In this document: in pieces, positions 1 through 64,000 of the stretch
Layout: every line of letters begins with the position of its first letter
How positions within the stretch are numbered: the first letter of the stretch is position 1
Assembly (NCBI GenBank): GCA_024280855.1
Contig: JAJRPG010000085.1
Span: 47,190-111,189 of the forward strand
Reading direction: 5' to 3'
Length of the DNA: 64,000 nt
Source of the DNA: Planctomycetota bacterium
GTDB lineage: Bacteria; Planctomycetota; Phycisphaerae; UBA1845
Translations under genes and position numbers: made by a program
The notes under the pieces: model-generated
Told to the model about the DNA's origin: nothing
What the model saw: only the letters and a program-made list of their open reading frames with translations
Database searches by the model: none

Positions 1-45
1 TACGAACGAAACTTCAGCGATGAGCGGTATGGAGGCCGGATTGAA

Positions 46-777
46 ATGGAACGAAGCCTTGTTGTCAGCGACGTAGACGGTACGCTGCTTGGCGACGAAG
101 GTGGCACGCGGCGGTTCGGCGAATTTATTGCGTTGCACCGGGCTTCGCTAAAGCTTGTCTACGCCTCGGGCCGTTTTTTTGATTCGCTTATTAAATCAAT
201 TCACGAACATCAGCTCCCCGCGCCCGACGCGATGATTTGCGGTGTGGGTAGCGAGATTCGAGATTACCCGTCCGGCGAAATTGATGGTCAATGGCAGCAG
301 CACGTTTTGCAGGTTTTTTGTGCAGACGATGTGCGAAAGGCTCTGCGGTCATTCCCTGGCTTGGTCGATCAACCTCAGGAGTGCCAGTCGCCCGGAAAAG
401 TAAGCTATTTTCTTCATAATGCTGGCGCGACTCAGCTTGACGCATTGCGTGACACACTAAAATTTAAGGGGATTCACTCGGATATCGTGTATAGCTCTGG
501 TCGCGATTTGGATGTCATGCCCCAAGGCGTCAACAAAGGTTCTGCGGCGATTCATTTGGCTAAGCGCTGGGAAATATCGCACAATAATATCGTTGTTTGT
601 GGGGATTCGGGCAACGATCTTCCGATGTTTCAGTTAGGCGTGCATGGTGTCATCGTGGCGAATGCTCAGGCAGAGCTAGCTGACTATCATCGGCCTGGTT
701 TGTTTCGTGCGACGAAGCCGTGTGCGGACGGTGTGTTAGAAGGCTTGAATTATTGGCTTACGGAAGCAGTGAATTAA
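46..777 (+). CDS. HAD-IIB hydrolase, sucrose-6-phosphate phosphatase-like (possibly the C-terminal domain of a longer SPS-type protein running off the 5' edge)
   Basis: HAD motifs VVSDVDGTLL, SGR, NKGSA and GDSGNDLPMF. The reading frame is open from nt 1 to 46, so an upstream extension cannot be excluded. The TAA stop abuts the next ATG (775-780). Confidence 0.7.
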   Translation: MERSLVVSDVDGTLLGDEGGTRRFGEFIALHRASLKLVYASGRFFDSLIKSIHEHQLPAPDAMICGVGSEIRDYPSGEIDGQWQQHVLQVFCADDVRKALRSFPGLVDQPQECQSPGKVSYFLHNAGATQLDALRDTLKFKGIHSDIVYSSGRDLDVMPQGVNKGSAAIHLAKRWEISHNNIVVCGDSGNDLPMFQLGVHGVIVANAQAELADYHRPGLFRATKPCADGVLEGLNYWLTEAVN

Positions 778-2103
778 ATGCACATCATTGATGAAGCATT
801 CGAGAAGGCCAAAGAGGTTCTTCATCTTAATATCACGGACCTAGGGTTCACGGCGTGTAGCCTGCAACACGATACGGATCCTAATAGTAATTATCGTAGT
901 GTCTGGGCGCGGGACTCTGCGATGACTTCGATTTGGGTTTTGCCGCTTGAAGATAAAGAGCTGACGCAATGCGCGAAGCGATCTTTGGAAACCATTCTTG
1001 GTGCGCAGACGCGCGATGGCCATCTGCCTAATTATGTAGATATAAAAACCGGGCATCCTGAGTATGGTGGCGTTGGGAATATCGCAGGGATCGATGGCTC
1101 GCTTTGGATATTGATCGCGGCTTGGAATTATGTGAAAGCCACCGGCGATGTTGAATTTGCCACGACGCACTTCGACAAATTGCATCGAACGATGAAATGG
1201 CTTCGTGCCCACGATTCGAATAACTGTGGGCTGCTGGAGATTCCCGAAGCCTCTGATTGGACTGATCTTTTTCCGCGCTCGTACAACGTGCTTTATGACG
1301 AGGTACTTTGGTATCGCGCGAATGTAGATTTTATTGAATTGCGTAAGCTGAACAACAGGCCTGTTGATCGATACATCAATCGTGCGGCCCGGATTCGGAA
1401 AATCCTAAATGACCAGTTTTGGCCCAGTCCTGATGCCAGCAGAGATTCGCCTGTATCTTTTGCCAGTACGCAGTTTGCGCTGGGCCGTACACGATATTTG
1501 ATTGCACAGATTACGCCGTTTGGTTTTAGTTGGCGCTGCGATGTATACGCCAATATCATCGCTTCGCTTTATGGTATTTTGGATGAAGAGCGATCCGAAA
1601 GAGTCTGGCGGTTTTTACGACAGATTGGCATTGATAAGCCCTATCCGGTTCGCGTGTTGTACCCCGCGATTAGGCCTGGTGATCCTGATTGGCGCGATTA
1701 CTTTTTGGTTAATCTTCAAAATCTGCCAGGTCATTATCATAATGGCGGCATTTGGCCATTTGTTGGCGGGTTGTGGGTTCGTTTTCTAAGTCGAATCGGT
1801 AAAAAACAACATGCCCAGGAAGCGCTGGAAAGCTTAGCCAAGCTCTGTCGGTCTGGTATCGATCAGGATTGGGAGTTTACTGAATGGGCGCACGGAACCA
1901 GCGGCGAACCAATGGGGAAAGCGTTTCAAACCTGGAGCGCCGCTTCGTATGTAGCTGCTTATATGAGAATGCATGGTGATAAAACCATAGAAATTGCATC
2001 CAGCGGTCCTGAAGAAATTAAGATACAGGAAGAGTGTGGCCTGCCAGATGCCGTGGCGGATAGCAGCATCGATCTAGATCGGGAAACGATTGACGAAACT
2101 TAA
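778..2103 (+). CDS. Six-hairpin glycoside hydrolase, alkaline/neutral invertase-like (GH100 / amylo-alpha-1,6-glucosidase superfamily)
   Basis: 441-aa ORF with WARDSAMT, EASDWTDLFPR..VLYDEVLWY and YHNGGIWPF motifs typical of GH100/GDE_C enzymes. Translationally coupled to the SPP-like gene, with fructokinase next door. Confidence 0.65.
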   Translation: MHIIDEAFEKAKEVLHLNITDLGFTACSLQHDTDPNSNYRSVWARDSAMTSIWVLPLEDKELTQCAKRSLETILGAQTRDGHLPNYVDIKTGHPEYGGVGNIAGIDGSLWILIAAWNYVKATGDVEFATTHFDKLHRTMKWLRAHDSNNCGLLEIPEASDWTDLFPRSYNVLYDEVLWYRANVDFIELRKLNNRPVDRYINRAARIRKILNDQFWPSPDASRDSPVSFASTQFALGRTRYLIAQITPFGFSWRCDVYANIIASLYGILDEERSERVWRFLRQIGIDKPYPVRVLYPAIRPGDPDWRDYFLVNLQNLPGHYHNGGIWPFVGGLWVRFLSRIGKKQHAQEALESLAKLCRSGIDQDWEFTEWAHGTSGEPMGKAFQTWSAASYVAAYMRMHGDKTIEIASSGPEEIKIQEECGLPDAVADSSIDLDRETIDET

Positions 2104-2119
2104 GCGACCTGTAGAAGTC

Positions 2120-3028
2120 TTAAGCCATTAGATGCTTTTTTTTTAGCGACTCGAAATCTGAGGATATGTTCGGCATCGCCCCCGCATGGGAGGCTACAAG
2201 TGAACCAACGTCATTGGCGAACGTAGCTATCTTATCCAAACTCTCTCGCTTCAATAAGCCATAGATTAACGCAGCGGTGAAAGCATCTCCAGCACCAACT
2301 GCGTCAGCGACTTCGATGGTCTTTCCCGGTATTTCAATATGATCGTTTTCGTCGGCTGCGAAACATCCATCTTCAGCTTTGGTAATGAACACATGCTTGG
2401 CTTTATATTTCTTGATTAAATGCGTGGCGAAGGATGCGTGGTCAGTCATGGTTATGTTTAGTAGATGAGATAGTGTCACGACTTCGTCAGCGTTGAGCTT
2501 GATGACGTGCGCTCGTGCCATGGATTGTTCAATCCAATCAACATGTAGCCAGGGTGGCCGAAGATTGATGTCGTATACGACCATCGCCTGCGACGCGGCT
2601 TGAATGGCTTGTGTAATTGAGGCTCTTGAAGTCTCGCAGCGTTGTGCCAGTGTTCCGAAACAGAGCGAGCCTGCGTGTGCAATCTGGTCGGTCAATTGGC
2701 TAGTCAATCGAATGTGGTCCCATGCGACGTTTTCGTGAATCGTGTAGCTGGGATGGTCAGGGTCTGCGGTATCAACGGTGACGGTCCCGGTTGGGTGGTT
2801 AGGGTCTCGGTGAATGCCAGCCGTATTTAACCCGTGAGATTGAATCGCATCTAATAGATCATCACCTAATGAGTCTACGCCAACACCCGATACGATTAAA
2901 CTTTCAAGGCCAAGCTGGTTGGCATGATAGGCTACGTTGGACGGTGCGCCGCCTGGCCTTTTTTCGTTTCCGAAGCAATCCCAAAGTAGTTCGCCGATGC
3001 CAATGATGAGTGGGTTATTATTTTTCAT
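2120..3028 (-). CDS. PfkB-family sugar kinase (fructokinase-like)
   Basis: C-terminal DAVGAGDAFTAAL signature and N-terminal IIGIGELLWD. The ORF extends to 3136, but the conserved N-terminus starts at ATG 3028 (MKNNNPLIIGIGE). Confidence 0.8.
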   Translation of the reverse strand: MKNNNPLIIGIGELLWDCFGNEKRPGGAPSNVAYHANQLGLESLIVSGVGVDSLGDDLLDAIQSHGLNTAGIHRDPNHPTGTVTVDTADPDHPSYTIHENVAWDHIRLTSQLTDQIAHAGSLCFGTLAQRCETSRASITQAIQAASQAMVVYDINLRPPWLHVDWIEQSMARAHVIKLNADEVVTLSHLLNITMTDHASFATHLIKKYKAKHVFITKAEDGCFAADENDHIEIPGKTIEVADAVGAGDAFTAALIYGLLKRESLDKIATFANDVGSLVASHAGAMPNISSDFESLKKKHLMA

Positions 3029-3137
3029 CTCTAAAAAATGGTGGTTGAGTGACACCTTAGGTGCATCTGGATGTGCCATGCTAACTAATTCGCGTCCAAC
3101 TCGCGCATGATTACAAAGTGGGATTAACAATCTCAAT

Positions 3138-3208
3138 CAACTGGACAAGGTGGGCGTCGCCCTCGAGCATTCCTTTCAGGTTGGAGGATTTTAAGTCCAA
3201 GACGCAGG
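3138..3208 (-). pseudogene. Decayed partial copy of tRNA-Leu(UAA): anticodon arm to 3' end plus 4 nt of flank; non-functional
   Basis: Ungapped alignment of 3138..3208 with 7651..7721 gives 51/71 identities. Identical runs include caactgg, caagg, cctttcagg and gattttaagtcc. Same orientation as the intact gene. The T-loop is destroyed and the D arm and 5' acceptor are absent. Confidence 0.55.
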
Positions 3209-3401
3209 ATCGTAAAGATTGTTTTGTACTATTGTCATTCCATCGAGAGTGAATGAGTGCGGCGCATCGCATGGCCTCGTGTTACACCTATTCACCCACA
3301 GAGCAGCGCATGGGTAATTAGATTTTTACAAGATTTTCAAACGATTCACAGTTGTTGATACCGGCAGGAACTCAAAGTGAGAAGCCTTCGCGATTATATG
3401 C

Positions 3402-3857
3402 CTATTCTAGCTGCGGGTTAAGTTTGATTGGGCTAGAGGGTTGGCAGAGTGGTGTGCTTCTTCCCGGAGCCGTGAGTAATTCTTCTATTGTCGTTGAGGC
3501 GAACGACTGTTCAACTAGTTCGGTGGCTTCGTCCAGTCGCTTGTGCAGGGGGCAAAGATTTGTCCCGTGCGTTTCAATTCCCAAGGGGCAGGAGTCAATC
3601 CTCTTGATTGGGGCAACGACGTTCACAACATCAAGAACTGTTATCGATTCTGCAGACCTAGCAAGAGTAAACCCACCTCCCAAACCTCGCTTAGAGTTAA
3701 CCAAACCAGCCTTACGCAATGTTTGTAGAACTTTGGGAAGATAACCAGCCGGTACTTTGGTCATTTCTACTAATGTCGGTGTTATCACTGGCTCTCCGCT
3801 CCCTTGAGCGATAGCTACGATGGCTCGTAAAGCGTACTCCGCAGTAGGTGAAATCAT
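3402..3857 (-). CDS. Rrf2-family transcriptional regulator (NsrR-like)
   Basis: N-terminal wHTH (AEYALRAIVAIA...LPKVLQTLRKAGLVNSKRGLGGGFTLAR) and a C-terminal Cys cluster (CPLGIETHGTNLCPL). Divergent from the qNor gene. Confidence 0.85.
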   Translation of the reverse strand: MISPTAEYALRAIVAIAQGSGEPVITPTLVEMTKVPAGYLPKVLQTLRKAGLVNSKRGLGGGFTLARSAESITVLDVVNVVAPIKRIDSCPLGIETHGTNLCPLHKRLDEATELVEQSFASTTIEELLTAPGRSTPLCQPSSPIKLNPQLE

Positions 3858-3877
3858 TGTAGTCTCCGAAACTAACT

Positions 3878-3899
3878 ATTTGGACCTTGACGTCCAAAT
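3878..3899. promoter_or_regulatory. Perfect inverted repeat ATTTGGAC-N6-GTCCAAAT in the Rrf2/qNor divergent region; candidate Rrf2 operator
   Basis: 8-bp arms read directly from the sequence. It lies 21 nt upstream of the Rrf2 start and 74 nt upstream of the proposed qNor start. A TTGACG hexamer sits in the spacer and right arm. Confidence 0.4.
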
Positions 3900-3972
3900 G
3901 GTACGCTATATGCTGGGAGACGTAAAGAGGGTATTTGGAGTCAATTGGCCACAAAGGTTCGGAGGTGTTTTG

Positions 3973-6237
3973 GTGAACTATAGAAAATATTGGATCACGT
4001 TTACAGGCGTAATGGTGATTTCGTTCGCTGTATTAGGTTATTATGGGAGAGAGCTGTATCGACAAGCGCCTCCTATTCCAACTCGAGTTGTGTTATCAGA
4101 CCAAACCGTGTTATTCACTGGTCAGGATATTTCTGATGGACAAAATGTTTGGCAATCGATGGGGGGGCAGGAGGTCGGTTCGGTATGGGGGCATGGGGCG
4201 TATGTCGCACCTGATTGGTCGGCTGATTGGTTGCACCGGGAATCTACATGGTTGCTGGAATATTGGGCGACAAACGACCACGGCAAGGCATATGCGTCGT
4301 TACACAAAGAAGTTCAAGCTTCACTTCGCCAGCGACTCAAGACCGAACTACGCACCAATACTTACGATTCTCAGACGGGCGACCTGCTAGTCTCGACTCA
4401 AAGAGCGGAAGCGATCCGCGTGGTAGGAACACACTACACCAAGCTGTTTGGAGACGATGCGTCACTTGATGAACTTCGTGATGCATACGCCATCCCACCG
4501 AACTCCATTAAGACATCAGATCGTAAAGAAAAGCTCAACGCTTTCTTTTTTTGGACGTCTTGGGTTTGTTCGACGAATCGGCCGGGTAAAGACATTACAT
4601 ACACCAACAACTGGCCAGCTGAAAATTTGATCGACAACCGTCCCACAAGCGCCATCTTAGTTTGGTCGGTGGTGAGCGTGGTGGTTTTGCTTGCGGGCAT
4701 TGGCGCACTTTCGTGGTACTTCGCAGTGATTCGTGGTAGGGATGAAGCGCCACACGATGTTCCGCACGCGAACCCCATGCTAGATCTTTCACCAACACCT
4801 TCTATGAGAGCGACGTTAAAATATTTTTGGATTGTGACGGCGCTGATGCTTGTACAGATTGGACTCGGGGCCATCACTGCCCACTACGGTGTTGAAGGCT
4901 CAGGTTTTTATGGGATTCCACTAGCTGAATGGTTACCCTATGCAGTGACTCGTACATGGCATTCTCAGCTTGGCATTTTCTGGATCGCAACCGCATGGCT
5001 TGGCACGGGATTATTCATGGCCCCAGCGGTTTCTGGGCATGAACCCAAGTTTCAGCGTCTGGGCGTTAATGTGCTGTGGGTTTGCTTGGTGGTGATCGTG
5101 GTAGGGTCGATGGCTGGTGAATGGCTCGGTGTACAGCAACGGCTAGGATTCGTCTCTAATTTTTGGTTTGGTCACCAGGGTTATGAATACGTCGACCTGG
5201 GCCGATTTTGGCAAATTTTTCTGCTCATAGGGTTGTTTCTTTGGCTTGCCCTCATGCTTCGTGCGATGTGGCCGGCGATCAGAAGGCCTAATGAGAACCG
5301 AAGTCTGCTGGGGCTATTTCTCGTCGCGTCTGCTGCAATAGCCATGTTTTATGGTGCAGGACTCATGTGGGGGCGACAAACCAACTTGGCTATCGCCGAG
5401 TATTGGCGTTGGTGGGTTGTCCATTTGTGGGTCGAGGGATTCTTCGAGGTTTTCGCTACGGTCGTGATCGCCTTTTTGTTCACGCGTATGGGATTGTTAC
5501 GCGTATCAACGGCTACGGCGGCGGCCTTGTTTTCGACGACGATATTTCTTGGTGGCGGCATTATTGGCACGTTTCACCATCTATACTTTACAGGAACACC
5601 AACGGCAGTCTTAGCCCTTGGTGCTACGTTCAGCGCGTTGGAGGTTGTTCCACTGGTTCTCATTGGAATGGAAGCCTACGAGGGCTTACGTCTCAGTCGC
5701 GTTCGTCCATGGGTTTCAGCCTACAAGTGGCCCATGTATTTTTTCGTGGCTGTTTCATTCTGGAACTTAGTTGGTGCCGGCTTATTCGGCTTCCTCATTA
5801 ATCCGCCGATCGCGTTGTACTACATGCAAGGCCTGAATACTACGGCTGTCCATGCGCACACTGCGCTGTTCGGCGTCTACGGCATGCTCGGTATCGGTCT
5901 CATGCTCTTTTGCCTGAAAGGAATAGCCGTTCGTCAGGTGTGGCGCACACGAGTATTGTCCTTCGCTTTTTGGTCAATAAACATTGGGTTAGCGCTGATG
6001 GTTTTAATTAGCGTGTTGCCAGTAGGGCTTATGCAAACCTGGGCAAGCGTAGAGTACGGAATGTGGTACGCAAGATCTGCGGAGTTTTTGCAGACAGACC
6101 TGGTAAGCACTCTGCGATGGCTGCGTGTCATCGGCGATACGATTTTCGCGGCTGGGATTGTTGCACTGGCGTGGTTTGTGCTGGGGCTAGTTACGGGTTG
6201 GTCAATCGAAAAAGAAGCTAAGTCGATTACAAAATGA
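3973..6237 (+). CDS. norB: Quinol-dependent nitric oxide reductase (qNor, single-subunit NorB/NorZ type)
   Basis: Heme-copper oxidase core (WWVVHLWVEGFFEVF, HHLYFTG, HAHTALFGVYG) with an N-terminal TM plus periplasmic extension, ~750 aa. The ORF opens at 3820 but overlaps the divergent Rrf2 gene. GTG 3973 is preceded by GGAGG (3961-3965). Confidence 0.88.
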   Translation: MNYRKYWITFTGVMVISFAVLGYYGRELYRQAPPIPTRVVLSDQTVLFTGQDISDGQNVWQSMGGQEVGSVWGHGAYVAPDWSADWLHRESTWLLEYWATNDHGKAYASLHKEVQASLRQRLKTELRTNTYDSQTGDLLVSTQRAEAIRVVGTHYTKLFGDDASLDELRDAYAIPPNSIKTSDRKEKLNAFFFWTSWVCSTNRPGKDITYTNNWPAENLIDNRPTSAILVWSVVSVVVLLAGIGALSWYFAVIRGRDEAPHDVPHANPMLDLSPTPSMRATLKYFWIVTALMLVQIGLGAITAHYGVEGSGFYGIPLAEWLPYAVTRTWHSQLGIFWIATAWLGTGLFMAPAVSGHEPKFQRLGVNVLWVCLVVIVVGSMAGEWLGVQQRLGFVSNFWFGHQGYEYVDLGRFWQIFLLIGLFLWLALMLRAMWPAIRRPNENRSLLGLFLVASAAIAMFYGAGLMWGRQTNLAIAEYWRWWVVHLWVEGFFEVFATVVIAFLFTRMGLLRVSTATAAALFSTTIFLGGGIIGTFHHLYFTGTPTAVLALGATFSALEVVPLVLIGMEAYEGLRLSRVRPWVSAYKWPMYFFVAVSFWNLVGAGLFGFLINPPIALYYMQGLNTTAVHAHTALFGVYGMLGIGLMLFCLKGIAVRQVWRTRVLSFAFWSINIGLALMVLISVLPVGLMQTWASVEYGMWYARSAEFLQTDLVSTLRWLRVIGDTIFAAGIVALAWFVLGLVTGWSIEKEAKSITK

Positions 6238-6293
6238 AACCACGAAGAATTGGTAACACCGGCAAGAATGGCCGGGGAAAAATGGAGATAGCT

Positions 6294-7028
6294 ATGTTCA
6301 CGAATGAATCAAGAGAACTTACCGTCGGAGAATTAGTCGTTGAAAATCCGAGCCGGGCACGTGTGTTTGAGAAGTTCGGTATTGACTATTGCTGTGGCGG
6401 TAAGATACCGCTCGCTCAAGCCTGTGGTAAGCGTGGTGCAGATATTGAGATTGTTCTGGAAGCGTTGCAACAGTGCGAAACCGGCGCATCACCGGAGTCT
6501 CAGAAGGATTGGTCTAAGGAACCGATGACATCATTAGTGGATCATATTCTGTTGACGCATCACGCATACCTTCGCGAGGAATTTCCACGTCTGACCCAAT
6601 TGACCGAAAGGGTGGCCCAAGTGCATGGCGAGCGTCGCTCTGAATTGCTTCAAGTACGCGATGTATTTATGGCGCTGCGCAATGAATTGGAAATGCACAT
6701 GCAAAAGGAAGAGCAGATTTTGTTCCCTATGATTAAACAGCTGGATTCTGACCCGGCAGGCGAGACAGTGGGCCACTGTGGGTCTATCGCGAATCCAATC
6801 AGCATGATGGAACACGAGCACGATAATGCTGGTGATGCTTTGGGTCAGTTGCGAGATTTGACCGGAGGGTTCGTCCCACCCGAAGACGCATGCAATACCT
6901 ACCGAGTCATGCTCGACAGCTTAGCCAATCTCGAAGCGGATCTTCATCAGCATATCCATAAGGAGAACAATATACTTTTCCCGATGGCTATCGCGAGGGA
7001 GACAAATGCTGTTCACCAAAATTCTTGA
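6294..7028 (+). CDS. ytfE: Iron-sulfur cluster repair di-iron protein (RIC / YtfE / ScdA family)
   Basis: N-terminal ScdA_N motif (FGIDYCCGG) and hemerythrin-like His/Glu repeats (HHAYLREE, HMQKEEQILFP, EHEHDNAGD, HIHKENNILFP). ATG 6294 has a GGAGA RBS; alternative starts are at 6282 and 6234. Confidence 0.88.
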   Translation: MFTNESRELTVGELVVENPSRARVFEKFGIDYCCGGKIPLAQACGKRGADIEIVLEALQQCETGASPESQKDWSKEPMTSLVDHILLTHHAYLREEFPRLTQLTERVAQVHGERRSELLQVRDVFMALRNELEMHMQKEEQILFPMIKQLDSDPAGETVGHCGSIANPISMMEHEHDNAGDALGQLRDLTGGFVPPEDACNTYRVMLDSLANLEADLHQHIHKENNILFPMAIARETNAVHQNS

Positions 7029-7163
7029 TTTCGTATGACATCTTGTTGGGCAGAAGTATATCTCGTTGGTCGAGAGCCTGCACAACATGGTAATACCTGA
7101 GAATGCACACTGCGGATAATTTTAGGCGACACTGCGTCATTCTCGTACTAAAAGGAGACAAAA

Positions 7164-7247
7164 ATGGAAGCACTAGGAATTATGTCGGGATTTATGTTTA
7201 TTGTTTTTTCTTTACCGTTTTTTCTGCTCGCGCTTTTGTTTGGGTAG
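7164..7247 (+). CDS. Small hydrophobic peptide (27 aa, MEALGIMSGFMFIVFSLPFFLLALLFG)
   Basis: ATG preceded by AAAGGAG (7151-7157). Single predicted TM helix, located downstream of the NO module. It is too short for the ORF track. No homology evidence. Confidence 0.3.
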   Translation: MEALGIMSGFMFIVFSLPFFLLALLFG

Positions 7248-7654
7248 AGGCTATCTGGTGACATACTCTAGTCCACTCATGGGGGAGTGGGCTAGCGTGA
7301 TCTTGAGTCTGTCGAGTTTTTTTCGCACTCATCTGTCTGGCTTCCTTTCGATTTCTTCAACCAGCGAAGCGTGTTAAGCTTTTGTGTTAGATCCAACGAT
7401 GAGGAGCAGGAGCGATACAGGCTGCAATTTCAATGGTTGGGGGAGCGCATGTTGCTTTGAGTAGTCACGGATTGGTGTGGACCGGTTGATTATTCAAAGA
7501 CTCGCAGAATATATTTGTTGCACAACAGAACAGTATCCGCACGCCGATGAAACGCGAAGCTGTGAATAAACTTTCAGCGGGTTAGGTTTTTACGAGATTC
7601 TTACGAGACTTTGTTTTTGTGATTTTCGCTTGCCCCAAAAACCGCACTTTCAAC

Positions 7655-7739
7655 TGGGCAAGGCGGGAGTCGAACCCGCACGTCCCTTTCAGGACAGGGG
7701 ATTTTAAGTCCCCGGCGTCTGCCATTCCGCCACTTGCCC
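7655..7739 (-). tRNA. tRNA-Leu (anticodon UAA), type II with long variable arm; CCA not encoded
   Basis: Reverse complement is GGGCAAGTGGCGGAATGGCAGACGCCGGGGACTTAAAATCCCCTGTCCTGAAAGGGACGTGCGGGTTCGACTCCCGCCTTGCCCA. It folds as a cloverleaf with a 7-bp acceptor, a GGGGA/TCCCC anticodon stem around loop CTTAAAA, and a GCGGG-TTCGACT-CCCGC T arm. Confidence 0.95.
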
Positions 7740-7758
7740 GCGTGAGCGTTAGACGAAG

Positions 7759-7787
7759 TTTATAAGCAAGAATTTGGAAATGGACAA
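7759..7787 (-). promoter_or_regulatory. Sigma70-like promoter for tRNA-Leu (TTGTCC-17 nt-TATAAA)
   Basis: On the minus strand the -35 TTGTCC is at 7787..7782, followed by a 17-nt spacer and the -10 TATAAA at 7764..7759. That is about 19 nt upstream of the mature tRNA 5' end. Confidence 0.45.
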
Positions 7788-7984
7788 GTATGTGTAAAAA
7801 AAACGCCTTGCATGAGAAGTAAGAACTCCTTACACTTGAGCTACTAAGGATTATTAGTCTGTCGAATTGCGGGTGTTTCCGCCCTTTCAATTACGGCAGT
7901 TGCTAGCATGTTAGGGGTCGGGTAAAAGCAAATTTTCTTACGCCCAGCCGGTTTTGTCGGGAAAATTGTACAGTTACGCATATT

Positions 7985-8596
7985 GTGGAGCTAGCTATGG
8001 GTGCAAAAGTAGCGGTGGGTGTTGCGGAAATTGATGGTATTCTCAAGGCGATGCTGACCCTCTCGCGGGCGACGGAGCGCGTGCTTGAGTCGAGCAGCGT
8101 CTCCAAATTTTCCGGGGAGACGGTTGGTGTATCCAAAGTTCAAGTGTTGAGGCTATTGAATACTCAAGGTGAGCAGATGCCCAGTCAGGTTGCGCGTTTT
8201 TTGGGCGTGAGTAAGCCTGCGGTAAGTCAAATCATTTCCGCGATGCTACGTTCAAAGCTGATCGCAAAAAAAGCTAAGTCTGTTGATGGCCGTGAAGTAT
8301 ACATTTGTTTGACTAAGCACGGGAAGACGGCGTTCCATGAAGTCGTTAAAGAGCAGCGTCATTTGGTTCGAACTGCGTTGAAGCATGTGGGCAACGGCGA
8401 AGCGAAAACCTGGGCAGCTTCTATGCATTCAATTAGCTCGGCTATTTCCAGAGCAGATAAGACATTCGATGATTACTGTTTACAATGTGGGGCACATGCT
8501 GATGGTAGATGTGTTTTGCAAGGTGGCGATTCCGGTTGTGCTTTCATGGAGAATGATAAAAAGTTTAAGTTGGATAGGCCCAGGGGCAGCAAGTAA
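7985..8596 (+). CDS. MarR-family winged-helix regulator with a C-terminal CX2CX7CX8CAF motif
   Basis: wHTH core (VQVLRLLNTQGEQMPSQVARFLGVSKPAVSQIISAMLRSKLI...DGREVYICLTKHG). Cys motif CLQCGAHADGRCVLQGGDSGCAF at 8477..8545. Confidence 0.75.
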   Translation: MELAMGAKVAVGVAEIDGILKAMLTLSRATERVLESSSVSKFSGETVGVSKVQVLRLLNTQGEQMPSQVARFLGVSKPAVSQIISAMLRSKLIAKKAKSVDGREVYICLTKHGKTAFHEVVKEQRHLVRTALKHVGNGEAKTWAASMHSISSAISRADKTFDDYCLQCGAHADGRCVLQGGDSGCAFMENDKKFKLDRPRGSK

Positions 8597-8997
8597 CTAG
8601 GTGTGATTGTTAGCGCCAATTCCATGATTGGCTGGTGTTCGTTATATAGTTCTCTGCCTTTACAAGCCCGTGTCTGGCCAAAAGTTCTGCGGGGAAATCA
8701 TCACGATTTGTCAGTGTGAGTGTACACTTTTCGATATGACGTGATTGTTTGGATGCTGGCTGAAAATAAATTTGCTTAATTTTGTTTTTGTTATGTGGCA
8801 ATCGCCTATAATGGATAGAGTATCGAAGCTGTTGTCTGGTTGTCACGGGACTGGAATGATATGGGACCGGGAAAAGTGGTATAAGCCGTATAGATGTTAG
8901 AAGCAGATATGACCATGAAATCAACCTATTTTAACCTTTCCATTGGGGATGTTACCTACGGGTTCCATACTCAGGAAACGTTTGGCCATGAGCATTC

Positions 8998-11900
8998 ATG
9001 CCCTTTGAGGTCATCATGCTATTTGCGCGAAAAAGTCTTGTGGCCTGCAGGATTTCGATTCGGCTTTTAATACCCGGGGGGGCTGCCGTGATCGTTTGTG
9101 AATCGAAAGTTGTTACCAAGTCTTTGTACCATGCCTTTTTTTGTCTATTGACTGGCTGCTTGTTGATGTTGGGGGCGTGTAATAGTGCGCCAGATATATC
9201 TTCTGGCGGGACCAACCAAGCGTCTGACACTGGAGATCCAAGTTCTGATTCTATGCCAGGTGACACTGTTGTTGTTATTGGAGCGGCTGATACCGGAGCG
9301 GATGACGACGACTTGTCACTCATCGCCAAGGCGGATGATTCGACGGACGGGCTTTGGCAGATTGGCGTCGAATCGAAGCGGCGCGTTTCATTGAATGAAT
9401 TCCGGTATGAATGGGATTTCGGAACCGGCGAGATTTTCACCGGCATGATGCAGCGCCGCGTATTTTCTAGCGCGGGTTTGTATACGATAACAGTAAAGGT
9501 GTTTAATCGAAATGACGTTGTTGTAGCTACACTTACTTTGGAAATTGATATTACGGCCCCTGGTGAACCGCCGGTGGCTGACGCTGGTCCTAATCAGGTG
9601 ACGCTTGAGGGCGACTTTGTGTTGCTTGATGGTGCAAATAGCAACGATCCCGCAGATGCGCCGCTGCTTTTCACGTGGACACAAATAGGCGGAACGCCAG
9701 TCTCTTTGGCTAATGCTGATGGCACGGTGGCAAGTTTCGCTGCGCCGCTCGTTGATGAAGACGAAACTATTCAATTCAAGCTTGCGGTGAGTAACGGTGT
9801 TAGTGTTGTCGAGGATATAGTTTTTGTTGATATTTTGAATCGAATCGATAATTCCACCAATACCCTAGTCGTTTATGCCGGTGAAGATCAGACGGTGGCT
9901 ATCGGAGAAACGGTTACGCTGGACGGTAGCCGAAGTAGCAGCACGGATGGGCCGTTATCGTTTTTGTGGACTCAGGTTTCCGGTACGTCGGTGACTATCA
10001 ATGGCGTTACAAGCAACATGGCTACTTTTGTAGCGCCGAATGTTTCCTCTGCGGACCTGTTGACATTCGAGTTAATAGCTTCTGAAGGTAGCCAAATTTC
10101 TCAGGATTTGGTTAACGTGACGGTTGAAGCGAGCGTGACTGATGACTGTCCGAGTGATGCGAATAAAACTGATCCCGGGCAGTGCGGATGCGGCATTGCG
10201 GATACGGATTCTGATGGCGACGGTGTGCTTGATTGTAATGACGGGTGTCCAAATGATCCTGGTAAAAGTGATCCGGGCACTTGTGGGTGTGGTGTTTCGG
10301 ATGTTGATGCGAATGGTGATGGTGTCGCGGATTGTACCGATCAATGTCCCGATGATCCTAATAAAAGCTCACCAGGCCAATGTGGCTGTGGCGTGAGTGA
10401 TACTGATTCCGACAACGATGGTACGCCCGATTGCAATGATGGATGTCCTGGCGATGCGAATAAAATCGTGGTTGGGATATGCGGCTGTGGCGAGCTGGAT
10501 GTTGATACCGACGGGGACGGGGCGTTGGATTGTAACGACCAGTGCCCAGCTGACGCGAACAAAACTCTGCCGGGGATATGTGGCTGCGGAAGAGCGGATG
10601 TCGATGGCGACGGTGATGGCGCTCTTGATTGTAACGATCAATGTCCCAAGGATGCCAACAAAACGCTAGCGGGTGTGTGCGGATGTGGGAATGTCGACAA
10701 GGATGTTAATGGAGATGGCATTTGTGACTCGCAGGCGCCTACGGTTAGCGACCAAAGTGCTACGACCAATCAAGACTCAGCGAAAACCATTACACTGGCT
10801 GGTATTGATTTAGACGGCGATGATCTGACGTTTAGCATTACGTCCGGGCCAGGTAACGGCTCGTTGGGTTCGGTGAATAATAGTGGGACGAGTAGTGCGA
10901 CAGTGGTTTATACCCCCACGGTTGGTTTTTCTGGCACAGACACTTTTGACTTCAAGGCGAATGATGGCGCGATAGATTCTAATGTCGGGACCGTAACGAT
11001 TACTGTCAGCGCCGTGTCGCAAAATCTGACGCTAAGTTTTTCGACCTATTTAGGCGGTAGCAGTGAAGATACGATTCGTGATGTCGTTGTTGATGCAGCT
11101 GGGTTTATATATGTTACTGGCGGCACGAGGTCTTCGGATTTCCCCACGACGGCTGGGGCTTATGACCGGACATTGAATACTGGCAGTTCGTTGGTGCATG
11201 ATGTTTTCGTAGTGAAGTATTCGCCAGCAGGTAGCATCGTTTGGTCTACTCTGCTAGGCGGGCCTGGCTACGATCGCGCATATGCGATTGAAGTGGATCA
11301 AGCGGGTTTTGTATATGTTGGCGGTAGGGCTGGGGCTGGTTTCCCAACGACTAGCGGCGTTTTGCAGCCCAATTTTGCAGGTGATGTTGATCCGAATAAT
11401 AAATATGGCACTCAGGACGGATTTGTCGCTAAACTTTCGCCTGATGGCTCAAGCCTTGTTTGGTCAACATATTTTGGCGACGACGACCGTGCGTTTATTC
11501 GAGATATTGATATCGACAGCCAGGGTTTTGTTTATTTGGCTTTGGCTGAGCTTTCGCGCACGAATCCTCATGTGACAAGCGGGGCGTATCAAACAAGTCA
11601 TGGCGGCTCTACGGATGGCGTCATTGCGAAGTTATCTACAGATGCGACGCAGGTGATGTGGGCTAGTTACTTCGGGGGCAGTGGTCGTGATGTCGGCACG
11701 CCGTCCATTCGGGTGGACTCCTTTGGGCAAGTTCATGTGCTTGGGTTTACGAGTTCAACTAATATCCCTACGACAGCAGGGGCTTATGACCGCACGTTTA
11801 ATGGCGGCAAGGGGGATTTGCATTTAGCGAAGTTTTCGGCAGATGGTTCGCAGTTGCTTTATGGAACCTATCTGGGTGGGTCCGATGTTGAGTTCACTGA

Positions 11901-12468
11901 GACGCATGGGCTGGCGCTGGATAGTGCGGGCAATGCGTATGTAGCTGCGACGACCAGGTCTACGAATTTTCCGACGACGAGCGGTGCGTTTCAAAGGGCG
12001 TATGGCGGAAATGGCGGGTCTGGAACAGGTAGCGGGACGAATTATTCCGGCGATGGTTTTGTTGCTAAAATCTCGGCAAATGGTTCTACCTTGTTATCTA
12101 GCACGTTCCTTGGTGGTCGATATGGCGATGGTGTTGAAGGCATTTCAGTGATGTCAAATGGTGATGTGTTTGTAGCGGGTACGACATTTTCTGATAATTT
12201 TCCTACCACGGCGGATGCTTACCAGAGCAATGGCGGGACCAAGGGCGACTTCTTCGGCGCGTTGCTTGCCAGTGATTTGTCATCCGTAAAATATGTGAGT
12301 TATTTAGGTGGTAGTCGCGACGATTACGGTCGAAGTGCAGCGACGGATGACAATGGCTTTGTGTACGTTGTTGGTCATACTAAATCGACGAATTGGCCCA
12401 GACTCAACGCCGCGCAGACTACGCTAGGCGGAAGTTTGGATGGGGGGATTGCTAAATTCGCGTACTAG
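8998..12468 (+). CDS. Large secreted or lipid-anchored surface protein: PKD-like Ig domains, six TSP3-like Ca-binding/Cys repeats, a cadherin/Ig-like domain and SBBP beta-propeller repeats
   Basis: Lipobox-like LLMLGAC near the N-terminus. Two PKD-like segments (PVADAGPNQ..., VYAGEDQTV...). Repeats of the form DxDxDGxxDCxDxCPxDxxKxxPGxCGCG. An FSGTDTFDFKANDG...VTITV domain. Recurrent xFVxKxSxDGSxLxxSTYLGG propeller repeats. A GTG at 9088 is an alternative start. Confidence 0.85.
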   Translation: MPFEVIMLFARKSLVACRISIRLLIPGGAAVIVCESKVVTKSLYHAFFCLLTGCLLMLGACNSAPDISSGGTNQASDTGDPSSDSMPGDTVVVIGAADTGADDDDLSLIAKADDSTDGLWQIGVESKRRVSLNEFRYEWDFGTGEIFTGMMQRRVFSSAGLYTITVKVFNRNDVVVATLTLEIDITAPGEPPVADAGPNQVTLEGDFVLLDGANSNDPADAPLLFTWTQIGGTPVSLANADGTVASFAAPLVDEDETIQFKLAVSNGVSVVEDIVFVDILNRIDNSTNTLVVYAGEDQTVAIGETVTLDGSRSSSTDGPLSFLWTQVSGTSVTINGVTSNMATFVAPNVSSADLLTFELIASEGSQISQDLVNVTVEASVTDDCPSDANKTDPGQCGCGIADTDSDGDGVLDCNDGCPNDPGKSDPGTCGCGVSDVDANGDGVADCTDQCPDDPNKSSPGQCGCGVSDTDSDNDGTPDCNDGCPGDANKIVVGICGCGELDVDTDGDGALDCNDQCPADANKTLPGICGCGRADVDGDGDGALDCNDQCPKDANKTLAGVCGCGNVDKDVNGDGICDSQAPTVSDQSATTNQDSAKTITLAGIDLDGDDLTFSITSGPGNGSLGSVNNSGTSSATVVYTPTVGFSGTDTFDFKANDGAIDSNVGTVTITVSAVSQNLTLSFSTYLGGSSEDTIRDVVVDAAGFIYVTGGTRSSDFPTTAGAYDRTLNTGSSLVHDVFVVKYSPAGSIVWSTLLGGPGYDRAYAIEVDQAGFVYVGGRAGAGFPTTSGVLQPNFAGDVDPNNKYGTQDGFVAKLSPDGSSLVWSTYFGDDDRAFIRDIDIDSQGFVYLALAELSRTNPHVTSGAYQTSHGGSTDGVIAKLSTDATQVMWASYFGGSGRDVGTPSIRVDSFGQVHVLGFTSSTNIPTTAGAYDRTFNGGKGDLHLAKFSADGSQLLYGTYLGGSDVEFTETHGLALDSAGNAYVAATTRSTNFPTTSGAFQRAYGGNGGSGTGSGTNYSGDGFVAKISANGSTLLSSTFLGGRYGDGVEGISVMSNGDVFVAGTTFSDNFPTTADAYQSNGGTKGDFFGALLASDLSSVKYVSYLGGSRDDYGRSAATDDNGFVYVVGHTKSTNWPRLNAAQTTLGGSLDGGIAKFAY
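10141..10734 (+). repeat. Six tandem 99-nt (33-aa) coding repeats (TSP3-like Asp-rich plus CGCG module)
   Basis: Six consecutive units starting DDCPSDANKTDPGQCGCGIADTDSDGDGVLDCN. The spurious alternate-frame ORFs at 10072..10669 mirror the periodicity. Confidence 0.85.
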
Positions 12469-12515
12469 AATTGTGGCTATAGCAGCGGATTCGCATCGAT
12501 GCCAGTAAACAATGG

Positions 12516-12673
12516 GTGCAAGACAGATTAGGCGGGATGGGCACACCGAGTCGGGGTCAGAGCCGCACGGCGCAAGCCTGCGGGCAAGTCTTGTGAATCT
12601 ATGGGTAGCGAAGACATGCCACCAGGCTCGCGCTAGGTGCTCTGACATGAATCGCCGCAATTCTGTCTTGCAC
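12516..12673. mobile_element. MITE-like non-coding element, copy A (158 bp, 12-bp perfect terminal inverted repeats, imperfect palindromic core)
   Basis: TIR GTGCAAGACAGA (12516-12527) pairs with TCTGTCTTGCAC (12662-12673). Flanking direct repeat cagtaaacaatgg (12503-12515) versus cagtaaacgatgg (12674-12686). The core is shared with 23542..23685. Confidence 0.5.
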
Positions 12674-12723
12674 CAGTAAACGATGGCTAGCTAGCGTGGC
12701 TGTGTTGCTGTAAAGTGCCGTCC

Positions 12724-15066
12724 ATGAGACGGATAATTAGAAATGATGCTTGGCGGTGCTGCGGTCTAATGGTCTTGCTGTTTGTTTGCGCAGGACAAAT
12801 CGCAATCGCGCAGGATAGTGGTACATCAAAACAGGGCGACGCTGCGACTAAGGCTGCGACTAAGGCTGCGGCTGATTCCGCGGCTTCGGATAAGAAATCT
12901 GCTAAACAAATCAAGCCTCGACGCACGCTCGATCTTAGTAATCCGCGTGCGACGATGCAGACATTTCTGCTAGCGATGCAGGATGCCGTCGGTGAGCATC
13001 CAGAGCGCATAAACGATGCGGTTCAATGTTTGAATCTTTCAGAGCTGGAAGGTGATGAAGCTGCGAAGTCTGAGCGAGCGCAGCGATTAGCTACGCGCTT
13101 GCATGTTGTTGTGGATAAGATCGCAGTGCGCCTTGATGATATTCCGGAAAATCCTGAATCACTATCGTTTATAGTTTACGCTTTCGGTGCTGACGAAGAT
13201 GGGCATGATGCTTCGCAGATTGTTATTGCGAGCGATCCTGTTGCGAGCGCGTGGCTGTTTACGCCGCAGACTTTGTCGTCGATGGTTTCGTTTGAGCAGT
13301 CGGTAGCGGAGACGGTAAAGCCTGATGAGGCGAAGGATTCTGACGTGCCAGCGGCTCGTCGGTCTGCGCGAGCAGCGATGGGCGGATTTCTGAAGGCGAT
13401 GAATGCCACGCCGCAAGATACAGAGCAAGCTTTGCATTTCCTGGACCCTACAGGCCGAGATGCGGAAGTTTGGGATGTGCGCGGTAAAGAGATAGCTATA
13501 AAGCTGAAAAACGTGTTGGACAAAATCAAGGAGGTCGTGCTTCTCGATATTCCAGACGACCCGGCTGGTGAGACGTATGTTTGGTATCAGTCGAGTGATG
13601 GGGCTTCGCGCATCGCGATGGCGAGAATTGCAGAAGTGCCCAAATTTCCCAAGGATTGGAAATACACGCCGCAAAAAGGTGAATGGCGTATCTCGTCGCA
13701 GACGTTGGATGCGGTTGATGTGCTGTATGGCGAATTTGAGGATAAACAAATCGTGCAAGCATTGCGCGAAGCGGGCGTTGAGGAATCGTTGTCGCTGACG
13801 ATGCAACTTGAACGCATAATGCCGCCTCGACTGCGAGAGGATTTTCTTGGCCTGACGTTGTGGAAGTGGTGTGCGCTGCTTTTGTTTATTCCTGCTGGTT
13901 GGCTGATTCAGTTGGTCACTGCTTTTATCGCTTCGATTTTGCTTCGTAATTGGTTGCAACGACAACGGCTGGATTTAGAAATCAAAGCCCGGCGGCAGAC
14001 GGCTCGCTCTATTGGGGCGGTGTTGACCGTTTTGGTCTGGTATTACGCGATTCAGTTTTTAGCTTTACCTGAGCAGTTACTGGGGACACTGGCACGCGGG
14101 CTAAAACTCGCACTTGGTTTGACGACGGTGTGGGTTGGCTATCGTGTGGTTGACATCATCGGGGGCAAGATTGCGTCCACGAAGGAAGTTCAGCTAACAC
14201 GTTTCGATGACGTGCTGATTCCGATGTTGCGAAAAATCCTTCGCGTTCTTGTCGTTGTGGTCACGCTGATTTTTGTGGTGCAATGGATGGGGCAAGATTG
14301 GACGACGCTGCTGGGGGCCTTGGGCGTCGGTGGTGTGGCGTTAGCTTTTGCCGCGCAGGATACGATTGGTAACTTTTTCGGTTCGATTACCGTTTTGTTT
14401 GACCGCCCTTTTGGCATTGGCGACTGGATTGTCATGGGCGATGTTGAGGGCACGGTGGAGCGGGTTGGTTTTCGTTCTACCCGGGTGCGGACTTTTTATA
14501 ATTCCGTGATAACCGTGCCTAATGCAAAAATGATTAATATGAACGTCGATAACTACGGCGCTCGCTCGTTTCGTCGGGTGCGCATTATGTTATCGCTTAC
14601 TTATAGTACGCCGCCTGCGAAGATAGATGCGTTTTGCGAAGGTGTTCGTGAACTGTTGCGGCTTCATCCTTACACAAGAAAAGACTATTACCAGGTGTAT
14701 TTCAATCAGTTCGCAGCTTCCTCGCTTGATGTGCTATTGTATGCTTTTTTTGAAGTGCCGGATTGGAGCACGGAGCTGCGCGAGCGTCATAATTTATTCT
14801 TAGACATTATGCGTTTAGCTAAGCGGCTTGGCGTTGAGTTCGCCTATCCCACGACGACTATTTGGATGGAGCGTGCGAAGCGCGGTGAAGGGAAGGGTTT
14901 AGGCGATGTCGATAAATTCCCTGCGGACGCTCACGCTGCGGACGCTCACGCTGCGGGCGTTTCTCACGCGGCTGAATTGTTTGAGCAGGCGTATGGACAG
15001 CCTACGAAAAAGCCTTCGCCTGTAGTAATTGAAACATCGCCTCGTTCTCAACGGCCAAGCAAATGA
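12724..15066 (+). CDS. Mechanosensitive ion channel (MscS family) with a large N-terminal periplasmic domain
   Basis: Signal peptide MRRIIRNDAWRCCGLMVLLFVCAGQIAIAQ. MscS core GNFFGSITVLFDRPFGIGDWIVMGDVEGTVERVGFRSTRVRTFYNSVITVPN. The ORF opens at GTG 12715. Confidence 0.85.
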   Translation: MRRIIRNDAWRCCGLMVLLFVCAGQIAIAQDSGTSKQGDAATKAATKAAADSAASDKKSAKQIKPRRTLDLSNPRATMQTFLLAMQDAVGEHPERINDAVQCLNLSELEGDEAAKSERAQRLATRLHVVVDKIAVRLDDIPENPESLSFIVYAFGADEDGHDASQIVIASDPVASAWLFTPQTLSSMVSFEQSVAETVKPDEAKDSDVPAARRSARAAMGGFLKAMNATPQDTEQALHFLDPTGRDAEVWDVRGKEIAIKLKNVLDKIKEVVLLDIPDDPAGETYVWYQSSDGASRIAMARIAEVPKFPKDWKYTPQKGEWRISSQTLDAVDVLYGEFEDKQIVQALREAGVEESLSLTMQLERIMPPRLREDFLGLTLWKWCALLLFIPAGWLIQLVTAFIASILLRNWLQRQRLDLEIKARRQTARSIGAVLTVLVWYYAIQFLALPEQLLGTLARGLKLALGLTTVWVGYRVVDIIGGKIASTKEVQLTRFDDVLIPMLRKILRVLVVVVTLIFVVQWMGQDWTTLLGALGVGGVALAFAAQDTIGNFFGSITVLFDRPFGIGDWIVMGDVEGTVERVGFRSTRVRTFYNSVITVPNAKMINMNVDNYGARSFRRVRIMLSLTYSTPPAKIDAFCEGVRELLRLHPYTRKDYYQVYFNQFAASSLDVLLYAFFEVPDWSTELRERHNLFLDIMRLAKRLGVEFAYPTTTIWMERAKRGEGKGLGDVDKFPADAHAADAHAAGVSHAAELFEQAYGQPTKKPSPVVIETSPRSQRPSK

Positions 15067-15114
15067 TGCTTCATCTTAGTGGTCAAAATGGCCAAGCATT
15101 CGAGAGGTTAAGCT

Positions 15115-16920
15115 TTGCCTGAGTCCGGTCTATTACAGTTAGCAGGTATCGTCGTGCTTGGCGTCGCGGCTCAGTGGATTGCCTGGCGCGTGGGGTTGCC
15201 GTCAATTCTGTTACTGCTTACAGGTGGTTTATTGGCTGGTCCTGTGACTGGTTGGCTTAAGCCCGATGCGCTATTCGGGGAGTTGCTGGCGCCGTTCGTA
15301 TCCTTGTCCGTCGCGCTGATTCTTTTTGAAGGCGGGCTGACGCTAAAACTTAGCGAGTTGCCGAAAATCGGCGGATTGGTGCGCAATCTTGTTACTATCG
15401 GAGCCGCGATTACCTGGATAATCACAGCGGCTGCGGCGCACTATATTCTTGGCTTGCCCAATTCTTTATCCGCATTACTCGCCGCGATTTTAGTGGTTAC
15501 AGGCCCAACTGTCATTGGCCCCATGTTGCGACATATCAGGCCAACGGGTGTCGTGGGTCCGGCACTTCGATGGGAGGGTATCGTCATTGATCCCATCGGG
15601 GCGCTGCTAACGGTTCTCATTTTTGAAGTGCTGGTCATCGGTGAAGCGAAGGAAGCCTCTGTACATATAGCTATTGCTTTGTTGAAAACGGTTTTCGTTG
15701 GCGGCGGATTAGGACTCTTAGCTGCGGGCTTAATGATTTTGTTGCTCAAGCGATATTGGGTGGCGGACCATTTACAAAGCGCGTTTGCGGTGATGTTGGT
15801 GATGGCTTCATTTGCGCTTTCGGATTCCGTGCAGCATGAGTCGGGCTTGTTAGCTGTGACCGTTATGGGATTTGTTTTAGCCAATCAAAAGCAGGTTGAA
15901 GTTGAGCAAATCGTCGAGTTCAAAGAAAATTTGCAGGTGTTGTTGTTATCGATTTTGTTTATCGTGTTAGCTGCTCGTTTGGATCCAGAAGTATTGTCCA
16001 GTTTTGGCTGGCGCGAAGTTGGCTTTGTTTTAGCCCTTATTTTAGTGGCTCGACCTGCGGCTGTGTTTGTTTCTACGATGGGAAAGTCGCTGGAATTTGG
16101 TCAGCGGGTATTCTTGTCCTGGATGGCGCCGCGAGGAATTGTAGCGGCTGCGGTTGCTTCGGTGTTTGCGATTCGACTAGAAGCGCAGGGGATGGCTGGG
16201 GCAGAGGTGTTAGTGCCTATCACGTTTTTAACCATTATTGCTACTGTTGCAGTTTACGGATTAACCGCCCCGATATTGGCTCATCGCTTAGGCGTTGCAG
16301 AGTCTAGTCCGCAGGGCGTGTTATTCGTAGGCGCGCAGTCTTGGGTGCGCGACATGGCTATCGTTTTGCAGCGTGAGGGATTTCGTGTCTTGCTGGTTGA
16401 CGCGAATCGAGACAACATCCGCGAAGCACGCATGGCTGGTCTTCCCACATTTCATGGCAGCATATTAGCCGAGCAGGTACTCGATAAAATTGAATTGGGT
16501 GGCCTGGGAAAATTAATCGCCTCAACGCCGAATGATTGGGTAAACATTTTAACGGTAAGGCGATTCGCTCGGATATTTGGTAAAGTCAATTGCTTTCAGG
16601 TGATGGCTCGGCAAAGCGATAATCATGACGATAGGCATCGCTATTTGAGAGGGCGAAGGCTGTGGTCGCAGGATGTTTCTCATGCGGGGATGGCTAGCCG
16701 ATTGGCGTCTTCGCACGAGGTGAAAGCGACGAAAATTTCGGAGCAGTTTGATTACGACGCTTACCAGAAGCAATATGGTGCAGATGCGATTCCGCTGTTT
16801 GTGATTCATGAGGGCAAAAAGTTAGAGCCTGTGACAGCCGATGAGCCGGTGGTCCCGCAGCCTGATAGTGTGTTGATTGGACTCGTTCGAGAGGAAAAGG
16901 ATAAGCATGACGAACGGTAA
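15115..16920 (+). CDS. Cation/proton antiporter (CPA1, Na+/H+ exchanger family) with a C-terminal RCK/TrkA-N-like domain
   Basis: About 12 TM segments, with LFEGGL and SWMAPRGIVAAAVAS motifs. The C-terminal soluble domain begins VLFVGAQSWVRDMAIVLQREGFRVLLVD. TTG start. Confidence 0.82.
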   Translation: MPESGLLQLAGIVVLGVAAQWIAWRVGLPSILLLLTGGLLAGPVTGWLKPDALFGELLAPFVSLSVALILFEGGLTLKLSELPKIGGLVRNLVTIGAAITWIITAAAAHYILGLPNSLSALLAAILVVTGPTVIGPMLRHIRPTGVVGPALRWEGIVIDPIGALLTVLIFEVLVIGEAKEASVHIAIALLKTVFVGGGLGLLAAGLMILLLKRYWVADHLQSAFAVMLVMASFALSDSVQHESGLLAVTVMGFVLANQKQVEVEQIVEFKENLQVLLLSILFIVLAARLDPEVLSSFGWREVGFVLALILVARPAAVFVSTMGKSLEFGQRVFLSWMAPRGIVAAAVASVFAIRLEAQGMAGAEVLVPITFLTIIATVAVYGLTAPILAHRLGVAESSPQGVLFVGAQSWVRDMAIVLQREGFRVLLVDANRDNIREARMAGLPTFHGSILAEQVLDKIELGGLGKLIASTPNDWVNILTVRRFARIFGKVNCFQVMARQSDNHDDRHRYLRGRRLWSQDVSHAGMASRLASSHEVKATKISEQFDYDAYQKQYGADAIPLFVIHEGKKLEPVTADEPVVPQPDSVLIGLVREEKDKHDER

Positions 16921-19159
16921 ACGTAGATGTTTGGTGATATTGACGATGCTCTTTTGGGGCATGGGAACGATTGGTTGTGCGAATCAAAACGGTGGGATGA
17001 GTATGAGTCATAGCATGGTTGCGTCGGTCGCGGACGATACTTTTTTGGAATCATTCGCTGCGACGAGGCGTTTTTCGTTAGGGCATCCGACGGCGATTAC
17101 GGTGACGCCGGATGGGCGAGAAGTGTTGTTTCTTCGTTCGGGGCCGAGAAGCTTTGTGCGTGATTTGTATTCGTTTGACGTAGCAACTGGTGAAGAAAAT
17201 AAAATTCTGACATCAGAGAAAATTCTTGAAGGTGCTGTCGAAGAGCTATCCATTCAGGAGCGTGCGCGACGGGAGCGTATGCGCATGACAGCCCGAGGCA
17301 TTGCGACCTATCGATTGAGCCAGGATGGCAAGCAAATTCTCGTTCCACTTTCCGGTCGATTATTTGTGGTTGATCGTCAGACTCAGAAAGTTAAAGAGCT
17401 TGAGAGTGAAGCGGGGTTCCCGATTGATCCGAAATTTTCTCCCGATGGCAAGCATATATCCTGCGTGCGCGATGGCGAGGTTTATGTCATTGACTTGGCA
17501 TCTGGGGTTGAGCGAAAGCTTACCACAGGCGCTGGCGGTACGATTACCAATGGGCTATCGGAGTTTGTTGCGCAGGAGGAGATGGGGCGTTTCAGCGGGT
17601 ATTGGTGGTCGCCTGATAGTCGTTTTATTGCTTATCAGCAGACTGATGTCGCCCAAGTTGAAACATTTTATATTGCAGACGCCGCACATCCCAGCCGTTC
17701 GCCGCACACTTGGCCTTATCCGCGTCCGGGGAAAAATAATGCCCAAGTAAAGCTTGCGGTGATGCCTATAGATGGCGGTGATTCCGTTTGGGTGCGGTGG
17801 GACGCTGAGGCGTATCCGTATTTGGCTAGTGTTCGTTGGTCGCCCAAGGCGCCTCTTACTATTCTTGTTCAAAATCGAAAACAAACGGAAGAGCTGCTTC
17901 TGGCGATTGATTCAAATTCCGGGGAATCAAACACGCTTTTAGTTGAGAAAGATGATGCGTGGATCAATCTCGATCAATCCATGCCGTATTGGATGCCCGA
18001 TGGTCAGCGTTTTTTGTGGACGACTGAGCGCGGTGGCGCGTGGCAACTGGAATTGCGTGGGCGCAGTGGCCAATTGATTAAGATTCTTACTTCGCTGGAG
18101 TTTAATTTTAAGCGTTTTCTGCATTACAACCAAACCCAGGAACAGCTATATTTGTCGGGGACGGATGATCCCATACAGTCGCATGTGTATCGGATGAGTT
18201 TGAACGATACAGAATCATTGCCTACTCGATTGTCGAAGGCCGATGGTTTGCATGGCGCTTCGTTTGCTAAAGATAATCACTGCGAGGTGTATGTTCATTC
18301 AGAAAGTTTAACGGATGGAAGTCACCGTCAGACAGTGCGAACGTTGGATGGCCGCAAGCTGGGTGAACTGAAAAGTGTCGCGGAGGCCCCGCCGTTTACG
18401 CCTCATGTTGAGTTTGTCACCGTCGATCATAAGCAAAAATTTCGAGCCGCGATCATACGCCCACGTAATTTTCATAAGGGCAGAAAATACCCTGTCATCG
18501 TGTATGTTTACGGCGGGCCTCACGCTCAAACGGTGCAGGCGAATCCCAATAATTATCTGTTGCAACAATGGTTAGCAGACCACGGGTTTATTATTGTTAC
18601 GATGGACGCACGCGGTACACCATCACGTGGCCGAGCCTGGGAGCGTGTGATTAAGAATAATGTGATTGACATTCCGCTTAACGATCAGGTCGAAGGTTTG
18701 CAATCGCTGGGAAAGAAGTACGCAGAGCTTGATATGTCGCGCGTAGGTATTTACGGCTGGTCGTTCGGCGGATATTTCTCCGCGATGGCTGTCATGCAAA
18801 GGCCGGACATCTATAAAGCAGGCGTGTCAGGTGCGCCGGTTTGCGATTGGCTTGATTACGACACGCATTACACCGAGCGATATATGGGCCTGCCGGACGA
18901 AAATGAATTCGGCTACGAGGCCTCGTCCGTACTTTCGCATACGAGTAAATTGAGCCGCCCACTGCTAATCATTCACGGCACAGCTGATGATAACGTGTAT
19001 TTTATGCATAGTTTGAAGATGTCTAACGAGTTATTTCGCGCGGGTAAAACGCACGACTTCCTACCGTTATCCGATTTTACACACATGGTAGCTGACCCCA
19101 ACGTGACGAAACAAATTAACCGCCGCATTGTCGGGTATTTTATGAAGCATTTGCAATGA
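16907..19159 (+). CDS. Dipeptidyl-peptidase IV (S9B prolyl oligopeptidase family), lipoprotein-type signal
   Basis: DPPIV N-terminal propeller motifs (FVAQEEMGRFSGYWWSPDS). Catalytic GWSFGGY Ser, GTADDNV Asp and a C-terminal His. Signal LFWGMGTIGC. ATG 16907 overlaps the upstream stop by 14 nt. Confidence 0.9.
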   Translation: MTNGKRRCLVILTMLFWGMGTIGCANQNGGMSMSHSMVASVADDTFLESFAATRRFSLGHPTAITVTPDGREVLFLRSGPRSFVRDLYSFDVATGEENKILTSEKILEGAVEELSIQERARRERMRMTARGIATYRLSQDGKQILVPLSGRLFVVDRQTQKVKELESEAGFPIDPKFSPDGKHISCVRDGEVYVIDLASGVERKLTTGAGGTITNGLSEFVAQEEMGRFSGYWWSPDSRFIAYQQTDVAQVETFYIADAAHPSRSPHTWPYPRPGKNNAQVKLAVMPIDGGDSVWVRWDAEAYPYLASVRWSPKAPLTILVQNRKQTEELLLAIDSNSGESNTLLVEKDDAWINLDQSMPYWMPDGQRFLWTTERGGAWQLELRGRSGQLIKILTSLEFNFKRFLHYNQTQEQLYLSGTDDPIQSHVYRMSLNDTESLPTRLSKADGLHGASFAKDNHCEVYVHSESLTDGSHRQTVRTLDGRKLGELKSVAEAPPFTPHVEFVTVDHKQKFRAAIIRPRNFHKGRKYPVIVYVYGGPHAQTVQANPNNYLLQQWLADHGFIIVTMDARGTPSRGRAWERVIKNNVIDIPLNDQVEGLQSLGKKYAELDMSRVGIYGWSFGGYFSAMAVMQRPDIYKAGVSGAPVCDWLDYDTHYTERYMGLPDENEFGYEASSVLSHTSKLSRPLLIIHGTADDNVYFMHSLKMSNELFRAGKTHDFLPLSDFTHMVADPNVTKQINRRIVGYFMKHLQ

Positions 19160-19216
19160 TTTATACGTTAAACTGCGGAAGTTTTCTCGACTCTATCAAG
19201 CTACTGTTGCGTCGCT

Positions 19217-20182
19217 ATGATGCTTGCGATGATGATTGACTTCGGAGCTTATACTGGCCACGCTGCTGGCATTACGACGGCGTTGTTGTGGACAGCGACT
19301 TCGCTGCTATTCACGGCTAGCGGTCGTCGTTTGGGGACAACTGTTCTCAACACGATTCGGTTATGCTGTGCCGTTATTTTGTTAGCTACAACGCACCGCA
19401 TTCTAAACGGCTATTGGATTCCCCACGCTCAGAGTGAGCAGGTATTTTATCTTGCGATTTCTGGATTGATCGGGCTTAGCATCGGCGACCAGGCCTTGTT
19501 CACCGCGTTCGTAGAAATTGGCCCCAGACTTTCAATGTTGATGATGACAACGTCGCCGATATTGGCCATGCTTTTTGGCTGGTTAGCACTCGGCGAAACC
19601 TTGCCGACGTCAGCCTTGCTCGGCATTGGCCTTACCGTTGGCGGTGTCGGGTGGGTTGTGCTGGAAAGGCCCAAAGTTAAGTCCGGCAGTTCGCCGCGAA
19701 GACTCCGAGGCTATGCGTTCGCCATGATCGGCGCAGCGTGCCAAGCTGGCGGGTTAATGTTGAGTAAAATAGGCATGGGGCATGGCTGGCTTGATTCCGA
19801 TCAACACATGCCTCCGCAGACCGCCACGCTTATTCGGATGTGTTTCGCCGCGCTTGGCATGATCCCAATCATCATCATCTATCAAAGGCGAATGAGGCGT
19901 CGAGCTGGAAATGCCGCAGCCTTTCCGCGCGTGGGATCGAAATCAGTGGGCGTGACGTTCGCACTTTGCGGCGCGGTCGTTGGCCCATTTCTCGGTGTGT
20001 GGATGTCGCTTGTCGCATCAGACCGTGCGCCGCTGGGTATCGCCCAAACGCTTTGTTCGCTCACGCCACTATTTATTCTGCCGTTTGCGGTTCTCATTCA
20101 TAAGGAAAAGCTCAGTATGAGAGCCGTGGGCGGGGCGGTGGTCGCGGTGCTTGGATCGGGGCTTTTGTTTTTGGATTTTTGA
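19217..20182 (+). CDS. EamA/DMT-superfamily transporter
   Basis: About 10 TM helices in two internally duplicated halves. GLSIGDQALF and WLALGE motifs typical of EamA domains. Confidence 0.72.
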   Translation: MMLAMMIDFGAYTGHAAGITTALLWTATSLLFTASGRRLGTTVLNTIRLCCAVILLATTHRILNGYWIPHAQSEQVFYLAISGLIGLSIGDQALFTAFVEIGPRLSMLMMTTSPILAMLFGWLALGETLPTSALLGIGLTVGGVGWVVLERPKVKSGSSPRRLRGYAFAMIGAACQAGGLMLSKIGMGHGWLDSDQHMPPQTATLIRMCFAALGMIPIIIIYQRRMRRRAGNAAAFPRVGSKSVGVTFALCGAVVGPFLGVWMSLVASDRAPLGIAQTLCSLTPLFILPFAVLIHKEKLSMRAVGGAVVAVLGSGLLFLDF

Positions 20183-20235
20183 TGGCGCCGCTTTGACATT
20201 AGGCGCACAACGAATATTTCTAAGGGAACTTTTTC

Positions 20236-20778
20236 GTGCATCGAGAAAATTTACTGGAAAAATTAGATAACTATCACCCTTCGGATGCCTCTGAGGTTGA
20301 GGCGCGATTGCGCATGATCTCATTTGTAAAAGAAAATCCAGATTGCTTTCAGCGTCACCTCAAGATCGGTCACATCACCGGTTCGGCTTGGCTAATGAGC
20401 CGCGATGGTCGTCGCGTATTGCTTACGCATCACCGGAAGCTTAACAAATGGCTGCAATTGGGAGGTCATGCGGATGGAGATTCGAATATCTTAGCCGTTG
20501 CCCTGCGCGAGGCGAAGGAGGAGTCTGGCATTGAAAACATTTTGGCCGTGACAGAAGATGTATTCGATTTGGACATTCACGAAATTCCGCCGCACGGACA
20601 AGAGCCAGCTCATTGGCATTACGATGTGCGGTTTCTGTTTCGTGTTGAGGGCGATGATACTTTTATCGTTTCTGAAGAATCGCACGAATTAGCCTGGGTT
20701 ACACCAGATCAGTTGCACGCATTGGATACTGACGCATCGGTGCAACGTATGGCTAAAAAATGCGTAGCGATAGTTTAG
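20236..20778 (+). CDS. NUDIX hydrolase
   Basis: Nudix box GGHADGDSNILAVALREAKEESGI. GTG start. Confidence 0.85.
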   Translation: MHRENLLEKLDNYHPSDASEVEARLRMISFVKENPDCFQRHLKIGHITGSAWLMSRDGRRVLLTHHRKLNKWLQLGGHADGDSNILAVALREAKEESGIENILAVTEDVFDLDIHEIPPHGQEPAHWHYDVRFLFRVEGDDTFIVSEESHELAWVTPDQLHALDTDASVQRMAKKCVAIV

Positions 20779-20819
20779 GCAGGTCAACCTTTCGCCAGTA
20801 GACGAAAGAACGACCTGCC
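20778..20819. terminator. Nested hairpin between convergent genes (GGCAGGTC...GACCTGCC with inner CTTTCG/CGAAAG); possible bidirectional terminator
   Basis: An 8-bp outer stem and a 6-bp inner stem read from the sequence. There is no U-tract on either strand, so the function is uncertain. Confidence 0.35.
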
Positions 20820-20839
20820 CTACAGATTCAGAATAGTCG

Positions 20840-22297
20840 CTAGAATTTCATTTGGTATTGAACATAGAATAAATCGGCGTCTTCGCTCGGTCCGGTTTGC
20901 TCGATGACCGTACTATCCCAGAAGTGGGAATAGCCAAACAGCATCGACTGGTGTTTATCCATCTTGACCGCGACAGTGAGGTCTAGTTCATGTCCGATTT
21001 CCCGGCCACTGTTACCAAAAATATCACGGCGACCAGCACCAGCCCCGGCATTATAAATAGCATCACGTTTAGCGTTAAGCCAAAATGTGTGATAGGCCGC
21101 TCTCGCCTTGACTTTTTTCGCTACTGGCCAAGCGGTTAGGTTTACGTTTACAGCGGTAATGTTTTGCCTTCCGATTAGGTCCATGTATCCGAAGTATTTG
21201 TGGCCGAGTGGGAATAATTGGTTAAACGTGCCGACCTTGCCATCAAAGGGGTCTTCGTCGCCGCTGGCCCAGTCGAAACCTGCGCCGATTCGAGGTTTTC
21301 CTGAAGCGTCGGCGAATGTGTAACCACCATCGATAGTCCAACTCCAGGCTTGAATCGTATCACCTGCCCAAGTGCCCCATTGCCCAGCTATTTCAGCTTC
21401 GTAGTCCATAGGCCCATGCTTGCCCCAGAACCTGCTGCCGAGCATGTATCGCGTGGTATCGCCGATGTTGCCATTAGGATTTACCGTCTTATTCGTATTG
21501 TTAATGGCTAAAGCGTATAAGTCCAAGCCGTGATTCGGAATGCCCTTATAAGTTGCATAGGCGCCATAAAAATCAAAGTCCTCATTGTATCGGTCGCGTT
21601 GCTTACGTTGAACGATGACGGGTTTTACGAAAAACAAATCCACGTCCCACGTTTTACCCTTGGCAAATAATTTTACACCATCGAAGCGGCGTCGAATATT
21701 TCCCCATTCAAAAGGAGAGATAAACCTTTGGTTTCCGTATTGCAAGTCCTGCCGACCTACGCGAAGCGTCAACGGCAAATCCTCACCCAGCACGCGAATG
21801 TCGAAAAATAATTGTTGCAAATCCCATTTGTTTTCATCGATACCGCGCAAAGGTAAATCACGATGCTCATCGAAAGCGCTCATCCCTTGTACGAAAACTC
21901 GAAATAGTTTCTGGTATTTGAAATCAGCGTGAAGCATATAGCGGTATAACTCAAACGTATCGTTCGCTGGCTCGGTGGCACCAAAACCCTTATTGGTTTC
22001 CGATTCCAGTCGAAAGCGAAATTCGCCGCCGAGTGTCAAATTCCAATCGTTGCCCAGGTCGATGTTTTTGAGCGGGTCAAAAAGGTCTGGTTCATAATCA
22101 TATGTTGCGTCGTCGGGGTAGCTAAAATTCTCGTCGTACCGAAGGTTTAATAATTTCGGATGGTTAACCTTCTTAATTGACAACGTCTTGTCAGCAGGGG
22201 GTGCGTCTGTATTTTGTCCTAATGAAATGCTTGGGCAAACGCATAGCATGGCGTAAATGCCAATCAGATGGGACGAGTGAACTCGATTGCGAAACAT
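20840..22297 (-). CDS. Outer-membrane beta-barrel porin (alginate-export/AlgE-like family)
   Basis: Signal peptide, alternating amphipathic beta-strand pattern, aromatic-rich, and a C-terminal YQMKF ending in Phe. The family assignment is by overall resemblance only. Confidence 0.55.
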   Translation of the reverse strand: MFRNRVHSSHLIGIYAMLCVCPSISLGQNTDAPPADKTLSIKKVNHPKLLNLRYDENFSYPDDATYDYEPDLFDPLKNIDLGNDWNLTLGGEFRFRLESETNKGFGATEPANDTFELYRYMLHADFKYQKLFRVFVQGMSAFDEHRDLPLRGIDENKWDLQQLFFDIRVLGEDLPLTLRVGRQDLQYGNQRFISPFEWGNIRRRFDGVKLFAKGKTWDVDLFFVKPVIVQRKQRDRYNEDFDFYGAYATYKGIPNHGLDLYALAINNTNKTVNPNGNIGDTTRYMLGSRFWGKHGPMDYEAEIAGQWGTWAGDTIQAWSWTIDGGYTFADASGKPRIGAGFDWASGDEDPFDGKVGTFNQLFPLGHKYFGYMDLIGRQNITAVNVNLTAWPVAKKVKARAAYHTFWLNAKRDAIYNAGAGAGRRDIFGNSGREIGHELDLTVAVKMDKHQSMLFGYSHFWDSTVIEQTGPSEDADLFYVQYQMKF

Positions 22298-22528
22298 GAT
22301 AGGTCTCCGTGGTTGAAACTAAGACTCAACAACACTATAACTCGCTTAAAATTCTACGGATTTACTACGATTCGGCAACCGGGGAAATTCTACAAGTTTC
22401 TCGGTGTTGAGATTTTATTTATAGGTGTATGATGGAGAAAGATAGGCGTCGAAATATCTCACATGGCGATTCGACGCCTAGCCAGTAATCGATAATATGA
22501 ATCGATGTCACAGTGGGGGGGGCAATAC

Positions 22529-22954
22529 ATGGCTAATGAGAGTCGAAATCCTGCGGTTGGTGAATGCACGATCGATATCCAGGTGCGCTATGCAGAATGC
22601 GATGCGATGGGCTATCTGCACCACGGCAGATACTGGGAATATTTTGAGATGGTCCGTACCGAGCTGCTCAAGCAGAATGGCTTCCGTTATCGAGACCTCG
22701 AAGCTGCGGGCACATTTTTCGTGGTATATAAATGCAGTTGTCGATATTTGCTGCCCATTCGTTATGACGACGTAGTCCGCGTCACGGCGACAGTCATTCG
22801 TACCACGAGGACGCGCGTGGATCATACCTACGAGATGAAGGTCGGAAGCCAGTTGACCACCGAAGCCACCTCCACCCTCGCCTGTGTGGGGCGAGACGGC
22901 AAGCCCACCCTGATGTCAGACGAGTTATGGTCCTGCACAAGCGCGAATCACTAG
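22529..22954 (+). CDS. Acyl-CoA thioesterase, 4HBT/YbgC-FadM hotdog family
   Basis: The N-terminal VRYAECDAMGYLHHGRYWEYFE motif contains the catalytic Asp context of YbgC-type thioesterases. An alternative start lies at 22505. Confidence 0.8.
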   Translation: MANESRNPAVGECTIDIQVRYAECDAMGYLHHGRYWEYFEMVRTELLKQNGFRYRDLEAAGTFFVVYKCSCRYLLPIRYDDVVRVTATVIRTTRTRVDHTYEMKVGSQLTTEATSTLACVGRDGKPTLMSDELWSCTSANH

Positions 22955-22965
22955 CCAAGTAAGGG

Positions 22966-23415
22966 CTATTGAGGAACCAACGTATCGGTTGCGGCTATGG
23001 AAAAATTCCCATCAACCACTTCGATATCGCAAATAGTTGCTGGCCCGGCCTCGGTAAAATAGGCCTGCTGGACGCCGTCTACCATCCCGAATCTCACTTG
23101 GAATGCCCCGGCGACGCCTCTACCCAACAGATTACCTTCCACTTCCCAGTCTTCAAATCTGCTACCATCCTCAGCCCAGATGAGCGTCTTAGCCTGGGCG
23201 TCAAACCGAACGATTTGGTTATCAATATCGAGTACATCCATCGTCGAAAACTCGGAGTCCGGGTCGGTGAAAATGGCCAAATTGGTCGTATCGGTAGTCC
23301 CATCAGTATCGGTCATCATGTCAATTATATCGGTTGTCACAGGCACGCACGAGGCAATCGCACATAGGCATAATGCCAGGATCGAGAGTCGAGAGTAGTT
23401 TGACAATGATGTCAT
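22966..23415 (-). CDS. Hypothetical lipoprotein
   Basis: Signal peptide plus lipobox (LALCLCAIASC). ATG 23415 has an AAGGAA RBS. No recognised domain. Confidence 0.5.
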   Translation of the reverse strand: MTSLSNYSRLSILALCLCAIASCVPVTTDIIDMMTDTDGTTDTTNLAIFTDPDSEFSTMDVLDIDNQIVRFDAQAKTLIWAEDGSRFEDWEVEGNLLGRGVAGAFQVRFGMVDGVQQAYFTEAGPATICDIEVVDGNFSIAATDTLVPQ

Positions 23416-23541
23416 TTGAATTCCTTTGTTTTTGGTAGAGTTCAGCAATCTACTTGCTCGCCGTTGTATCGGCCTGTTTCGTTAAAAATAGTCAGGTTCG
23501 TCGGTTTGGTCCAGTATTTGCAAGAGTAATATGCGTGATGG

Positions 23542-23685
23542 GGTGTATGACAGTTTTGGCGGGCATTTTTCAGAGCACCTGGCGCGAGCCTGGTGGCACT
23601 CTTGTCCGAAACTACTAACTAAACGTTAATAAGCAAAAGACATGCCCGCAGGCTTGCGCCTACGGCTCTGATCTCGCATACCACC
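23542..23685. mobile_element. MITE-like element, copy B (inverted relative to copy A, with an internal deletion)
   Basis: Shares the cores tcagagccg.a.ggcgcaagcctgcgggca and gccaccaggctcgcgc.aggtgctctga with 12516..12673. Ends GGTGTATGACAG and CTCGCATACCACC resemble the copy-A TIR. Confidence 0.45.
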
Positions 23686-23946
23686 GTTATGGTAGCATCG
23701 AACCACCCGTCAAAAATGTCACACACCCTGCGTGGTGATGGCGAATATATAGCCCGAAATTTCCATCAGGTATGGTCCAGTTGTGGCTTGGCGTATCATT
23801 TGGGAGCCAGTCATTTTTGGGTCGTCCTCAAGGCCAGTGGCAAAAGACGCCGAAATGTCCTTTGTTTCCCATTGTACCCATGCGCGGGAGTGCTAGACTA
23901 CGCCGCTCTGGAAGTGACGGCATAGCGGGTACAAGGGTAGCTTACG

Positions 23947-25560
23947 TTGAATGGAGAATCTTTCGTGACGACACACGGTTACAATCCTAGCCAATTCGGC
24001 CTCGAAGCGCATGGCATAGATCAGCCGGGCGAGGTATATTGGAATCTATCGTCTGCAGAGCTATATGAAATCGCGATATGCGCTAACGAAGGGCGTCTCG
24101 CGGCTAATGGCGCTATCGTTTGTGAGACGGGCATACACACCGGCCGATCTCCTAAAGATAAATTTATTGTAAGGGAAAGCTCAACTGAATCTGATATCGG
24201 TTGGGGAAAAGTAAATAAAGAAATTTCCGAGGCGCAGTTTGACGGTCTGCATCGTCGGATCATCGAACATTATCGCGGTCGAAAGCTGTATGTTCGAGAC
24301 ATGGCTGCTGGCGCTGAAGAGGAAACGCAGATTCCCATTCGCGTCGTAACCGAAACGGCTTGGCACAATCTTTTTGCCTCTCAGCTTTTTATACGTCCGA
24401 AGTTTGGCTCAACAAAAAATCACCAGCCAAAATTTACCATACTCAACGCACCGACCTGCATGGCAGATCCGGCTGTGGATGGTACTCATTCCGAAACATT
24501 TGTCGTCATTAACTTTGCCAAAGGGCTTGTACTTATTGGCGGCACTGCTTATGCGGGTGAAATTAAGAAAAGTATTTTCTCGATTATGAATTACCTGTTG
24601 CCAACTGCTGGTGTTTTGAGCATGCACTGCTCGGCTAACATCGGCGCGGATGGTGATACGGCCCTGTTTTTCGGATTAAGCGGAACGGGTAAGACGACGC
24701 TCTCTGCCGATCCAGAAAGAAGACTGATTGGCGACGACGAGCATGGCTGGAGTGATCGAGGCGTGTTTAATATCGAGGGCGGTTGTTATGCCAAGTGCAT
24801 CAAGCTTTCGCTGGAAACCGAACCTCAGATTTATCAGGCTATCAAGTTTGGATCCGTGCTGGAAAATGTCGTCATGGACGATGCGACTCGTGAAATAGAT
24901 TACGACGCGACCACGCTAACCGAAAATACACGCGTCGCTTATCCCATTGATTATATCAATAACGCGGTAATACCTAGTATCGGTGGGCATCCTAAAAATG
25001 TTGTGTTTCTAACGTGCGATGCGTTTGGTGTGTTGCCGCCAATTTCCAAGCTTACGCCTGAGCAGACGATGTATCATTTTCTTGCTGGTTACACGGCTAA
25101 GGTTGCCGGCACGGAAGAAGGTGTCACAGAGCCACAAGCGACGTTTAGTTCTTGCTTTGGCGAGCCTTTTTTACCGCTTCCACCTCAGCGCTACGCAGCT
25201 ATGCTTGGCGAGCGGGTTGAGAAGTACGATGTAAAATGTTGGCTCGTAAATACCGGGTGGACAGGCGGGGGGTATGGCGTGGGCAGACGCATGAACTTGT
25301 CTCATACGCGAGCCATGGTCAAAGCTGCTATTTCAGGCAAACTAGACGATGTAGAATTCGTGGCTGATCCTATTTTCGGAGTTTCGACGCCGACATCTTG
25401 TCCCAGTGTTCCAGCAGATGTGCTTACGCCAAGACTTACCTGGGCCGACCCTCAGGCTTACGATGCCAAAGCTAAAGAGCTTGCTTCTTTGTTCGCTGAA
25501 AATGTGAAAACGATCAAAGATTTGTCCGAAGCCATCGCTGCGGCAGGCCCACAAATTTAG
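23947..25560 (+). CDS. pckA: Phosphoenolpyruvate carboxykinase (ATP)
   Basis: GRSPKDKF, the kinase-1a loop [17 protein letters not shown] and NIEGGCYAK motifs. TTG start, with an alternative GTG at 23965. Confidence 0.95.
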
Positions 25561-25619
25561 ACGCCATCTCGATTGGCGAGGATGAGATTATCCTTCGGTG
25601 TGCGGTTTCGTTCCAGCCA

Positions 25620-25946
25620 CTATGGCCCGACAATAACACGTTCACTTATCTGACGAATTTCGCTGACGAGAGGTTGGCAGTCGTCGCCATTACTTTCTTT
25701 GGCAGCGACCTCAAGGAGGGCGGCTTTTTCCGTTAAAATGGGATAGCCATAACCTGCGCCACTACCTTTTAGTTGATGAGCCGCGACCCTTAAGCCCTCA
25801 AAATCTGATGCTGTGATAGCCGTTTCCATTACCGTAACACGTTCGCCCAAACCTTCTACGAATTGCACTACGATTTCAGCGAATGAAGCATCTTCACGCA
25901 CGAGTTCCGAAACGATAGGGTCGTTAGATATTGCTTGTTCAGTCAT
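25620..25946 (-). CDS. Hpt (histidine phosphotransfer) domain protein
   Basis: 108 aa with the AAHQLKGSGAGYG phospho-His motif. Confidence 0.75.
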   Translation of the reverse strand: MTEQAISNDPIVSELVREDASFAEIVVQFVEGLGERVTVMETAITASDFEGLRVAAHQLKGSGAGYGYPILTEKAALLEVAAKESNGDDCQPLVSEIRQISERVIVGP

Positions 25947-26180
25947 GTCTATTTCCGTTTGGTCTAAAGGAGCGACAGCTAACTAGATTCTCAGATGCCT
26001 TCGGGCACGCCAGTAATATCGACTATTATCCGGGCAAAGTTGTGTCATACGCTTGGCGTACCAATGTGGTGGCGGGTGCGGGTGTTGTTCCGATAATTGC
26101 ATTATGCTGGCAGGCCTACATTCATTTTTTATTCGGATAAAGGATTCACCCTGGTATTCTGATCTTGATTTTTGGCACGC

Positions 26181-26221
26181 CATAGCCAAGGCAGGTCTAC
26201 GACCGTGCCCTACAAGCGAGC
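26181..26221 (+). repeat. 41-nt intergenic direct repeat, copy 1
   Basis: catagccaaggcaggtctacgaccgtgccctacaagcgagc matches 26369..26409 at 38/41 positions. Confidence 0.8.
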
Positions 26222-26368
26222 ATTCCGGTAGGGCATGTCGTTCTTTCGCTTACTGGCGAAAGGTTGACATGCCTGAACTATTAGGGCGCGTAACGCCGCC
26301 ATTTCCACGAAAACATGGCGGATTTCATGGCATTCGGGTTTCGGTATCTCTGCAAAATTTGATGCGTA

Positions 26369-26409
26369 AATAGTCAAAGCAGGTCTACGACCGTGCCCTA
26401 CAAGCGAGC
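26369..26409 (+). repeat. 41-nt intergenic direct repeat, copy 2
   Basis: aatagtcaaagcaggtctacgaccgtgccctacaagcgagc, 188 bp downstream of copy 1 and about 50 nt upstream of the 26462 ORF. Confidence 0.8.
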
Positions 26410-26461
26410 TGGGGAATCTTGCGTAGCTGTACTTCATGACGTTACAATGGAGTGATTACTT

Positions 26462-27421
26462 ATGACGATAGCTGCATGTGACATTCAAGACGTTTCGTTT
26501 TCTCTAACCGGGGCGCTGCATCATGTAATGAGTGCCACTGGTCATGCCGTATCTCCGGACGATCTTCACGCCGCATTGGGTTTATCGCTCATGATTTGTG
26601 CGTCTGCGGATACCCCGACAGACTGTTGGCCAAGCCTTGCGAGAGATGCTTTTTTACCTGAGACGTGTAAACTTTTTGGAATTACGGTACGCGATCTGCA
26701 CCCTCCCGAAGCCGCGAGAGGGCTGCAACAAGCCGAGGCTTTTGAACAGCATTTCACCGCGTCGTATCTTCCTCACATAGAACGGGCACTTGAAAACGGG
26801 CAAGCAGTTCTCGCCTGGCAGGGTTGGTCAGGGCGGCAAGGCGAGTGGGGGATCGTGACGCAAAGTTGCGATGAGGGCGTTGGCATCGCCGGCGTTGCTT
26901 TTGCGGGTTTGTCTAACAGCGAGGTTGCTTATTCACCAGAGGTCGTGGCTCTTTCACGCCCTCCGCTACAAGTCTATGTGATTGAGACGAATGAACCTTC
27001 TATGCCTGGTGCGCAGTCTCTAATAGATGTGTCTTTGTCCAATATGAAGCGAGCATGGTCGCCCGCCATCGGAAAACAGTTCGGCATACTGGTTGGAGCC
27101 TCTGCTGCCCAGCGCTGGATGGAGCTAGCTACGGTGAACCAGGAATCATGGGATGCGTCTATTAAAGTCGCTTCATCCTGGTCGAAAGGCTGCATGAGTT
27201 TTTTGCGATTTATTCAACAGCACCAAGGCCAGCAAACACCCGAAAATAGTGTAGCTGTCAATAAAATGACTCCGTACATCAAGGAGCTACAAAACATCCT
27301 TCGAGACGTGTTAGATTGGTCAGCAGGTGCTGGTCTGCGCCTTACGAATATGCAGGATGGGCGGTTGTCGGACCTAATTGATGCCATACACGATTTTCAG
27401 CGTGCTCTCGAAGCTTGTTAG
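26462..27421 (+). CDS. Hypothetical protein (319 aa)
   Basis: Long ORF with ordinary composition and no motif I can assign. The N-terminal Cys followed by an LTGALHHVMSATGH segment vaguely recalls BtrH-N/C39-like folds; this is weak. Confidence 0.5.
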   Translation: MTIAACDIQDVSFSLTGALHHVMSATGHAVSPDDLHAALGLSLMICASADTPTDCWPSLARDAFLPETCKLFGITVRDLHPPEAARGLQQAEAFEQHFTASYLPHIERALENGQAVLAWQGWSGRQGEWGIVTQSCDEGVGIAGVAFAGLSNSEVAYSPEVVALSRPPLQVYVIETNEPSMPGAQSLIDVSLSNMKRAWSPAIGKQFGILVGASAAQRWMELATVNQESWDASIKVASSWSKGCMSFLRFIQQHQGQQTPENSVAVNKMTPYIKELQNILRDVLDWSAGAGLRLTNMQDGRLSDLIDAIHDFQRALEAC

Positions 27422-27547
27422 CCAATCTGTCCCGAAACGTCCGAGAATTCCCAACTCTAAATAACGCCGTTGGCAGTGACTTCGATAGTCGTTGTTGATA
27501 ACATGTATAGGCGAAAAAATGTTGCGATAATTGAGGGGAATGATTTG

Positions 27548-28393
27548 ATGGCACATATAACTAATAACACCAATGAACGGTCCACGGCTGTATCGTCACG
27601 GCGATTATCCTGCGTGGCTGCGTTGATGATGATACTGACTGCGTATCCCATAGCTGTTCGTGCGGATGTCGTGACTCTGACTTCTTCAAAAGACAACACG
27701 CTGTATGAAGACGCCGCAGGTTCGCTTAGTAACGGTTCAGGTGAACATTGTTTTACAGGCAAAAAGAATAACGGCATCATAGACCGAGCCGTCATGGCTT
27801 TTGACATTGCTGGCAACATTCCCCCCGGCGCGGTCGTAAATAGCGTGAGTTTGACCCTGACCCTGTCCCGTGAAAACTCCGATGCCCAGGTTATTACGAT
27901 GCACCGATTGTTAGCCGATTGGGGCGAGGGTGCTTCGGTAGCGGGTGGTGGTCAGGGTGCAGGCGGACCTTCTGCTGCTGGCGACGCGACGTGGATACAC
28001 ACGTTTTTTTCCGGCTCTTTCTGGACTACACCCGGCGGTGATTTTGACCCAACCATTAGTGCGATGCAGACCGTCGATGCGGAAGGCGTTTATACCTGGA
28101 ATTCAACACCTGAATTAGTGGCCGACGTGCAGGCATGGCTTGATAATCCGGCCAGTGATTTCGGGTGGATTCTCATCGGTGATGAAAACGCTGGCGGCAC
28201 TGACAAACGATTCGATACGAGAGAGTGTGACGATACTGGCGGCACTGATTGCGCATTAGCGGATCGTCCACAGTTGATGATTGATATTACCGTACCTCCA
28301 GTGCCCTCCGTTTCGACCTGGGGGATACTCGCCATGCTCTTGCTCACGTTGACTTTCGGCACCGTGATTTTTTCAAAGAAATTTACAGCATAG
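27548..28393 (+). CDS. Secreted DNRLRE-like domain protein with an IPTL-CTERM-like C-terminal sorting tail
   Basis: Signal peptide. SKDNTLYED...RAVMAFDIAGNIPPGAVVNSVSLTLTL...WGEGASV...ATW...WTTPGGDF pattern. C-terminus VPSVSTWGILAMLLLTLTFGTVIFSKK. GAGGGG RBS before ATG 27548. Confidence 0.6.
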   Translation: MAHITNNTNERSTAVSSRRLSCVAALMMILTAYPIAVRADVVTLTSSKDNTLYEDAAGSLSNGSGEHCFTGKKNNGIIDRAVMAFDIAGNIPPGAVVNSVSLTLTLSRENSDAQVITMHRLLADWGEGASVAGGGQGAGGPSAAGDATWIHTFFSGSFWTTPGGDFDPTISAMQTVDAEGVYTWNSTPELVADVQAWLDNPASDFGWILIGDENAGGTDKRFDTRECDDTGGTDCALADRPQLMIDITVPPVPSVSTWGILAMLLLTLTFGTVIFSKKFTA

Positions 28394-28824
28394 AAAATAC
28401 CTAAACCACTAGAGTTACCCAATCTGGTAGAGCATAGTCCCATAACACAGATTCAAACGGCTCGGTATAAAGTGCCAATTACTGAGTAGTTTTATCGAAC
28501 AGCTTTAAGCATATTCTGCGCTTAAAGAACATTATTGCTATTAGTGTTTCATTTTGCTAGCATGAGGAAGCGATTTTGCGTATCCACGCGACAGGCTCTC
28601 CGTGTGGAAGGTGGGGCCACCTTCCGGTAGAGCTTGATACATCGCGCGTCCAGGGACGGTAATAAGAACAGTTGCACCTTTCGATTTAGCGAGTGATTCG
28701 CTCTGATCGAAATGGTTTCGATGGATATAGGGATAGTTTTTGCGCGTTGATTGTGTGTAATCGAAAACGGCCGAAATAGATCGGAAATTACATTTTGTTT
28801 TTTGGGAAATATCAGGAGAAGATT

Positions 28825-30642
28825 ATGAGAAAGTATCTTAGTTTAGGTATGTTGGTTTTAGGGCTGATGCTCAGCCCGGTGATGGTTCAGGCTGTTCCTG
28901 AAGGGGAAGCGTCGGATGCGTCAGGTGTTAATGACACGACGGGGATGGCTCAAGGTCTAGGCGCATTAGGTGCAACGCCATTGGAAGTAGATGGTTGGAT
29001 TTCTACGAATGATCCCGACGACATTGACTTCTACTCTTTCACGGGAACCATGAACCAATGGGTGGCCCTTGGTATTAATCACGGAGACGGTAGAGGCGGA
29101 CTTGACGACGTAGACACGGGGCTGGCCTTGTTTGCGCCAGATCAACGGTTGATCGCTCGTGATAATGACACGATGGGAAACGATCCATTGATCGCTAGTG
29201 TTAGATTACCCATGACGGGAACGTATTATGTGGCCGTGACTCATAATGACAACGAACCAAACAGTTTGTCCGGTGGCGATGTAGCATTTGTAGATCTTCA
29301 TTTGGGCGGTGAGTTAATCGTTGGCGCTATGCTCGACACAATTCAGAACGGTAATGGAGCCGACTCAGGCGACTATACGCTTACCATTGTTGACGCTGAC
29401 GTGCTCGTGCCAGTTGCTCACTCGGCATATGGCGGCGGGCAAGAAGGTCTACCGTTTGATCCAGGCAAGCGTCGCAGTCAACTTTATAACGGCGCACCTC
29501 GTGCATCAATCGGCGTTGATGGCTTAACGTTTAACGCGGTCGATGGCGATTTTGAATTAGAATCGGCTACTTTTGGGCCAGCACGTGTGTTTGATGATGA
29601 CAGTCTGGTTTACTTTTCGGTGGATTCGGGGACCGGCCGCGGCGATCTTGATGATACAGGTGTTGACTTAGCCTCAGGTAACGGGCAGCGTGCGGCTAAT
29701 GTGTATAGCTCATCACGCAACGAGTCCAATGAGTTGGCCATTGAAGCCTGGCGTATGGGATATGAGCCTGATGCTAGTCCCAATATGGACGCTCTCGTTA
29801 TGGGGACCGCCTCCGAAAACGCATACCCAGTTTTCCAGGGCAATTCGGTTGTTGATTTTGTCTATGACCACACTTTTCCAGTATATTTCACGACTGATGA
29901 CGATGAATTTGCTAACTCTGAATCTGACATTCTAGTCGTAAATTCTCCAACCGATGCACCACATGTGTTTAAGTATGCCGCTGAGCTTGGCCTTGATGAT
30001 GATGTTGATGATACCCAGATTGATGGGCTTGTCATGATCATCAAAGATGGTGTCTTAGGTGTAGCTTTTTCTCTGGAGGTTGATGGTGCTTTTGGCCTTT
30101 CTGGTACCGCAGTAGATGATGAAGAAGGTGGTTGCTATGAGGGTACAAACGTCTACTTCTCACCTTGTGATGGAACCAATGAATTGCTCATTTCCGGTGA
30201 AGATTTGGGCTTCCAATGCGGCGGCGACATTAACGCCCTCGATATGATGTTCACCCCACCACCACCACCGTCGTCAGGCACTGGCGTTCAAGGTCCACAG
30301 GGTCCACAGGGTGAAGACGGTGTCGATGGTGCAGACGGTGCAGACGGTGCCGATGGTGATGGTTTTCCAGGGCCAGTCGGACCAGCCGGGCCAACCGGAG
30401 AACAAGGTGAGCAAGGAGAAGCCGGCCCAGTAGGTCCAGCCGGTCCACAGGGCGAAGCCGGTCAAGACGGTGCTAATGGCCAAGATGGACCAGCGAGCGC
30501 TCCAGCACCAGGTCAAACTGTGCCAGAAGGTGGTACAAGCACGAATCCGCTATGCGGAACTATGAGCGTAGCCACGATTCCGACCATGCTGTTTGGCCTG
30601 CTCGCTATGGGCTTCATGCAGCGTCGCGCTCGTCGCTGGTAA
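28825..30642 (+). CDS. Secreted protein with a PPC-like N-terminal domain, a collagen-like GXY region and a C-terminal sorting-signal-like tail
   Basis: AGGAG RBS and a signal peptide. DDIDFYSF...GTYYVAVT pre-peptidase-C-terminal-like segment. About 23 GXY triplets (30283..30495). Tail [21 protein letters not shown]. Confidence 0.7.
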
Positions 30643-30706
30643 GACAGAGGCTGCTTCGTCACGATAGACATCGTGCGTTGCAACTTCTAATTTTGATGAT
30701 AGCTAT

Positions 30707-30742
30707 GCCCTCGCTTTCTGAATTAAGAAAGCGGGGGCTTTT
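30707..30742 (+). terminator. Rho-independent terminator after the collagen-like gene
   Basis: 12-bp stem (gccctcgctttc / gaaagcgggggc, one G-U pair), 8-nt loop, then TTTT. Confidence 0.55.
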
Positions 30743-31282
30743 AATTGTCCAATCATGCGTCAACCGTGATCTCGTAATCCGTCATACTCGCGGAGGCGGG
30801 TATCCAGAAAAGTAGCAACACTGGATGCCCGCTTGCGCGGGCATGACGCGAGGGGGAATCGGTCTGCTGAAATGCCCGGAAGTGCCAGTCTCAAGAATGA
30901 GTGCGTACAGAATGTGAGTGTGCGTTCGGAACAGTGTGAATTGTCACTTGAATTGAGACGGCTAGGGAATAGTCGTTCGCGGAGGCATTTAGGGGATTTA
31001 CGGCATCGTGTGATGTTCCTGGCGGTATAATGGGCCGTTTCCTGTGAGTAAAAAACATATTAAATGTCTCTTTACGCGGTTGACGGATTGTCGTAGTATG
31101 CCGTCCGGTTGGCTGGCATGCCACAAGGTCATAGCGTTTATGTTCTGTTTCGACGAAGCACATCCTATCGCAAAGCCCGGTTCGTTTGCCTTCCTTTTTG
31201 GTCCAAAGCGTGGACCATTTTCATATGCGGCCCCAACAAAAATTTTGGGACGCAGATACCCATCTAAGTAGGAGATGAGACG

Positions 31283-31600
31283 GTGGGCAAGAAATTGTAT
31301 ATCGGGAACCTTGCGTATTCAGTCAGCAGTAGCGATCTGGAAACAATGCTAGGACAGTACGGAAGTGTAGAGAGTGCTCAGGTCATCAGTGACCGTTCAA
31401 CTGGTCAAAGTAAAGGCTTTGGTTTTGTTGAAATGGCAAGTGAGTCAGAAGCACAAGCTGCTATTTAAGGGCTGAACGGTCAAGACAATGAAGGTCGTGC
31501 ATTGACCGTAAACGAAGCCAAGCCACGTGAGCCAAGATCAGGCGGTTACGGTGGCGGCGGTGGTGGTGGCGGCGGCGGCGGTCGTCGTGACCGTTACTAA
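31283..31600 (+). pseudogene. Glycine-rich RRM (RNP-1/RNP-2) RNA-binding protein interrupted by an in-frame TAA at 31466..31468
   Basis: GTG start. RNP-2 LYIGNL and RNP-1 KGFGFVEM. After the TAA the same frame continues [43 protein letters not shown] to a TAA at 31598. A strong terminator follows the second stop. Confidence 0.8.
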
Positions 31601-31658
31601 GCACTGCATGTAATTGCTTTTTGCCCTTTCGAGGGTGAAATTATTGCAACATTAAGAA

Positions 31659-31689
31659 GGGCCAATCCGAAAGGGTTGGCCCTTTTTTT
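31659..31689 (+). terminator. Rho-independent terminator of the RRM gene
   Basis: 10-bp stem gggccaatcc/gggttggccc (one G-U pair), GAAA tetraloop, and a T7 run. Confidence 0.85.
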
Positions 31690-31704
31690 ATGTAAGCTTC
31701 TCGA

Positions 31705-32325
31705 TTAAGGAAGGTCGCGCAAAATCGCTCGTACCGGGCTGGCATCAAAACCCACCAGCGGTAGTGGTAAAGCTATAAGTTCATAGCAACCTGTGGGAAC
31801 GTCGTTGAGTCTTAGACCTTCCAGTATAGCCATGTTGTTTCTATGCACGGCTTGATGGGACGGTAACTTTTTTGAATCAAAAAGATCGACGCTTGGTGTG
31901 TCGATACCAATTAATTTGACGCCTTGCGTGGATAACCAATCAATAAGGTCGGGGGAGAATGCCGCGAAGTCCTGGTTGAATGACAAAAAATTCGGGAACG
32001 TGTTTGTACGAAATAGAACCCGTTCGGCTTTAACGTCTGTGGTGAAATCATCGCATGAAAAACGTCGGCTGCGTGTCGCGCTGACGTCGATGACCTGACA
32101 CTTTCCCAAGTAAAAATCCAGCGACCTTTCGTGTATCGCCTCTGCGCCGGCGGCATAATGATTCGGCCCGTCTGCATGTGCGCCAAGGTGAACAGTAGCT
32201 CGGAGGGTTGACAGAGTTATTGTGTCACCATCTTCGATACGACAAAGTACTTCCCGCGTGGGAGGTGTGTCTCCTGGCCAAACGCTGAGGGACTCGGTGA
32301 TGGGCGGTGTGATGTCGTAGATCAT
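31705..32325 (-). CDS. kynB: Kynurenine formamidase (cyclase-family arylformamidase)
   Basis: End-to-end resemblance to bacterial KynB: WPGDTPP, HLGAHADGPNHY, LIGIDTPSVD, MAILEGL..DVP.G.YELIALPL...DASPVRA. Confidence 0.88.
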   Translation of the reverse strand: MIYDITPPITESLSVWPGDTPPTREVLCRIEDGDTITLSTLRATVHLGAHADGPNHYAAGAEAIHERSLDFYLGKCQVIDVSATRSRRFSCDDFTTDVKAERVLFRTNTFPNFLSFNQDFAAFSPDLIDWLSTQGVKLIGIDTPSVDLFDSKKLPSHQAVHRNNMAILEGLRLNDVPTGCYELIALPLPLVGFDASPVRAILRDLP

Positions 32326-32466
32326 GTCGTGGTCCTTGTGTTTTAGCGTTCTACAGGCATGTACTCATGCCACCCAATTATTAAATCGATGCCATAAGTT
32401 ATAGTATATGGTTTGATCGTTCGAATTGAAAATCTCTGTGATACAGTCACTCACTAGCGGGTATAG

Positions 32467-32916
32467 TTATGGTAAAAGTCCGCCAAAGTGTGCCGCCTGA
32501 TACCAGGAAAAACAGGCCATCCATTGGTAGATGATAATCACATTTACTGAGCAGACGAGGATCGCGGCTAGTTCTCCCAAAGCGGTTCTGCGTGACAGGA
32601 GTATTAGATAGAGGCCCATCGTGGCTAAGGTTATTTTATAGATGATGAAATGGGCTGGTGTTGACAACAGGAATGCAGCGATTGGGTTGGCTTCAAATAG
32701 TAGTCCATGGCTTAGCGCGAGGAGCGTCAACTCTAAATCTACTGCGTTGAGTATGGCTAAGATTATCGCAATGATGAAAACTCGAAGACTTCGAGATGGG
32801 CAGCTTGATAGCACGAACGAGGAGAATTTTGAATGTAGTATTGAAATGTTAGAGCATGCAAGCCCTGGCACATGACAGGGCCGAGCGGTTTCAGGGGTGT
32901 AGTTTGGAATATTCAT
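32467..32916 (-). CDS. Small multi-pass membrane protein (DUF5658-like)
   Basis: 3-4 TM helices with a LEANP-type motif (LLFEANPIAAFLL). The start codon is uncertain. Confidence 0.45.
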   Translation of the reverse strand: MNIPNYTPETARPCHVPGLACSNISILHSKFSSFVLSSCPSRSLRVFIIAIILAILNAVDLELTLLALSHGLLFEANPIAAFLLSTPAHFIIYKITLATMGLYLILLSRRTALGELAAILVCSVNVIIIYQWMACFSWYQAAHFGGLLP

Positions 32917-33049
32917 TACGCTGGGGTATCGGATTTCCCGGTGGGTGATTTGATTTCATCTTGCAGATTGTTGTGGCGGATGCCATTTTGGCGAGATAAT
33001 TGGCCCGGACCGATTGCGAAATTGGCCCTAATCACCGAATATGGGTCTC

Positions 33050-33565
33050 ATGTCTGATGAATCGAATAATCCGGTCTTATCGCATATCGATGCCAATGGG
33101 CAGGCTTGCATGGTGGATGTTTCAGGCAAGGAATCCACTGTTCGGGAGGCGATGGCATCAGCCATGCTGGAAATTTCTCCTGAGGTGCTGACCGCGCTTC
33201 TGGCTGATGGGCTGAAGAAGAAAGATGCCCTGGCGACGGCTCGGGTAGCGGGAATCGCTGCGGCTAAGCGGACGAGCGAGTGGATTCCGCTGTGTCACCC
33301 TTTGCCGCTGGACTGGGTTGGCGTGGTGTTTAGTACGCCGGGTCAGGGGCAATTACGGATTGAATGCACGGCTAGGACGACCGCGAGAACGGGCGTTGAG
33401 ATGGAAGCGCTCACCGGAGTCACGGCTGCGGCGCTGACTATTTATGATATGGCTAAGGCTGGCGATAAAGGGATTCGTATTGGGCCGGTGCAACTGGAGA
33501 CGAAAACTGGTGGTCGCAGCGGTGCGTATTCTCGAACGGGCGCCTGCGAAAACGAAGATAAGTAA
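33050..33565 (+). CDS. moaC: Cyclic pyranopterin monophosphate synthase accessory protein MoaC
   Basis: MVDVSGKESTVREA, KKDALATARVAGI, LIPLCHPLPL-type and TGVEMEALT motifs. Confidence 0.9.
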   Translation: MSDESNNPVLSHIDANGQACMVDVSGKESTVREAMASAMLEISPEVLTALLADGLKKKDALATARVAGIAAAKRTSEWIPLCHPLPLDWVGVVFSTPGQGQLRIECTARTTARTGVEMEALTGVTAAALTIYDMAKAGDKGIRIGPVQLETKTGGRSGAYSRTGACENEDK

Positions 33566-33586
33566 CTAAGAGATTTTACGAAATTC

Positions 33587-34576
33587 ATGATACCGACCTC
33601 ACCAACCCAACCCGTACTTGCTGATTTATATCGCCCGGTGAGCGATGATCTTATTGAGGTCGAGCGCATTTTCGATGCGGAATTAGCGGGTGATTTGCCT
33701 TTTATTGATAAGCTCTGTGAAAGAGTTCGTTCGTATCGCGGGAAAATGTTGCGGCCTGCGCTGCTGCTGCTCACGGCTAAGACTTTTGGTCCTTGTGATG
33801 AACGTGCCCATACGCTAGCCGCGGTGGTCGAAATGGTACACATGGCTACGCTCGTTCATGACGACGTGCTGGACGAGGCGAGCGAGCGACGGAAGCAGCC
33901 GACAGTGGCTTCGGTGGAGGGGAATGTCGCAGCGGTTTTGCTTGGCGACTATCTAATCAGCCATGCCTTCCATCTTTGTAGTTCGCTAGATAGCCAATTC
34001 GCATCAAGACGAGTCGGGGCAACTACGAATATCGTTTGCGAAGGTGAGTTGTTGCAGAATCTTCATTGCGGTGACATGGCGTTGAGCGAGGATGTGTATT
34101 TCGATATCGTCAGGCGGAAAACGGGCGTATTGACGGCTGTGGCGTCTGAGCTTGGTGCGTATGCGGGGGGGGCGAGCGGTGAGGCGATGTCTGCTGCTTA
34201 TGAATTTGGGCTGGCTTGTGGTATCGCGTTTCAGATTGTTGATGATGTCTTGGACATTGTGGGTGACCCATCGCGTGTCGGGAAAACTTTGGGACAGGAT
34301 ATCTTACTGGGCAAATTGACGTTGCCGACCATCTTATTTATGCAGTTTGAGGGGGATGATTCCAAGAGCTTGGCTGAGTCTTTGTCGTCGGGGCGGTCCG
34401 TGAATCGGCAGTCGTTGGCGGATATGTTGCGGGAAAAGGGTTGTATTGATGCCGCATTGGCGGTGGCTAGGTCTCATGTGAAGCGCTCTCAACAACATTT
34501 GGAAGTCCTGCCAACTGGTGCTGCTCGGGATTGCCTGATGGGCATGGCTGAATTTATCATGCGACGTCGTTTTTAG
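33587..34576 (+). CDS. Long-chain trans-polyprenyl diphosphate synthase (IspB/HepT type)
   Basis: First Asp-rich motif LVHDDVLDE and second FQIVDDVLD. GKxxGxD motif. Confidence 0.9.
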   Translation: MIPTSPTQPVLADLYRPVSDDLIEVERIFDAELAGDLPFIDKLCERVRSYRGKMLRPALLLLTAKTFGPCDERAHTLAAVVEMVHMATLVHDDVLDEASERRKQPTVASVEGNVAAVLLGDYLISHAFHLCSSLDSQFASRRVGATTNIVCEGELLQNLHCGDMALSEDVYFDIVRRKTGVLTAVASELGAYAGGASGEAMSAAYEFGLACGIAFQIVDDVLDIVGDPSRVGKTLGQDILLGKLTLPTILFMQFEGDDSKSLAESLSSGRSVNRQSLADMLREKGCIDAALAVARSHVKRSQQHLEVLPTGAARDCLMGMAEFIMRRRF

Positions 34577-34810
34577 GTTTCGGATCAGAAATTTCCTGGC
34601 TAAATTAACCACACTAGAATCCAAATTCAGTGGTATTAGGGCTTGTGAGGGGCTAAAATCAATGGATTGATCGCTATTTAAGGGTACATAATCTACTAAA
34701 TCCTGATTTGGGGTTAGTCGCGGTAAGCGAATTGCCGATTGGATCATTGGAGAAGCGTAGTTGTGATTGGGATTTTTCAGCTAATAACGTGATGAGAATA
34801 ATATAGAGGT

Positions 34811-35905
34811 ATGCGTTCGATCGTTTTATCATCTGCTGTGGTTTTGTTGTGGCTAATGCCAGGCTTAGCTTCTGCGCAGCTTGCTCGATCTGAATCACCT
34901 GTTTCGGTGATGGATTCCTATGGTAATGCCAGGCCCGCTCGGACGAATCGGCGAGCTGTAGGCGGTTATGCTAATGATATCCAACGTAAGGCGCTGGGTG
35001 GATATCAGAACATAGGCCGACGTTTGGATCGCCGAGGCGGGTTTGCCAATATAGTGCAATCGGGCGGTGTAGCTGGCGGACGGGGATTGTTTCAGACGGG
35101 CCAATTTTCGTCTGGGCCTATGGGGCGATTTTCACTGGCACCGTCTGGGATAACGGCCTCACGGTTTGCGTTTAACAGGTATGGCGGTTTTTCTCGCAGG
35201 TCGGCTATTGATCCTGAAAAGGTTGGCGATCTGTTGGCACGTCGTCAGGAATTGATCGCTGCGACGACAGTGAATGCGCCGGTGCATCGAGCCTTGGGGC
35301 AGCGTGGTGCTTTTGATCCTGGGCTGATGAGCATTGGTACGACTCCTTTTGTTCCTTCAGATGTTCCCATCGGTGGGGATGATGCGGTTCCGATTGCGGA
35401 TTTGTTGCTTGAATCAGCAGATGCTCAGACGCAGCGATTGGTGCTGCAAGGGTGGTCGTGGTTTGCAGAGAAGCGATATGGCCAGGCGTATCGATCTTTT
35501 GAATCGACTTTGATTGTCAATCCTGAAAATGTTCAGGCGCGAGTTGGTCGGGTATTTAGCCGACTGTCTGCTGGGGCGATGCGGTCGGCTATGACGGAAA
35601 TTGCTTTTCTGCCTCGTCATTCTGGTAACCCGTTTGCACAACCATTTGTACTGGCAGAAAAATATCATTCGCGCGACGAGGCGTCACAGATACTTTTTCA
35701 AACACGATTATTTGCAGAGCAGAATATGTCGGTTGTCGTGCCGCAGGCTCTTTATGTCTACGTTCAATGGTATTTAGGTGATAAGAAAGAAGCGTCTCGG
35801 CTGGCGGTGTTGCTGTCCAAACGAAATCCAAGTTCGCCATATGCTAATTGGCCTGCGCTGATGCAGGCGTCGTTGGCTTTGCCTCATAAGGTAGTTGGTG
35901 ATTGA
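34811..35905 (+). CDS. Hypothetical secreted protein with a TPR-like C-terminal half
   Basis: Signal peptide LLWLMPGLASAQ. Gly/Arg-rich low-complexity N-terminal half. TPR-like helices (YGQAYRSFESTLIVNPENVQA). Confidence 0.5.
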   Translation: MRSIVLSSAVVLLWLMPGLASAQLARSESPVSVMDSYGNARPARTNRRAVGGYANDIQRKALGGYQNIGRRLDRRGGFANIVQSGGVAGGRGLFQTGQFSSGPMGRFSLAPSGITASRFAFNRYGGFSRRSAIDPEKVGDLLARRQELIAATTVNAPVHRALGQRGAFDPGLMSIGTTPFVPSDVPIGGDDAVPIADLLLESADAQTQRLVLQGWSWFAEKRYGQAYRSFESTLIVNPENVQARVGRVFSRLSAGAMRSAMTEIAFLPRHSGNPFAQPFVLAEKYHSRDEASQILFQTRLFAEQNMSVVVPQALYVYVQWYLGDKKEASRLAVLLSKRNPSSPYANWPALMQASLALPHKVVGD

Positions 35906-35933
35906 GAGAAGCACTCGTTTTCTAAATTAGGTT

Positions 35934-37943
35934 ATGATAAAAGACGAGAACAATTCTGGATCACAGGGCGTGCGCGGGGGCTTTCTTAGTCGAAACCGCA
36001 TGTGGTTAGTGGTTTGCGTATTTGCGGCGCTATTCGCGGCTGCGTTGTTTTCGTCGTTTTTGCTATCTTATAACTTCAAGTTTGTTTTATATCCCAAGCC
36101 AGCGGTGTCGTATTTGTGGCTAACGAATTTGTTTCTGCCGCTATTGGTGATGTCTATTCCTATCAAGTTGCTCGTGTTTCATTTTACGGGGCAGTTTCGG
36201 GGGTCATGGCGTTATGTTGGGTTAGCCGATGTTTTTGGTGTCATCTATGCGTCACTGGTCGCTTCTTTCGTTTTTCTATCATCATATTTCGTGGCTGAAA
36301 ATGTTTGGAATAATATTTTTAATATCCCGTTGATCGATCGGCCTCCTGGCCCTTTACTTCGTCAGTCGGCTGTTTTCTCTGTGGACTGGGCTGCGACGAT
36401 TGTTTTTGTTTGCGCGGCGAAAGTGTTGGTTCGCTTTTATTATGAAGATGTTCAATCTTCGTCTCCAGTAGGCGTTAAGACGCGGGTGTTGATTGTTGGC
36501 GCGGGTGATGCGGGAGAGGGCTTGCTGAGAGAGCTATTGCGCAGTCGTCAGGATCGTTACGAGTTTGCCGGTTTTATTGATGACGACGTGGCTCAACTGC
36601 ATGGCCGCATTCATGGCGTTCCGGTGATTGGTCGCTCTGGCGATATTCGCAAGCTTTGCGAGGAGCGAAATGTTCACGAAGTACTCATTGCCCGTCCGAA
36701 TTTATCGCCGCGAGACATGCGCGAAATGGTGGAGAAATGCGAAGGTACTGGTGTTATCTTTCGGACGATTCCCGCGTTGACGGATGTAGCTGAAGGGCGC
36801 GTAAAAGTTACGCAATTTCGTGAGGTTGATATTGCTGACCTTTTGGGCCGAGAAGCGGTGGTGTTGGACACCGAAATCATTGGTCAGCAGATTCGCGGGC
36901 AGGTAGCGTTGGTCACGGGGGCGGGCGGTAGTATTGGCTCTGAAATGTGTCGTCAGATATCCGAGTTTCAGCCTCGTCGATTGGTGTTGGTGGAGCGATC
37001 GGAGAATGCGCTTTTTGAAATTGATCGAGAACTTCGCGCTCGTTATCCACAATTAGATATTGAGCCTTTTGTGGCTGACATTTCTGATCGTGAGCGGTTG
37101 GATAGTTTGTTTCGCTACCATAAACCTGCGGTCGTGTTCCATGCGGCGGCGCATAAACATGTGCCGATGATGGAGCGAAATGCTGGCGAGGCGATTAAGA
37201 ATAATATCGTAGGGACGAGTACGGTAGCTGATGTAGCGATTGCTAATGAGGTTAGCCGTATGGTGATGATTTCTACGGATAAAGCGGTCAACCCGACGAG
37301 TGTTATGGGTTGCACGAAGCGCGTGGCTGAGATGTATGTTCAGGGCTTGACGCATCGCGGCCAAACGGAATTTATCACGGTTCGGTTCGGCAATGTGCTG
37401 GGCAGTAGTGGTAGTGTGGTGCCGATATTTCGTGAGCAGATTTTGCGGGGCGGGCCAATTACGGTGACGCATCCTGAGATGGTTCGATATTTTATGACTA
37501 TTCCAGAGGCTGCGCAGTTGGTATTGCAGGCTGGTGCGATGGGGAAGGGTGGCGAGATATATGTGCTGCATATGGGCGACCCGGTGCGCATCGTGGACCT
37601 TGCGCGGGATATGATTACATTGAGCGGGTTGCGCCCTGGCGTTGATATCGATATCGTTTTTTCAGGTACACGGCCTGGTGAAAAGTTGTTTGAGGAATTG
37701 TCCAGCGAAGGTGAGCATATTGGTGATACCGGTCATAAGAAAATAGGCGTGTGGAAGCATAGGCCAGAGAATTTTGAAGCGGTTTGCTCCGGCATTGAGA
37801 AATTAAAGAAGCTGGCGGACGCTGGAGATTTTGAGGAGATTCGCTGCGTATTGTCTACTCTTGTCCCTGAATATGACTATGGGAAAGAGGCTAGTCTGCC
37901 CCCGGCTGGTGAGTCAGCGGTAACGCCGACGTCTGTGAAGTAG
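35934..37943 (+). CDS. Membrane-anchored polysaccharide biosynthesis protein, CapD/WbpM/PglF-type nucleotide-sugar 4,6-dehydratase
   Basis: 4 N-terminal TM helices. Two Rossmann segments (VLIVGAGDAG; VTGAGGSIGSE). SDR core STDKAVNPTSVMGCTKR. Confidence 0.85.
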   Translation: MIKDENNSGSQGVRGGFLSRNRMWLVVCVFAALFAAALFSSFLLSYNFKFVLYPKPAVSYLWLTNLFLPLLVMSIPIKLLVFHFTGQFRGSWRYVGLADVFGVIYASLVASFVFLSSYFVAENVWNNIFNIPLIDRPPGPLLRQSAVFSVDWAATIVFVCAAKVLVRFYYEDVQSSSPVGVKTRVLIVGAGDAGEGLLRELLRSRQDRYEFAGFIDDDVAQLHGRIHGVPVIGRSGDIRKLCEERNVHEVLIARPNLSPRDMREMVEKCEGTGVIFRTIPALTDVAEGRVKVTQFREVDIADLLGREAVVLDTEIIGQQIRGQVALVTGAGGSIGSEMCRQISEFQPRRLVLVERSENALFEIDRELRARYPQLDIEPFVADISDRERLDSLFRYHKPAVVFHAAAHKHVPMMERNAGEAIKNNIVGTSTVADVAIANEVSRMVMISTDKAVNPTSVMGCTKRVAEMYVQGLTHRGQTEFITVRFGNVLGSSGSVVPIFREQILRGGPITVTHPEMVRYFMTIPEAAQLVLQAGAMGKGGEIYVLHMGDPVRIVDLARDMITLSGLRPGVDIDIVFSGTRPGEKLFEELSSEGEHIGDTGHKKIGVWKHRPENFEAVCSGIEKLKKLADAGDFEEIRCVLSTLVPEYDYGKEASLPPAGESAVTPTSVK

Positions 37944-38031
37944 ATTCAGTCGTAAATTTCTGATACACATTGGTCTGTAGAGTCGTCGTTCTAAGTTAGT
38001 ACCTTGTCGATCAAAACGGAGTTGCTTTAAC

Positions 38032-39165
38032 GTGTTTGAAAGTATGATTGAAGTGTTCCCGTGGGATTTACACGACGGCGACGTTGAGCGGGTGTTGGAT
38101 CATCTGCAAGGTGAGCTGGGCATTGAGTCGCTGGTGATCCCTGTTATGGTGTCGCCGATTTCTCAGCTACGCACCCAAAAGATTAGCCCGCATATGTTTC
38201 GGACGCGAGGCGGGGCTTTTTTTCATCCCGATGAGGATAGATATCAGGCAACGCGGTGCAAGGTGGCTATGTCATCCTGGCTAAAGCAAAAGAGTCCTAT
38301 TGAGAATACGCTTCGCGCTTGCTGTGAACGTGACATTGGTGTGCGGGCGGGTGTCTCTCTTATGCACCATCCGCGAATTGCGCGTCGCCATCCGGAGTTT
38401 GCGGTGAGAAATGCGCTAGGCGACTGTTCTACAACTTTATTGTGTCCGTTTAATGCGGATGTGGAATCGTTTGGTGCGGCGGTGATGGCGGACGTTTCTG
38501 CTCGTGAGGGTGTTTCGGGCATTCATCTTGTTGATCCAGACACGTGCACGCATCGAGTAGATGGCTGGGAAAAATCCCCATGGCAATCGCTTGGGCCATT
38601 TACGCAATTTTGCTTATCACTTTGCTTTTGTGAATCGTGTTATCAGCGAGCGCATGGGACGGGGTATGATTTAGGGAAAGCGCGAGAGATGGTTTGTGGT
38701 TTGATCGATACGGCTATTCAATCTTCTGAGCATGCGACTGTCGATTGGCAGGCGCAGGTTGCGGATCATGATGGGTTGATGGCGATGCTTCAATGGCGAT
38801 CGGTAGGTTTGGTTAGTGTGTTGTCGGGGTTGTTGGAAGCATCTGAGGTGTCGGTCTGGCTTGATCGTGGGGGACTTGATGCGGAATGCGTGTCGGGGAT
38901 TTCTGCGTGGCCTGACGAGTGTAGCGTTGTGGCAAACATTGGTTCGATCGAAGATCTAGACGCGCTGGATGCTGGGCAACGCGGTAAGTTGTGTATGAGA
39001 GTCGGGCCTGAGGTGGCGGGTACGGATTTGGTTAGCTTGTTGAAGCAGGCGAGTTCTTCGGGTGTGCCGTCAGCTGTGATCGGTAACTATGGGGTGATGC
39101 CGCGTAGCCGGGAGGATTTTGTTCGACAAGCAGTGCGTTTTTCCCGCCGAGCCTCGTCGGTCTGA
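38032..39165 (+). CDS. Hypothetical protein (377 aa)
   Basis: Long GTG-initiated ORF with no recognised motif. Confidence 0.45.
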   Translation: MFESMIEVFPWDLHDGDVERVLDHLQGELGIESLVIPVMVSPISQLRTQKISPHMFRTRGGAFFHPDEDRYQATRCKVAMSSWLKQKSPIENTLRACCERDIGVRAGVSLMHHPRIARRHPEFAVRNALGDCSTTLLCPFNADVESFGAAVMADVSAREGVSGIHLVDPDTCTHRVDGWEKSPWQSLGPFTQFCLSLCFCESCYQRAHGTGYDLGKAREMVCGLIDTAIQSSEHATVDWQAQVADHDGLMAMLQWRSVGLVSVLSGLLEASEVSVWLDRGGLDAECVSGISAWPDECSVVANIGSIEDLDALDAGQRGKLCMRVGPEVAGTDLVSLLKQASSSGVPSAVIGNYGVMPRSREDFVRQAVRFSRRASSV

Positions 39166-39185
39166 TTTTGTCAGCATGATCGGGA

Positions 39186-39728
39186 TCACGAATTCGTAAG
39201 TTCAACAATTCGCTTGGCTATGGTGGCTGGTAATAAGTTCGTTGATTCGATGATGTGCGCAGCTGCCTTTTCGTAGAAGGGTGATCTTTCAGCTAAGAGG
39301 TTTGCTATTTCGTCGAATGGATTATCGCCTCGCAGGGCAGGTCTATCTGAGGTTGTGGCTTCGTGCTGCTCAATTCTTTTTCTAAGTTCGTCTGCCGTGG
39401 CTTGTAACCAAATGATGGTGCCGATGGTGCGAAGGTTGGTTACGTTTTTCGGGTCGAGAATAGCCCCTCCGCCTACACTGAGGATCTCCGGTGGTTGTTG
39501 AGCTAGTTCGGTTATGACGTTTTTTTCGTATTGACGAAATTGAGATTCTCCTTCGTCGCAGAAAATTTCGGCGATGGTTTTTCCGGTGTTTTGTTTTATA
39601 AGATCGTCAGTATCGACATATGGTTTTCCTGTTAGAGCGGATAACTCTTTGGCGACGGTGGTCTTGCCGCAGCCTCGATAACCAATCAATACGATATTCG
39701 ATGAGAGGTATTCGTGCGGTGCTTTCAT
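39186..39728 (-). CDS. aroK: Shikimate kinase
   Basis: P-loop GYRGCGKTT, DTD, and the SVGGG lid region. 4-nt overlap with the upstream aroDE gene. Confidence 0.9.
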   Translation of the reverse strand: MKAPHEYLSSNIVLIGYRGCGKTTVAKELSALTGKPYVDTDDLIKQNTGKTIAEIFCDEGESQFRQYEKNVITELAQQPPEILSVGGGAILDPKNVTNLRTIGTIIWLQATADELRKRIEQHEATTSDRPALRGDNPFDEIANLLAERSPFYEKAAAHIIESTNLLPATIAKRIVELTNS

Positions 39729-41272
39729 GTTGAAGGCCGGCTTTCCTTGGTCAACTCATTTTCTATAAGTTGATAAGCTTTGGTTGTGTCTGCGGTTTGC
39801 CTGGTCCATAGTTGAAACTGAGCGGCTGCTCGCCTGATGAACATGTCCAAGCCGTTTAATGTTGACTTGCCTTGTGCCTGTGCATCCAAGAGAAGTTTGG
39901 TTGGCATCGGGCGATAGATCAAATCGAAAACTAGGTCGTAGGATTTTAGTGCAGCCGGTGACATGGGTGAGTCGTTTGTCATTGGCCACATGCCGACGGG
40001 GGTGCAGTTGATAAGTAAGTTAGATTTACGTTGGCCACGCTGCGACCAGGGTTGAGAAGTTACTTGGAACTGCTCAGCTAGGTGTTTTGCGGGTTCGTCT
40101 CTGCGACTGTAGATGGTTATGTCACAGGCATGGCTTGTTAGGCCTGCGACGATCGCGCGGGCAGAGCCTCCTGCGCCGAGGACGTCTACCGTTAAGTTGG
40201 CTAAGTCTTTGTGCTGGCATTTAAGGGCTGCGACGATGGCGTCTATGGCTGCGTGACAATCGGTGTTGTAGCCTAGTGCGTTTTGTTGGTCGCCGAAAAC
40301 GAGTGTGTTGACTGCGCCAATGGATTGAGCGAGTCGGTCTGCTTTTTGGCCAACGCAGTCGAGGGCTGCTTGTTTGTGCGGTACGGTTACGCTGAATCCG
40401 GAGATGCCTAGCCAAGGTCTTTTGGCGCACTCGTTTAGGAATGTCGGTAAAGCGTTCGGGGTGTTGTTGACGTGAAGCGGGAGATAGACTGCGTTGATGC
40501 CCGCATCTGCGAACCAGGTGTTGAATAGCAGGGGACTCATCGAGTGGGCGACGGGATGGCCTAAGACACCGAATACTTTCGTTGACGAATCAATCGAATT
40601 CCATCGGTAATGGCTAATCATTTTGTCAACGCTGATTTGTCCGGGGGCAGTCTCGTCCGATGAATCTAACGAGCAGTAAGTGCCGAATGCCCCGAGCTTG
40701 CGGGCGAGAACGCGGGTCCATAAGCCGCATTCTTTCATGGCGATGGCGATGACTTTGTGCCCGTCGCGGTGCATGAGGTCTAGGGCTGCAAATGAAACGT
40801 TGATGTGCTTCGAGGTGTAGGCGATTTTAGCGATGGCTGTTTTGTGGGTGGTTGGCAAGTGAGTAGGAAAGTTTGCCACGTCGTCTGGGCAGTCATCGAA
40901 ATGGTGGCTTGAAAGTATGATGCGATCGTTGCGAAGTTGGCCGGTCAGGGAGGCTGGTAAATTGTTCCAATCGTTAAGTTCAAAATCAATGTACGCACCT
41001 GTTGCTTGTGCGGCTGAGGTTAGTTGTTCGAGTCTTTCTGACGGCAACGCGGCACTGTGTCCGCCTTCGTATACGCTTCGACATGTGACGATCCATGTTT
41101 TTTCTTTTTGGTCTTTGAGTAGTTGGTGGATCGGAGCGATTGATCCTTGATACTTGTCTAAACGAAGTTCAATCGCGTCTGCGCCTATCGCCCATGCGCG
41201 ATGCACCTGCTTAAGCATCGCAGCTTCGTCTTCTATCATGATTGAACAAATCAATTGCGTCATGCGCGTCAT
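39725..41272 (-). CDS. Bifunctional 3-dehydroquinate dehydratase (type I) / shikimate 5-dehydrogenase (AroD-AroE fusion)
   Basis: The N-terminal half is type-I DHQase-like (ADAIELRLD...). The C-terminal half has AroE motifs (GHPVAHSMSPLLFN, NVTVPHK, NTD, GAGGSARA). Confidence 0.85.
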   Translation of the reverse strand: MTRMTQLICSIMIEDEAAMLKQVHRAWAIGADAIELRLDKYQGSIAPIHQLLKDQKEKTWIVTCRSVYEGGHSAALPSERLEQLTSAAQATGAYIDFELNDWNNLPASLTGQLRNDRIILSSHHFDDCPDDVANFPTHLPTTHKTAIAKIAYTSKHINVSFAALDLMHRDGHKVIAIAMKECGLWTRVLARKLGAFGTYCSLDSSDETAPGQISVDKMISHYRWNSIDSSTKVFGVLGHPVAHSMSPLLFNTWFADAGINAVYLPLHVNNTPNALPTFLNECAKRPWLGISGFSVTVPHKQAALDCVGQKADRLAQSIGAVNTLVFGDQQNALGYNTDCHAAIDAIVAALKCQHKDLANLTVDVLGAGGSARAIVAGLTSHACDITIYSRRDEPAKHLAEQFQVTSQPWSQRGQRKSNLLINCTPVGMWPMTNDSPMSPAALKSYDLVFDLIYRPMPTKLLLDAQAQGKSTLNGLDMFIRRAAAQFQLWTRQTADTTKAYQLIENELTKESRPST

Positions 41273-41399
41273 GGACCCTCGCCTTGTGTGTCGTCATTCT
41301 CTGTGCATATCGTAACGATTAGACTATAAGAAGTGAAATTTGGTTAGGGTAGCCCCGTGAAGCAAGGGATGTGTTTCAGGCACTTGTTGGATTTTTGTT

Positions 41400-42065
41400 A
41401 TGGCGAATGACGTAAATAAAGGCGTGATATTTGATCTTGATGGCACGCTGCTCGATACGCTCGAAGATATTACTGACGCGGTCAATGCCATGTTTGACAG
41501 GCTGGGGTATGAGATGACCACCGTGGAGCATCTTCGTAGTTTGATCGGTGAAGGGCTGGCAAATTTGTTAAGACTCGCTTCTGGTGAAACAGGAGACGAA
41601 AAAATCTCTCACCTTGTTGAATGTTATCGAGCGGAATATCTCAGCAGGATGTTGTGTAAGACTCAATTATACGCGGGCATTTCCGAAGTGCTGGATACGA
41701 TTGTTGAGGCGGGTATGCCGATTTGCGTGCTGTCTAATAAGCCGCATGAGTTTACTGCGCCGATTTGTGAGGCGTTGTTATCTCGTTGGCCTTTCGTGCA
41801 ATGTCGGGGGAGTACGGCGGATCGAGCGCGTAAACCAGACCCCGGCGTCGCGCTGGAATTGGCTTCGATGATGCAGATTGATCCTGCTAATGTTTTTTTC
41901 GTCGGCGATTCTGATGTGGATATTCTTACCGGTCAAAATGCTGATATGGCCAGCGTTGGCGTGACATGGGGTTATCGTGACCGATGCGTCCTCGACGAGA
42001 CGAATCCTGCGTTTGTGGTGGAATCGCCGGACGAGCTGCTTGGCGTGCTGATGCCAAAAAACTAG
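41400..42065 (+). CDS. HAD-IA hydrolase (phosphoglycolate phosphatase-like)
   Basis: FDLDGTLLDT, SNK and VGDSDVDILTG motifs. Confidence 0.8.
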   Translation: MANDVNKGVIFDLDGTLLDTLEDITDAVNAMFDRLGYEMTTVEHLRSLIGEGLANLLRLASGETGDEKISHLVECYRAEYLSRMLCKTQLYAGISEVLDTIVEAGMPICVLSNKPHEFTAPICEALLSRWPFVQCRGSTADRARKPDPGVALELASMMQIDPANVFFVGDSDVDILTGQNADMASVGVTWGYRDRCVLDETNPAFVVESPDELLGVLMPKN

Positions 42066-42173
42066 CGATTCGGGAGTAAGATTTAGGTCTGATAATGTTT
42101 ATATCTTTGAGGATTGGGGTGGTCGTTTCACGCCAGAAGAGAGAGGGGCGGCTTAGCGACCGATATTCGTGGT

Positions 42174-42788
42174 ATGGATACATCATCAGAACCCACATTG
42201 AGTCGTTGCCTGAGCGATTTGTTGCAGCCTTTTGAGAAGCTTGATCTTTCGCTGGATGACGGCAGTGCTTATCGCCAATTTCGATCTAAAGAGCCTGCGC
42301 TCGTGAGTTGCGTGGATGACATTTCAAAGAGCCAACAGGCGTGTCTTCAGGTGTTGTCGTTGACCTATGCGGGCGAGAATGTTGGCGCGATTTCTCTTGT
42401 TGTGCAATCGAATTTGGTGAAAAAGACGCAGAATAATCGCTTTGGTCGTATTGATTTGGTGATCGTTGATCCTGCCTGGCGCGGTTATGGGCTGGGTAGT
42501 GTTTTGGTGTTGGGCGGGTTGGTTCATCTGTTGGATGTGTGGGGGCCTCGCTTGTATTCGATTAGTTCGTTAGCCGCCCACGACGCGATTTCCAGCATCC
42601 TGAATAAGTTAGGGTTTCATGGCGAGGTTCGTTCGGGGAAGGATTTTGTTCACGAAGAACGTAAGTTAGCTGGCGACGATCATCGTCATATGTTAGCTGA
42701 TTTGACTGATGCCATGTCAACGGCTTTGCAAACGACGAACTATCGTCTTAGACAACACCAAAATGAAATGCATGCTTCACATGCATAG
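42174..42788 (+). CDS. GNAT-family N-acetyltransferase
   Basis: Acetyl-CoA binding motif VIVDPAWRGYGLGSVL. The ORF opens at 42114, but the ATG at 42174 is more plausible. Confidence 0.62.
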   Translation: MDTSSEPTLSRCLSDLLQPFEKLDLSLDDGSAYRQFRSKEPALVSCVDDISKSQQACLQVLSLTYAGENVGAISLVVQSNLVKKTQNNRFGRIDLVIVDPAWRGYGLGSVLVLGGLVHLLDVWGPRLYSISSLAAHDAISSILNKLGFHGEVRSGKDFVHEERKLAGDDHRHMLADLTDAMSTALQTTNYRLRQHQNEMHASHA

Positions 42789-42817
42789 GCTACCGTAGTT
42801 ACTGCAAGGTATTTCTC

Positions 42818-43798
42818 ATGTCTAAACAAGTTGGCTATTACTGGAATTCATCTTTATCGCAGCGTGAATCTGGCGTTTTGTGTCCTGAAAAGCCGGTGCG
42901 AAATGATGTACTCAACCCAGAGAGTATCGACGGACTTTCTAAAGCGATGGTTCGGCGATCCTTTAGTTCTCGTGGTGAATCAATTTTAGGGTTAGTCCAT
43001 ACGGCTGAGCATATAGAGTTTGTGCGCAGCACCTGCGCGGGGTCTAAGAAAAATTTGGACCGTGGCGATACTGCGGCTACGAAAGATACATTTGAGCAGG
43101 CGTTGCTGTCTGCGAGCGCTGGTTGCGATGCGGTGGATGCCGTGATGAAGGGGGAATTGAGTAGCGCGTTTTGTGCGGTGCGCCCGCCTGGTCATCATGC
43201 CAATGCGATACGTTCGATGGCTTATTGTGTATTTAATAATGTAGCTATCGCAGCCAGGTACGCGCAACAAACGCACCAAGTTGATCGGGTACTCATTGTC
43301 GATTGGGATAATGACCCTGGGAACGGAACGCAGGAAATATTTTGGCAGGACGAAACTGTTTTTCTATTGTCCTATCATCAATCAGATTTGTTTCCCCAGG
43401 CTGGCGCTCATACGCTCATTGGAGATGGACCTGGGCGGGGCTTTAATCGAAACGTGTCTATGGCGCCGGGGACAACGGTTAAGGTTTATCTTTCGACTTT
43501 TGAGAATATCTTGTCTCAGGTGATGAGGGTTTTCTCGCCGGGCTTGGTCATTATCTCGGCTGGTTTTGATGCCCATCATACTGAGCGAGCATCCAAGCAG
43601 GCCTTGCGAGAATCCGACTTCGCTCGCATGACTGAGATTGTCCATGAAGTCACATTTCCGCATTGTGGCGGCCGAATCGTGAGCATCCTGGAAGGGGGGT
43701 ACAACACCGCTACGCTTCCCCTGTGCGTCAAAGCTCACTGCCATGCGCTGGTTTCAGTTGTTTCAGTGCAGAAACAAGACTTGGCGACATCATCTTAG
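42818..43798 (+). CDS. Histone deacetylase-family (class II HDAC/AcuC-like) deacetylase
   Basis: RPPGHHA, DWDNDPGNGTQ and SAGFDAH motifs. Confidence 0.85.
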   Translation: MSKQVGYYWNSSLSQRESGVLCPEKPVRNDVLNPESIDGLSKAMVRRSFSSRGESILGLVHTAEHIEFVRSTCAGSKKNLDRGDTAATKDTFEQALLSASAGCDAVDAVMKGELSSAFCAVRPPGHHANAIRSMAYCVFNNVAIAARYAQQTHQVDRVLIVDWDNDPGNGTQEIFWQDETVFLLSYHQSDLFPQAGAHTLIGDGPGRGFNRNVSMAPGTTVKVYLSTFENILSQVMRVFSPGLVIISAGFDAHHTERASKQALRESDFARMTEIVHEVTFPHCGGRIVSILEGGYNTATLPLCVKAHCHALVSVVSVQKQDLATSS

Positions 43799-43954
43799 AC
43801 TATTCTAATCACACGAGCATATAGCCGGGATCACTATCGACCGATAAGAGGGTCTAGGCTATCACTAGTCGTCCGATGTTTGCGGAATTACTTATCGGTC
43901 GTCATGCGTTAGAATGCGCTTGGTTATGGTGATTGAAACAAGAGGTGTTAATCA

Positions 43955-45055
43955 GTGACGGATCGCAATCTCAAAATCGTATGCGTGTGTGGTGCTCGGC
44001 CTAACTTTATGAAGATCGCGCCGATTGTGGATGCGTTACGCACTTGCAAGAACGTGGAAACTATTTTGGTTCACACGGGGCAGCATTATGACCGGGCGAT
44101 GAGCCAGTTATTTTTTGAAGAACTTGGTATCCCGGAGCCTGATGTAAACCTTGAGGTCGGTAGTGGTTCACACGCCGTGCAAACTGGTCTTATCATGCAG
44201 CTGTTTGAGCCGGTTTGTCTTGAGCATAAGCCCGACTGGTTGATTGTTGTTGGCGATGTTAATAGTACGATTGCGTGCGCGATGGTGGCAGTGAAACTTG
44301 GTATTAAAGTTGCGCATGTGGAGGCGGGGCTTAGAAGTTTTGACCGAGCGATGCCGGAAGAGATTAACCGTTTACTCACGGATTCGATCAGTGATTTGTT
44401 ATTGGTGAGTGAGCCTAGCGGTGTTGAGAATTTGCGTCGGGAAGGGGTTGCCCAAGAAAAGGTTCACTTAGTTGGCAATGTGATGATCGATACGCTTCTC
44501 CATAGCAAGGAGCGTGCGAGTGAATCGAAAATTCTTGGTGAGTTGGGCGTGAAGAAGGGCGCGTATGCCGTGGTCACGTTGCATCGGCCTAGTAACGTGG
44601 ATGATGCTGAAACGTTTGCGTCTATCCTTAAAGCATTGAAAGTTATTGCTGAAGAGTTGGCGATCGTATTTCCGATGCATCCGCGATCTCGTGCGAATTT
44701 GACGAAGTTAGGATTGGATGATGCGGCGAAGGCCGCTAACGTGAAAATTGTTGATCCGCTTGGTTATCTTGATTTTCTAAAGTTGACAATGGATGCGGCT
44801 ATGGTGCTGACGGACTCTGGCGGTATTCAGGAAGAGACGACGATTCTTGGTGTGCCTTGCCTGACGCTGCGTGAAAATACGGAGCGGCCTATTACGATTA
44901 CCGAAGGGACGAATCGCTTGACCGATTGTGATACTGAGGCGATTTTGCAGGCGTATGGTGAGATTCGGGAGTCGCCACCCTGTGGCACCGCTCCGGCGCT
45001 GTGGGACGGTCACGCTGCGGAGCGTATCGTTAAAATACTTGTGGAATCATGTTGA
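43955..45055 (+). CDS. wecB: UDP-N-acetylglucosamine 2-epimerase (non-hydrolysing)
   Basis: GARPNFMKIAP, HTGQHYD, GDVNST, HVEAGLRS and DSGGIQEE motifs. Confidence 0.9.
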   Translation: MTDRNLKIVCVCGARPNFMKIAPIVDALRTCKNVETILVHTGQHYDRAMSQLFFEELGIPEPDVNLEVGSGSHAVQTGLIMQLFEPVCLEHKPDWLIVVGDVNSTIACAMVAVKLGIKVAHVEAGLRSFDRAMPEEINRLLTDSISDLLLVSEPSGVENLRREGVAQEKVHLVGNVMIDTLLHSKERASESKILGELGVKKGAYAVVTLHRPSNVDDAETFASILKALKVIAEELAIVFPMHPRSRANLTKLGLDDAAKAANVKIVDPLGYLDFLKLTMDAAMVLTDSGGIQEETTILGVPCLTLRENTERPITITEGTNRLTDCDTEAILQAYGEIRESPPCGTAPALWDGHAAERIVKILVESC

Positions 45056-45133
45056 GCGGATACCGTGGTGCGGTAAATTAGAATTCATAGGTTCACTGCT
45101 TCGAGGCACAGCAGTGGAAGGAGTTAGATAGCG

Positions 45134-46450
45134 ATGAAGATGGCGGTTGTGGGGACCGGTTATGTTGGCTTGGTAGCAGGCACTTGCTTTGCGGAAAGCG
45201 GGAACCGGGTGATTTGTGTTGATTGCGACGCGCAAAAAATCGAGCGACTCAAGCAGGGTGAGATTCCTATATACGAGCCGGGCCTGACTGAGTTGGTGAC
45301 GTCTAATGCGCGATCTGGCCGATTGACTTTTTCGACAGATTTGGAAGAGGCGATAAAAGATTCGCTGGTTATTGTCATCGCTGTGGGTACGCCGCCTAAG
45401 GCGGATGGCTCTTCCGATCTTTCCGCGATATTGAATGTAGCTACGACGATCGGTAAGACCATGAATGGTTATCGCATCGTTGTGATGAAAAGCACGGTTC
45501 CTGTTGGCACGCATAAGTTAGTATCAGATACGATATCACAATTAAGCGATCACGCCGTTGATTATGTGAGCAATCCTGAGTTCATGAAGGAAGGGGCTGC
45601 GATTGATGATTTCATGAAGCCCGACCGCGTGGTGATTGGTGCGAACAACCCCGCTGTGGTGGAAATCATGCGTGAGTTGTATCAGCCTTTTATGCGCCGC
45701 ACGGATCGTATTTTAGTCATGGACCCGGCTAGTGCAGAGATGACGAAGTACGCAGCGAATGCGATGTTGGCGACAAAAATATCTTTCATGAACGAAATTT
45801 CGGGGCTATGCGATCATTTTGATGCGGACATTGAGATGGTGCGTCATGGCATTGGCTCTGATTCGCGTATTGGTGATGAGTTTTTGTATGCGGGCGTGGG
45901 GTATGGCGGTTCTTGTTTTCCCAAAGATGTTAGTTCGCTAGTTTCTATGGGCGCGCGTGCTGGACACCGAATGCATGTGGTCGAAGCCGTCAATGATGTG
46001 AATCAAATTCAGCGACAGCGCTTTGCGAAAAGAATTGTTGACCATTTCGGAGAATCATGCTCTTCCAAGACCGTGGCTGTGTGGGGTTTGGCTTTTAAGT
46101 CTAAAACGGATGACATCCGCGAGTCACCAGCTATTGATTGTGTAAAAATATTTTTGGAAAAAGGCATGAAAGTGCAGGCGCATGATCCTGAGGCGATGGC
46201 TAATGCTGCGCGTGAATTGGGCGACGGGGTTAAGATGTGTGATGATGCTTATGAAGCGCTTGACGGTGCTGATGTGCTGGTGGTCTTTACGGATTGGTCA
46301 GAGTTTCGCACGCCGGATTTTGATATGATTGCGGAAAAGATGCCGAGTAGATTGATTTTCGATGGCCGAAATATGTATGAGCCTCAGGTGATGGCTAAGC
46401 GCGGGTTTCATTATCATTGCGTTGGTCGTCCTTCGGTGACGCCGGCGTAG
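45134..46450 (+). CDS. ugd: UDP-glucose 6-dehydrogenase (nucleotide-sugar dehydrogenase)
   Basis: GTGYVGL Rossmann motif, NPEFMKEG, catalytic GGSCFPKD, and the C-terminal UDP-binding domain. Confidence 0.9.
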   Translation: MKMAVVGTGYVGLVAGTCFAESGNRVICVDCDAQKIERLKQGEIPIYEPGLTELVTSNARSGRLTFSTDLEEAIKDSLVIVIAVGTPPKADGSSDLSAILNVATTIGKTMNGYRIVVMKSTVPVGTHKLVSDTISQLSDHAVDYVSNPEFMKEGAAIDDFMKPDRVVIGANNPAVVEIMRELYQPFMRRTDRILVMDPASAEMTKYAANAMLATKISFMNEISGLCDHFDADIEMVRHGIGSDSRIGDEFLYAGVGYGGSCFPKDVSSLVSMGARAGHRMHVVEAVNDVNQIQRQRFAKRIVDHFGESCSSKTVAVWGLAFKSKTDDIRESPAIDCVKIFLEKGMKVQAHDPEAMANAARELGDGVKMCDDAYEALDGADVLVVFTDWSEFRTPDFDMIAEKMPSRLIFDGRNMYEPQVMAKRGFHYHCVGRPSVTPA

Positions 46451-46482
46451 CGTTGGGTTGGTGCCAATTGGTTTCCAAAAAC

Positions 46483-47436
46483 ATGAGTAATATTGTTGTT
46501 ACTGGTGGAGCGGGTTTTATCGGTTCGCATCTTTGCGAGGCGCTGCTTCGTGATGGGCATAATGTTATTGCGCTGGACTGTTTCGATGACTTTTACGACC
46601 CGGCGGTAAAGCGCCGCAACCTTGTTCATGCCCAGGCCTACTCTCATTTCATGCTGGTTGAAGGGGATATTCTCGATCAGTCTTGTGTGTTTGATACGAT
46701 CGACAATCAAACCGATGTCGTTGTGCATCTAGCCGCTCGTGCGGGCGTGCGGCCTTCCATTGAGCAGCCCTTGTTGTACCAGGATGTGAATGTTCGTGGC
46801 ACGCTGAATATACTGGAGGCTTGTCGCAAAGTTTCGAATTGTAAACTTATCGTAGCTAGTAGCTCCAGTGTTTATGGCAACCGCAAGGAAGTTCCTTTTC
46901 GTGAGACTGACGCGGTTGACGATCCAATTTCTCCGTATGCTGCAACGAAAAAATGTTGTGAATTGCTGTGTCATACCTATCATCATTTATACGATTTTCC
47001 TATTGCGTGTCTACGATTTTTTACAGTGTACGGGCCAAGACAACGGCCTGACCTTGCCATTCATAAGTTTGCCAAATTGATCGAAGCGGGTGAGCCGATT
47101 CCCGTTTTTGGTGACGGCAGTATGATGCGTGATTTCACTTATATCGACGACATCATTCAGGGTGTAATGTGCGCGATTGATCGGAGTGAGGGTTATCGCG
47201 TTTACAATCTTGGCGAGTCTCAGCCGGTGGCTCTGAGAGATTTGATTTCGGGATTGGAAAAAGCGTTAGGGAAAAAAGCGATCATCGACCGTCAGCCATT
47301 GCAGCCTGGGGATGTTGAGCGGACCTATGCCGACATTGATCGAGCGCGAGAGGAGCTAGGTTATAATCCATCCACCGATTTCGAGACGGGCTTGCAACAT
47401 TTCGTGACTTGGCTACGAGATGAGTCCAACGCTTGA
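46483..47436 (+). CDS. NAD-dependent epimerase/dehydratase (UDP-glucuronate 4-epimerase-like SDR)
   Basis: VTGGAGFIGSH, SSSSVYG and the YAATK catalytic motif. The ORF opens at 46417, overlapping ugd, but the conserved N-terminus starts at 46483. Confidence 0.85.
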   Translation: MSNIVVTGGAGFIGSHLCEALLRDGHNVIALDCFDDFYDPAVKRRNLVHAQAYSHFMLVEGDILDQSCVFDTIDNQTDVVVHLAARAGVRPSIEQPLLYQDVNVRGTLNILEACRKVSNCKLIVASSSSVYGNRKEVPFRETDAVDDPISPYAATKKCCELLCHTYHHLYDFPIACLRFFTVYGPRQRPDLAIHKFAKLIEAGEPIPVFGDGSMMRDFTYIDDIIQGVMCAIDRSEGYRVYNLGESQPVALRDLISGLEKALGKKAIIDRQPLQPGDVERTYADIDRAREELGYNPSTDFETGLQHFVTWLRDESNA

Positions 47437-47764
47437 TCCCTAGCCACATCTCTTTTCTGAACACTTCATACTTCAGGCTGTTAGATGTCAGGAAGCTGAC
47501 CAACTCAGTTAGAACTTCGTAATCTAACAGAGTGAAATGTGACGTGTGGAATAAGGCCGGAATGCTAAGTCTGGAACTGGACCTCAGTATACAGGCCATA
47601 CCTTAATGACCGATAATTAACTGCTCATAATTACTCACGATCCGTACGAGCGATAAGACCAGATTGTAAACGTTTGTAGATTATCATCCATGTGATTATT
47701 CGCCGATATTTCATTAGTGCAAAGCATTGTTCTTCTATCGTGTTTGGTCAAGTAGATCCTAACT

Positions 47765-48250
47765 GTGAAACAGAAAGTGCAAATACCTTTGCGAAGCGCC
47801 CTCATGCGTGGATTTACTCTTGTAGAATTGGTATGCGTGGTTGTCATTATTGGCATGATGGCCACTATCGCAGTCCCAAGGTTTGGCAATTCCATTGCGT
47901 TGCATCGAATTGAATCGGCCGGCAGGCGTATCGTGGTGGACCTTGCGCTTGCACAATCACTGGCCAAAACTACAAACAAAAGTATCAAAGTTAAGTTTGA
48001 TGTTGCTTCAAATTCGTACATTTTGAGTAAAATACCACACCCTGACCATCCAAGTCGCGAATACGAAACATTTCTACAAGAGGAACCTTACGTCGCCACC
48101 ATTGAATCCGTAGATTTTGGGGGAGGCAACGACATTAAATTCGATGTGTTTGGTGTTCCAGATAATGGTGGATCGATTGTCATCCGTGTGGGAAATAGAG
48201 TTCGAACAATTTCGGTTGACGCAGACACGGGGAAGGCCAGTGTGCTATGA
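47765..48250 (+). CDS. Prepilin-type minor pseudopilin, GspH/FimT-like
   Basis: The leader ends RG|FTLVELVCVVVIIGMMATIAVPRF (class III signal with Glu+5). 161 aa. ATGA overlap with the next gene. Confidence 0.75.
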   Translation: MKQKVQIPLRSALMRGFTLVELVCVVVIIGMMATIAVPRFGNSIALHRIESAGRRIVVDLALAQSLAKTTNKSIKVKFDVASNSYILSKIPHPDHPSREYETFLQEEPYVATIESVDFGGGNDIKFDVFGVPDNGGSIVIRVGNRVRTISVDADTGKASVL

Positions 48251-49413
48251 CAACCCTGCGTAAGCATAAGAAGCCACGTCGTCATCCTGTGCGCCGATTA
48301 GGTTTCACGCTCGTTGAGTTAACCATGAGCATGGCTATCATGACCATTCTCATGGGCACTATGACATCTGTCATAGTCGTCGCTAGCCATGCCATTCCCG
48401 ACAGCCAAGATCCCATCACAAAAAAAATAAAAGCCATGGAAATAGTAGATCTGATGGCTAGTGAGATTTTCTATGCAAATGCCATTACGGAGGCATCAGT
48501 AAATTCTGTCACCTTCACTGTCGCAGATCGCGGACACGGCGCCGCTGGGCCGGAAACTATTCGTTATGAATGGTCAGGGACGCCGGGCGATCCACTCACA
48601 CGGCAGTACAACGGCGGAACAGTTACAACAATAATTGATGATGTTCAGCTTTTCACACTGGTCTTCACGGCGAGCACTAAGCCGCTGCAAGGGGCACCGA
48701 AGGTGCTGCTCGTGGTTGGCGACGACGTATCTCTGAACGCCCAGGACCTGGCCAAGCAGGCACTGATCGAATCCTTTGGATTCTCGGTCCAGATAGTCGC
48801 AGCGTCCAGAAGTGTGGCGGAATTCAGCCCTCTCATCGCCAGCCACGACGTCATGTACATCTCAAACCAGATTACCAAGGCCGATATTCTCAACAAGTCC
48901 CTGGATCTTGCGATCGGCATAATCACCGAGAAGCGTAAGCTATACGACGACTTGGGAATCGCAGCGAAACCAAGCTGGGATGATTTGGACAGAGTCCACT
49001 TAATCGACAACACACACGAAATTACATCCCCCTTTGCCATCGGAGAAGTGATCATTTGCGACTCGACCCAGCAACTCAACTACATCACGAAGACCAAACA
49101 CGCCCCTGGGCTTCAAATCCTGGCCGATTGGGCTGGCTGGCCCGAGTTGTCCGTCCTTGACCTTGAAGCCGAGCAGTACGGCGGCGGCACCGCTAAGGGT
49201 CGTCGTGTGCAGCTACCCTGGGGTGACTCAACAAATTTTGACACGAATAGCCTGAACACGGACGGTCTAACCATCATGCGTCGAGCGATTGCCTGGGCAG
49301 CTGCACGTGTTGTGTACACTGGCGCCCGCATCGACTTGCAATTGAACGGTGTTTCAGTGGCTGCCAGATCGCAAGTGTCGATTCTTAACAAACCCAAAGC
49401 GATTGCGCCATGA
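48247..49413 (+). CDS. Prepilin-type pseudopilin (PulJ/PilW-like N-terminal part) fused to an unassigned ~200-aa alpha/beta domain
   Basis: RRLG|FTLVELTMSMAIMTILMG signal. The C-terminal domain (48697..49305) is paralogous to the one in the next gene. ATGA overlaps at both ends. Confidence 0.65.
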   Translation: MTTLRKHKKPRRHPVRRLGFTLVELTMSMAIMTILMGTMTSVIVVASHAIPDSQDPITKKIKAMEIVDLMASEIFYANAITEASVNSVTFTVADRGHGAAGPETIRYEWSGTPGDPLTRQYNGGTVTTIIDDVQLFTLVFTASTKPLQGAPKVLLVVGDDVSLNAQDLAKQALIESFGFSVQIVAASRSVAEFSPLIASHDVMYISNQITKADILNKSLDLAIGIITEKRKLYDDLGIAAKPSWDDLDRVHLIDNTHEITSPFAIGEVIICDSTQQLNYITKTKHAPGLQILADWAGWPELSVLDLEAEQYGGGTAKGRRVQLPWGDSTNFDTNSLNTDGLTIMRRAIAWAAARVVYTGARIDLQLNGVSVAARSQVSILNKPKAIAP

Positions 49414-51035
49414 TGCTTATTAATGCCAGGAGCAATCTTAGTGCTATGCGTCGCCGAGGGCTAACGCTGCTCGATATACTCATCTCCATTCCGCTCGTAG
49501 GCATCGCTCTGGTGGCGGCATTAAACACTGCCGGCGCGTCCAAAGCCTCCCAGTATAAAGTCAACAATATGCGACAGGGCCATTTACTAGCCCAGGATTT
49601 AATGTCAGAAATTCTGCAGCAGGACTTCTATGACTCAATAGATGGATTTTTAAGTTTTGGACAAGAGGGTATTGTACCAATCACGTTGAATCGTAGCCTA
49701 TTCGACGACACGGATGATTACAACTTATGGCAAGCCTCTCCACCACAGTACAAAGATGGAACGGAGATGAGCGATTTGCCAGATTGGCAACGCACAGTTG
49801 ACGTCGCATGGCGAATGCCAGCAGATTTACAACAAATCTCAGCTACAGCTACAACTATTAAACATATTCGAGTGAATGTTTTATACAAAGGTATGGCTGT
49901 TGCCGAAATCGAAGCCTTCAAGACAATAGGTCTACCACCGCTGGAAGCTTGCTGTTTTGCTGGCAGTTTATGTGAGAATTTGCGCAGCGAAGCTTGTACA
50001 TTACAAGGCGGGACCGCGCTTGGGACGAGTACGAATTGCGCTCTTAGCGCATGTCCTGCAGGACCTAAAGTTTTGTTAGTCGTGGTTGATGACACCGCTT
50101 TAACTGCACAAGAATTAGCTCAGAAGGTACTCATTGAATCATGGGACAATAGTGTTGTGCTTATCTCGGCGTCGGCCATGCTCTTCGAATTTGATGCGGC
50201 GGTGGCTGACGCAGACGTGGCATTCATTACTGTGGGGATTACATCAAGCGATCTGGGCACCAAGTTAACCGCCGCCGCAATCGGCGTTGTGAATACGCAT
50301 CCCGAATTACTTTACGACCTCAAGTTTTCATCCGGGGCCGCTTACTATTATGATTTGAGCGCTGGCGTAGTTATAGACAACACTCATCCCATCACATCCA
50401 CTTTCACCAATGGTCCCCTGACCTTTTCGACGACTAATCAATGGTTTGTGGAAAATCAGAACGGCTTAGCTAGTGGTGCTCAGGTTCTAGCAGTACTCAC
50501 TGATTCGACTAGGGCTTCGCTGTTTGTCTTCGAGGCAGGAGCCTCATTGGTGGGAGGCACACCGTCACCAGGTCGTCGAGTTGAATTGCCTTGGGGGTTT
50601 ACAGACTTCGACTTCAGTACACTCACGGCGGATGCACAGACAATTATGAAAAACGCCATAGAATGGGCTGCTGCGGAAAATATTGCAGCGATTGCGGTGT
50701 GTGGTGACGGCACATGCGCGGTGGGTGAGGAATGCAGTTGTGTGGCCGACTGCGGACCGCCAACCGTTTCCGAGATCATTAACTCCACATGCAATGATGG
50801 CAAAGACAACGACTGCGATAACTTAACCGACTGTCAAGAGTTATCATGTTTTCTTGATCCTGCATGCGCGGTGGTATGCGGTAATAATGTTTGTGACAAT
50901 GGTGAGGATTGTAGTAGTTGCGCCGCAGATTGTCCTGGAAAAACTAAGGGGAAGAAACCTAAACGATATTGTTGTGGGAATGGAATTGCTGAATCAGCTG
51001 AGGGCGATGGGAGCATTTGCGATGGAAACTACTAG
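49410..51035 (+). CDS. Atypical pseudopilin (GspI/PilV-like, G|LTLLD with Asp+5) with two Cys-rich modules and the same ~200-aa domain
   Basis: RRRG|LTLLDILISIPLVGIALVAAL. Cys-rich linker (EACCFAGSLCENLRSEACTL...CALSAC). Domain at 50064..50675. 119-aa Cys-rich tail containing NDGKDNDCDNLTDC and CGNNVCDNGEDC. Confidence 0.65.
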   Translation: MMLINARSNLSAMRRRGLTLLDILISIPLVGIALVAALNTAGASKASQYKVNNMRQGHLLAQDLMSEILQQDFYDSIDGFLSFGQEGIVPITLNRSLFDDTDDYNLWQASPPQYKDGTEMSDLPDWQRTVDVAWRMPADLQQISATATTIKHIRVNVLYKGMAVAEIEAFKTIGLPPLEACCFAGSLCENLRSEACTLQGGTALGTSTNCALSACPAGPKVLLVVVDDTALTAQELAQKVLIESWDNSVVLISASAMLFEFDAAVADADVAFITVGITSSDLGTKLTAAAIGVVNTHPELLYDLKFSSGAAYYYDLSAGVVIDNTHPITSTFTNGPLTFSTTNQWFVENQNGLASGAQVLAVLTDSTRASLFVFEAGASLVGGTPSPGRRVELPWGFTDFDFSTLTADAQTIMKNAIEWAAAENIAAIAVCGDGTCAVGEECSCVADCGPPTVSEIINSTCNDGKDNDCDNLTDCQELSCFLDPACAVVCGNNVCDNGEDCSSCAADCPGKTKGKKPKRYCCGNGIAESAEGDGSICDGNY

Positions 51036-51516
51036 ACACCGCGCGGTTCGGTCTGCCACCAGCCTGAATGCGAACAAGTTTCGCCGCCGCGCTGTAGCCT
51101 ATATCTACTTTTTGAGTTCCACGTTACTCGTCTCTGTTATTGGCTTGTCAGCTTTGATGTTCTCACGGATCCAAAGGCGATCGACTCAAGGTAGCAATCA
51201 ATCCATAGTGGCTCGTTTCTACGCTCAATCTGCACTGGAACTTGGCTTTGCACAAATCAACCTGGACTCAGACTGGCGTACAACATTAAGTACTGGTACA
51301 TGGTTCTCAGCTATGCCAATAGGGCAAGGTAGTTATAGCCTTGATGTGTCCATCGTGAAAAACGGTGACGGTAACACCAACAACGACCCCGTCTTACTCA
51401 TTGGCACCGGCATTTGTGGTCAATCAACCCATAAAATAGAAGTAACACTCGTCCCCTTATCTGATAATGGTGGATTAGTGATTTCCGGTGCAGGATGGAA
51501 ACGTAACACAGGTTAG
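51022..51516 (+). CDS. PilX-N/GspK-like minor pseudopilin
   Basis: The ORF 50854..51516 overlaps the previous gene out of frame. ATG 51022 gives a basic leader, a hydrophobic helix (AVAYIYFLSSTLLVSVIGLSALMF) and a RFYAQSALELGFAQI PilX-N-like helix. Confidence 0.55.
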   Translation: METTRHRAVRSATSLNANKFRRRAVAYIYFLSSTLLVSVIGLSALMFSRIQRRSTQGSNQSIVARFYAQSALELGFAQINLDSDWRTTLSTGTWFSAMPIGQGSYSLDVSIVKNGDGNTNNDPVLLIGTGICGQSTHKIEVTLVPLSDNGGLVISGAGWKRNTG

Positions 51517-51553
51517 AAATAAACCACAGTTACAGCATACATACAAAATAAAA

Positions 51554-51598
51554 CGGAGCGGGAGGGATTCGAACCCTCGGTACGGTTTTGTAACTCCT
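51554..51598 (-). pseudogene. Orphan tRNA 3' fragment (T arm plus 3' acceptor strand)
   Basis: The reverse complement contains GAGGG-TTCGAAT-CCCTC followed by CCGCTCCG. No complementary 5' acceptor (GGAGCGG) occurs within 200 nt, so this is not an intact tRNA. Confidence 0.5.
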
Positions 51599-51689
51599 GA
51601 TATTACAGACACTTACGACGGTGAATTCTCAACCATATGGGCTAACATGCGGGGCAGGGCTAAGAATGGCGTTGATTTCATGCAAATCT

Positions 51690-51905
51690 TGACCTGGCCT
51701 GCTACTCAAAACCTGGTCCAGTTGTTATAGAGTCTTAGCCGCCTGTTGATCGGGCAGGGAGGACTTGGATATGAAACGTAAGCTACACAGTCCTGGGCAG
51801 ATTATTCGCAAGCTTCGGGACGCGGATCGGATATTGTTGGAGGGCAAGGAATTCGCGTCACGAAGGATATTCGTCGGCGCGTCTGTCCGACGATTGAGCG
51901 ATTAG
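51690..51905 (+). mobile_element. IS3-family remnant: TG-initiated terminal repeat and a truncated orfA (44 codons)
   Basis: TGACCTGGCC... lies about 80 nt upstream of an ATG at 51771 with a GGGAGG RBS. The peptide MKRKLHSPGQIIRKLRDADRILLEGKE resembles IS3/IS911 OrfA N-termini and then degenerates to a stop at 51905. Confidence 0.45.
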
Positions 51906-51993
51906 AATTGGGTATCTTGTCTCGGTATCTGAATACTTGAACACAATTTCTTCCACATCCTTCGATGGAATTATTGTCAGGAACAAGCTGCCG

Positions 51994-53067
51994 TCAGGAG
52001 CAGCGATGACTCTTGCGACTATGGAAGGCTCCCATCACGGTGTTGGGCACATTATCCGGCGCCACAACGTGCTGGACCGCTCCGAGCTCGGCCGCGACCT
52101 TGGGCATGCCGTAGACGACGCAAGACTCGCGACTTTGAGCGATCGTCACTGCGCCTTGCTCATTCATATTCAGCAACCCTTTGGCTCCGTCTGCACCCAT
52201 GCCTGTCAATAGTACACCCGCAGCACAAGACCCCACGGTCTTAGCCACCGAATCGAATAACACGTCAACGCTAGGGCAATGCCGATTCACCAATTCGTCT
52301 GTACCGTAGGTGATACATAACTGGTGTCCTATACGTGTTACGCTCATTTGAATTTCACCGCGTGCTACAACAGCATGCCCGGGCTTGAGTAAATCCCCAT
52401 CGACCGCCTCGGTAACCGTCATGGCACTGAATTGATTCAAACGTTCCGCAAAAGACTTCGTGAACCCTGCAGGCATATGTTGTACGATCACAACTGGAGG
52501 AAAATCTGCTGGGACACAGGACAACACGGCTTTGATGGCTTCCGTACCGCCGGTAGACGCACCGATCGCAACAAGATAATTACTAGGATCAAGCCCCAAG
52601 GAGCGAGGTGATCGTCGACTCATAACTGTCGAAACCGGTACGGCAGGTCTAACCGGCACGGCGATTACCGCAGCGCGAATCTTGTCTGCCAGGTCTTGTC
52701 CTAGCCGCCTCAAGGCCTGGCTGCCTCCCGAGACCGGCTTGGCTACAAAGTCGATGGCCCCGAGTTCAATAGCTGCTAGGGCAGCCTGGCTATTGGTTGT
52801 CGCGACACCACTACACATGATTACGGGAACAGGATAGTGTTTTTGGAGTTTTCGAAGAAACGTCAACCCGTCCATCCTGGGCATCTCTATGTCGAGAATG
52901 ATGACATCTGGCTGGTATTCGATGATTAATTCGCGAGCCTCGTAAGGATCCTTGGCCATGCCGATGACGATGACATCTGGATCATCGGAGAGCACGCGCG
53001 AGAGTACCGCACGTACGGTCGGAGAGTCATCTACGATGAGCACCTTGATCCGTTTAATACCGTTCAC
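51994..53067 (-). CDS. cheB: Chemotaxis response regulator protein-glutamate methylesterase
   Basis: Receiver domain (VLIVDDS...DIEMPRMDG). Methylesterase domain (GASTGG, catalytic His and Asp context). Confidence 0.95.
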   Translation of the reverse strand: MNGIKRIKVLIVDDSPTVRAVLSRVLSDDPDVIVIGMAKDPYEARELIIEYQPDVIILDIEMPRMDGLTFLRKLQKHYPVPVIMCSGVATTNSQAALAAIELGAIDFVAKPVSGGSQALRRLGQDLADKIRAAVIAVPVRPAVPVSTVMSRRSPRSLGLDPSNYLVAIGASTGGTEAIKAVLSCVPADFPPVVIVQHMPAGFTKSFAERLNQFSAMTVTEAVDGDLLKPGHAVVARGEIQMSVTRIGHQLCITYGTDELVNRHCPSVDVLFDSVAKTVGSCAAGVLLTGMGADGAKGLLNMNEQGAVTIAQSRESCVVYGMPKVAAELGAVQHVVAPDNVPNTVMGAFHSRKSHRCS

Positions 53068-53136
53068 GCCACGATCCCTTTTGCATGTGTAACGCCTGCC
53101 AGGTCGATGGTATTCGATTTCAATAGGACACCCATC

Positions 53137-53985
53137 TCAATCCTTTCTGTAGATCGTCGGTGCAACGTATGTTAGTGAGTGCTTGATTCTGTTGAGGCTC
53201 TCAGAGTGTCCGATCAATAGGTACCCCCCTCTAATCAGGTTCTTGGCGTATTGTGCGATTAGGGTTTCTTGCGTGGAATTGTCAAAATATATCATGACAT
53301 TGCGGCAAAAAACTAAATGGAATCCGAAGCGAAACGGAAAAACAGGTGTCATCAGGTTAAAGCGCGCGAAGGTAATAATCTCTCGCACATCGGGAACGAC
53401 CTGCAACCTCGGCCCTTCTTTCGAATTCGTCTGACGGAGATATCGCTGGCCAAGAGCTGGCGGTACTGTGCTGACTCGCTGTGGCTCAAAAAGACCAAGC
53501 TTTGCGCGCCGAAGCATTTGCATGGACAGATCGGTCGCGAGAATTTTCGGCTGAATCCGAGGATGTGCCCTTAACGCATCTCGGACGACCATGGCGATCG
53601 AGTAAGGCTCCTCACCACTTGAACAACCAGCGCTCCAAATTCGGAGCGTCGTGTTTTCGGCACACCAAGCAGGGTCATTAGCCCATTGCTCGATAACGGT
53701 CTTAAGGAAATCGAAATGCCCTTCTTCTCTGAAGAGGTGTGTCGTGTTGGTCGAGACAGCATCGAGCAATGTACTCAATTCGCCTCCCGTTTGATCTTTC
53801 ACGACGTGGTCGAAGTACGCTCGATAGGAAGAGAATCCGCCTTGGCGTAGACGTTTCCCAAGTCGCGTTCTTAGAAGCGGCATCTTATCGTCACCGAGAT
53901 CTATACCACTCTCTGCATAAATAAGTTTCCTAAAGAGTTCGTAATCGCCCCGAGTTAAGTCCTCTACGCGTGTTTGTACTAGCAT
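53137..53985 (-). CDS. cheR: Chemotaxis protein methyltransferase
   Basis: The CheR N-terminal helix domain and the SAM-binding motif IWSAGCSSGEEPYSIAM. Confidence 0.95.
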   Translation of the reverse strand: MLVQTRVEDLTRGDYELFRKLIYAESGIDLGDDKMPLLRTRLGKRLRQGGFSSYRAYFDHVVKDQTGGELSTLLDAVSTNTTHLFREEGHFDFLKTVIEQWANDPAWCAENTTLRIWSAGCSSGEEPYSIAMVVRDALRAHPRIQPKILATDLSMQMLRRAKLGLFEPQRVSTVPPALGQRYLRQTNSKEGPRLQVVPDVREIITFARFNLMTPVFPFRFGFHLVFCRNVMIYFDNSTQETLIAQYAKNLIRGGYLLIGHSESLNRIKHSLTYVAPTIYRKD

Positions 53986-54019
53986 GCATATATTCCTATT
54001 CAGTCTGAGTTGACTATGG

Positions 54020-54490
54020 CTACTTCGATACTACACGCGTGTGATGCGACAGTTCCAGCCATTGGCCATTCACCGACACGCGCGTTTTGTTTTCTGACGA
54101 ATCCGTTGAATCAGCAAGATTAGGTGTCGTCGATGTTTCCACGACTTCGGGAATCGTAAGATGGAACACATCCTCCACACCATACGCAGCCGTGATGTAT
54201 TGACCACACACCACGTTCATAAACTCCTTAATGGCATCGATTGATTCCTGCTCATTAGCCCGATCGGTTGACTCTAATCCCAGCATGTTAGCCGCCAGTT
54301 GATCTGCGAAGCTCCAAGGGCATGTGAGCCGCAATAAGCCATCTGTAGATCCTTCGTAGCCAATTGTCGTTTTTAGCCAGCACTCGCCTGTGGGGGCATT
54401 GATATCGCCTTCATCGGTGAACATGAATGCGAGTTCGGCGAGGATGTCAGAAAGCACCCGCGTCAACGTTGTTGTCGTCTGGTTCTGCAT
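54020..54490 (-). CDS. CheX/CheC-like chemotaxis phosphatase
   Basis: 156 aa. The DAIKEFMNVVCGQ segment matches the D/E-x2-E-x2-N-x3-G motif of CheC/CheX. Sits in a che operon. The start may be internal, given a 44-nt overlap with cheY. Confidence 0.5.
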   Translation of the reverse strand: MQNQTTTTLTRVLSDILAELAFMFTDEGDINAPTGECWLKTTIGYEGSTDGLLRLTCPWSFADQLAANMLGLESTDRANEQESIDAIKEFMNVVCGQYITAAYGVEDVFHLTIPEVVETSTTPNLADSTDSSENKTRVSVNGQWLELSHHTRVVSK

Positions 54491-54872
54491 ATTGTGTAAC
54501 TCCTAGTAATGGAATGAGCACTTCACGAAGCTGCTCGGGTTGGAACGGCTTGCGGACATATCCAGATACGCCTAACTCGCGTAGCTGGTCAATTCGCTTC
54601 TGACTTCCCTCCGTCGAAGCAATCACGATTGGAATATCTTGAAGTTTGGCGTTTTGCTTCATTCTCGTGAGTAATTGAATGCCATTCATCCGGGGCATAT
54701 TGATATCAACAAGCATGACTGCCACGTCATGCTCGCTGAGCTTGGCGAGTGCTTCAATTCCGTCGGCGGCTTCGTAGATTTTACCCACATCCAGACCAAT
54801 CATTCGAATGGTTCTTTTTACCATAGACCGGATCGTTGCCGAGTCGTCCACGATCAAAATGTCTCTTGTCAT
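54447..54872 (-). CDS. cheY: CheY-like single-domain response regulator
   Basis: ILIVDDSATIR, DINMPRMNG, ASTEG and the K of YVRKPF. ATG 54872 is preferred over the ORF start at 54935. Confidence 0.9.
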   Translation of the reverse strand: MTRDILIVDDSATIRSMVKRTIRMIGLDVGKIYEAADGIEALAKLSEHDVAVMLVDINMPRMNGIQLLTRMKQNAKLQDIPIVIASTEGSQKRIDQLRELGVSGYVRKPFQPEQLREVLIPLLGVTQYAEPDDNNVDAGAF

Positions 54873-54882
54873 CGTCTTGTTC

Positions 54883-55755
54883 CTACTTGTGCTCGTGGCT
54901 CTTCGCGTCCGTGCTATTGAATAGCGACTCCACATGTTGAAGGTCGATTATCGTTTGCGCTCCGATGCTTTCCAGGTCATTTATGCCCAGCTTGCGACGC
55001 TCTAATACTTTCGTGTCGGCGCGGGCGTATAAACCATCCTCACCAATCCCGATTCCCAGTAGCAGACACACGCAATTGGCAAGATAAACAGCATCTACAA
55101 GTGGATCAGATGGATCTATCGAAGTTGGATCGTGGTGAAAACGAATACACCGAATGATCGCCGGAGGTAACTTCCATTTTTCGGCGATCATGCCCCCCAC
55201 TTCTTCATGAGAGAACCCGAGGACTTGGTGTTCAGCCTCAACGAATGACATACGTTCATCACTGACACGCCGGACAATCTCCGCGAAATCCGTCGCTACA
55301 TATTCGTTGAGTATCACTTTCCCGATGTCATGGAGCAACCCGGCGGTGAACGCGAGACCAGCATCCGGAAGTCGGAGCCGCTGCGCGAAAAGGGATGAAG
55401 CCAGTGCCACCGCAACCGAATGTTTCCACAGCATGCCCGGTTCCAAACCGTAACCTGGTTGTTCAGAATTTAGCATATTGTTTGTGTGAACAGACATCAC
55501 CAACTGCAGTACCTTGGTGGTGCCAAGGAATAGCATGGCATCATTTAGTGATGTAACTTTTCCAGACAAACCAAAAAAGGACGAGTTACAAAGCCTGAGT
55601 ACCTGCCCCGTGACAACTTGATCGTACTTTATCGCATCGACGATGTGGTCTAGCGTACTGCGCGGATCACCCATAACAGCCATGAGTTTTAGCGCTGTAT
55701 CCGGGAGGGGTTCAAGAGCCCCAACACGATCTACAATATCTTTCACACTGTTCAT
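54883..55755 (-). CDS. HDOD domain signalling protein
   Basis: LEPLPDTALKLMAVMGDPRSTLDHIVDAIKYDQVVTGQVLRLCNSSFFG and an HD-like GLLHDIGK. Confidence 0.85.
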   Translation of the reverse strand: MNSVKDIVDRVGALEPLPDTALKLMAVMGDPRSTLDHIVDAIKYDQVVTGQVLRLCNSSFFGLSGKVTSLNDAMLFLGTTKVLQLVMSVHTNNMLNSEQPGYGLEPGMLWKHSVAVALASSLFAQRLRLPDAGLAFTAGLLHDIGKVILNEYVATDFAEIVRRVSDERMSFVEAEHQVLGFSHEEVGGMIAEKWKLPPAIIRCIRFHHDPTSIDPSDPLVDAVYLANCVCLLLGIGIGEDGLYARADTKVLERRKLGINDLESIGAQTIIDLQHVESLFNSTDAKSHEHK

Positions 55756-56228
55756 AGCTCAGTCTCGCGTCCATGGCTCTTGATAGTGAAGCGCCCGGTG
55801 GCCACATCCAATCGCACAGTACGGGCAGTCGATCCGCCAACGTCCTCCGCATCTATCAACACACCATTTTTCCAAAATATCTTCCGAAGCATGATGTAAT
55901 TTCGCTTGCCGATATTGAATGTTCCACTGTCATCCAAGAGTTGTGATCCACCAGCAATTTTCACGATAAGGTTTTTCTTTCCAGCACCCAATTCATATGT
56001 GGCGCGAAATAGGGCCGGGATACCCGTGTCGGCGAACATCGCAGGTCTTGATTTCGCCTTATCCGGAGAAAGAGCTGATTCAGGCAACATATAGTGAAGC
56101 AATCCGCCAACGCGGACGTTCGGATCCCATATGGCTACACCGATACAACTCCCTAACGAGTACGTCACCAGAGTGGCTCGCGGGTCATTGGCAACCTGAA
56201 AATCTGCGATGTCAACTACTTGATCCAT
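55752..56228 (-). CDS. cheD: Chemoreceptor glutamine deamidase
   Basis: SLGSCIGVAIWDP with the catalytic Cys, and a GLLHYMLP motif. ATG 56228 has an AGGAAG RBS; the ORF opens at 56273. Confidence 0.9.
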   Translation of the reverse strand: MDQVVDIADFQVANDPRATLVTYSLGSCIGVAIWDPNVRVGGLLHYMLPESALSPDKAKSRPAMFADTGIPALFRATYELGAGKKNLIVKIAGGSQLLDDSGTFNIGKRNYIMLRKIFWKNGVLIDAEDVGGSTARTVRLDVATGRFTIKSHGRETEL

Positions 56229-57729
56229 CGCTCTTCCTATCCCCTGTTTTAATGGGTTCGGCACTTTCCCCAAGCTTTGTTACGGGCGCATAGTTGCTCG
56301 ACAAAACACTGATGGCCCCAGACAGCTGGTTAACAGCAACAAATTCGGTCACGTTTTTGACTTTGCGTTTCTCAATTCTTACCGGCCCATGCATCTTCTG
56401 TTGGAACGACGTGCTACGGCGTCCGATTCTGATTGAGACTCCTTCATGTATTAATTTCGACACCAGAACATATGGAATTCCTCGAGCGCGAGCCTCCTGA
56501 AGCATAGTCATGCATTCGCGTTCGGCTTCGTCGGCTTCGGTTTCTATTGTATCCGCCTGATATGTAAGCTCCGTCACTTGTTCCTTTTGGTCCGCGGAAA
56601 GGCGTTTTAAGTCTGCGATCATAGGCTGTACAGATCGTCGAATTCGTTCTGCGTCCTCCTTTTGGACCTTTAGGTTTTCACGAATTCGCTCGGCTTTTTC
56701 GATCACATCGGGATGAATACCGACGGCAATTTCGGTCTTAACATTGGCGTCACTTCCAAGTGTACCCGCCATGACTCCGTCTCGCGCATAAATCCGACCG
56801 CCAATAACTATGCCGTGTTCCACCAAGAGTTTTCCGTCGCAATGCACATGACTGTTCATCAATTCGCTACATATCTTCACATCGCCATCAGCAAGAAGGT
56901 CCGCAGCGTCACAAAACCTTGCCACAATATCCCGGCCGGACTTCACTACATTTCTACCCTTTTGAAGGATTCCACCTCGCACCAAAACATCTCCATGACT
57001 TTCGACCGTGGCCATCTCTATCGCACCACCTATCGTGATTGATCGCTTCGATTTGACTTCAAAACCATCGTGAACCGTCCCGTGAATCTGAATATCCACA
57101 GGGGAATCGATGCACCCAGTCTTGAAATCTACGTCGTTGGAAACGGTAAGGACTTCACTAATGGAAATCAGGTTGCCGGAAAATTCGACTTGTCCAGGTT
57201 CATTGGCGAGCAGAGCCGCAGCGTTCTTCTTGCTCCTCAGAATGCTCTTGTCGAGTACAATGTTCGTAGGCTTGCGTAAGGGCGTGAGCGTCTTACCGAA
57301 GACGTCAATACCATCCACGCCCGGAATCGATGCCACAAGGAATCCGATTAGCTCTCCAGCATGGACAAAGTGAATCGAGTTATAATTGTAGTAGCTGACA
57401 GACGCATCGCCTTGCCAGTCCTTCTCTTTCTTAAGGAACGACTCCTGCCGCTGAAATGCTTCGCCCACGCATTCCACGGCTGGTCGTCCCTCGGCAATAA
57501 GAAACCGCTCCGACCTCTCCTCGACCTTGTTCGCTTGAGCCAAAATTTCCGGAATCCTTTGTGTAACAGACTCGCTAATGTCGATCTTGCCTTCTTTGAG
57601 AACGCAAACAATTTCCTTTAAGGTGAACGGCGACGGATCATCGGGGTTCAATAGACAAATCCACGCTTGAAGACAATCACTTGACACCTCAATCGCCACT
57701 CTATGACCAGTTGTTGTAACAGCCATCAT
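56212..57729 (-). CDS. DUF342 / FapA-like protein
   Basis: 505 aa. Central beta-helix repeats (VDIQIHGTVHDGFEVKS..ITIGGAIEMATVESHGDVLVRGGI...) followed by a C-terminal coiled coil. Confidence 0.78.
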   Translation of the reverse strand: MMAVTTTGHRVAIEVSSDCLQAWICLLNPDDPSPFTLKEIVCVLKEGKIDISESVTQRIPEILAQANKVEERSERFLIAEGRPAVECVGEAFQRQESFLKKEKDWQGDASVSYYNYNSIHFVHAGELIGFLVASIPGVDGIDVFGKTLTPLRKPTNIVLDKSILRSKKNAAALLANEPGQVEFSGNLISISEVLTVSNDVDFKTGCIDSPVDIQIHGTVHDGFEVKSKRSITIGGAIEMATVESHGDVLVRGGILQKGRNVVKSGRDIVARFCDAADLLADGDVKICSELMNSHVHCDGKLLVEHGIVIGGRIYARDGVMAGTLGSDANVKTEIAVGIHPDVIEKAERIRENLKVQKEDAERIRRSVQPMIADLKRLSADQKEQVTELTYQADTIETEADEAERECMTMLQEARARGIPYVLVSKLIHEGVSIRIGRRSTSFQQKMHGPVRIEKRKVKNVTEFVAVNQLSGAISVLSSNYAPVTKLGESAEPIKTGDRKSDGSSS

Positions 57730-57747
57730 CGGTACTCGTTTCTATGT

Positions 57748-58404
57748 TTATTGCGGACCGCAGCGCGGGTCTGCGGAATCAACACCCAATTCAATAAAAT
57801 GGGGCGTAGATGCTGAAAACGAACAAGGGCAGTCGCCTGGCCCTTCGCTGAGATCGAAGTCGAGATTAGCCCGTTGCGCTTTTCGAAACGCGCAGTGCTC
57901 GCTGGAATTGGCGCTGGTACATTCACGCACATCAAGTGCCCAACACTCCGCACAAGTGATCCCGAACCCCGCCGAGTCCGCCACCAACTCATACGCCAGT
58001 TTTTCGAGCATTGTCGCAGCGATTTCTTGCTGATCTTTATCGAGCTGCGCGACCGACCGCTCGATACGGTCTCGTTGAGCTAAGATAATGCGCCGCGTCA
58101 CTTCTATTCCCAAGGGTGCCAGTTCGAAAGCTTCCGTGTCTCCGCTACTCGACTCGGATTCGTGTCTGATGAACCTCAAACGAACCATCTCACGTAAGAC
58201 TTCGTCCATCATCACCGTGTTAACACCAACGAAGGCAGCGATGGCTCCAAGAGTCTTAGTTCCGTGCCAGCGGAGGAGCCGCATCACTGCCAGACCGTTG
58301 GTGGGCAATCCTTCACTTTCCGGGATTTCTCGCTCCAGCACGGCATAAGTTGCCTGGGCAAGCTGCAACAGTGACCGCCAGATTTGTGTATTATTATCAT
58401 GCAT
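57748..58404 (-). CDS. MarR-like winged-helix protein with a C-terminal CX2CX7CX8CAF motif (paralog of 7985..8596)
   Basis: wHTH (LAVMRLLRWHGTKTLGAIAAFVGVNTVMMDEVLREMVRLRFIRHE). Motif CAECWALDVRECTSANSSEHCAF at 57886..57954, plus further Cys (CPC, C near the end). Confidence 0.65.
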   Translation of the reverse strand: MHDNNTQIWRSLLQLAQATYAVLEREIPESEGLPTNGLAVMRLLRWHGTKTLGAIAAFVGVNTVMMDEVLREMVRLRFIRHESESSSGDTEAFELAPLGIEVTRRIILAQRDRIERSVAQLDKDQQEIAATMLEKLAYELVADSAGFGITCAECWALDVRECTSANSSEHCAFRKAQRANLDFDLSEGPGDCPCSFSASTPHFIELGVDSADPRCGPQ

Positions 58405-58480
58405 GGATTCACCTTGTTATATATCTACTGCCTTTTTATTTGGCCACGTTGCCCTATCTCGGTCGGTTCTACTGCATGTA

Positions 58481-59005
58481 TTATTGATCAACATCTGCGC
58501 CAATCTCAACCAGCTGTTCCGATGAAATAATTCTATCAATGTCTAGAAGAATTTTAACGCTTCCTTCTACCTTCCCCATGCCAAGAAAATAGCTGGAATC
58601 AACGGAGGCTCCGAGATCGGGAGGGTCTTCTATCTGATTATCATGAATGCTGTATACCTCTTGAACAGTATCAACGATCACACCCATCAGAACTCCGACA
58701 TTGATGACGATGATGCATGTCTTGTCGTTGTATTCCATTAAAGGCAAATTGAATTTAGATCGAAGGTCAATGACGGGGATCACTTTGCCGCGAAGATTAA
58801 CTACGCCTCGTACAAAGCTCGGTGTCTGTGGCACTATTGTAATGTCCAGGATTCCGATGATTTCGCGGACTTTGAGAATATCGAAACCGTATTCTTCCCC
58901 GGCCAATAGAAAGGTCAGGTACTTGGTATCCAATCCCGTTGTTGAATCTGAACAGTGATCGCTTACCGCATTTTGCTTGTTCGAAATTGTCGTAGTAGCT
59001 TCCAT
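58481..59005 (-). CDS. cheW: Chemotaxis coupling protein CheW
   Basis: FLLAGEEYGFDILKVREI, VVNLRGKVIPVIDLR and GVIVDTV motifs. AGGAG RBS. Confidence 0.9.
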   Translation of the reverse strand: MEATTTISNKQNAVSDHCSDSTTGLDTKYLTFLLAGEEYGFDILKVREIIGILDITIVPQTPSFVRGVVNLRGKVIPVIDLRSKFNLPLMEYNDKTCIIVINVGVLMGVIVDTVQEVYSIHDNQIEDPPDLGASVDSSYFLGMGKVEGSVKILLDIDRIISSEQLVEIGADVDQ

Positions 59006-59017
59006 CGTTTCGAACTC

Positions 59018-59992
59018 CTAAGTAAGTTGCATCGCATTTGTATCATGGGCAGCCATCGGGCTTTCGCCACACAAGACAGGATCAATCGGACTACCATCCG
59101 ATGACATGGCTAATGGATTAGATCTTGATCCGCATGCTGAAATCTGGCTATCTCGATAAGCAAGGGAGATTCCGAGAACGTCCAAAATTAGTCCGACTCG
59201 CCCATCGCCAAGGATGGCCGCCCCGGAAATTCCGCGAAGACCTTCGAACCGTTCACCGAGCGACTTAATGACAACTTGCTGCTGTCCGAGCAACTCATCT
59301 ACGACAAGCCCGATCTCTCCACTTGCGTATTGGGCAATCACTACCATCGCATTACATGGATCAACGTACTCGCCGAGCTGGAACAACGGCCCTAATGGAA
59401 CGAGCGGAATCAGACGACCCCGAACATTGAGTACGGCACCAGAGTGCTGCACAGTCGTGATCTGTCCCGGCTTGGGACGCAGCGCCTGCTCAACCGCGAT
59501 GGTTTGGATGATGAAGCGTTCCGAACCAACTCGCAGGAGCATGCCATCAATGATAGCCAGCGTCAGCGGAAGGCGAATCGAAAACGTACTCCCTTTGCCG
59601 AGGGTCGATACGATGTCACATTTCCCTCTCAGGTTCTCTATATTTCGCCGAACTACATCCATGCCTACCCCGCGCCCGGATACGCCAGTCACGACCTCAG
59701 CAGTCGAGAACCCGGGCGCGAATATGAGGTTGTATGCTTGCTCGTCGGAGAGACGCTCACCCGGTTGCACGATGCCCTTCTCAATCGCCTTCTTGATGAG
59801 TGCGTTAGGGTCGAGTCCTTTCCCGTCATCGGTAATTTCAACAACTATGTTACCGCCACTATGAAATGCGGAGAGCGTCACATTTCCCGAATCCGACTTT
59901 CCTGCTGCACGCCGCGCATCGAGTGGCTCGATGCCATGATCCACAGCGTTCCGAACCATATGCACAAGCGGATCGCCGATCTGCTGAATCAC
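59018..59992 (-). CDS. cheA: CheA histidine kinase, C-terminal fragment (P4 HATPase and P5 CheW-like domains)
   Basis: N box HMVRNAVDHGIE, G1 DDGKGLD, G2 GVSGRGVGMD and a CheW-like tail. Separated from the N-terminal fragment by a frameshift at a T5/A5 run (60039..60043). Confidence 0.85.
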   Translation of the reverse strand: MIQQIGDPLVHMVRNAVDHGIEPLDARRAAGKSDSGNVTLSAFHSGGNIVVEITDDGKGLDPNALIKKAIEKGIVQPGERLSDEQAYNLIFAPGFSTAEVVTGVSGRGVGMDVVRRNIENLRGKCDIVSTLGKGSTFSIRLPLTLAIIDGMLLRVGSERFIIQTIAVEQALRPKPGQITTVQHSGAVLNVRGRLIPLVPLGPLFQLGEYVDPCNAMVVIAQYASGEIGLVVDELLGQQQVVIKSLGERFEGLRGISGAAILGDGRVGLILDVLGISLAYRDSQISACGSRSNPLAMSSDGSPIDPVLCGESPMAAHDTNAMQLT

Positions 59993-60033
59993 GTTCTTGT
60001 CGAGCTCGGTATCTTCACCAGTAATCGTAAGCT

Positions 60034-61470
60034 CTACGTTTTTCCAACTTTTCGTGAGACATCACGAACAAGGCGAGCCATCTTTTGAAACGTAGGTCCA
60101 ATGGGAATCATGCGCATCGCCATGGCAGCATCCTGAACGTCTCGGACGATTTTCGTTGCCTGCGCAACATCTTTTGAGAGCTTCGGAGCCATGCTGAGTT
60201 GCGAACTCGCACTAACTTGTGTCTGAGCAATCACAAGCTCGCCGACCATGTCAATCAACGAATCAAGCTTTCTCGTGTCAATGCGTACAGATTGTTCACC
60301 GCCTCCATTTCCTATTTTGGTTGTCGTCTCAGGCTTGGTCTTGCTTTGAGGTCGTAGGGCCTGGCTAATTTGTTTGGCGCTGGCCGCCCCAATTTCGATT
60401 AGCGTCTCACCAACTTTTTTCGGATCGGATTCACGATCCTGCTTGGCCACTGCATAGTCCACCACTTCTTGAGGCACCGCGCCCTGCTCCACCAGGTTTT
60501 CTCCAACCGTCTGTTGCGAGCCTCCGGTATTAGGCACGATACCAACAGGTTCGATCCTACCTGCGACGATGTCACGGAGTTTGGCAATCATGTTTTCAAT
60601 CGGAGGTTGTGGAACTGATTCACTCGTCGGATCACTGAGGTACTCACGAATGCTTGCAAACTGCACCTTTATAATATCCACGACTTCAAAAATCAGATCG
60701 ATTAGCCCCGCCGTCACCTTGCGTGTTCCCTTGCGAGCTTGATCTAGCAAGGTTTCCGCTTCGTGAGTCAAGCTCACGATGTCACGCAGATTCAGGAAAC
60801 CAGCCGCCCCCTTAATTGTATGGAACGGTCGAAAAAGAGAATCGATGGCTTCGGTGTCATCAGGTGCACGTTCAACATCAAGCAGTGCAGCCTCGATGGA
60901 GTCGAGATGCTCACCAGCCTCTTCAGCGAAACCGGCTACCATTTCCGTTTCGTCGTCTCCGATTATCAATGGTTCTGCAACATACCCTGGCTGAGATTCG
61001 TCTTTTCCTGATGCGGGTTCGTCTTTCGCCGCCACAGTGTCAACTTCGGATTCCGGTACAAGCTCCTCCGGACTAGTCTCCTGGTGTCGGTCAGGCTCAT
61101 CATCTTCAAACACTCGGTCCATACTGGCGGCAACAGTTTCGTCGCTCGGAATACCTGGGGCGGTGGGGCAATCCGGCTCTACGGGAAGGCTCGTCATGGT
61201 ATTTGGTAAACTGGATATCGACGCAACGATCTTACGCATGACTGTACTAGGGTCATCAGCCTTTCCGAGAATCAAGGCCTCCAACGAGCTGACCAAGTCC
61301 TTCGCTTCTTGGCACGACAGCGCATCGATACCGGCCACTACTAGTTCCTCGCACAGCTCATGCATTTTAGCCAAGCCAGGAAGATCGTTTTCGTCGATGC
61401 CATCCAACAGCCCGTGAAGGCTTTCGATGCATGCTGTCGTCGAGAAGCTTTTTGGAATTTCTTCGTTCAT
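60034..61470 (-). CDS. cheA: CheA histidine kinase, N-terminal fragment (P1 Hpt, linker, P3 dimerisation)
   Basis: Hpt H-box FRPFHTIKGAAGFLNL and P3 SVRIDTRKLDSLIDMVGELVIAQ. It ends ...RDVSRKVGKT* exactly where CheA proteins continue into P4. Confidence 0.85.
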   Translation of the reverse strand: MNEEIPKSFSTTACIESLHGLLDGIDENDLPGLAKMHELCEELVVAGIDALSCQEAKDLVSSLEALILGKADDPSTVMRKIVASISSLPNTMTSLPVEPDCPTAPGIPSDETVAASMDRVFEDDEPDRHQETSPEELVPESEVDTVAAKDEPASGKDESQPGYVAEPLIIGDDETEMVAGFAEEAGEHLDSIEAALLDVERAPDDTEAIDSLFRPFHTIKGAAGFLNLRDIVSLTHEAETLLDQARKGTRKVTAGLIDLIFEVVDIIKVQFASIREYLSDPTSESVPQPPIENMIAKLRDIVAGRIEPVGIVPNTGGSQQTVGENLVEQGAVPQEVVDYAVAKQDRESDPKKVGETLIEIGAASAKQISQALRPQSKTKPETTTKIGNGGGEQSVRIDTRKLDSLIDMVGELVIAQTQVSASSQLSMAPKLSKDVAQATKIVRDVQDAAMAMRMIPIGPTFQKMARLVRDVSRKVGKT

Positions 61471-61473
61471 AAA

Positions 61474-61947
61474 TTAGGATCCTCCTTGCGTGACATAGAC
61501 AAGCTTTGAATTGGACGCGCTATCCGAAGCGTCCACATTATGGCAAACAGTCCCATCCAATTCAGCCAATGTTTCGCCAAGCAAGGCATCACGCACGCGT
61601 TCATTCAGTCGTTGCAAACCACGATGTGCGTTACACATGCGTTTGGGATTGCGATTACACGTCCTGGGACGCAGATGTTCGTCCTCTTCCGGTGGATTAA
61701 GTGCGTCCAATACCTCAACCACAGGTATCTCATTGAGCGACTTAGTCACGACATAACCGCCGAAACGCCCACGAATCGAATCAACAAGCCCGGCGTTATT
61801 GAGACTCTGCAGCACCTTGGACGCTTGGTCCCGAGGTATACCCAGAGAAGCAGCCACGACCGGCGCTGAGAGTGGCGTGCCATTCTCTTGACGCTTCAAA
61901 AAGCATAGTGCGTATATTCCATGTACGGCGGTCCGAGAGAACAACAT
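61474..61947 (-). CDS. Rrf2-family transcriptional regulator (second copy in the window)
   Basis: MLFSRTAVHGIYALCFL...ASKVLQSLNNAGLVDSIRGRFGGYVV, and a C-terminal Cys/His-rich part (RTCNRNPKRMCNAHRG). AGGAGG RBS before ATG 61947. Confidence 0.85.
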   Translation of the reverse strand: MLFSRTAVHGIYALCFLKRQENGTPLSAPVVAASLGIPRDQASKVLQSLNNAGLVDSIRGRFGGYVVTKSLNEIPVVEVLDALNPPEEDEHLRPRTCNRNPKRMCNAHRGLQRLNERVRDALLGETLAELDGTVCHNVDASDSASNSKLVYVTQGGS

Positions 61948-62255
61948 TTTAACTCCTCCTTGATACCAAATCACGCCAATTATTCCTTTGCTAATACTGG
62001 CATCGTCTCTTGCCGACACTTGTATTAGTTAATCCGGAATTAAGAACTCCGGTTTCAGGGTTGATAACAGGGAACGTTAATCGGACGCTGTTTATCGAGG
62101 GCGACGTAACGTGGAAGACGCCAATCATCAGTCTTTCGAAATGCCGCCGCTGTGTCATTCCCGCCAGAAGTTCTGCTCGAATCTTCAGGTGGATTAATGT
62201 GGAAGAACGTGCCAAACCAAGGCACACACGAACAAAACCAGAAAGGAACTGCAAC

Positions 62256-64000
62256 ATGTCGCTGTTTAGCAATCGAGGAGTAGGCATAAAGATCGGGCTC
62301 GGGTATGCAACAGTTGCACTCATTCTTGTGGGTGCCGTATCCACCACGATTTGGCAGGTTAGTCGTACTGCGGAGGTCACCAACCGGGTAATCGATCTTC
62401 GTGCCCCTACCGCACAGGCAAGCCTGGGAATGATGAACGGAATGAACCATTCACTAGCAGCTCTACGTGGATGGATCATCCTAGGCAAAGACAAGTTCAA
62501 ACAAGAGCGTGCCATCGCTTGGTCAAAAGAAATTGAACCAGCGCTGGCCACCATGAAAGAGTTCGCAACCAACTGGACAGATCCGCAAAACATTGAACGA
62601 CTGAATGCGATCGAGGCGAAGCTCATTGACTTCAAAAATTTTCAGAAGGAAATCGAGGACATTGCCCAGACTGTTGAAAACACGCCGGCCAAGAAGATTT
62701 TATTTGAACAAGCAGCGCCTCAAGCGCAGATTTTGAGTAAGCAGATTACAAGGATGATCGATCTGGAGGCTCAATACGACAGCACTTCCGCCTTGGAGGC
62801 GACACAGGGCATCACCCGCGCCATGAAGCTAGCTGAGGTCATTACCGAACAAGTCGCTACCGACCGCGCGTATTATGCCAAAAACGTTGTTGCCAAACTC
62901 AAGTCGGAGAATCCAGACTTCCAAGCAGGTGTGGGATATCATGATATAAGCGGCGCGATACCACCACCAGCCACCTTTGTACGTGAAACCTCCGAGGCCC
63001 TGGGCGACAGCGCCGGATATCGATATGAACTACTAAGCGAGTGGAATATCAACAAGGAGAAAGGACTCCATAATAGCTTTGAAACAGAAGCCTGGAAAAG
63101 CCTGTCTCGTAATCCAAATACACCTTATGTCGAGTTCATCTCCACAGGGTCGGGAGTCGAATATCGTTACGCGACTGCAGATATTGCTTCTTCCCAGAGC
63201 TGTGTTTCCTGTCACAACAGCCACACGGACAGTCTCAAAAAGGACTTCAAAATTGGTGACTTGATGGGCATTCTCGTCGTCTCTTCGCTCGTAACCCAGG
63301 ATCAGGAAGTCGGGGAAGTCCTGCTAAACCTTGACGACGACAGCCATACAGTAGGCGGCGTTATCGAAGCATCTCGTAGGCTGTCGAAGGATATGTCCTC
63401 ACGTAAGGCTGTGTTTGGGATGATGGCGGACACTAGGGGAACCCTCGGCTTAGGACTCGGTGCCATACGCGCATTCCTGCTTTCAGGCGAGACAAGATTC
63501 AAACAGGAGTTTGTAAAACTTTGGACCAAGAATACAAAGCGTTTCGGTGATCTAACCGCACATGTAAATATTCTAACACCCGAACAACATGAAGCCTTTA
63601 ACATTTTCGCTGCCGCGCGAAAGAAGTTTGATCCGCTACCACAGAAGATGTTTACCATTCGTGGCGGTGATGACTGGAACTTAGCCAATAGATGGCTTGG
63701 TACTAAAGCTGCGCCTGCTGCGTTTACGATTAAGAAAAACCTTGATGCCATGATCGCTAGCCAGCAGAAACTTATGGCCACCGACATGACCGAGGGAAAA
63801 AGGCTTACAACTGCTCTTATGACAACACAGTGGATCCTACTCGGCGCAGGCATCGCCCTTTGTACGATTCTAGGCATACTCATCACGCGTTCAATCACTA
63901 AGCCGATCAACCAAATAATCGCCGGCCTTAACGAAGGTTCTGATCAGGTCAATGACGCGGCATCGCAGGTTTCCTCGTCTAGTCAACAATCCGCGGAGGG
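62256..64000 (+). CDS. Methyl-accepting chemotaxis protein (5' partial; runs off the window) with a periplasmic c-type-heme Tll0287-like (DUF3365) sensor domain
   Basis: Hand translation from ATG 62256; this gene is not in the ORF track because it is open-ended. TM1 GLGYATVALILVGAV. Helical ligand-binding modules. GYRYELLSEWNIN...EYRYATADIASSQSCVSCHNSH with CxxCH at 63201..63215. TM2 WILLGAGIALCTILGILI. HAMP start ITKPINQIIAGLNEGSDQV. Confidence 0.85.
   Translation, partial: MSLFSNRGVGIKIGLGYATVALILVGAVSTTIWQVSRTAEVTNRVIDLRAPTAQASLGMMNGMNHSLAALRGWIILGKDKFKQERAIAWSKEIEPALATMKEFATNWTDPQNIERLNAIEAKLIDFKNFQKEIEDIAQTVENTPAKKILFEQAAPQAQILSKQITRMIDLEAQYDSTSALEATQGITRAMKLAEVITEQVATDRAYYAKNVVAKLKSENPDFQAGVGYHDISGAIPPPATFVRETSEALGDSAGYRYELLSEWNINKEKGLHNSFETEAWKSLSRNPNTPYVEFISTGSGVEYRYATADIASSQSCVSCHNSHTDSLKKDFKIGDLMGILVVSSLVTQDQEVGEVLLNLDDDSHTVGGVIEASRRLSKDMSSRKAVFGMMADTRGTLGLGLGAIRAFLLSGETRFKQEFVKLWTKNTKRFGDLTAHVNILTPEQHEAFNIFAAARKKFDPLPQKMFTIRGGDDWNLANRWLGTKAAPAAFTIKKNLDAMIASQQKLMATDMTEGKRLTTALMTTQWILLGAGIALCTILGILITRSITKPINQIIAGLNEGSDQVNDAASQVSSSSQQSAE

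Follow-up and report, generated by a model that had tools for sequence, protein, structure and literature searches.

A nitric oxide defence cassette in the chromosome of a planctomycete lies within a 4.4-kb insertion at the 3' end of a tRNA-Leu(UAA) gene. The insertion is best explained as a fossil tRNA-targeted genomic islet, a reading to which we assign a probability of about three in four. Within the window (the whole stretch of 64,000 nucleotides that was analysed), the bracketed DNA at 3209..7654 (4446 nt) carries genes for an Rrf2-family regulator, a quinol-dependent nitric-oxide reductase (qNor), an Fe-S cluster repair protein (RIC) and a tiny ORF. There is no integrase, as the preliminary description of this DNA had stated; the tyrosine integrase that characterizes tDNA islands is missing from the ORFs of the insert. 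On one side stands the intact tRNA gene, its 3' end pointing toward the insert, and on the other a decayed copy of the 3' part of the same tRNA, which borders the PfkB flank of the host. The features are listed in Table 1.

Table 1. Features of the insertion and its flanks, in window positions
Feature	Position	Strand	Evidence and remarks
Host flank: PfkB-family sugar kinase, then invertase-like (GH100), sucrose-phosphate phosphatase	2120..3079	-	Pfam; colinear with L001 and L145
Decayed tRNA-Leu 3' fragment, attR-like scar	3137..3208	-	51/71 over 3138..3208; 48/62 over core 3137..3198
Left end of insert, unique non-coding	3209..3401	.	193 nt; no similarity to relatives, no protein-family signal
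Rrf2-family transcriptional regulator, 151 aa	3402..3857	-	Pfam Rrf2 1.8e-26; NCBIfam rrf2_super 99.8 bits (cut-off 73.3)
Divergent promoter/operator region (predicted)	3858..3972	.	Motifs invariant in five genomes, surrounding intergenic DNA variable
qNor, quinol-dependent nitric-oxide reductase, 754 aa, GTG start	3973..6237	+	Pfam NorB_cytochrome_c-like 2.8e-71, COX1 5e-57
RIC/YtfE-type di-iron Fe-S cluster repair protein	6234..7028 (maximal ORF)	+	TIGR03652 FeS_repair_RIC 270.7 bits (cut-off 204.7)
Hydrophobic micro-protein, 27 aa, MEALGIMSGFMFIVFSLPFFLLALLFG	7164..7247	+	GGAG ribosome-binding site 6 nt upstream
Right end of insert, unique non-coding, adjoins tRNA 3' end	7248..7654	.	407 nt; no similarity to relatives, no integrase relic (six frames)
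tRNA-Leu(UAA), intact	7655..7739	-	ARAGORN; Rfam tRNA model 56.3 bits, E=1.5e-10
Host flank: MarR-family regulator, then large PKD/SBBP surface protein	7985..8596	+	Pfam; colinear with L001 and L145

The tRNA-Leu gene and its displaced fragment

The gene adjoining the insert is the sole intact tRNA-Leu(UAA) found by ARAGORN and Rfam. Its positions 7651..7721 align without gaps, and in direct orientation, to 3138..3208 with 51 of 71 bases identical, and a repeat search delimits a core of 62 nt at 77% identity (3137..3198 versus 7650..7711). The fragment begins at the anticodon stem and takes in the rest of the 3' part of the tRNA together with 5 nt of flank (TCAAC, from 3137). The longest exact run between the two copies is a block of 13 nt, GGATTTTAAGTCC, comprising the anticodon loop and 3 bp of the stem on each side; such runs are not unusual at 72–77% identity, and the block was dropped as a mark of selection. 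The direct repeat itself, which the preliminary description had pointed out, is far above chance. The runner-up ungapped match of the 71-mer in the whole 64-kb window, both strands included, is 34/71, and the best matches in 100 first-order Markov simulations of 64-kb windows had a mean of 35.3 and a maximum of 41. The binomial probability of the observed match is ~1e-15 per position, or ~1e-10 when corrected for all positions.

Past the anticodon stem the homology breaks off, with 2/18 matches over the rest of the tRNA toward its 5' end, and on the far side of the repeat there are 8/30. This sharp end marks the fragment as a truncated 3' piece rather than a whole pseudogene in uniform decay. 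ARAGORN does not recognize the fragment as a tRNA, nor does Rfam at E<=10. The intact tRNA is the regenerated target, on the attL side. The locus thus carries the signature sought by Islander, that is, an intact tDNA and a cognate, directly oriented fragment downstream of its 3' end on one replicon, and the fragment is, as in Islander, a 3' piece with its inner boundary at the anticodon. The division of tDNAs into sublocation classes reportedly goes back to Williams in 2002. The att copies are far from near-identical (72% over 71 nt, 77% over 62 nt) and do not form what Islander treats as an intact att, so no claim of present-day mobility is made.

The abrupt end of the homology also bears on a different origin of the fragment, either as what is left of a tRNA-Leu duplicated in tandem or as a chance or functional tRNA-like sequence, with the cassette brought between the copies by illegitimate recombination or rearrangement. 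The missing integrase, the imperfect repeat and the host-like composition (see below) would all suit such an origin, but a decayed whole duplicate would hold ~70% identity across the 5' third, where the homology is in fact lost from the anticodon stem on. Chance is excluded by the simulations and the binomial probability, and at this locus relatives have one tRNA-Leu gene without any fragment, the insertion boundary lying at the tRNA 3' end (next section). We regard this origin as very improbable.

Empty sites in relatives and polarity of the insertion

Two relatives have a colinear locus, the closest being L001 (Phycisphaerae OFTM182) and the other L145. In both, the genes for MarR, tRNA-Leu and PfkB are contiguous and followed by the invertase, there is no insert, and at neither locus is there a fragment beside the single tRNA-Leu. 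The tRNA-Leu gene is identical at 85/85 positions among the window and the two empty sites. The reverse complement of L001 is colinear with the window over 17 kb, apart from ~4.5 kb of additional DNA in the window, which lies precisely where the tRNA 3' end faces PfkB. The distance from PfkB to the tRNA-Leu 3' end is 105–115 nt in L001 and L145; at 3079..3136 of the window, the DNA on the outer side of the fragment shares homology with the spacer that separates tRNA and PfkB in L001, and the boundary of the insertion falls within 5 nt of the tRNA 3' end. The empty sites and the identical tRNA bear out the earlier proposal that the module was inserted at the tRNA-Leu 3' end with an attL/attR-like footprint, and supply the locus without the 4.4-kb insert by which it could be checked.

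Amino-acid identity of the host genes is 0.811 between the window and L001, 0.754 between the window and L145, and 0.766 between L001 and L145. These values make L145 the outgroup and the insertion a derived state. The comparison largely supports an origin of the 4.4-kb insertion in the lineage of the window, after its split from L001. The divergence of the fragment (Jukes-Cantor, ~0.27–0.35 substitutions per site) is lower than the per-lineage distance at four-fold sites since that split (estimated at ~0.48), which fits an insertion after the split. Excision between att repeats leaves a clean empty site, so that an empty site alone gives no polarity, and the insertion could in principle be ancestral and have been lost from L001 and L145 by precise excision or direct-repeat recombination. 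The sister and the outgroup would each have had to lose it, independently and precisely, where a single gain is enough. Both relatives, moreover, still have the cassette in places unrelated to this locus; a fragment in decay from a time before the split should have diverged further than this one has; and the distances between the cassettes disagree with the host tree. An ancestral insertion is accordingly given very little credence. Closer relatives of the host were sought with PfkB in metagenomes, where nothing exceeded 55%, and among 5.8 billion proteins, where only relatives at 75%, 73% and 68% were found and no intermediate state. Exact look-ups of the Rrf2 and qNor proteins of the window returned no record.

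Unique ends of the insert

The preliminary description placed about 0.6 kb of non-coding DNA next to the tRNA. It in fact forms two unique non-coding stretches, one at each end of the insert (193 nt and 407 nt), and a further spacer of 135 nt separates RIC from the tiny ORF. The unique ends show no similarity to the DNA flanking the cassette in relatives. Each contains one copy of an 18-nt direct repeat, at 3318..3335 (TTAGATTTTTACAAGATT) and 7582..7599 (TTAGGTTTTTACGAGATT), with 16/18 bases identical, a match reached in 0/300 shuffles; a partial tandem copy of the right-end repeat lies at 7601..7610. No further copy of the motif without mismatches is present in the window, and neither the motif nor the unique end sequences were found at the loci of relatives. 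The two copies sit 110 nt and 56 nt from the respective core copies, so both would fall in an attP of ~260 bp in an excised circle. Read post hoc, they may be former arm-type sites, with the left copy a candidate P-arm and the right copy a candidate P'-arm.

Relics of an integrase, for which the preliminary description had suggested a search of 7030..7654, are not found in any frame of the unique DNA. From 7000..7660 and 3180..3420, all six-frame pieces of 25 aa or more without a stop were extracted, and the ten longest gave only noise against Pfam at E<=10. No integrase was seen among 20 further ORFs scanned in the window either, all of them ordinary chromosomal genes. The fragment has diverged by only ~23–28%, so an integrase pseudogene subject to point mutation should still be recognizable. 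As there is no relic and only ~0.6 kb of unique DNA, too little to accommodate one, the integrase must therefore have been deleted outright or have never been in the unit. The suggestion that the mobility genes have since decayed has to be amended to this extent: either the integrase was deleted or it acted in trans, and there was no decay in place.

The cassette in other genomes

Both empty-site genomes possess an Rrf2–qNor cassette elsewhere, at L137 in the L001 assembly and at L138 in the L145 assembly, and RIC is part of it only in the sister genome. Across three taxa and two cassette genes, the identity between the window and the sister is the lowest (0.842, the others being 0.850 and 0.854). 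At four-fold sites, the window–sister identity is 0.383 for the cassette versus 0.458 for host genes (z ~2.5, three genomes). The cassette identities depart from the host tree, and the direction of this moderate incongruence favours horizontal acquisition. The compositional contrast with the flanks to which the preliminary description had looked is not seen: 39% of equal-sized windows are at least as atypical as the insert, its tetranucleotide distance is at the 61st percentile, and GC (0.489, against 0.499 for the window) and GC3 are like those of the flanks.

The neighbourhood of the cassette is different in each of ten related genomes. In one of them, L142, the cassette is next to the 3' end of a tRNA-Thr gene. 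At the ten other related loci, the cassette is never accompanied by flanking repeats, by tRNA fragments or by integrases, and tRNA-targeted mobility of the cassette is therefore documented only once. Around the cassettes of relatives, repeats do not rise above chance and tRNA-Leu-like fragments are absent. The genes flanking the cassette in relatives, such as those for a lysyl-endopeptidase-like protein and a methyltransferase at L137 in OFTM182, would mark an ancestral empty locus; none has a counterpart in the window. A scan of viral contigs for elements with this tRNA 3' end gave 0 matches, and a blastn search of phages and plasmids with the whole insert returned only distant qNor genes and unrelated tRNA-Leu genes, with no related integrase-bearing element at this tRNA.

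These surveys bear on the source of the integrase. The unit may have been a miniature element of CIME- or MITE-like type, consisting of the cassette and the ~260-bp attP, which never had an internal integrase and was moved in trans by one encoded elsewhere, in the recipient or in a co-transferred element. Such an element would account for the small amount of non-cassette DNA without a coding relic and for the candidate arm-type repeats kept at both ends; the differing neighbourhoods hint at recurrent relocation, and CIMEs with att sites but without integration genes are documented (PMC5704250). Against it, the cassettes of all the relatives lack att-like repeats and tRNA fragments at their flanks, and the unique ends and the 18-nt motif are absent from these loci as well; no integrase is visible in the 64-kb window, and low synteny could explain the varied neighbourhoods without any mobility of the cassette. 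Movement in trans is in our view unlikely. A bolder version, which we also hold to be unlikely, would make the Rrf2–qNor–RIC–micro-protein cassette a recurrently mobile, integrase-less mini-island of the Phycisphaerae with its own attP-like ends and their arm-type repeats, moved in trans by resident tDNA-specific integrases. If true, it would explain the ten differing neighbourhoods, including the one beside tRNA-Thr in L142, and the window would hold the only copy with a legible integration scar.

Proposed history and relation to known elements

For a fossil islet that once encoded its own integrase, the following history may be proposed. After the split from the closest sequenced relative, an integrative element would have recombined with the chromosomal tRNA-Leu(UAA). 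Its attP would have been a copy of the tRNA that began at the anticodon stem and extended 5 nt beyond the 3' end, and the recombination would have been site-specific, catalysed by a tyrosine integrase, with the crossover in or near the anticodon loop. Sequence from the element would have regenerated the tRNA, while the original 3' part would have been displaced by 4.4 kb to its place beside PfkB and have decayed neutrally to ~72–77% identity. The integrase and any other backbone genes would later have been deleted, leaving ~0.6 kb of unique end DNA with the 18-nt repeat pair.

In the Islander collection, 2083 of 3919 tDNA islands have an anticodon-centred attP and 3760 have 3' fragments (PMC4383910; Hudson, Lau and Williams 2015). 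The islet resembles these islands in the regenerated tRNA and the displaced direct 3' fragment at its ends, in the start at the anticodon stem and in the empty site in relatives. It differs in that there is no tyrosine integrase and no mobility backbone, the att copies are only 72–77% identical, the length is only 4.4 kb and the cargo is three to four genes; the filters of Islander would reject it. CIMEs and decayed ICE or IME remnants (Guedon et al. 2017 review, PMC5704250) are also bounded by attL and attR and lack integration and transfer genes of their own, as is the case here. CIMEs, however, have usable att sites by definition (PMC5704250), whereas the attR of the window is heavily mutated, having decayed to 72–77%, so that the islet is most likely immobile now, and no tandem accretion is seen. 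A further likeness is to the vcrABC vinyl-chloride respiration islands at ssrA in Dehalococcoides (PMC3146451), where a small adaptive operon for respiration or detoxification reportedly arrives with its regulator, by site-specific insertion, at the 3' end of a small-RNA gene and leaves direct repeats of that 3' end. The target there is a tmRNA instead of tRNA-Leu, and both phylum and cargo differ.

The locus is a well-documented but ordinary fossil islet and leaves the understanding of how tRNA-targeted islands work unchanged; its value is that of a well-supported case study. It offers a polarized example of the horizontal relocation of a whole nitric-oxide defence regulon (sensor, operator, reductase, repair protein and small membrane peptide) in the Planctomycetota, a phylum in which descriptions of mobile elements are scarce. 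It shows that a single small plug-in unit at a tRNA gene can bring qNor-based tolerance of nitric oxide, and with this the production of N2O, and that such units can shed all mobility genes yet keep a datable scar.

Cassette genes and operator

NsrR nitric-oxide stress regulons, in which nsrR is associated with hmp, ytfE/RIC or norB, occur in Proteobacteria and Firmicutes. The cassette is similar in having a regulator of the Rrf2 family beside genes for NO detoxification and Fe-S repair, and a palindromic operator in a divergent promoter. It differs in the additional gene for a 27-aa micro-protein, in an unusual cysteine spacing of the regulator (C90 and C102 in the usual region, plus C138), and in the score of the regulator against NsrR. 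The preliminary description called this protein NsrR-like. Its place in the Rrf2 superfamily is secure, rrf2_super being the only model passed, but the score against the NsrR equivalog of NCBIfam (NF008240) is 43.7 bits with a cut-off of 182, and the NsrR label is contextual. The Rrf2 gene is read from the minus strand, divergently from qNor, which it adjoins in 10/10 of the related cassettes whose contig reaches that side; two show only a truncated upstream ORF. A match to Rfam CRISPR-DR2 at 3571..3600, inside the Rrf2 gene, is sub-threshold (E=1.2) and was discarded as chance.

Between the two divergent genes there is a perfect palindrome, ATTTGGAC-N6-GTCCAAAT, at 3878..3899, which was recovered again in a separate analysis, and a half-site, ATTTGGAGTC, at 3933..3942. 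This operator is not known to correspond to the enterobacterial NsrR consensus. The Rrf2-family repressor presumably binds the palindrome, which lies between the repressor gene and the qNor–RIC–micro-protein operon, and damage to the sensor of the repressor by NO would release the repression. qNor would then convert NO to N2O with quinol, and RIC would repair nitrosylated Fe-S clusters.

A database protein of 754 aa (P0001) is 100% identical to qNor, and its homologues are named nitric-oxide reductase large subunit. On the maximal ORF, the domains are PF22085 (residues 87-267) and PF00115 (residues 331-775). A NorC-like (cytochrome c-like) N-terminus is thus fused to a heme-copper oxidase subunit I in a single polypeptide of ~750 aa, as is proper to qNORs. 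RIC carries the Pfam domains ScdA_N and Hemerythrin and scores above the cut-off of the RIC/YtfE equivalog; its homologues are 234–241 aa long, so the true start is probably ~25 codons downstream of that of the maximal ORF.

The tiny ORF was already recorded in the preliminary description. By tblastn, the micro-protein is matched downstream of RIC or qNor at L137 (E=3e-6), L135 (5e-6) and L138 (7e-3). Judged by this conservation, 7164..7247 is a real, conserved membrane micro-protein gene, the fourth of the cassette. Both this qNor-linked 27-aa peptide and the conserved Rrf2 operator are worth testing. In the DNA alignment of the micro-protein gene, the differences fall mostly at third codon positions and the conservation ends at the stop codon.

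The displaced tRNA fragment

The only tRNA that ARAGORN detects in the 64-kb window is tRNA-Leu(UAA); downstream of this intact gene, in direct orientation, lies a second, partial copy. Positions 3138..3208 match 7651..7721 without gaps at 51 of 71 positions, exactly as the preliminary description claimed, and include a perfectly matching 13-nt block (GGATTTTAAGTCC) that spans the anticodon loop. The similarity reaches one further flank base, and a repeat search returned a core of 62 nt (3137..3198) at 77% identity. This is far above chance: the runner-up for the 71-mer on both strands of the window is 34/71, the best matches in 100 Markov-simulated windows average 35.3 with a maximum of 41, and the binomial probability after correction is ∼1e-10. 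Homology breaks off sharply at the anticodon stem, with 2 of 18 positions matching across the remaining 5' part of the tRNA, so the fragment is a truncated 3' piece that begins at the anticodon stem and extends 5 nt past the 3' end. A uniformly decaying duplicate tRNA gene is inconsistent with such an abrupt stop, and an origin of the fragment unrelated to an att site is held to be very improbable.

Coordinates of features in the window
Feature	Position	Strand	Remarks
Unique DNA, one end	3209..3401		193 nt, unique to the window
18-nt direct repeat, first copy	3318..3335		TTAGATTTTTACAAGATT
Rrf2-family regulator	3402..3857	minus	
Divergent control region			between Rrf2 and qNor, 115 nt
Perfect palindrome	3878..3899		ATTTGGAC-N6-GTCCAAAT
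Downstream half-site	3933..3942		ATTTGGAGTC
qNor	3973..6237		GTG start, 754 aa, agreeing with database protein P0001
RIC	6234..7028		TIGR03652 score over cut-off
27-aa hydrophobic ORF	7164..7247	plus	GGAG ribosome-binding site
Unique DNA, other end	7248..7654		407 nt, unique to the window
18-nt direct repeat, second copy	7582..7599		TTAGGTTTTTACGAGATT
Partial tandem copy of the repeat	7601..7610		
tRNA-Leu(UAA)	7655..7739	minus	ARAGORN; Rfam 56.3 bits
CheA, first ORF	59018..59992	minus	Hpt and dimerisation domain
CheA, second ORF	60034..61470	minus	HATPase_c and CheW domain

Host flanks and empty sites in relatives

The locus is flanked on one side by genes for sucrose-phosphate phosphatase (SPP), a GH100-like invertase and a PfkB kinase, and on the other by a MarR regulator and a large PKD/SBBP protein. 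A PfkB scan of species-representative genomes places the window in the Phycisphaerae (Planctomycetota), nearest to MAG OFTM182 (L001; PfkB identity 75%). There, PfkB is 105 nt downstream of a tRNA-Leu(UAA) identical to that of the window in all 85 nt, with MarR on the opposite side. By tblastx, L001 is perfectly colinear with window positions 1..17,250 save for ∼4.5 kb found only in the window, which sit exactly between the tRNA 3' end and PfkB. The L001 spacer 3' of the tRNA is homologous to window positions 3079..3136, outside the fragment, and bears no relation to the DNA directly 3' of the intact tRNA in the window. A second relative, GCA_024276605.1 (L145; PfkB identity 68%), has the order MarR, identical tRNA-Leu, 115-nt spacer, PfkB. 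Both genomes thus have the tRNA-Leu locus without the insert, in line with the earlier proposal of a tRNA-targeted islet. Amino-acid identities over four host genes (window–L001 0.811, window–L145 0.754, L001–L145 0.766) make L145 the outgroup. Had the cassette been ancestral at tRNA-Leu, two precise losses would be needed, against one gain in the window lineage as the more parsimonious history, and ancestral presence is held to be highly unlikely.

Relative to the unchanged tRNA, 23–28% of positions in the fragment are altered (Jukes-Cantor ∼0.27–0.35). Between the window and L001, host genes agree at 45.8% of their four-fold degenerate sites, a distance of ∼0.96, or ∼0.48 per lineage, which is probably an underestimate. 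On these figures the scar looks somewhat younger than the split from L001, in agreement with a derived insertion.

The conserved sucrose-metabolism cluster beside the tRNA, its PfkB being a fructokinase, occupies 46..3079 in the window, 10001..14329 in L001 and 6837..10966 in L145. The relatives add a sucrose-phosphate-synthase-like glycosyltransferase, and L145 has no separate SPP gene call between this and the invertase. On the 5' side of tRNA-Leu, a stretch of about 60 nt (CATACTTGTCCATTTGCAAATTCTTGCTTATAAAC) is kept in all three genomes (window 7740..7810, L001 9740..9810, L145 6560..6636), presumably as the tRNA promoter; its conservation is well above that of other intergenic DNA, in contrast to the poorly conserved downstream spacer.

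Ends, composition and origin of the insert

The insert measures 4446 nt from fragment to tRNA. It contains no integrase, its only non-overlapping ORFs being the four cassette genes; six-frame pieces of the unique DNA gave no recombinase signal at E≤10, and 20 further ORFs scanned in the window, all ordinary chromosomal genes, include no integrase. Only some one in four positions of the scar has changed, so an integrase pseudogene altered by point mutations should remain recognisable. With no such relic, and just 0.6 kb of non-cassette DNA left, the integrase was either deleted or absent from the insert from the start, rather than having decayed in place as first suggested. The second option would apply to an integrase-less mini-element recombined in trans, which is considered unlikely.

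An 18-nt direct repeat, spotted by eye before its statistical test, occurs in both unique ends (16/18 identical, a value reached in 0 of 300 shuffles), with no other close match in the window beyond the partial tandem copy. When the insert is circularised in silico, the repeats flank the core at distances of 110 nt and 56 nt, all inside ∼260 bp. These are the places where attP arm-type integrase sites would be, and the repeats are offered, as a lead, as candidate arm sites.

The composition of the insert is not atypical. Its GC content is 0.489 (whole window, 0.499), 39% of windows of the same length have a larger tetranucleotide distance, and its GC3 is like that of the flanks; with no anomaly, composition neither supports nor refutes the islet hypothesis. 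Host-like composition matches either a same-clade donor (cassette DNA is 73–77% identical to relatives) or amelioration.

The reading preferred here, at a probability of roughly three in four, is that a larger element with its own integrase would have entered tRNA-Leu once the lineage had separated from OFTM182, and later been trimmed down to its cargo. The core of the original islet proposal is thereby kept, but not its integrase fate, compositional signal or NsrR label. Anatomically, the locus shows the textbook features of tDNA-targeted islands; among Islander islands, 3' fragments occur in 3760 of 3919 and an anticodon-centred attP in 2083 (PMC4383910). Islander also demands an internal integrase and intact att sites; the insert has neither, its attR itself being eroded, and so is not to be classed as an active island. 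The Dehalococcoides vcr islands at ssrA (PMC3146451) are a precedent for a small metabolic operon at the 3' end of a small-RNA gene. Literature searches returned no account of this cassette, nor of tRNA-targeted islets in Phycisphaerae. The islet is relevant to specialists in genomic islands and nitrogen-oxide metabolism, though its mechanism is unsurprising.

Cassette genes and candidate operator

The Rrf2 regulator passes the superfamily threshold only, scoring 43.7 vs 182 bits for the NsrR equivalog, and has unusual Cys spacing (C90, C102, C138); the earlier label 'NsrR-like' was therefore inferred from context. The palindrome and half-site of the control region are invariant in five genomes (window, L135, L137, L138, L139), while adjacent bases vary. 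They are most simply read as a candidate Rrf2 operator, possibly that of a non-canonical NO-responsive regulator.

Counterparts of the micro-ORF lie 3' of RIC or, in genomes without RIC, 3' of qNor (L137 5497..5577, L135 13310..13390, L138 3015..3092). Changes fall mostly at third codon positions, conservation halts at the stop codon, and the motif LFSLPFFxxALLFG and a strong ribosome-binding site occur in four Phycisphaerae genomes including the window. By these coding signatures the micro-ORF is a real gene; its product may act with qNor as a so far unrecognised small membrane partner or assembly factor. Its 27 aa are below the size range of most gene callers.

The cassette in other planctomycetes

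Homologues of qNor at 84–90% identity are common among planctomycete MAGs. In the ten related loci compared (L135–L144), qNor is always paired with an Rrf2 regulator (full gene or truncated upstream ORF), and RIC is usual, being absent from L138, L141, L142 and L143. The neighbours differ in each case: peptidase M43 and Band_7 (L135/L136), lysyl endopeptidase and methyltransferase (L137), PhoU (L138), NnrS (L139), an RND efflux system (L140), P-type ATPase (L141), tRNA-Thr and SNF2 helicase (L142), SSF and histidine kinase (L143), and sulfatase and IleRS (L144). This reflects either frequent relocation of the cassette or very low synteny in these planctomycetes. L137 is in the assembly of L001 and L138 in that of L145, so each of the two empty-site genomes has a cassette copy at a different locus.

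At the DNA level, the window resembles these loci only across the coding cassette (∼3420..7080) and the micro-ORF. For the cassette, window and OFTM182 are the pair furthest apart (amino-acid identity 0.842, four-fold-site identity 0.383), whereas for host genes they are the closest (0.811 and 0.458); between OFTM182 and L145, cassette distances agree with host distances. Cassette distances thus depart from the host tree, a moderate test which suggests that the window cassette is a xenologue whose source was an unsampled relative of similar composition.

In L142 (GCA_024278775.1), tRNA-Thr(CGU) at 2684..2757 (minus strand) has its 3' end facing the qNor end, 137 nt apart, an arrangement identical to the window's; on its far side this cassette is cut off by the contig edge.

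Elsewhere in the window, within a chemotaxis cluster with CheB, CheR, HDOD and FapA nearby, CheA is seemingly split into two adjacent ORFs, which could be the result of a frameshift or sequencing error, or a kinase that is truly split.

Follow-up and report, generated by a model that had tools for sequence, protein, structure and literature searches.

A conserved four-gene cassette of minor-pilin-like proteins in Planctomycetota with a shared module of predicted amidotransferase-like fold

Results

The stretch of Planctomycetota DNA analyzed here (64,000 nucleotides, referred to as the window) contains four co-directional genes, g1 to g4, which were read directly as ORFs on the plus strand between positions 47765 and 51516 (Table 1). 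Direct reading of the junctions (ctATGAc for g1/g2, ccATGAtg for g2/g3 and 14 nt for g3/g4) verified the tight overlaps from which the first-pass annotation had suggested one operon. If translation of g1 began instead at the ATG at 47804, the leader would be only 3 residues long, and the NCBI record annotates exactly the same 164-aa product for g4. Homology searches found 487 homologues of g2 and 110 of g3, with E-values reaching 1e-280, and together with a conserved synteny this indicates that g1-g4 are real genes and not chance ORFs.

Table 1. Features of the cassette (a slash marks the putative processing site of the pilin-type signal).
Feature	Position	Strand	Description
g1	47765..48250	+	161 aa, GTG start, GspH-like minor pilin, signal MKQKVQIPLRSALMRG/FTLVE
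g2	48247..49413	+	388 aa, J/W-position modular minor pilin, signal ...RRLG/FTLVE
g3	49410..51035	+	541 aa, I/V-position modular minor pilin, signal ...RRRG/LTLLD
g4	51022..51516	+	164 aa, short K/X-position minor pilin, RRRA/VAYIY followed by ARFYAQSALELG helix
Epimerase-g1 gap	47437..47764	+	328 nt, candidate promoter region of the cassette
g2 amidotransferase-fold module	48694..49305	+	residues 150-353, from AF2 secondary-structure order and split HMM match
g3 first Cys-rich module	49938..50063	+	residues 177-218, 6 Cys
g3 amidotransferase-fold module	50064..50675	+	residues 219-422, C-terminal to the pilin part
g3 Cys-rich tail	50676..51032	+	residues 423-541, 18 Cys, motifs CGDGxC..GE.C and C.DG.DNDCD

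A Pfam scan verified the nucleotide-sugar genes described directly upstream of the cassette (CapD-like, WecB, Ugd and epimerase). As a meaningful link this juxtaposition did not hold, since it is not conserved and the epimerase alone recurs, in the closest relatives only. The gap between the epimerase and g1 contains a weak sigma-70-like match (47588-47617, 9/12 positions), and because the match is weak and promoter-like sites in the gap are not enriched over shuffled sequences, the promoter remains a candidate only. Just downstream of the cassette lie a 3' fragment of a tRNA-like sequence and a remnant of 44 codons that resembles the start of an IS3-type OrfA. Neither tblastn of the window with the ATPase, platform, PilM, PilN, PilO and major pilins of a relative nor Pfam scans of its larger ORFs gave a match to fibre machinery, and no further class III-type N-termini were found in it beyond the cassette. 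Genes for ATPase, platform, major pilin, secretin and prepilin peptidase are absent from the 64-kb window, and the initial statement that it holds no secretin, ATPase or platform gene was upheld by both searches.

All four products have pilin-type N-termini. The N_methyl matches of g1 (RG/FTLVE, 23.1 bits) and g2 (LG/FTLVE, 22.6 bits) are both above the Pfam gathering score of 21.2 bits. Under the respective cutoffs, g1 also matches GspH (PF12019, E 0.014; TIGR01708, 1.5e-9) and the Verru_Chthon cassette D model (5.5e-10); its family profile matches the N-terminal helices of pilins in PDB, and its homologue at locus L002 has a recorded PF12019 match. For g3 no Pfam pilin model was reached, and the match to PilV TIGR02523 was 0.0097 (8.6e-4 for a relative). 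The Asp at +5 of g3 (RG/LTLLD), which had been singled out as unusual, is indeed present, but it is a conservative minority state of the family (E in 42/45, D in 3/45) and not noteworthy. g4 (RRRA/VAYIY) has no acidic residue at +5 and alone matched no known minor-pilin model. Every sequence in the g4 family alignment has Tyr at +3, and position -1 is G in 29/34 and A in 5/34, the window protein having Ala instead of Gly; PilX_N matches are weak and found in 2/34 members, and the long g4 of a relative matches the GspK N-terminus (5.9e-5). Taken together, the sub-threshold profile matches to GspH, PilV and GspK and the gene order support the order H-like, J/W-like, I/V-like and K/X-like, as originally proposed, and the synteny with machinery genes in relatives is stronger evidence than the profile matches.

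In one scan of a genome collection the g1-g2-g3-g4 cassette was conserved at 80 loci, all from Planctomycetota MAGs except three labelled Anaerolineales or Granulosicoccus. In many relatives the operon consists of STAS, an MshE/PilB-like ATPase, GspF, PilM, PilN, PilO and major pilins, with g1-g4 last. At L038, for example, the genes ahead of the cassette are STAS, T2SSE with an MshEN domain, T2SSF, PilM, PilN, PilO and two major pilins, all Pfam-verified, with the PilN and PilO matches under the Pfam gathering scores. A GspE-like gene lies <=10 kb from the cassette at 28/83 loci, and at L013 and L073 module-bearing cassettes are found within machinery operons. The associated ATPase of a relative scores 576 bits with PilB and 568 bits with GspE, both under cutoff, and a relative's major pilin matches the GspG N-terminus. 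This survey of genomic neighbourhoods, which the first-pass annotation had suggested, shows a cassette that is conserved across Planctomycetota and often joined to machinery. Several cassettes can occur in a genome (L023 and L083 in JAJDDW01, L007 and L011 in JABISG01), one in the machinery operon and the others elsewhere. The copy in the window is an orphan, and so is its closest relative, which has the upstream epimerase and 53-79% identity to the window proteins.

Residues 150-350 of g2 and 218-419 of g3 are 40% identical (E 4e-31), defining a domain of ~205 aa that none of the Pfam and NCBIfam models match. The domain had been described as shared and unassigned; it is common to both proteins, but a fold can now be given. 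AF2 models of g2 (pLDDT 92.5, pTM 0.82) and g3 (pLDDT 83.7, with helix 20-69 and sheet 126-172) were compared by Foldseek, as had been proposed, and both modules are predicted to have a class I glutamine-amidotransferase-like fold that lacks the catalytic Cys. Matches for both had E-values of ~8e-6 to 1e-3, probability 1.0 and TM-scores of 0.5-0.7 (target-length normalised). The g2 module matched TrpG (1i1q_B, 7.7e-6) and a ThuA-like protein (4e5v_B, 2e-5) and the g3 module SpuA (8e-6) and TrpG (TM-score 0.71, target-length normalised), with gamma-glutamyl hydrolase, the glutaminase domain of GMP synthetase and a chain of the oligosaccharyltransferase complex as other fold neighbours. Among 305 module copies the most conserved residues include R320 (100%), W350 (99%), H257 (97%), R319 (97%), R346 (91%) and E228 (80%), and no column of conserved Cys was found. 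In the g3 module of the window Thr296 takes the Glu228 position, which is Glu in 38/47 homologues. As a domain, this ~200-residue module on g2 and g3 is previously undescribed.

The module had been placed after the pilin-like part in both proteins. This is true for g3, where it is appended, but in g2 it sits inside the pilin sheet, between strands 133-145 and 354-378 of the AF2 model, and a split HMM match puts the C-terminal hairpin of g2 ~200 residues beyond the pilin core. The g2 core is split by ~200 residues in module-type and baseline proteins alike, and insert-free g2 proteins of 165-175 aa are found at L021, L030, L045 and L074; the g2 pilin sheet thus has a fixed insertion hot spot. 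In g3 the module is flanked by two disulfide-rich modules, the Cys-rich modules that had been noted for this protein, and these hold all 24 Cys of the protein (6 in 177-218, 18 in 423-541, 0 elsewhere), every one of which is conserved in homologues wherever the regions exist. The first of them is present in 26 homologues, all of which keep its 6 Cys, and is modelled with a pLDDT of 82-87. Model confidence is lower in the tail (pLDDT 32-84), where residues 458-488 weakly match a Cys-rich stretch of teneurin-4 (0.0042).

The module is carried by 2,011 protein clusters, frequently in tandem in arrays of 2 to 9 copies. Within cassettes its placement varies, with the module on g2 or g3 alone, on both proteins, or in two copies on g2, and it is also present on proteins with g4-like N-termini (P0289, 2.5e-16), on DUF6701 proteins and on giant PilX/GspK-like pilins, recurring on tip-type pilus proteins of other phyla; outside pilins its partners are CBM96 and LamG. 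At L084 a module-bearing K-like protein of 1,539 aa is last in an H-I-J-K cassette, beside STAS-MshEN-T2SSE and T2SSF genes. At L085 a DUF6701 protein with two N-terminal modules, an ordinary signal peptide and no pilin N-terminus is encoded last in an MSHA-like operon, which we take to be the mshQ site, placing this protein at the MshQ position. Other cargo was seen in cassette proteins, as the g3 of L002 has LamG in place of the module and 4 long g4 proteins contain CBM_4_9. A short g4 accompanies an expanded g3, and in raw counts that ignore kinship the module is present at 12/14 short-g4 loci vs 6/52 long-g4 loci.

Discussion

The explanation we favor, with modest confidence, is that g1-g4 constitute an alternative ("orphan") minor-pilin set of a Planctomycetota type IV filament, forming a tip complex that displays a probable glycan-binding module. 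That a fibre-tip complex displays a domain for binding or catalysis was also the initial proposal, and tip display gains support because the module is found elsewhere on tip-type proteins, i.e. the K/X-like giant pilins and the protein at the MshQ position. GspH-I-J-K and FimU-PilV-W-X prime the fibre and remain at its tip. For the cassette, the host filament system would consist of the MshE/PilB-like ATPase with its STAS partner, the GspF platform, PilM, PilN and PilO. Prepilin peptidase would cleave g1-g4, and their N-terminal helices would assemble into a fibre-priming complex retained at the tip, with g4, which lacks Glu5, as a possible capping subunit. g4 is without its usual large domain, and the subunits in the J position (by insertion) and the I position (by C-terminal fusion) would each present a module instead, g3 contributing its two disulfide-rich modules besides the amidotransferase-fold module. 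The modules would then be ligand-binding heads, probably for glycans, located at the fibre tip for attachment. LamG and CBM_4_9 on cassette proteins, and CBM96 and LamG alongside the module outside pilins, point towards carbohydrates as well.

It is also conceivable, but in our view unlikely, that the cassette forms the tip of the pseudopilus in a type II secretion-like machine, where the modules would be periplasmic and recruit or push substrates rather than sit on an external fibre. The GspH matches of g1, the GspK match of a relative's long g4, the GspG-like N-terminus of a relative's major pilin and the 568 bits of the associated ATPase on the GspE model all fit such a machine, and a retraction ATPase was not seen in the operons examined. 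However, PilM, PilN and PilO stand in place of GspC, GspL and GspM in the machinery, and the ATPase, whose N-terminus is of the c-di-GMP-binding MshE type, scores slightly better as PilB (576 bits). In an MSHA-type pilus operon the same module occupies the MshQ position, carbohydrate-binding cargo modules fit external adhesion, and a tip with two 23-kDa modules and a Cys-rich tail would be bulky for a secretin vestibule. An alternative that concerns the activity of the module, and could hold together with the tip-complex model, is that the module is a tip-presented enzyme, such as a hydrolase or lyase acting on polysaccharide or peptide, with Glu228 and His257 replacing the Cys-His-Glu triad of glutamine amidotransferases. 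Each of the closest structures is an enzyme (TrpG, SpuA, gamma-glutamyl hydrolase and the glutaminase domain of GMP synthetase), the polar set E228, H257, R319, R320 and R346 is strongly conserved, and judged from secondary-structure order Glu228 follows the fourth strand and would occupy the nucleophile site of the fold. The module also co-occurs with CBM96, an alginate-specific family (PMC9971899). On the other hand, a conserved Cys or Ser nucleophile is absent, Glu228 is replaced in 20% of the copies (by Thr in the g3 of the window), and the arrays, with 2 to 9 copies in tandem, resemble binding repeats more than catalytic domains. Non-catalytic members of the fold are common, and the matches include the ThuA-like protein and the oligosaccharyltransferase complex chain; in the Wbp1 subunit of that complex a GIFT domain has been proposed to bind sugars (PMC7226087). 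Overall, we give catalysis a low probability.

There is a slight chance that the pilin-like N-termini are mere membrane anchors, cleavable or uncleaved, of periplasmic or surface proteins that form no filament. Planctomycetota genomes encode very many proteins of unknown role with a prepilin-type N-terminus, and this abundance, the lack of machinery in the window and the position of g3 and g4 below the pilin profile models speak for such anchors. Against them stand the conservation of the four-gene order, which ends in a member without Glu5, the physical linkage of the cassette in many relatives to genes for ATPase, platform, PilM, PilN, PilO and major pilins, and the g2 pilin core (FTVADRGHGAAGPETIRYAWSGTPGDPLTRQYNGG), which is very highly conserved, as expected of a subunit-subunit interface. 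A further reading, in which the orphan cassette is no longer active and was left behind by rearrangement or brought in by a mobile element, seems highly improbable. The tRNA-like and OrfA-like sequences just downstream and the absence of machinery nearby would agree with a remnant, but the four ORFs are intact with preserved overlapping start and stop codons, both modules retain the conserved residues except for the Glu to Thr change in g3, and the closest relative has the same orphan arrangement and upstream epimerase at 53-79% identity.

As a tip complex, the cassette can be compared with several known systems. Like GspH-I-J-K and FimU-PilV-W-X, it consists of four consecutive, translationally coupled pilin-like genes with a last member lacking Glu5, and in relatives it directly follows major pilins and machinery genes. 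It differs in the order H-J-I-K, in that none of its members reaches a family cutoff, and in having a K protein cut to 164 aa while J and I carry ~205-aa modules; in the window it lies away from machinery and a PilY1-like gene was not seen. Myxococcus xanthus has multiple interchangeable minor-pilin clusters and is similar in having more than one cassette per genome; a PilY1 partner was not seen with the cassettes here. The Verru_Chthon A-D genes of Verrucomicrobia (TIGR02600, 02598, 02599, 02596) are another four-gene prepilin-type cassette of the PVC superphylum, and g1 matches model D (5.5e-10) and g2 model C (7.7e-5), but with scores far under the cutoffs (39.7 vs 70 and 22.1 vs 256.5) and in the N-terminal helix only; a baseline g2 gave no match at all. 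With MshQ/MSHA operons the cassette-associated ATPase shares the c-di-GMP-binding MshEN domain; the Planctomycetota operons differ in having PilM, PilN and PilO, and an adjoining secretin gene was not seen. The modules share their predicted fold with amidotransferase-fold proteins (TrpG, SpuA, gamma-glutamyl hydrolase, ThuA-like, GIFT) at an identity of only 6-15%, and differ from them by having no catalytic Cys, by the conserved DNTH[EYP]IT, GRRV.LPWG and W350, and by their extracytoplasmic setting on a pilin.

The first-pass annotation regarded the architecture as undescribed. Modular pilins are known from Streptococcus sanguinis PilB (vWA) and PilC (lectin), CofB, ComZ and GspK with an inserted alpha-domain, and LamG is among their common modules (PMC8179133). 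g2 and g3 likewise graft a functional module on a pilin module, the insertion into the beta-sheet of g2 parallels GspK, and in relatives of the cassette LamG (PF13385) takes the place of the module. Two adjacent subunits with paralogous modules are a difference, and in the accessible parts of the text and supplements of PMC8179133 we found no mention of an amidotransferase-like fold. Since Pfam and NCBIfam are blind to the module, an InterPro-based census of modular pilins would miss it. The cassette is thus an instance of the described modular-pilin principle and not an undescribed kind of system.

Gene layout and pilin signals of the cassette

Direct reading of the junctions bore out the overlaps that the first-pass annotation had described for the four minor-pilin-like genes (g1 to g4; see table): g1 and g2 overlap in ctATGAc, g2 and g3 in ccATGAtg, and g3 and g4 share 14 nt, from the ATG at 51022 to the TAG at 51033-51035. 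The NCBI record of the 111,760-nt contig has identical calls (388 aa for g2, 164 aa for g4). The start of g1 is most likely the GTG at 47765, because the resulting leader has 16 residues, as in homologues; an alternative ATG at 47804 gives a leader of just three residues. In a large protein collection g2 had 487 homologues and g3 110, and they are therefore real genes, not chance ORFs. An epimerase gene lies upstream, 328 nt from the cassette, and a convergent chemotaxis cluster follows downstream from 51994.

Coordinates of features in the window, in the g3 protein and in related loci
Feature	Sequence	Coordinates	Strand	Remark
g1-g4 cassette	window	47765-51516	+	four ORFs
6-Cys module	g3 protein	177-218		model
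Alpha/beta domain, as in g2	g3 protein	219-422		model
18-Cys tail	g3 protein	423-541		model
NorB-type nitric-oxide reductase	window	3820-6237	+	
ScdA/hemerythrin protein	window	6234-7028	+	
1,156-aa repeat protein	window	8998-12468	+	
AlgE-type porin	window	20840-22297	-	PF13372
615-aa PPC/collagen-repeat protein	window	28795-30642	+	
tRNA-like fragment	window	51554-51590		
44-codon ORF	window	51771-51905		
Split CheA, two ORFs	window	59018-59992 and 60034-61470	-	
STAS protein	L038	1625-1960		
g2 with module-free insert	L038	9998-11119		
Asp-rich J-position minor pilin	L084	7009-8004		
STAS-ATPase fusion	L084	17265-19355		

As class III signal we took Gly (rarely Ala) at -1 ahead of some 20 hydrophobic residues, Glu at +5, and a score that reaches the threshold of Pfam N_methyl or TIGR02532. 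The signals of g1 (RG/FTLVE, slash between -1 and +1) and g2 (LG/FTLVE) passed both PF07963 (N_methyl; 23.1 and 22.6 bits, cutoff 21.2) and TIGR02532 (27.3 and 18.4 bits, cutoff 16.3), and through these two proteins the cassette appears to carry genuine type IV pilin/pseudopilin signals. The g3 protein reads RG/LTLLD, with Gly at -1 and Asp at +5, and matches no pilin-signal model. This Asp had initially been regarded as unusual; it is a conservative minority state that keeps the charge (Asp in 3, Glu in 42 of 45 family members), and we rejected it as a meaningful deviation. In g4 the N-terminus reads RRRA/VAYIY, with Ala at -1, no acidic residue at +5 and a Tyr at +3 that is invariant in its family, followed by a ARFYAQSALELG helix. 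Judged from its sequence this is the GspK/PilX-type pattern, and the missing acidic residue at +5 is expected for a K/X-type subunit.

The H, J, I and K labels were assigned from sub-threshold profile matches and gene order. For GspH, g1 scored below cutoff with both TIGR01708 (1.5e-9, 38.1 bits vs. 80) and PF12019 (0.014, 16.3 bits vs. 21), and a 44% identical homologue (locus L002) has a PF12019 match on record; g1 thus reads as GspH-like, not as a certified GspH member. The PilV model TIGR02523 gave 0.0097 and 16.4 bits with g3, and 19.8 bits with the g3 of L038, a complete Phycisphaerales chromosome, both under the cutoff of 52.2; the curated PilV/GspI cutoff is not reached by g3. The window g4 matched neither GspK (NF037980) nor PilX_N (PF14341). 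Among relatives, the larger K-position protein ("long g4") of L038 reached 22.7 of the required 130 bits with NF037980, at the N-terminus only, and PilX_N matched weakly (0.021) in 2 of 34 g4 family members. Of the GspK/PilX hallmarks, the absence of Glu5 is seen in g4, and the large sheet-inserted domain is missing from the 164-aa window protein. PDB sequence searches with g2, g3 and the family profiles of g2 and g4 returned pilin N-terminal helices or noise, and nothing else.

The two central pilins share an amidotransferase-fold module

The AlphaFold2 model of g2, made with 62 homologues (pLDDT 92.5, pTM 0.82), has a long N-terminal helix, a pilin sheet (79-145), a compact alpha/beta domain (150-353) and two strands (354-378) that rejoin the pilin part. 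In the g3 model (pLDDT 83.7) a helix (20-69) and a sheet (126-172) are followed by a Cys module, an alpha/beta domain and a Cys tail. The Cys-rich modules noted at first pass in g3 held up, as all 24 Cys (6 and 18) are conserved in homologues wherever the Cys-bearing regions exist. The domain of about 200 aa had also been placed after the pilin part in both proteins; this applies to g3, where it follows the sheet, and not to g2, where the last strands return to the pilin. As modelled, both g2 and g3 are modular pilins, with a pilin part and an extra module outside the pilin fold.

The two module copies are 40% identical (E 4e-31), and no Pfam or NCBIfam match was found for the module, including in a scan of all 62 members of the g2 alignment. 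The first-pass annotation had called it a shared unassigned domain: it is indeed shared and without a family model, and its fold can now be assigned. When Foldseek was run on the AlphaFold models, as that annotation had proposed, both gave the class I glutamine-amidotransferase fold in the PDB with probability 1.0. The g2 module matched TrpG (1i1q_B, 7.7e-6, target-normalised TM-score 0.66), and the g3 module matched SpuA (8e-6) and TrpG (1i1q_B, 2.2e-5, target-normalised TM-score 0.71). Further enzyme matches were gamma-glutamyl hydrolase and the glutaminase domain of GMP synthetase. Structural matches were also obtained to the ThuA-like 4e5v_B (2e-5) and to 6c26_B (4.4e-4 and 5.1e-4), which is chain B of the yeast oligosaccharyltransferase complex and not necessarily Wbp1. 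With the ThuA-like/GIFT profiles (PF06283, PF09822), the 62 members gave a sole weak ABC_transp_aux match (E 0.12, one member). PF28243, PF28247 and PF28238 were rejected as Pfam models of the module, as all three are DUF6701 sub-domains.

Among 305 module copies from large proteins there is no conserved Cys column; the g2 copy contains a single Cys, which is not conserved, and the g3 copy lacks Cys. Strongly conserved are R320 (100%), W350 (99%), H257 and R319 (97% each), P324 (94%), R346 (91%) and E228 (80%). From the order of secondary structures, E228 would lie after the fourth strand, the place of the nucleophile in this fold; in the window g3 this position is Thr.

The module is inserted at a hot spot in the pilin

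An HMM of the g2 pilin core was made from the N-terminal part and the C-terminal hairpin. Most g2 proteins match it in two pieces about 190-200 residues apart, both in module-type proteins (L002, 21-159 and 356-390) and in baseline proteins without the module (L038, 9-133 and 336-372). In L021, L030, L045 and L074 the HMM matches as a single unbroken piece of about 165 residues. These split and unbroken matches imply that the site can stay empty, take up an unrelated insert of about 200 residues, or carry one module or two, and the insert-free relatives prove that the module is an addition to the pilin. The insert in L038 and other baseline g2 proteins was rejected as a diverged module (hhalign probability 0.1%); it has no match in Pfam or PDB sequences and is a second, unassigned pilin module at the same hot spot.

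Where g4 is short (<230 aa), g3 tends to be expanded (Mann-Whitney p 6e-5), and the module is present in 12 of 14 short-g4 loci vs. 6 of 52 others (Fisher p 3e-7); both p values ignore shared ancestry. At the place of the module, LamG is found in g3 of two loci (L002 and L005), and CBM_4_9 occurs in four long g4 proteins.

In relatives, homologous cassettes adjoin filament machinery

A scan of one genome per species, the relatives being metagenome-assembled genomes (MAGs), gave 80 loci, all from Planctomycetota MAGs (Phycisphaerae, Pirellulales, Planctomycetales and others) except three labelled Anaerolineales or Granulosicoccus. When their ORFs, whose starts are approximate in GC-rich loci, were searched with g1-g4 by BLAST, the g1-g2-g3-g4 order proved near-universal. 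Typical sizes are about 165 aa for g1, 365 or 550 for g2, 180 for g3 and 300-600 for g4. Among cassette loci the module was detected only in L001-L018, L021, L030, L073 and the window, and its placement varies: some loci have it in g2 or g3 alone, some in both, and some have two copies in g2.

This neighbourhood survey, another proposal of the first-pass annotation, showed homologous cassettes linked to ATPase, platform and major pilin genes in L038, L024, L040, L013 and L073. In L038 the cassette forms the end of a longer operon, in which STAS, T2SSE with an MshEN domain, T2SSF, PilM, PilN and PilO (the last two under Pfam gathering scores) are followed by a 176-aa protein, two major pilins and g1-g4. 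The ATPase scored 576 bits with the PilB and 568 bits with the GspE model, both sub-cutoff, and bears an MshE-type c-di-GMP-binding motif. When 83 loci were searched by tblastn with the machinery proteins of this operon, 28 had a GspE-like gene no more than 10 kb away. The same search found no filament machinery in the window, in agreement with the reported absence of ATPase and platform genes, and no prepilin peptidase gene lies within its 64 kb.

The closest relative, L083 (Phycisphaerae MAG OFTM182; g3 79% and g2 53% identical), likewise has an orphan cassette and an epimerase upstream of it, and its assembly holds a second g2-like gene, in L023. Module-type cassettes within machinery operons are found in L013 and L073. 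The coexistence of orphan and machinery-linked cassettes suggests that tips can be exchanged. The nucleotide-sugar genes upstream had been noted at first pass; we rejected a functional link, since the relatives' flanks have no WecB, Ugd or CapD homologues beyond one WecB and two distant epimerases, and the adjacent epimerase is kept only in the closest relatives.

The module recurs in other probable filament-tip proteins

A profile of two sequences, the window's own modules, matched 2,011 clusters (50% identity level) at E <=1e-3, of which 493 reach E <=1e-30. The best matches are mostly proteins of 700-1,700 aa with 2-4 tandem copies (one has 9), and partner domains are CBM96, which is alginate-specific (PMC9971899), LamG, Disaggr_repeat, DUF6701 and N_methyl. 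JGI product names of several are PilX, PilV or PulG. By a crude pattern, an N-terminal hydrophobic segment with an A..Y.AEAGL-type helix is present in about 91 of 198, and the HMM of the g4 N-terminus matches twelve module proteins (best P0289, 2.5e-16). In L084 a 1,539-aa module protein is the last of a four-gene cassette, after H-like (G/MSLLE), I-like (G/VTYIE) and J-like (G/FTYVE) genes, and the cassette adjoins a fused STAS-MshEN-T2SSE ATPase and T2SSF. The last gene of an MSHA-like operon in L085, at what we take to be the mshQ position, encodes a protein with a signal peptide, two modules and DUF6701. From these placements and the pilin-like N-termini we conclude that the module is a cargo seen repeatedly on filament-tip proteins.

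In the J-position minor pilin of L084, a long Asp-rich insert repeats D.D.DG-like motifs (DNDGDGQIDED, DDDGDGGADN, DDDGDNNIDED) and looks like tandem calcium-binding loops. STAS is a small protein preceding the MshE/PilB-like ATPase in Planctomycetota and is fused to the ATPase N-terminus in L084, an arrangement that suggests partner-switching-type control of this filament subtype.

Other features of the window

Just downstream of g4 lies a fragment like a tRNA T-arm and acceptor end (GGGATTCGAACCCTC core). ARAGORN calls no tRNA there, and Rfam gave sub-threshold matches to other families only (plastid 3'UTR element, 31.9 bits vs. gathering 68). After it comes a 44-codon ORF (MKRKLHSPGQIIRKLRDADRILLEGKEF...), presumably similar to the start of an IS3-type OrfA, and the two may be a mobile-element scar beside the orphan cassette. 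Over the first 48 kb or so the GC skew is positive; from about 52 kb it is negative. Its cumulative maximum lies near the cassette, and the turn coincides with the change from forward- to reverse-strand genes.

In the chemotaxis cluster (CheB, CheR, CheX, CheY, HDOD, CheD, FapA) CheA appears divided over two ORFs about 40 nt apart, one with Hpt and H-kinase_dim, the other with HATPase_c and CheW; a frameshift and a sequencing error are possible causes, as is a genuine split of the kinase. The 1,156-aa protein with PKD, cadherin-like, Big_9 and SBBP beta-propeller repeats is likely a large surface adhesin, and a 615-aa protein combines a PPC (pre-peptidase C-terminal) domain with collagen triple-helix repeats. 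The "alginate export" outer-membrane porin (5.8e-92) is of note because the pilin module elsewhere co-occurs with alginate-binding CBM96. The NorB-type reductase, with a fused cytochrome c-like domain, and the iron-sulfur repair protein directly after it form a small NO-stress unit.

Proposed role and relation to known systems

Beside the observed homology, folds, synteny, graft topology and distribution stands a model drawn by analogy with what is established for GspH-I-J-K and FimU-PilV-W-X. The four proteins would be processed, nucleate filament assembly and remain at the tip, where g4 would cap the complex and the modules of g2 and g3, together with the disulfide-rich parts of g3, would point outward. 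Such a filament could be a short secretion pseudopilus or an external pilus; PilM, PilN, PilO and the MshE-type ATPase favour the pilus. With regard to the module, the company of LamG, CBM_4_9 and CBM96 points to glycan recognition, also because sugar binding was proposed for related non-catalytic members of the fold, such as the GIFT domain of the Wbp1 subunit of the oligosaccharyltransferase complex (PMC7226087). Alternatively, the module may have an enzymatic role.

A wider, and in our estimate rather improbable, proposal is that the 2,011 clusters are a widespread unnamed domain family at home in tip subunits of a cross-phylum filament subtype with STAS and an MshE-like ATPase, acting on alginate and similar acidic polysaccharides as a carbohydrate-binding module of a new kind or as an enzyme without Cys that uses Glu, His and Arg-Arg. 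If true, the fibres would be polysaccharide-capturing or -processing "fishing lines" of marine Planctomycetota and Gammaproteobacteria.

Minor pilins set what a type IV fibre adheres to, and their heads are known in few pathogens only. Here one unannotated family occurs on J-, I- and K-position subunits and on an MshQ-position protein, in at least two phyla and beside known carbohydrate-binding modules. Once named and characterised, it would provide annotations for thousands of proteins now called "hypothetical" or "prepilin-type domain", and a way to test how Planctomycetota attach to algae and to particles rich in polysaccharide. The cassettes also provide a natural graft series in a pilin fold, with no insert, another insert, one module or two at one hot spot, and the K subunit is smaller where its neighbours are larger.

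The architecture was at first not recognised as a described one. As a concept it is established, since modular pilins are widespread, with LamG among their modules and the GspK domain inserted in the sheet, and many pilin modules were predicted to go undetected for want of a signature (PMC8179133). New are the identification of the module as a Cys-less amidotransferase fold that has no name in the Pfam and NCBIfam copies used, the finding that two adjacent subunits carry it and the K subunit is reduced, the hot spot for its insertion, and the cross-phylum association with tip proteins of a STAS/MshE-type system. In the searchable literature, whose coverage is incomplete, we found no paper on this module/pilin combination, including with "minor pilin" and "amidotransferase-like". 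The Verru_Chthon cassettes are at a distance, with profile C (TIGR02599) at 7.7e-5 and 22.1 bits for g2 vs. a cutoff of 256.5, and profile D (TIGR02596) at 39.7 bits for g1 vs. 70. With class I glutamine amidotransferases the module has the alpha/beta fold in common but not the Cys-His-Glu triad, and its likeness to the non-catalytic ThuA-like/GIFT domains (GldG, IFT52, Wbp1) is a structural one.

Follow-up and report, generated by a model that had tools for sequence, protein, structure and literature searches.

A predicted amidotransferase-fold module lacking the catalytic triad is carried by adjacent minor pseudopilins of a planctomycete cassette and by a large family of type IV filament subunits

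Our data define a large family of protein modules with a predicted class-I glutamine-amidotransferase (GATase1)-like fold, in which the Cys-His-Glu triad has been lost and which occurs nearly exclusively on type IV filament subunits, be it in Planctomycetota, in Gammaproteobacteria or in further phyla. Two paralogous copies of this module are borne by adjacent genes (genes 2 and 3) of the window, the whole 64,000-nucleotide stretch of DNA from a Planctomycetota bacterium analysed here. We favour, with slightly more confidence than doubt, a reading in which these are non-catalytic, tip-displayed ligand-binding modules on modular minor pilins of a four-gene cassette. What a type IV filament binds is decided by its minor pilins, most of whose modules are unannotated.

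The region 47765-51516 is best explained as a translationally coupled minor-pseudopilin cassette encoding GspH/FimU-, GspJ/PilW-, GspI/PilV- and GspK/PilX-like subunits, the J-like and I-like assignments coming from matches below threshold only. It consists of four adjacent, co-oriented genes on the forward (+) strand with overlapping starts and stops, displaying three prepilin motifs and, in gene 4, a transmembrane helix without Glu5; this synteny is kept in about 30 loci. Gene 1 (47765..48250, 161 aa), which directly precedes gene 2, encodes a GspH/FimU-like minor pseudopilin that passes Pfam N_methyl (23.1 bits; cut-off 21.2), has a weak GspH match, stays below the NCBIfam cut-offs for both GspH (38 bits where 80 are required; E 1.5e-9) and Verru_Chthon cassette protein D (E 5.5e-10), and whose orthologues keep the first position in loci L001, L005 and L070. 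Genes 2 (48247-49413, 388 aa) and 3 (49410-51035, 541 aa) overlap by 4 nt. Gene 4 (51022..51516, 164 aa from an internal ATG) found no match of its own in the profile library, but is kept as the fourth cassette gene in those approximately 30 loci and shows homology (E 1e-7) with the first 150 aa of proteins from L061, L073, L065 and L067, of which the L061 protein matches NCBIfam T2SS_GspK (E 2.3e-8, 33.9 bits against a cut-off of 130). These four proteins bear the same module as genes 2 and 3, whereas the K-like gene 4 of the window is module-free. A search of the window for filament machinery genes found none, and the partner system of the cassette would be T2SS-like or a type IV pilus. Its neighbours are a UDP-GlcNAc 2-epimerase, a UDP-glucose-dehydrogenase-family protein, an NAD-epimerase and a chemotaxis cluster. 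A promoter and terminator scan rendered signals no better than those of shuffled sequences, and no tRNA was found downstream.

In gene 2 the module lies within the pilin fold. The pilin scaffold (residues 1-145; 48247..48681, +) comprises a leader ending VRRLG/FTLVE, a hydrophobic helix and the first beta-strands; it passes Pfam N_methyl with 22.6 bits (cut-off 21.2), matches NCBIfam Verru_Chthon cassette protein C over the N-terminus only (E 7.7e-5), and shares 35-70% identity with the N-terminal parts of some 40 orthologues, both with and without the module. The GATase1-like module follows at residues 146-358 (48682..49320, +), supported by structure prediction, Foldseek and profile search, and bears the family-invariant residues R319/R320, H257, W350, P324 and K217. 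The C-terminal segment, residues 359-388 plus the stop codon (49321..49413, +), then returns to the pilin fold. Its tail motif, G.RI.LQ........v..LN.P...P, is also present in the insert-free orthologues of L077 (179 aa), L072 and L039 and in orthologues with a different insert (L070, L015, L043 and others). The module of gene 2 is an insertion placed just before the last beta-hairpin of the pilin fold.

The architecture of gene 3 is best explained as a module added C-terminally to the pilin fold and bordered on either side by disulfide-rich linkers. Its PilV/GspI-like pilin part (residues 1-177; 49410..49940, +) was recognised in a pattern search by a leader ending RRRG/LTLLD followed by a hydrophobic helix, and matches NCBIfam PilV at E 0.0097 (16.4 bits against a cut-off of 52.2). 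Since Asp replaces Glu at +5 and no Pfam match was obtained for this part, the prepilin evidence is weaker than for gene 2. Orthologues of the pilin part were found in proteins P0123, P0148 and P0127, and the L070 orthologue of gene 3 stops right after it. A Cys-rich linker with 6 Cys in 41 residues (49941..50063, +), kept in P0123, P0148 and P0126, leads into the C-terminally grafted module (residues 214-427, the envelope of the family HMM; 50049..50690, +). This copy retains the RR, H, W, P and K residues, with T/H in place of E/K at the beta4 elbow and N in place of R at position 201. The Cys-rich C-terminal region and stop codon (50676..51035, +) hold 18 Cys in 119 residues, arranged in CG.G.C..GE.C..C..DC repeats, which brings gene 3 to 24 Cys in total; the region has a weak teneurin match (E 0.0042) and is kept in P0123 and P0126.

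The first-pass annotation of this DNA had described a paralogous domain of about 200 aa in two adjacent pseudopilins, and this description is borne out by the prepilin-type N-termini and by BLASTP, which aligns residues 150-350 of gene 2 with residues 218-419 of gene 3 in a single collinear alignment (81 identities in 204 positions, 40%; 5 gaps; E 4e-31). The segments it had marked, 48697-49305 and 50064-50675, translate exactly to residues 151-353 of gene 2 and 219-422 of gene 3; a recount gives the same 28 identities in the first 56 aligned residues, and the shared blocks are present as described (IDNTHEITSPF/IDNTHPITSTF, GRRVQLPWG/GRRVELPWG and IMRRAIAWAAA/IMKNAIEWAAA). Similarity far above chance, together with the fact that each copy is closer to orthologues in other genomes (61% to P0063 and 56% to P0123, respectively), points to an old paralogy. 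We rejected the idea that the module was recently duplicated in tandem at this locus, as each copy has nearer relatives elsewhere, and likewise an obligate heterodimer of the gene 2 and gene 3 modules, as many cassettes have one copy only.

The same annotation had suspected a ThuA/GATase1-like fold, and two of the approaches that it proposed, structure prediction and a Foldseek search, uphold the fold at the superfamily level. For the gene 2 segment, AlphaFold2 run on a 59-copy alignment from an exhaustive search produced a model with a pLDDT of 94.8 and a pTM of 0.91. Of its 49 Foldseek matches in the PDB at E <= 1e-3, nearly all belong to the class-I glutamine-amidotransferase-like superfamily, including TrpG, GuaA, SpuA, gamma-glutamyl hydrolase, ThuA-like, STM1381 and OST48-type relatives, with TM-scores of about 0.6; the oligosaccharyltransferase chains 6c26_B and 6s7t_G among them are, judging from chain length, probably Wbp1/OST48. 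The modelled module thus has a class-I glutamine-amidotransferase-like fold. The contrary outcome named in the first-pass annotation, a known pilin-associated adhesin domain, was not encountered, because the domain is uncatalogued.

The more specific attribution to ThuA did not hold. The ThuA-like structure 4e5v_A stands at Foldseek rank 6 (E 4.9e-6, TM 0.59), no closer than TrpG, GuaA or SpuA; genes 2 and 3 do not match Pfam ThuA (PF06283) at E <= 1; and none of 59 family members matches ThuA, GATase or GIFT-related Pfam families at E <= 10. A ThuA-like module with a role in trehalose or sugar metabolism, joined to pilins by chance, could draw on this rank and on the D-N-x-H-x-I-T loop of the module, which we take to resemble an H-P-I-T loop, but we regard it as very improbable: the TM-scores are no higher than those to TrpG or GuaA, the fusion is systematic rather than accidental, a ThuB-type oxidoreductase and a sugar transporter are absent beside the cassette, and the proteins are extracellular filament subunits, one of them with the 24 Cys noted above. 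The ThuA family assignment is, in our view, already largely refuted.

Other searches at the sequence level were equally negative. Neither Pfam nor NCBIfam holds a signature for the module family, and matches to Pfam, NCBIfam or PDB sequences were lacking even at E 10; PDB sequence and profile searches returned no relevant match and no GATase; and hhalign against verified PabA/TrpG sequences, global and local, gave a probability of 0.2% or less. The triad itself is lost. Across 213 columns and 386 copies, Cys does not exceed 5% in any column, and at the positions of the GATase H-P-E motif, as mapped by motif and secondary-structure register rather than by superposition, the module has L178 and W180 flanking a conserved P179 (RRVxLPWG motif). 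The beta4 elbow of the family reads IGVV(N/S/T)E, with T in gene 3, and its Glu is only 80% conserved, being replaced by Thr in gene 3 and by Ala in the orthologue P0123. The conserved catalytic-type residues that the first-pass annotation had thought worth seeking across relatives are not those of a GATase triad; highly conserved across the 386 copies are, among others, H112 (97%), R174 (97%), R175 (100%) and K72 (90%).

A profile search placed the family at approximately 1,980 clusters at 50% identity, its members usually with 2-4 tandem module copies; a word-indexed protein search had returned only 3 relatives, a large underestimate. Cluster names of family members read 'hypothetical protein' throughout. 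Among 94 intact representatives, 15 have prepilin-type N-termini and 67 a transmembrane helix without Glu5, that is, 82/94 or about 87%, and most of the remainder are truncated forms of the same N-terminal types. The helices without Glu5 are mostly PilX/GspK-like, with PilX_N as a recurrent weak match. The first-pass annotation had regarded a module of this kind on a pilin scaffold as an unusual fusion; within the family, attachment to type IV filament subunits proved to be the rule. In Gammaproteobacteria, 2-4 tandem copies are carried by giant PilX-like proteins within type IV pilus operons. In L013, L044 and L047 the giant protein is encoded in fourth place, behind genes for H-, I- and J-like pilins; GspE/F-like genes, PilM and a secretin border the L013 cluster, and the downstream set of L044 is similar. 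In Planctomycetota the module occurs on any of three subunits of the four-gene cassette: gene 2 alone bears it in L005, gene 3 alone in L015, L054, L030, L033, L053, L072 and L076, both of these genes in the window, L001, L002 and L004, and gene-4-type proteins in L061, L064, L065, L067 and L073.

The module also occupies sites at which other modules are found. The gene 3 orthologue of L005 has a Laminin_G_3 domain (E 1.7e-21) at the site of the module, and L070-type gene 2 proteins have an unrelated insert there, with minimal insert-free forms existing as well; the J/W-like pseudopilin has an insertion hot-spot at which modules are exchanged, occupied in some proteins by the GATase1-like module, in others by an unknown beta-rich domain, and empty in the rest. 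Modules that co-occur with the family are lectin-type (Laminin_G_3, CBM96 and Disaggr_repeat), and the array of the gammaproteobacterial giants has CBM96/Disaggr modules on one side and CBM96/LamG modules on the other. CBM96 is alginate-specific (PMC9971899). Judging from the comparison of L001 with the window (69.5% identity in the pilin part, 39% in the module), the module diverges faster than the pilin scaffold.

Under the favoured reading, the H/I/J/K-like subunits would, by analogy with GspH-I-J-K and FimU-PilV-PilW-PilX, form a complex that primes and caps the type IV filament, and the modules would be displayed at its tip. There they may act as non-catalytic adhesion modules, interchangeable with LamG and CBM96 lectin modules and probably working alongside them, with a glycan or an anionic polysaccharide as the most likely ligand. 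In favour of this reading are the precedent of the modular pilins PilB and PilC, the exchange with other modules at the same sites, the lectin-type company of the module, its faster divergence, and the sugar binding proposed for the non-catalytic GIFT domains, whose probable OST relatives are among the fold matches. The conserved polar residues (K72, E83, H112, R174, R175 and R201) may line a surface pocket or make up a buried salt-bridge network. Two of the observations would also accommodate other roles: the array between lectin modules in the gammaproteobacterial giants would fit a stalk or spacer, and residues as nearly invariant in all tandem copies as R175, R174 and H112 might equally point to catalysis or to a function that is structural only.

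The main competitor, to which we give a distinctly smaller share of belief, is a structural or assembly role, in which the modules form a rigid stalk or oligomerisation scaffold without a ligand of their own, packing in cis in tandem arrays or in trans between genes 2 and 3, and thereby building or stabilising a bulky tip and projecting distal lectins. Such a role would agree with two to four tandem copies being the norm, with the gammaproteobacterial arrangement, and with the location of the charged residues E30, D56, K72 and R174/R175, which strand register would place at the 'bottom', where the strands have their N-terminal ends, a position suited to a salt-bridge network or an inter-domain interface. 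GATase1-like domains do oligomerise elsewhere, for example in the trimerisation domain of GH42 beta-galactosidase. Yet planctomycete cassettes differ in how many copies they hold (one, two or more) and in the subunits that bear them, so that no fixed pairing of genes 2 and 3 is required; gene 2 has nothing distal to the module to project; a lectin (LamG) replaces the module at the same site; and the module evolves faster than the scaffold. This last property also argues against a filament-displayed enzyme, a hydrolase or lyase acting on polysaccharide or peptide through a non-canonical site made of His112, Glu83 and Arg174/175 in the cleft, which we consider unlikely. It would account for the conservation of H112, R174, R175 and K72; the fold superfamily is rich in hydrolases, with gamma-glutamyl hydrolase and SpuA among the Foldseek matches; carbohydrate-binding modules co-occur, as they do in CAZymes; and a peptidase is mentioned among the modules that modular pilins carry (PMC8179133). 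Against it, there is no nucleophile, given the scarcity of Cys in every column, the elbow Glu is inconstant, Leu and Trp hold the His and Glu positions, no sequence relationship links the module to any enzyme family, and the same residues are kept in all tandem copies, which is atypical of repeated catalytic domains.

A bolder extension of the ligand-binding reading, which we put forward only tentatively, is that an undescribed, phylum-spanning family has reused a triad-less amidotransferase fold as a lectin-like tip receptor whose ligands would be anionic polysaccharides of marine origin, for instance alginate or sulfated glycans. Its former active-site face might point away from the filament, and its shuffling among tip subunits of the J, I and K types, together with tandem multiplication, might have served to adjust the adhesive range of pili in planctomycetes and in sediment Gammaproteobacteria.

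Our results overturn no concept, since both modular pilins and tip complexes were established before. They define a large family with a confident fold by which type IV filament tip subunits are marked in Planctomycetota, in Gammaproteobacteria of sediments and in other groups, widen the range of pilus-presented modules by the amidotransferase fold, and supply defined constructs and residues for testing the adhesion targets of environmental pili.

The closest known systems are the modular type IV pilins, exemplified in Streptococcus sanguinis by PilB with a vWA module and PilC with a ConA-like lectin module, for both of which a tip location is predicted (Raynaud et al. 2021, PMC8179133). As in those proteins, a small class III signal-peptide pilin is combined with a bulky module that is probably presented at the tip, here as predicted from the genes, and LamG/ConA-like modules take the equivalent position in the orthologous cassette L005. 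The extra, non-pilin globular module that characterises modular pilins is found here too, since it folds alone, recurs in other architectures and is missing from module-free orthologues. The GATase1-like fold, in contrast, is not among the architectures in the available parts of PMC8179133 and its supplements, and PilB and PilC differ further in that here two adjacent subunits carry paralogous copies, one of them an insertion rather than a C-terminal graft. Gene 2 resembles in this respect GspK, the tip pseudopilin of type II secretion whose alpha-domain is inserted in the pilin beta-sheet (summarised in PMC8179133), and both belong to H-I-J-K-type cassettes; the insert of gene 2, unlike that of GspK, is an alpha/beta GATase1-like domain, and its host is a J/W-like subunit. 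The four-gene prepilin-like cassette also recalls the Verru_Chthon cassette proteins A-D (TIGR02596-TIGR02599) of the Planctomycetes-Verrucomicrobia group, of which proteins D and C are the best NCBIfam matches of genes 1 and 2, but these matches cover the N-terminal helix only and fall short of membership (39.7 against a cut-off of 70 bits and 22.1 against 256.5 bits). A literature search on amidotransferase-like pilin modules, DNRLRE with pilus, planctomycete minor pilins and ThuA structure retrieved nothing pertinent.

With respect to fold, the module is akin to the class-I GATase domains of TrpG, PabA and GuaA-N (1i1q_B, 8rp2 and 2d7j; Foldseek E 4.5e-7 to 1e-5, TM about 0.6, probability 1.0), from which it differs in having no sequence or profile similarity, no Cys nucleophile, Leu/Trp at the His/Glu positions and an extracellular context. 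It shares a triad-less fold and an accessory place in surface- or glycan-related machines with the non-catalytic GATase1-like modules, namely ThuA-like 4e5v, STM1381/GATase1_like (3soz) and the GIFT domains of GldG, IFT52 and OST48-Wbp1, but the likeness is one of fold, as no family member belongs to these families at the sequence level (Pfam, E <= 10). To our knowledge, none of the ThuA-like, STM1381/GATase1_like and GIFT families is known as a pilin module. For the GIFT domains, sugar binding has been proposed (PMC7226087).

The minor-pseudopilin cassette consists of four overlapping ORFs in the same orientation, encoding GspH/FimU-like (gene 1, 47765-48250, 161 aa), GspJ/PilW-like (gene 2, 48247-49413, 388 aa), GspI/PilV-like (gene 3, 49410-51035, 541 aa) and GspK/PilX-like (gene 4, best start ATG at 51022, end at 51516, 164 aa) proteins. 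Genes 1 and 2 pass the Pfam threshold of N_methyl, gene 3 has a G|LTLLD motif, then a hydrophobic helix, and matches PilV weakly, and within the 64-kb window prepilin-type N-termini are confined to these three genes. BLASTP aligned residues 150-350 of gene 2 with residues 218-419 of gene 3 in one collinear alignment (81/204 identities, 40%; E 4e-31), which confirms the paralogous domain that the first-pass annotation had described in these adjacent pseudopilins; its coordinates, the 28 identities over the first 56 positions and the three motif blocks all proved exact. In gene 3 this domain, hereafter the module, lies between two disulfide-rich segments, an arrangement consistent with an extracellular location. 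The protein has 24 Cys in these segments, 6 within 41 residues (49941-50063) and 18 within 119 residues (50676-51032), the latter with repeats CG.G.C..GE.C..C..DC and CNDG.DNDCD and a weak teneurin match (E 0.0042). The gene 2 product contains one Cys.

The module segment went unrecognised in Pfam, NCBIfam and PDB sequence searches, and a word-indexed protein search returned three relatives; an exhaustive HMMER profile search with the module recovered 1,980 clusters at E <= 1e-3, of which 673 reached E <= 1e-30. The unit is ~210 residues long and usually occurs in 2-4 head-to-tail copies. One 3,060-aa relative (P0145) carries nine very divergent copies, ~300 residues apart, with domain scores of 14-39 bits. 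Structure modelling gave pLDDT 36 from a 4-sequence alignment, as against pLDDT 94.8 and pTM 0.91 from a 59-copy alignment. In a Foldseek search with the module model, nearly all of the 49 PDB matches at E <= 1e-3 belonged to the class-I glutamine-amidotransferase-like (GATase1-like) superfamily, the matches including TrpG (1i1q_B; E 4.5e-7, TM 0.60), the GuaA GATase (2d7j), STM1381 (3soz), a ThuA-like protein (4e5v; E 4.9e-6), SpuA, gamma-glutamyl hydrolase and oligosaccharyltransferase subunit chains. The GATase-like fold proposed in the first-pass annotation is therefore correct. Membership of ThuA, proposed along with it, is not supported: nothing singles out ThuA among the fold matches, and a Pfam scan of 59 module-family members at E <= 10 found neither ThuA nor GATase nor any other recurrent family. 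A profile search of PDB sequences with the module family gave nothing relevant, and hhalign detected no signal between the module and verified PabA/TrpG sequences.

Residue conservation was counted over 386 distinct module copies. Cys does not exceed 5% in any column, and the "nucleophile elbow" at beta4 reads I-G-V-V-(N/S/T)-E, with the Glu conserved in 80% of copies and replaced by Thr in gene 3 and by Ala in the gene 3 orthologue P0123. In the penultimate strand G-R-R-V-x-L-P-W-G stands where GATases have G-V-Q-F-H-P-E, so that the shared Pro would, in this register, be flanked by Leu and Trp. When positions are mapped by motif and secondary-structure register, the Cys-His-Glu triad is absent from the module. 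Conservation, in domain numbering, is complete at R175 and W205 (100%) and high at H112 and R174 (97% each), P179 (96%), G162 (95%), R201 (93%) and K72 (90%). Both window copies keep the RR, H, W, P and K; that of gene 3 is without the elbow Glu and R201. The strand register puts D14, S/T61, (N)E83, H112 and W180 at the C-terminal ends of strands, on the former active-site face opposite the domain termini, and E30, D56, K72 and R174/R175 at the N-terminal ends, close to the linkers. On this placement the domain would have an acidic/aromatic pocket distally and a salt-bridge network proximally.

A genome scan with orthologue alignment yielded 79 loci (L handles), in which gene-2-type pseudopilins fall into three classes: insert-free (~170-225 aa; L077, L039, L072), with an unrelated insert lacking a Pfam match (~365-390 aa; L070, L015, L036, L043, L045, L051, L054, L058), and with a GATase1-like insert (the window, L001-L005, L009). 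Since all three share the N-terminal ~140 residues and the C-terminal tail V.I.LQ.G....R.et.vq.LN.PEv, the module of gene 2 is an insertion into the pilin fold, ahead of its last beta-hairpin. The alternative insert (in the L070 pseudopilin, 7995-9110, and its seven counterparts) occupies the same point; it comprises ~190 residues, looks beta-rich on visual inspection and includes the sequence WSTDGGASW, and a similar domain is found in the upstream protein of L070 (6050-7480). Gene-3-type proteins carry the module C-terminally (P0127, P0148, L015, L030, L033, L053, L054, L072, L076), have no addition (L070), or bear a Laminin_G_3 lectin domain in the same place (L005, E 1.7e-21). In the latter, a Phycisphaeraceae MAG, the gene 3 orthologue (9140-10360) bears this ConA-like lectin domain in place of both the module and the Cys-rich repeats, and the adjacent gene 2 orthologue retains its GATase1-like insert. 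Gene 4 keeps its fourth-gene position in ~30 loci and shows homology (E 1e-7) with the first 150 residues of giant proteins from planctomycetes (L061, L064, L065, L067, L073) in which the module directly follows the pilin-like part and precedes LamG repeats; L061 matches NCBIfam T2SS_GspK (E 2.3e-8). Found on gene-2-, gene-3- and gene-4-type proteins, the module has thus been added to three of the four subunits in the cassette. Genes 2 and 3 both carry it in the window, L001, L002 and L004, and the variable copy number per cassette speaks against an obligate pairing of the two. Identity between L001 (8001-9173) and gene 2 of the window (48247-49413) is 69.5% in the pilin scaffold and 39% in the inserted module, P0063 being ~61% identical to gene 2 throughout, which suggests module replacement between paralogues or accelerated module evolution.

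Beyond Planctomycetota, Gammaproteobacteria (including Woeseiaceae, Ectothiorhodospiraceae, Thiogranum and Methylococcaceae) encode proteins of 1,300-1,700 aa with 2-4 module copies in tandem, and Rhodothermales and Rhodospirillales MAGs also have the module. Gammaproteobacterial-type giants start with a PilX-like helix (QRGY.LLPVV...A.YVAEAGL.HA.W), PilX_N matches being weak but recurrent (5/6 giant-protein N-termini). At L013, L044 and L047 the giant protein comes fourth, behind H-, I- and J-like pilins; GspE/F-like genes, PilM and a secretin border the L013 cluster, and a similar set lies downstream at L044. These three giants (5880-9836, 6504-11066 and 6504-11123, respectively; 1,318-1,539 aa), encoded in a type IV pilus gene cluster, combine CBM96/DNRLRE, Disaggr_repeat, 2-3 GATase1-like copies, LamG and choice-of-anchor J. 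The domains that accompany the module are CBM96/DNRLRE, Disaggr_repeat and Laminin_G_3; of these, CBM96 is specific for alginate (PMC9971899). The fusion to a pilin scaffold, initially judged unusual, is the rule: among 94 representatives with an intact N-terminus, 15 start prepilin-type and 67 with a TM helix without Glu5, mostly PilX-like (82/94, ~87%), the remaining N-termini being mostly 5'-truncated versions of these types. Ordinary secreted proteins are a minority of carriers (L025, L038, L062, L069, P0090); P0090 (2,653 aa) has vWA, HYR and PKD-like domains, two C-terminal module copies and an ordinary signal-peptide-like N-terminus. A 1,324-aa protein with three copies and a gammaproteobacterial-type PilX-like N-terminus (L042 536-4510) is encoded on a contig that was placed, probably by mis-binning, in a Halobacteria archaeon MAG. 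In P0003 (197 aa, ENA) the family match is confined to the C-terminal 80 residues, the N-terminal 90 being unrelated; it probably derives from a chimeric or misassembled short contig.

Directly upstream of the window cassette lie sugar-nucleotide genes (43955-47436), for a UDP-GlcNAc 2-epimerase, a UDP-glucose-dehydrogenase-family protein and an NAD-epimerase; they may be connected with the glycosylation of pilins or with exopolysaccharide synthesis. In L005 the cassette is likewise preceded by an ORF (6382-7311) whose N-terminus shows, by eye, an NAD-epimerase-like motif; in L001 it is not. Downstream is a convergent chemotaxis cluster (CheB, CheR, CheX, a CheY-like receiver-domain protein, HDOD, CheD, FapA). 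The window ORFs of at least 150 aa that were scanned include no gene for filament machinery. Elsewhere the window encodes two large surface-type proteins: that at 8998-12468 (1,156 aa) has repeats of the PKD, bacterial Ig/cadherin-like and SBBP beta-propeller types, and that at 28795-30642 (615 aa) has a collagen triple-helix repeat.

In known systems, the proteins of the H-I-J-K and FimU-PilV-PilW-PilX sets assemble into the priming and capping complex of type IV filaments. Judged from its anatomy, the window cassette would accordingly give a filament tip displaying two GATase1-like modules. Their role is most likely non-catalytic ligand binding, as argued from the loss of the triad, the swap with a lectin domain at the same site, the lectin-type companion domains, the tandem multiplication with all copies conserved, and the faster divergence of module than scaffold at L001. 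Less likely readings of the module are a stalk with a structural or oligomerising function, an enzyme with a non-canonical site, and a metabolic role of the ThuA type. For the GIFT domains of GldG, IFT52 and OST48, non-catalytic relatives, sugar binding has been proposed (PMC7226087).

At the filament-capping complex, modular pilins such as PilB (vWA) and PilC (lectin) present grafted modules, and the insertion geometry of the gene 2 module is that known from the alpha-domain of GspK (both in PMC8179133). Earlier work had established modular pilins, tip cassettes and the GATase1-like fold; new with respect to the libraries and literature searched are the domain family itself, its apparently near-exclusive deployment, in several phyla, as a module of type IV filament tips, and the insertion hot-spot in the J/W-like subunit.
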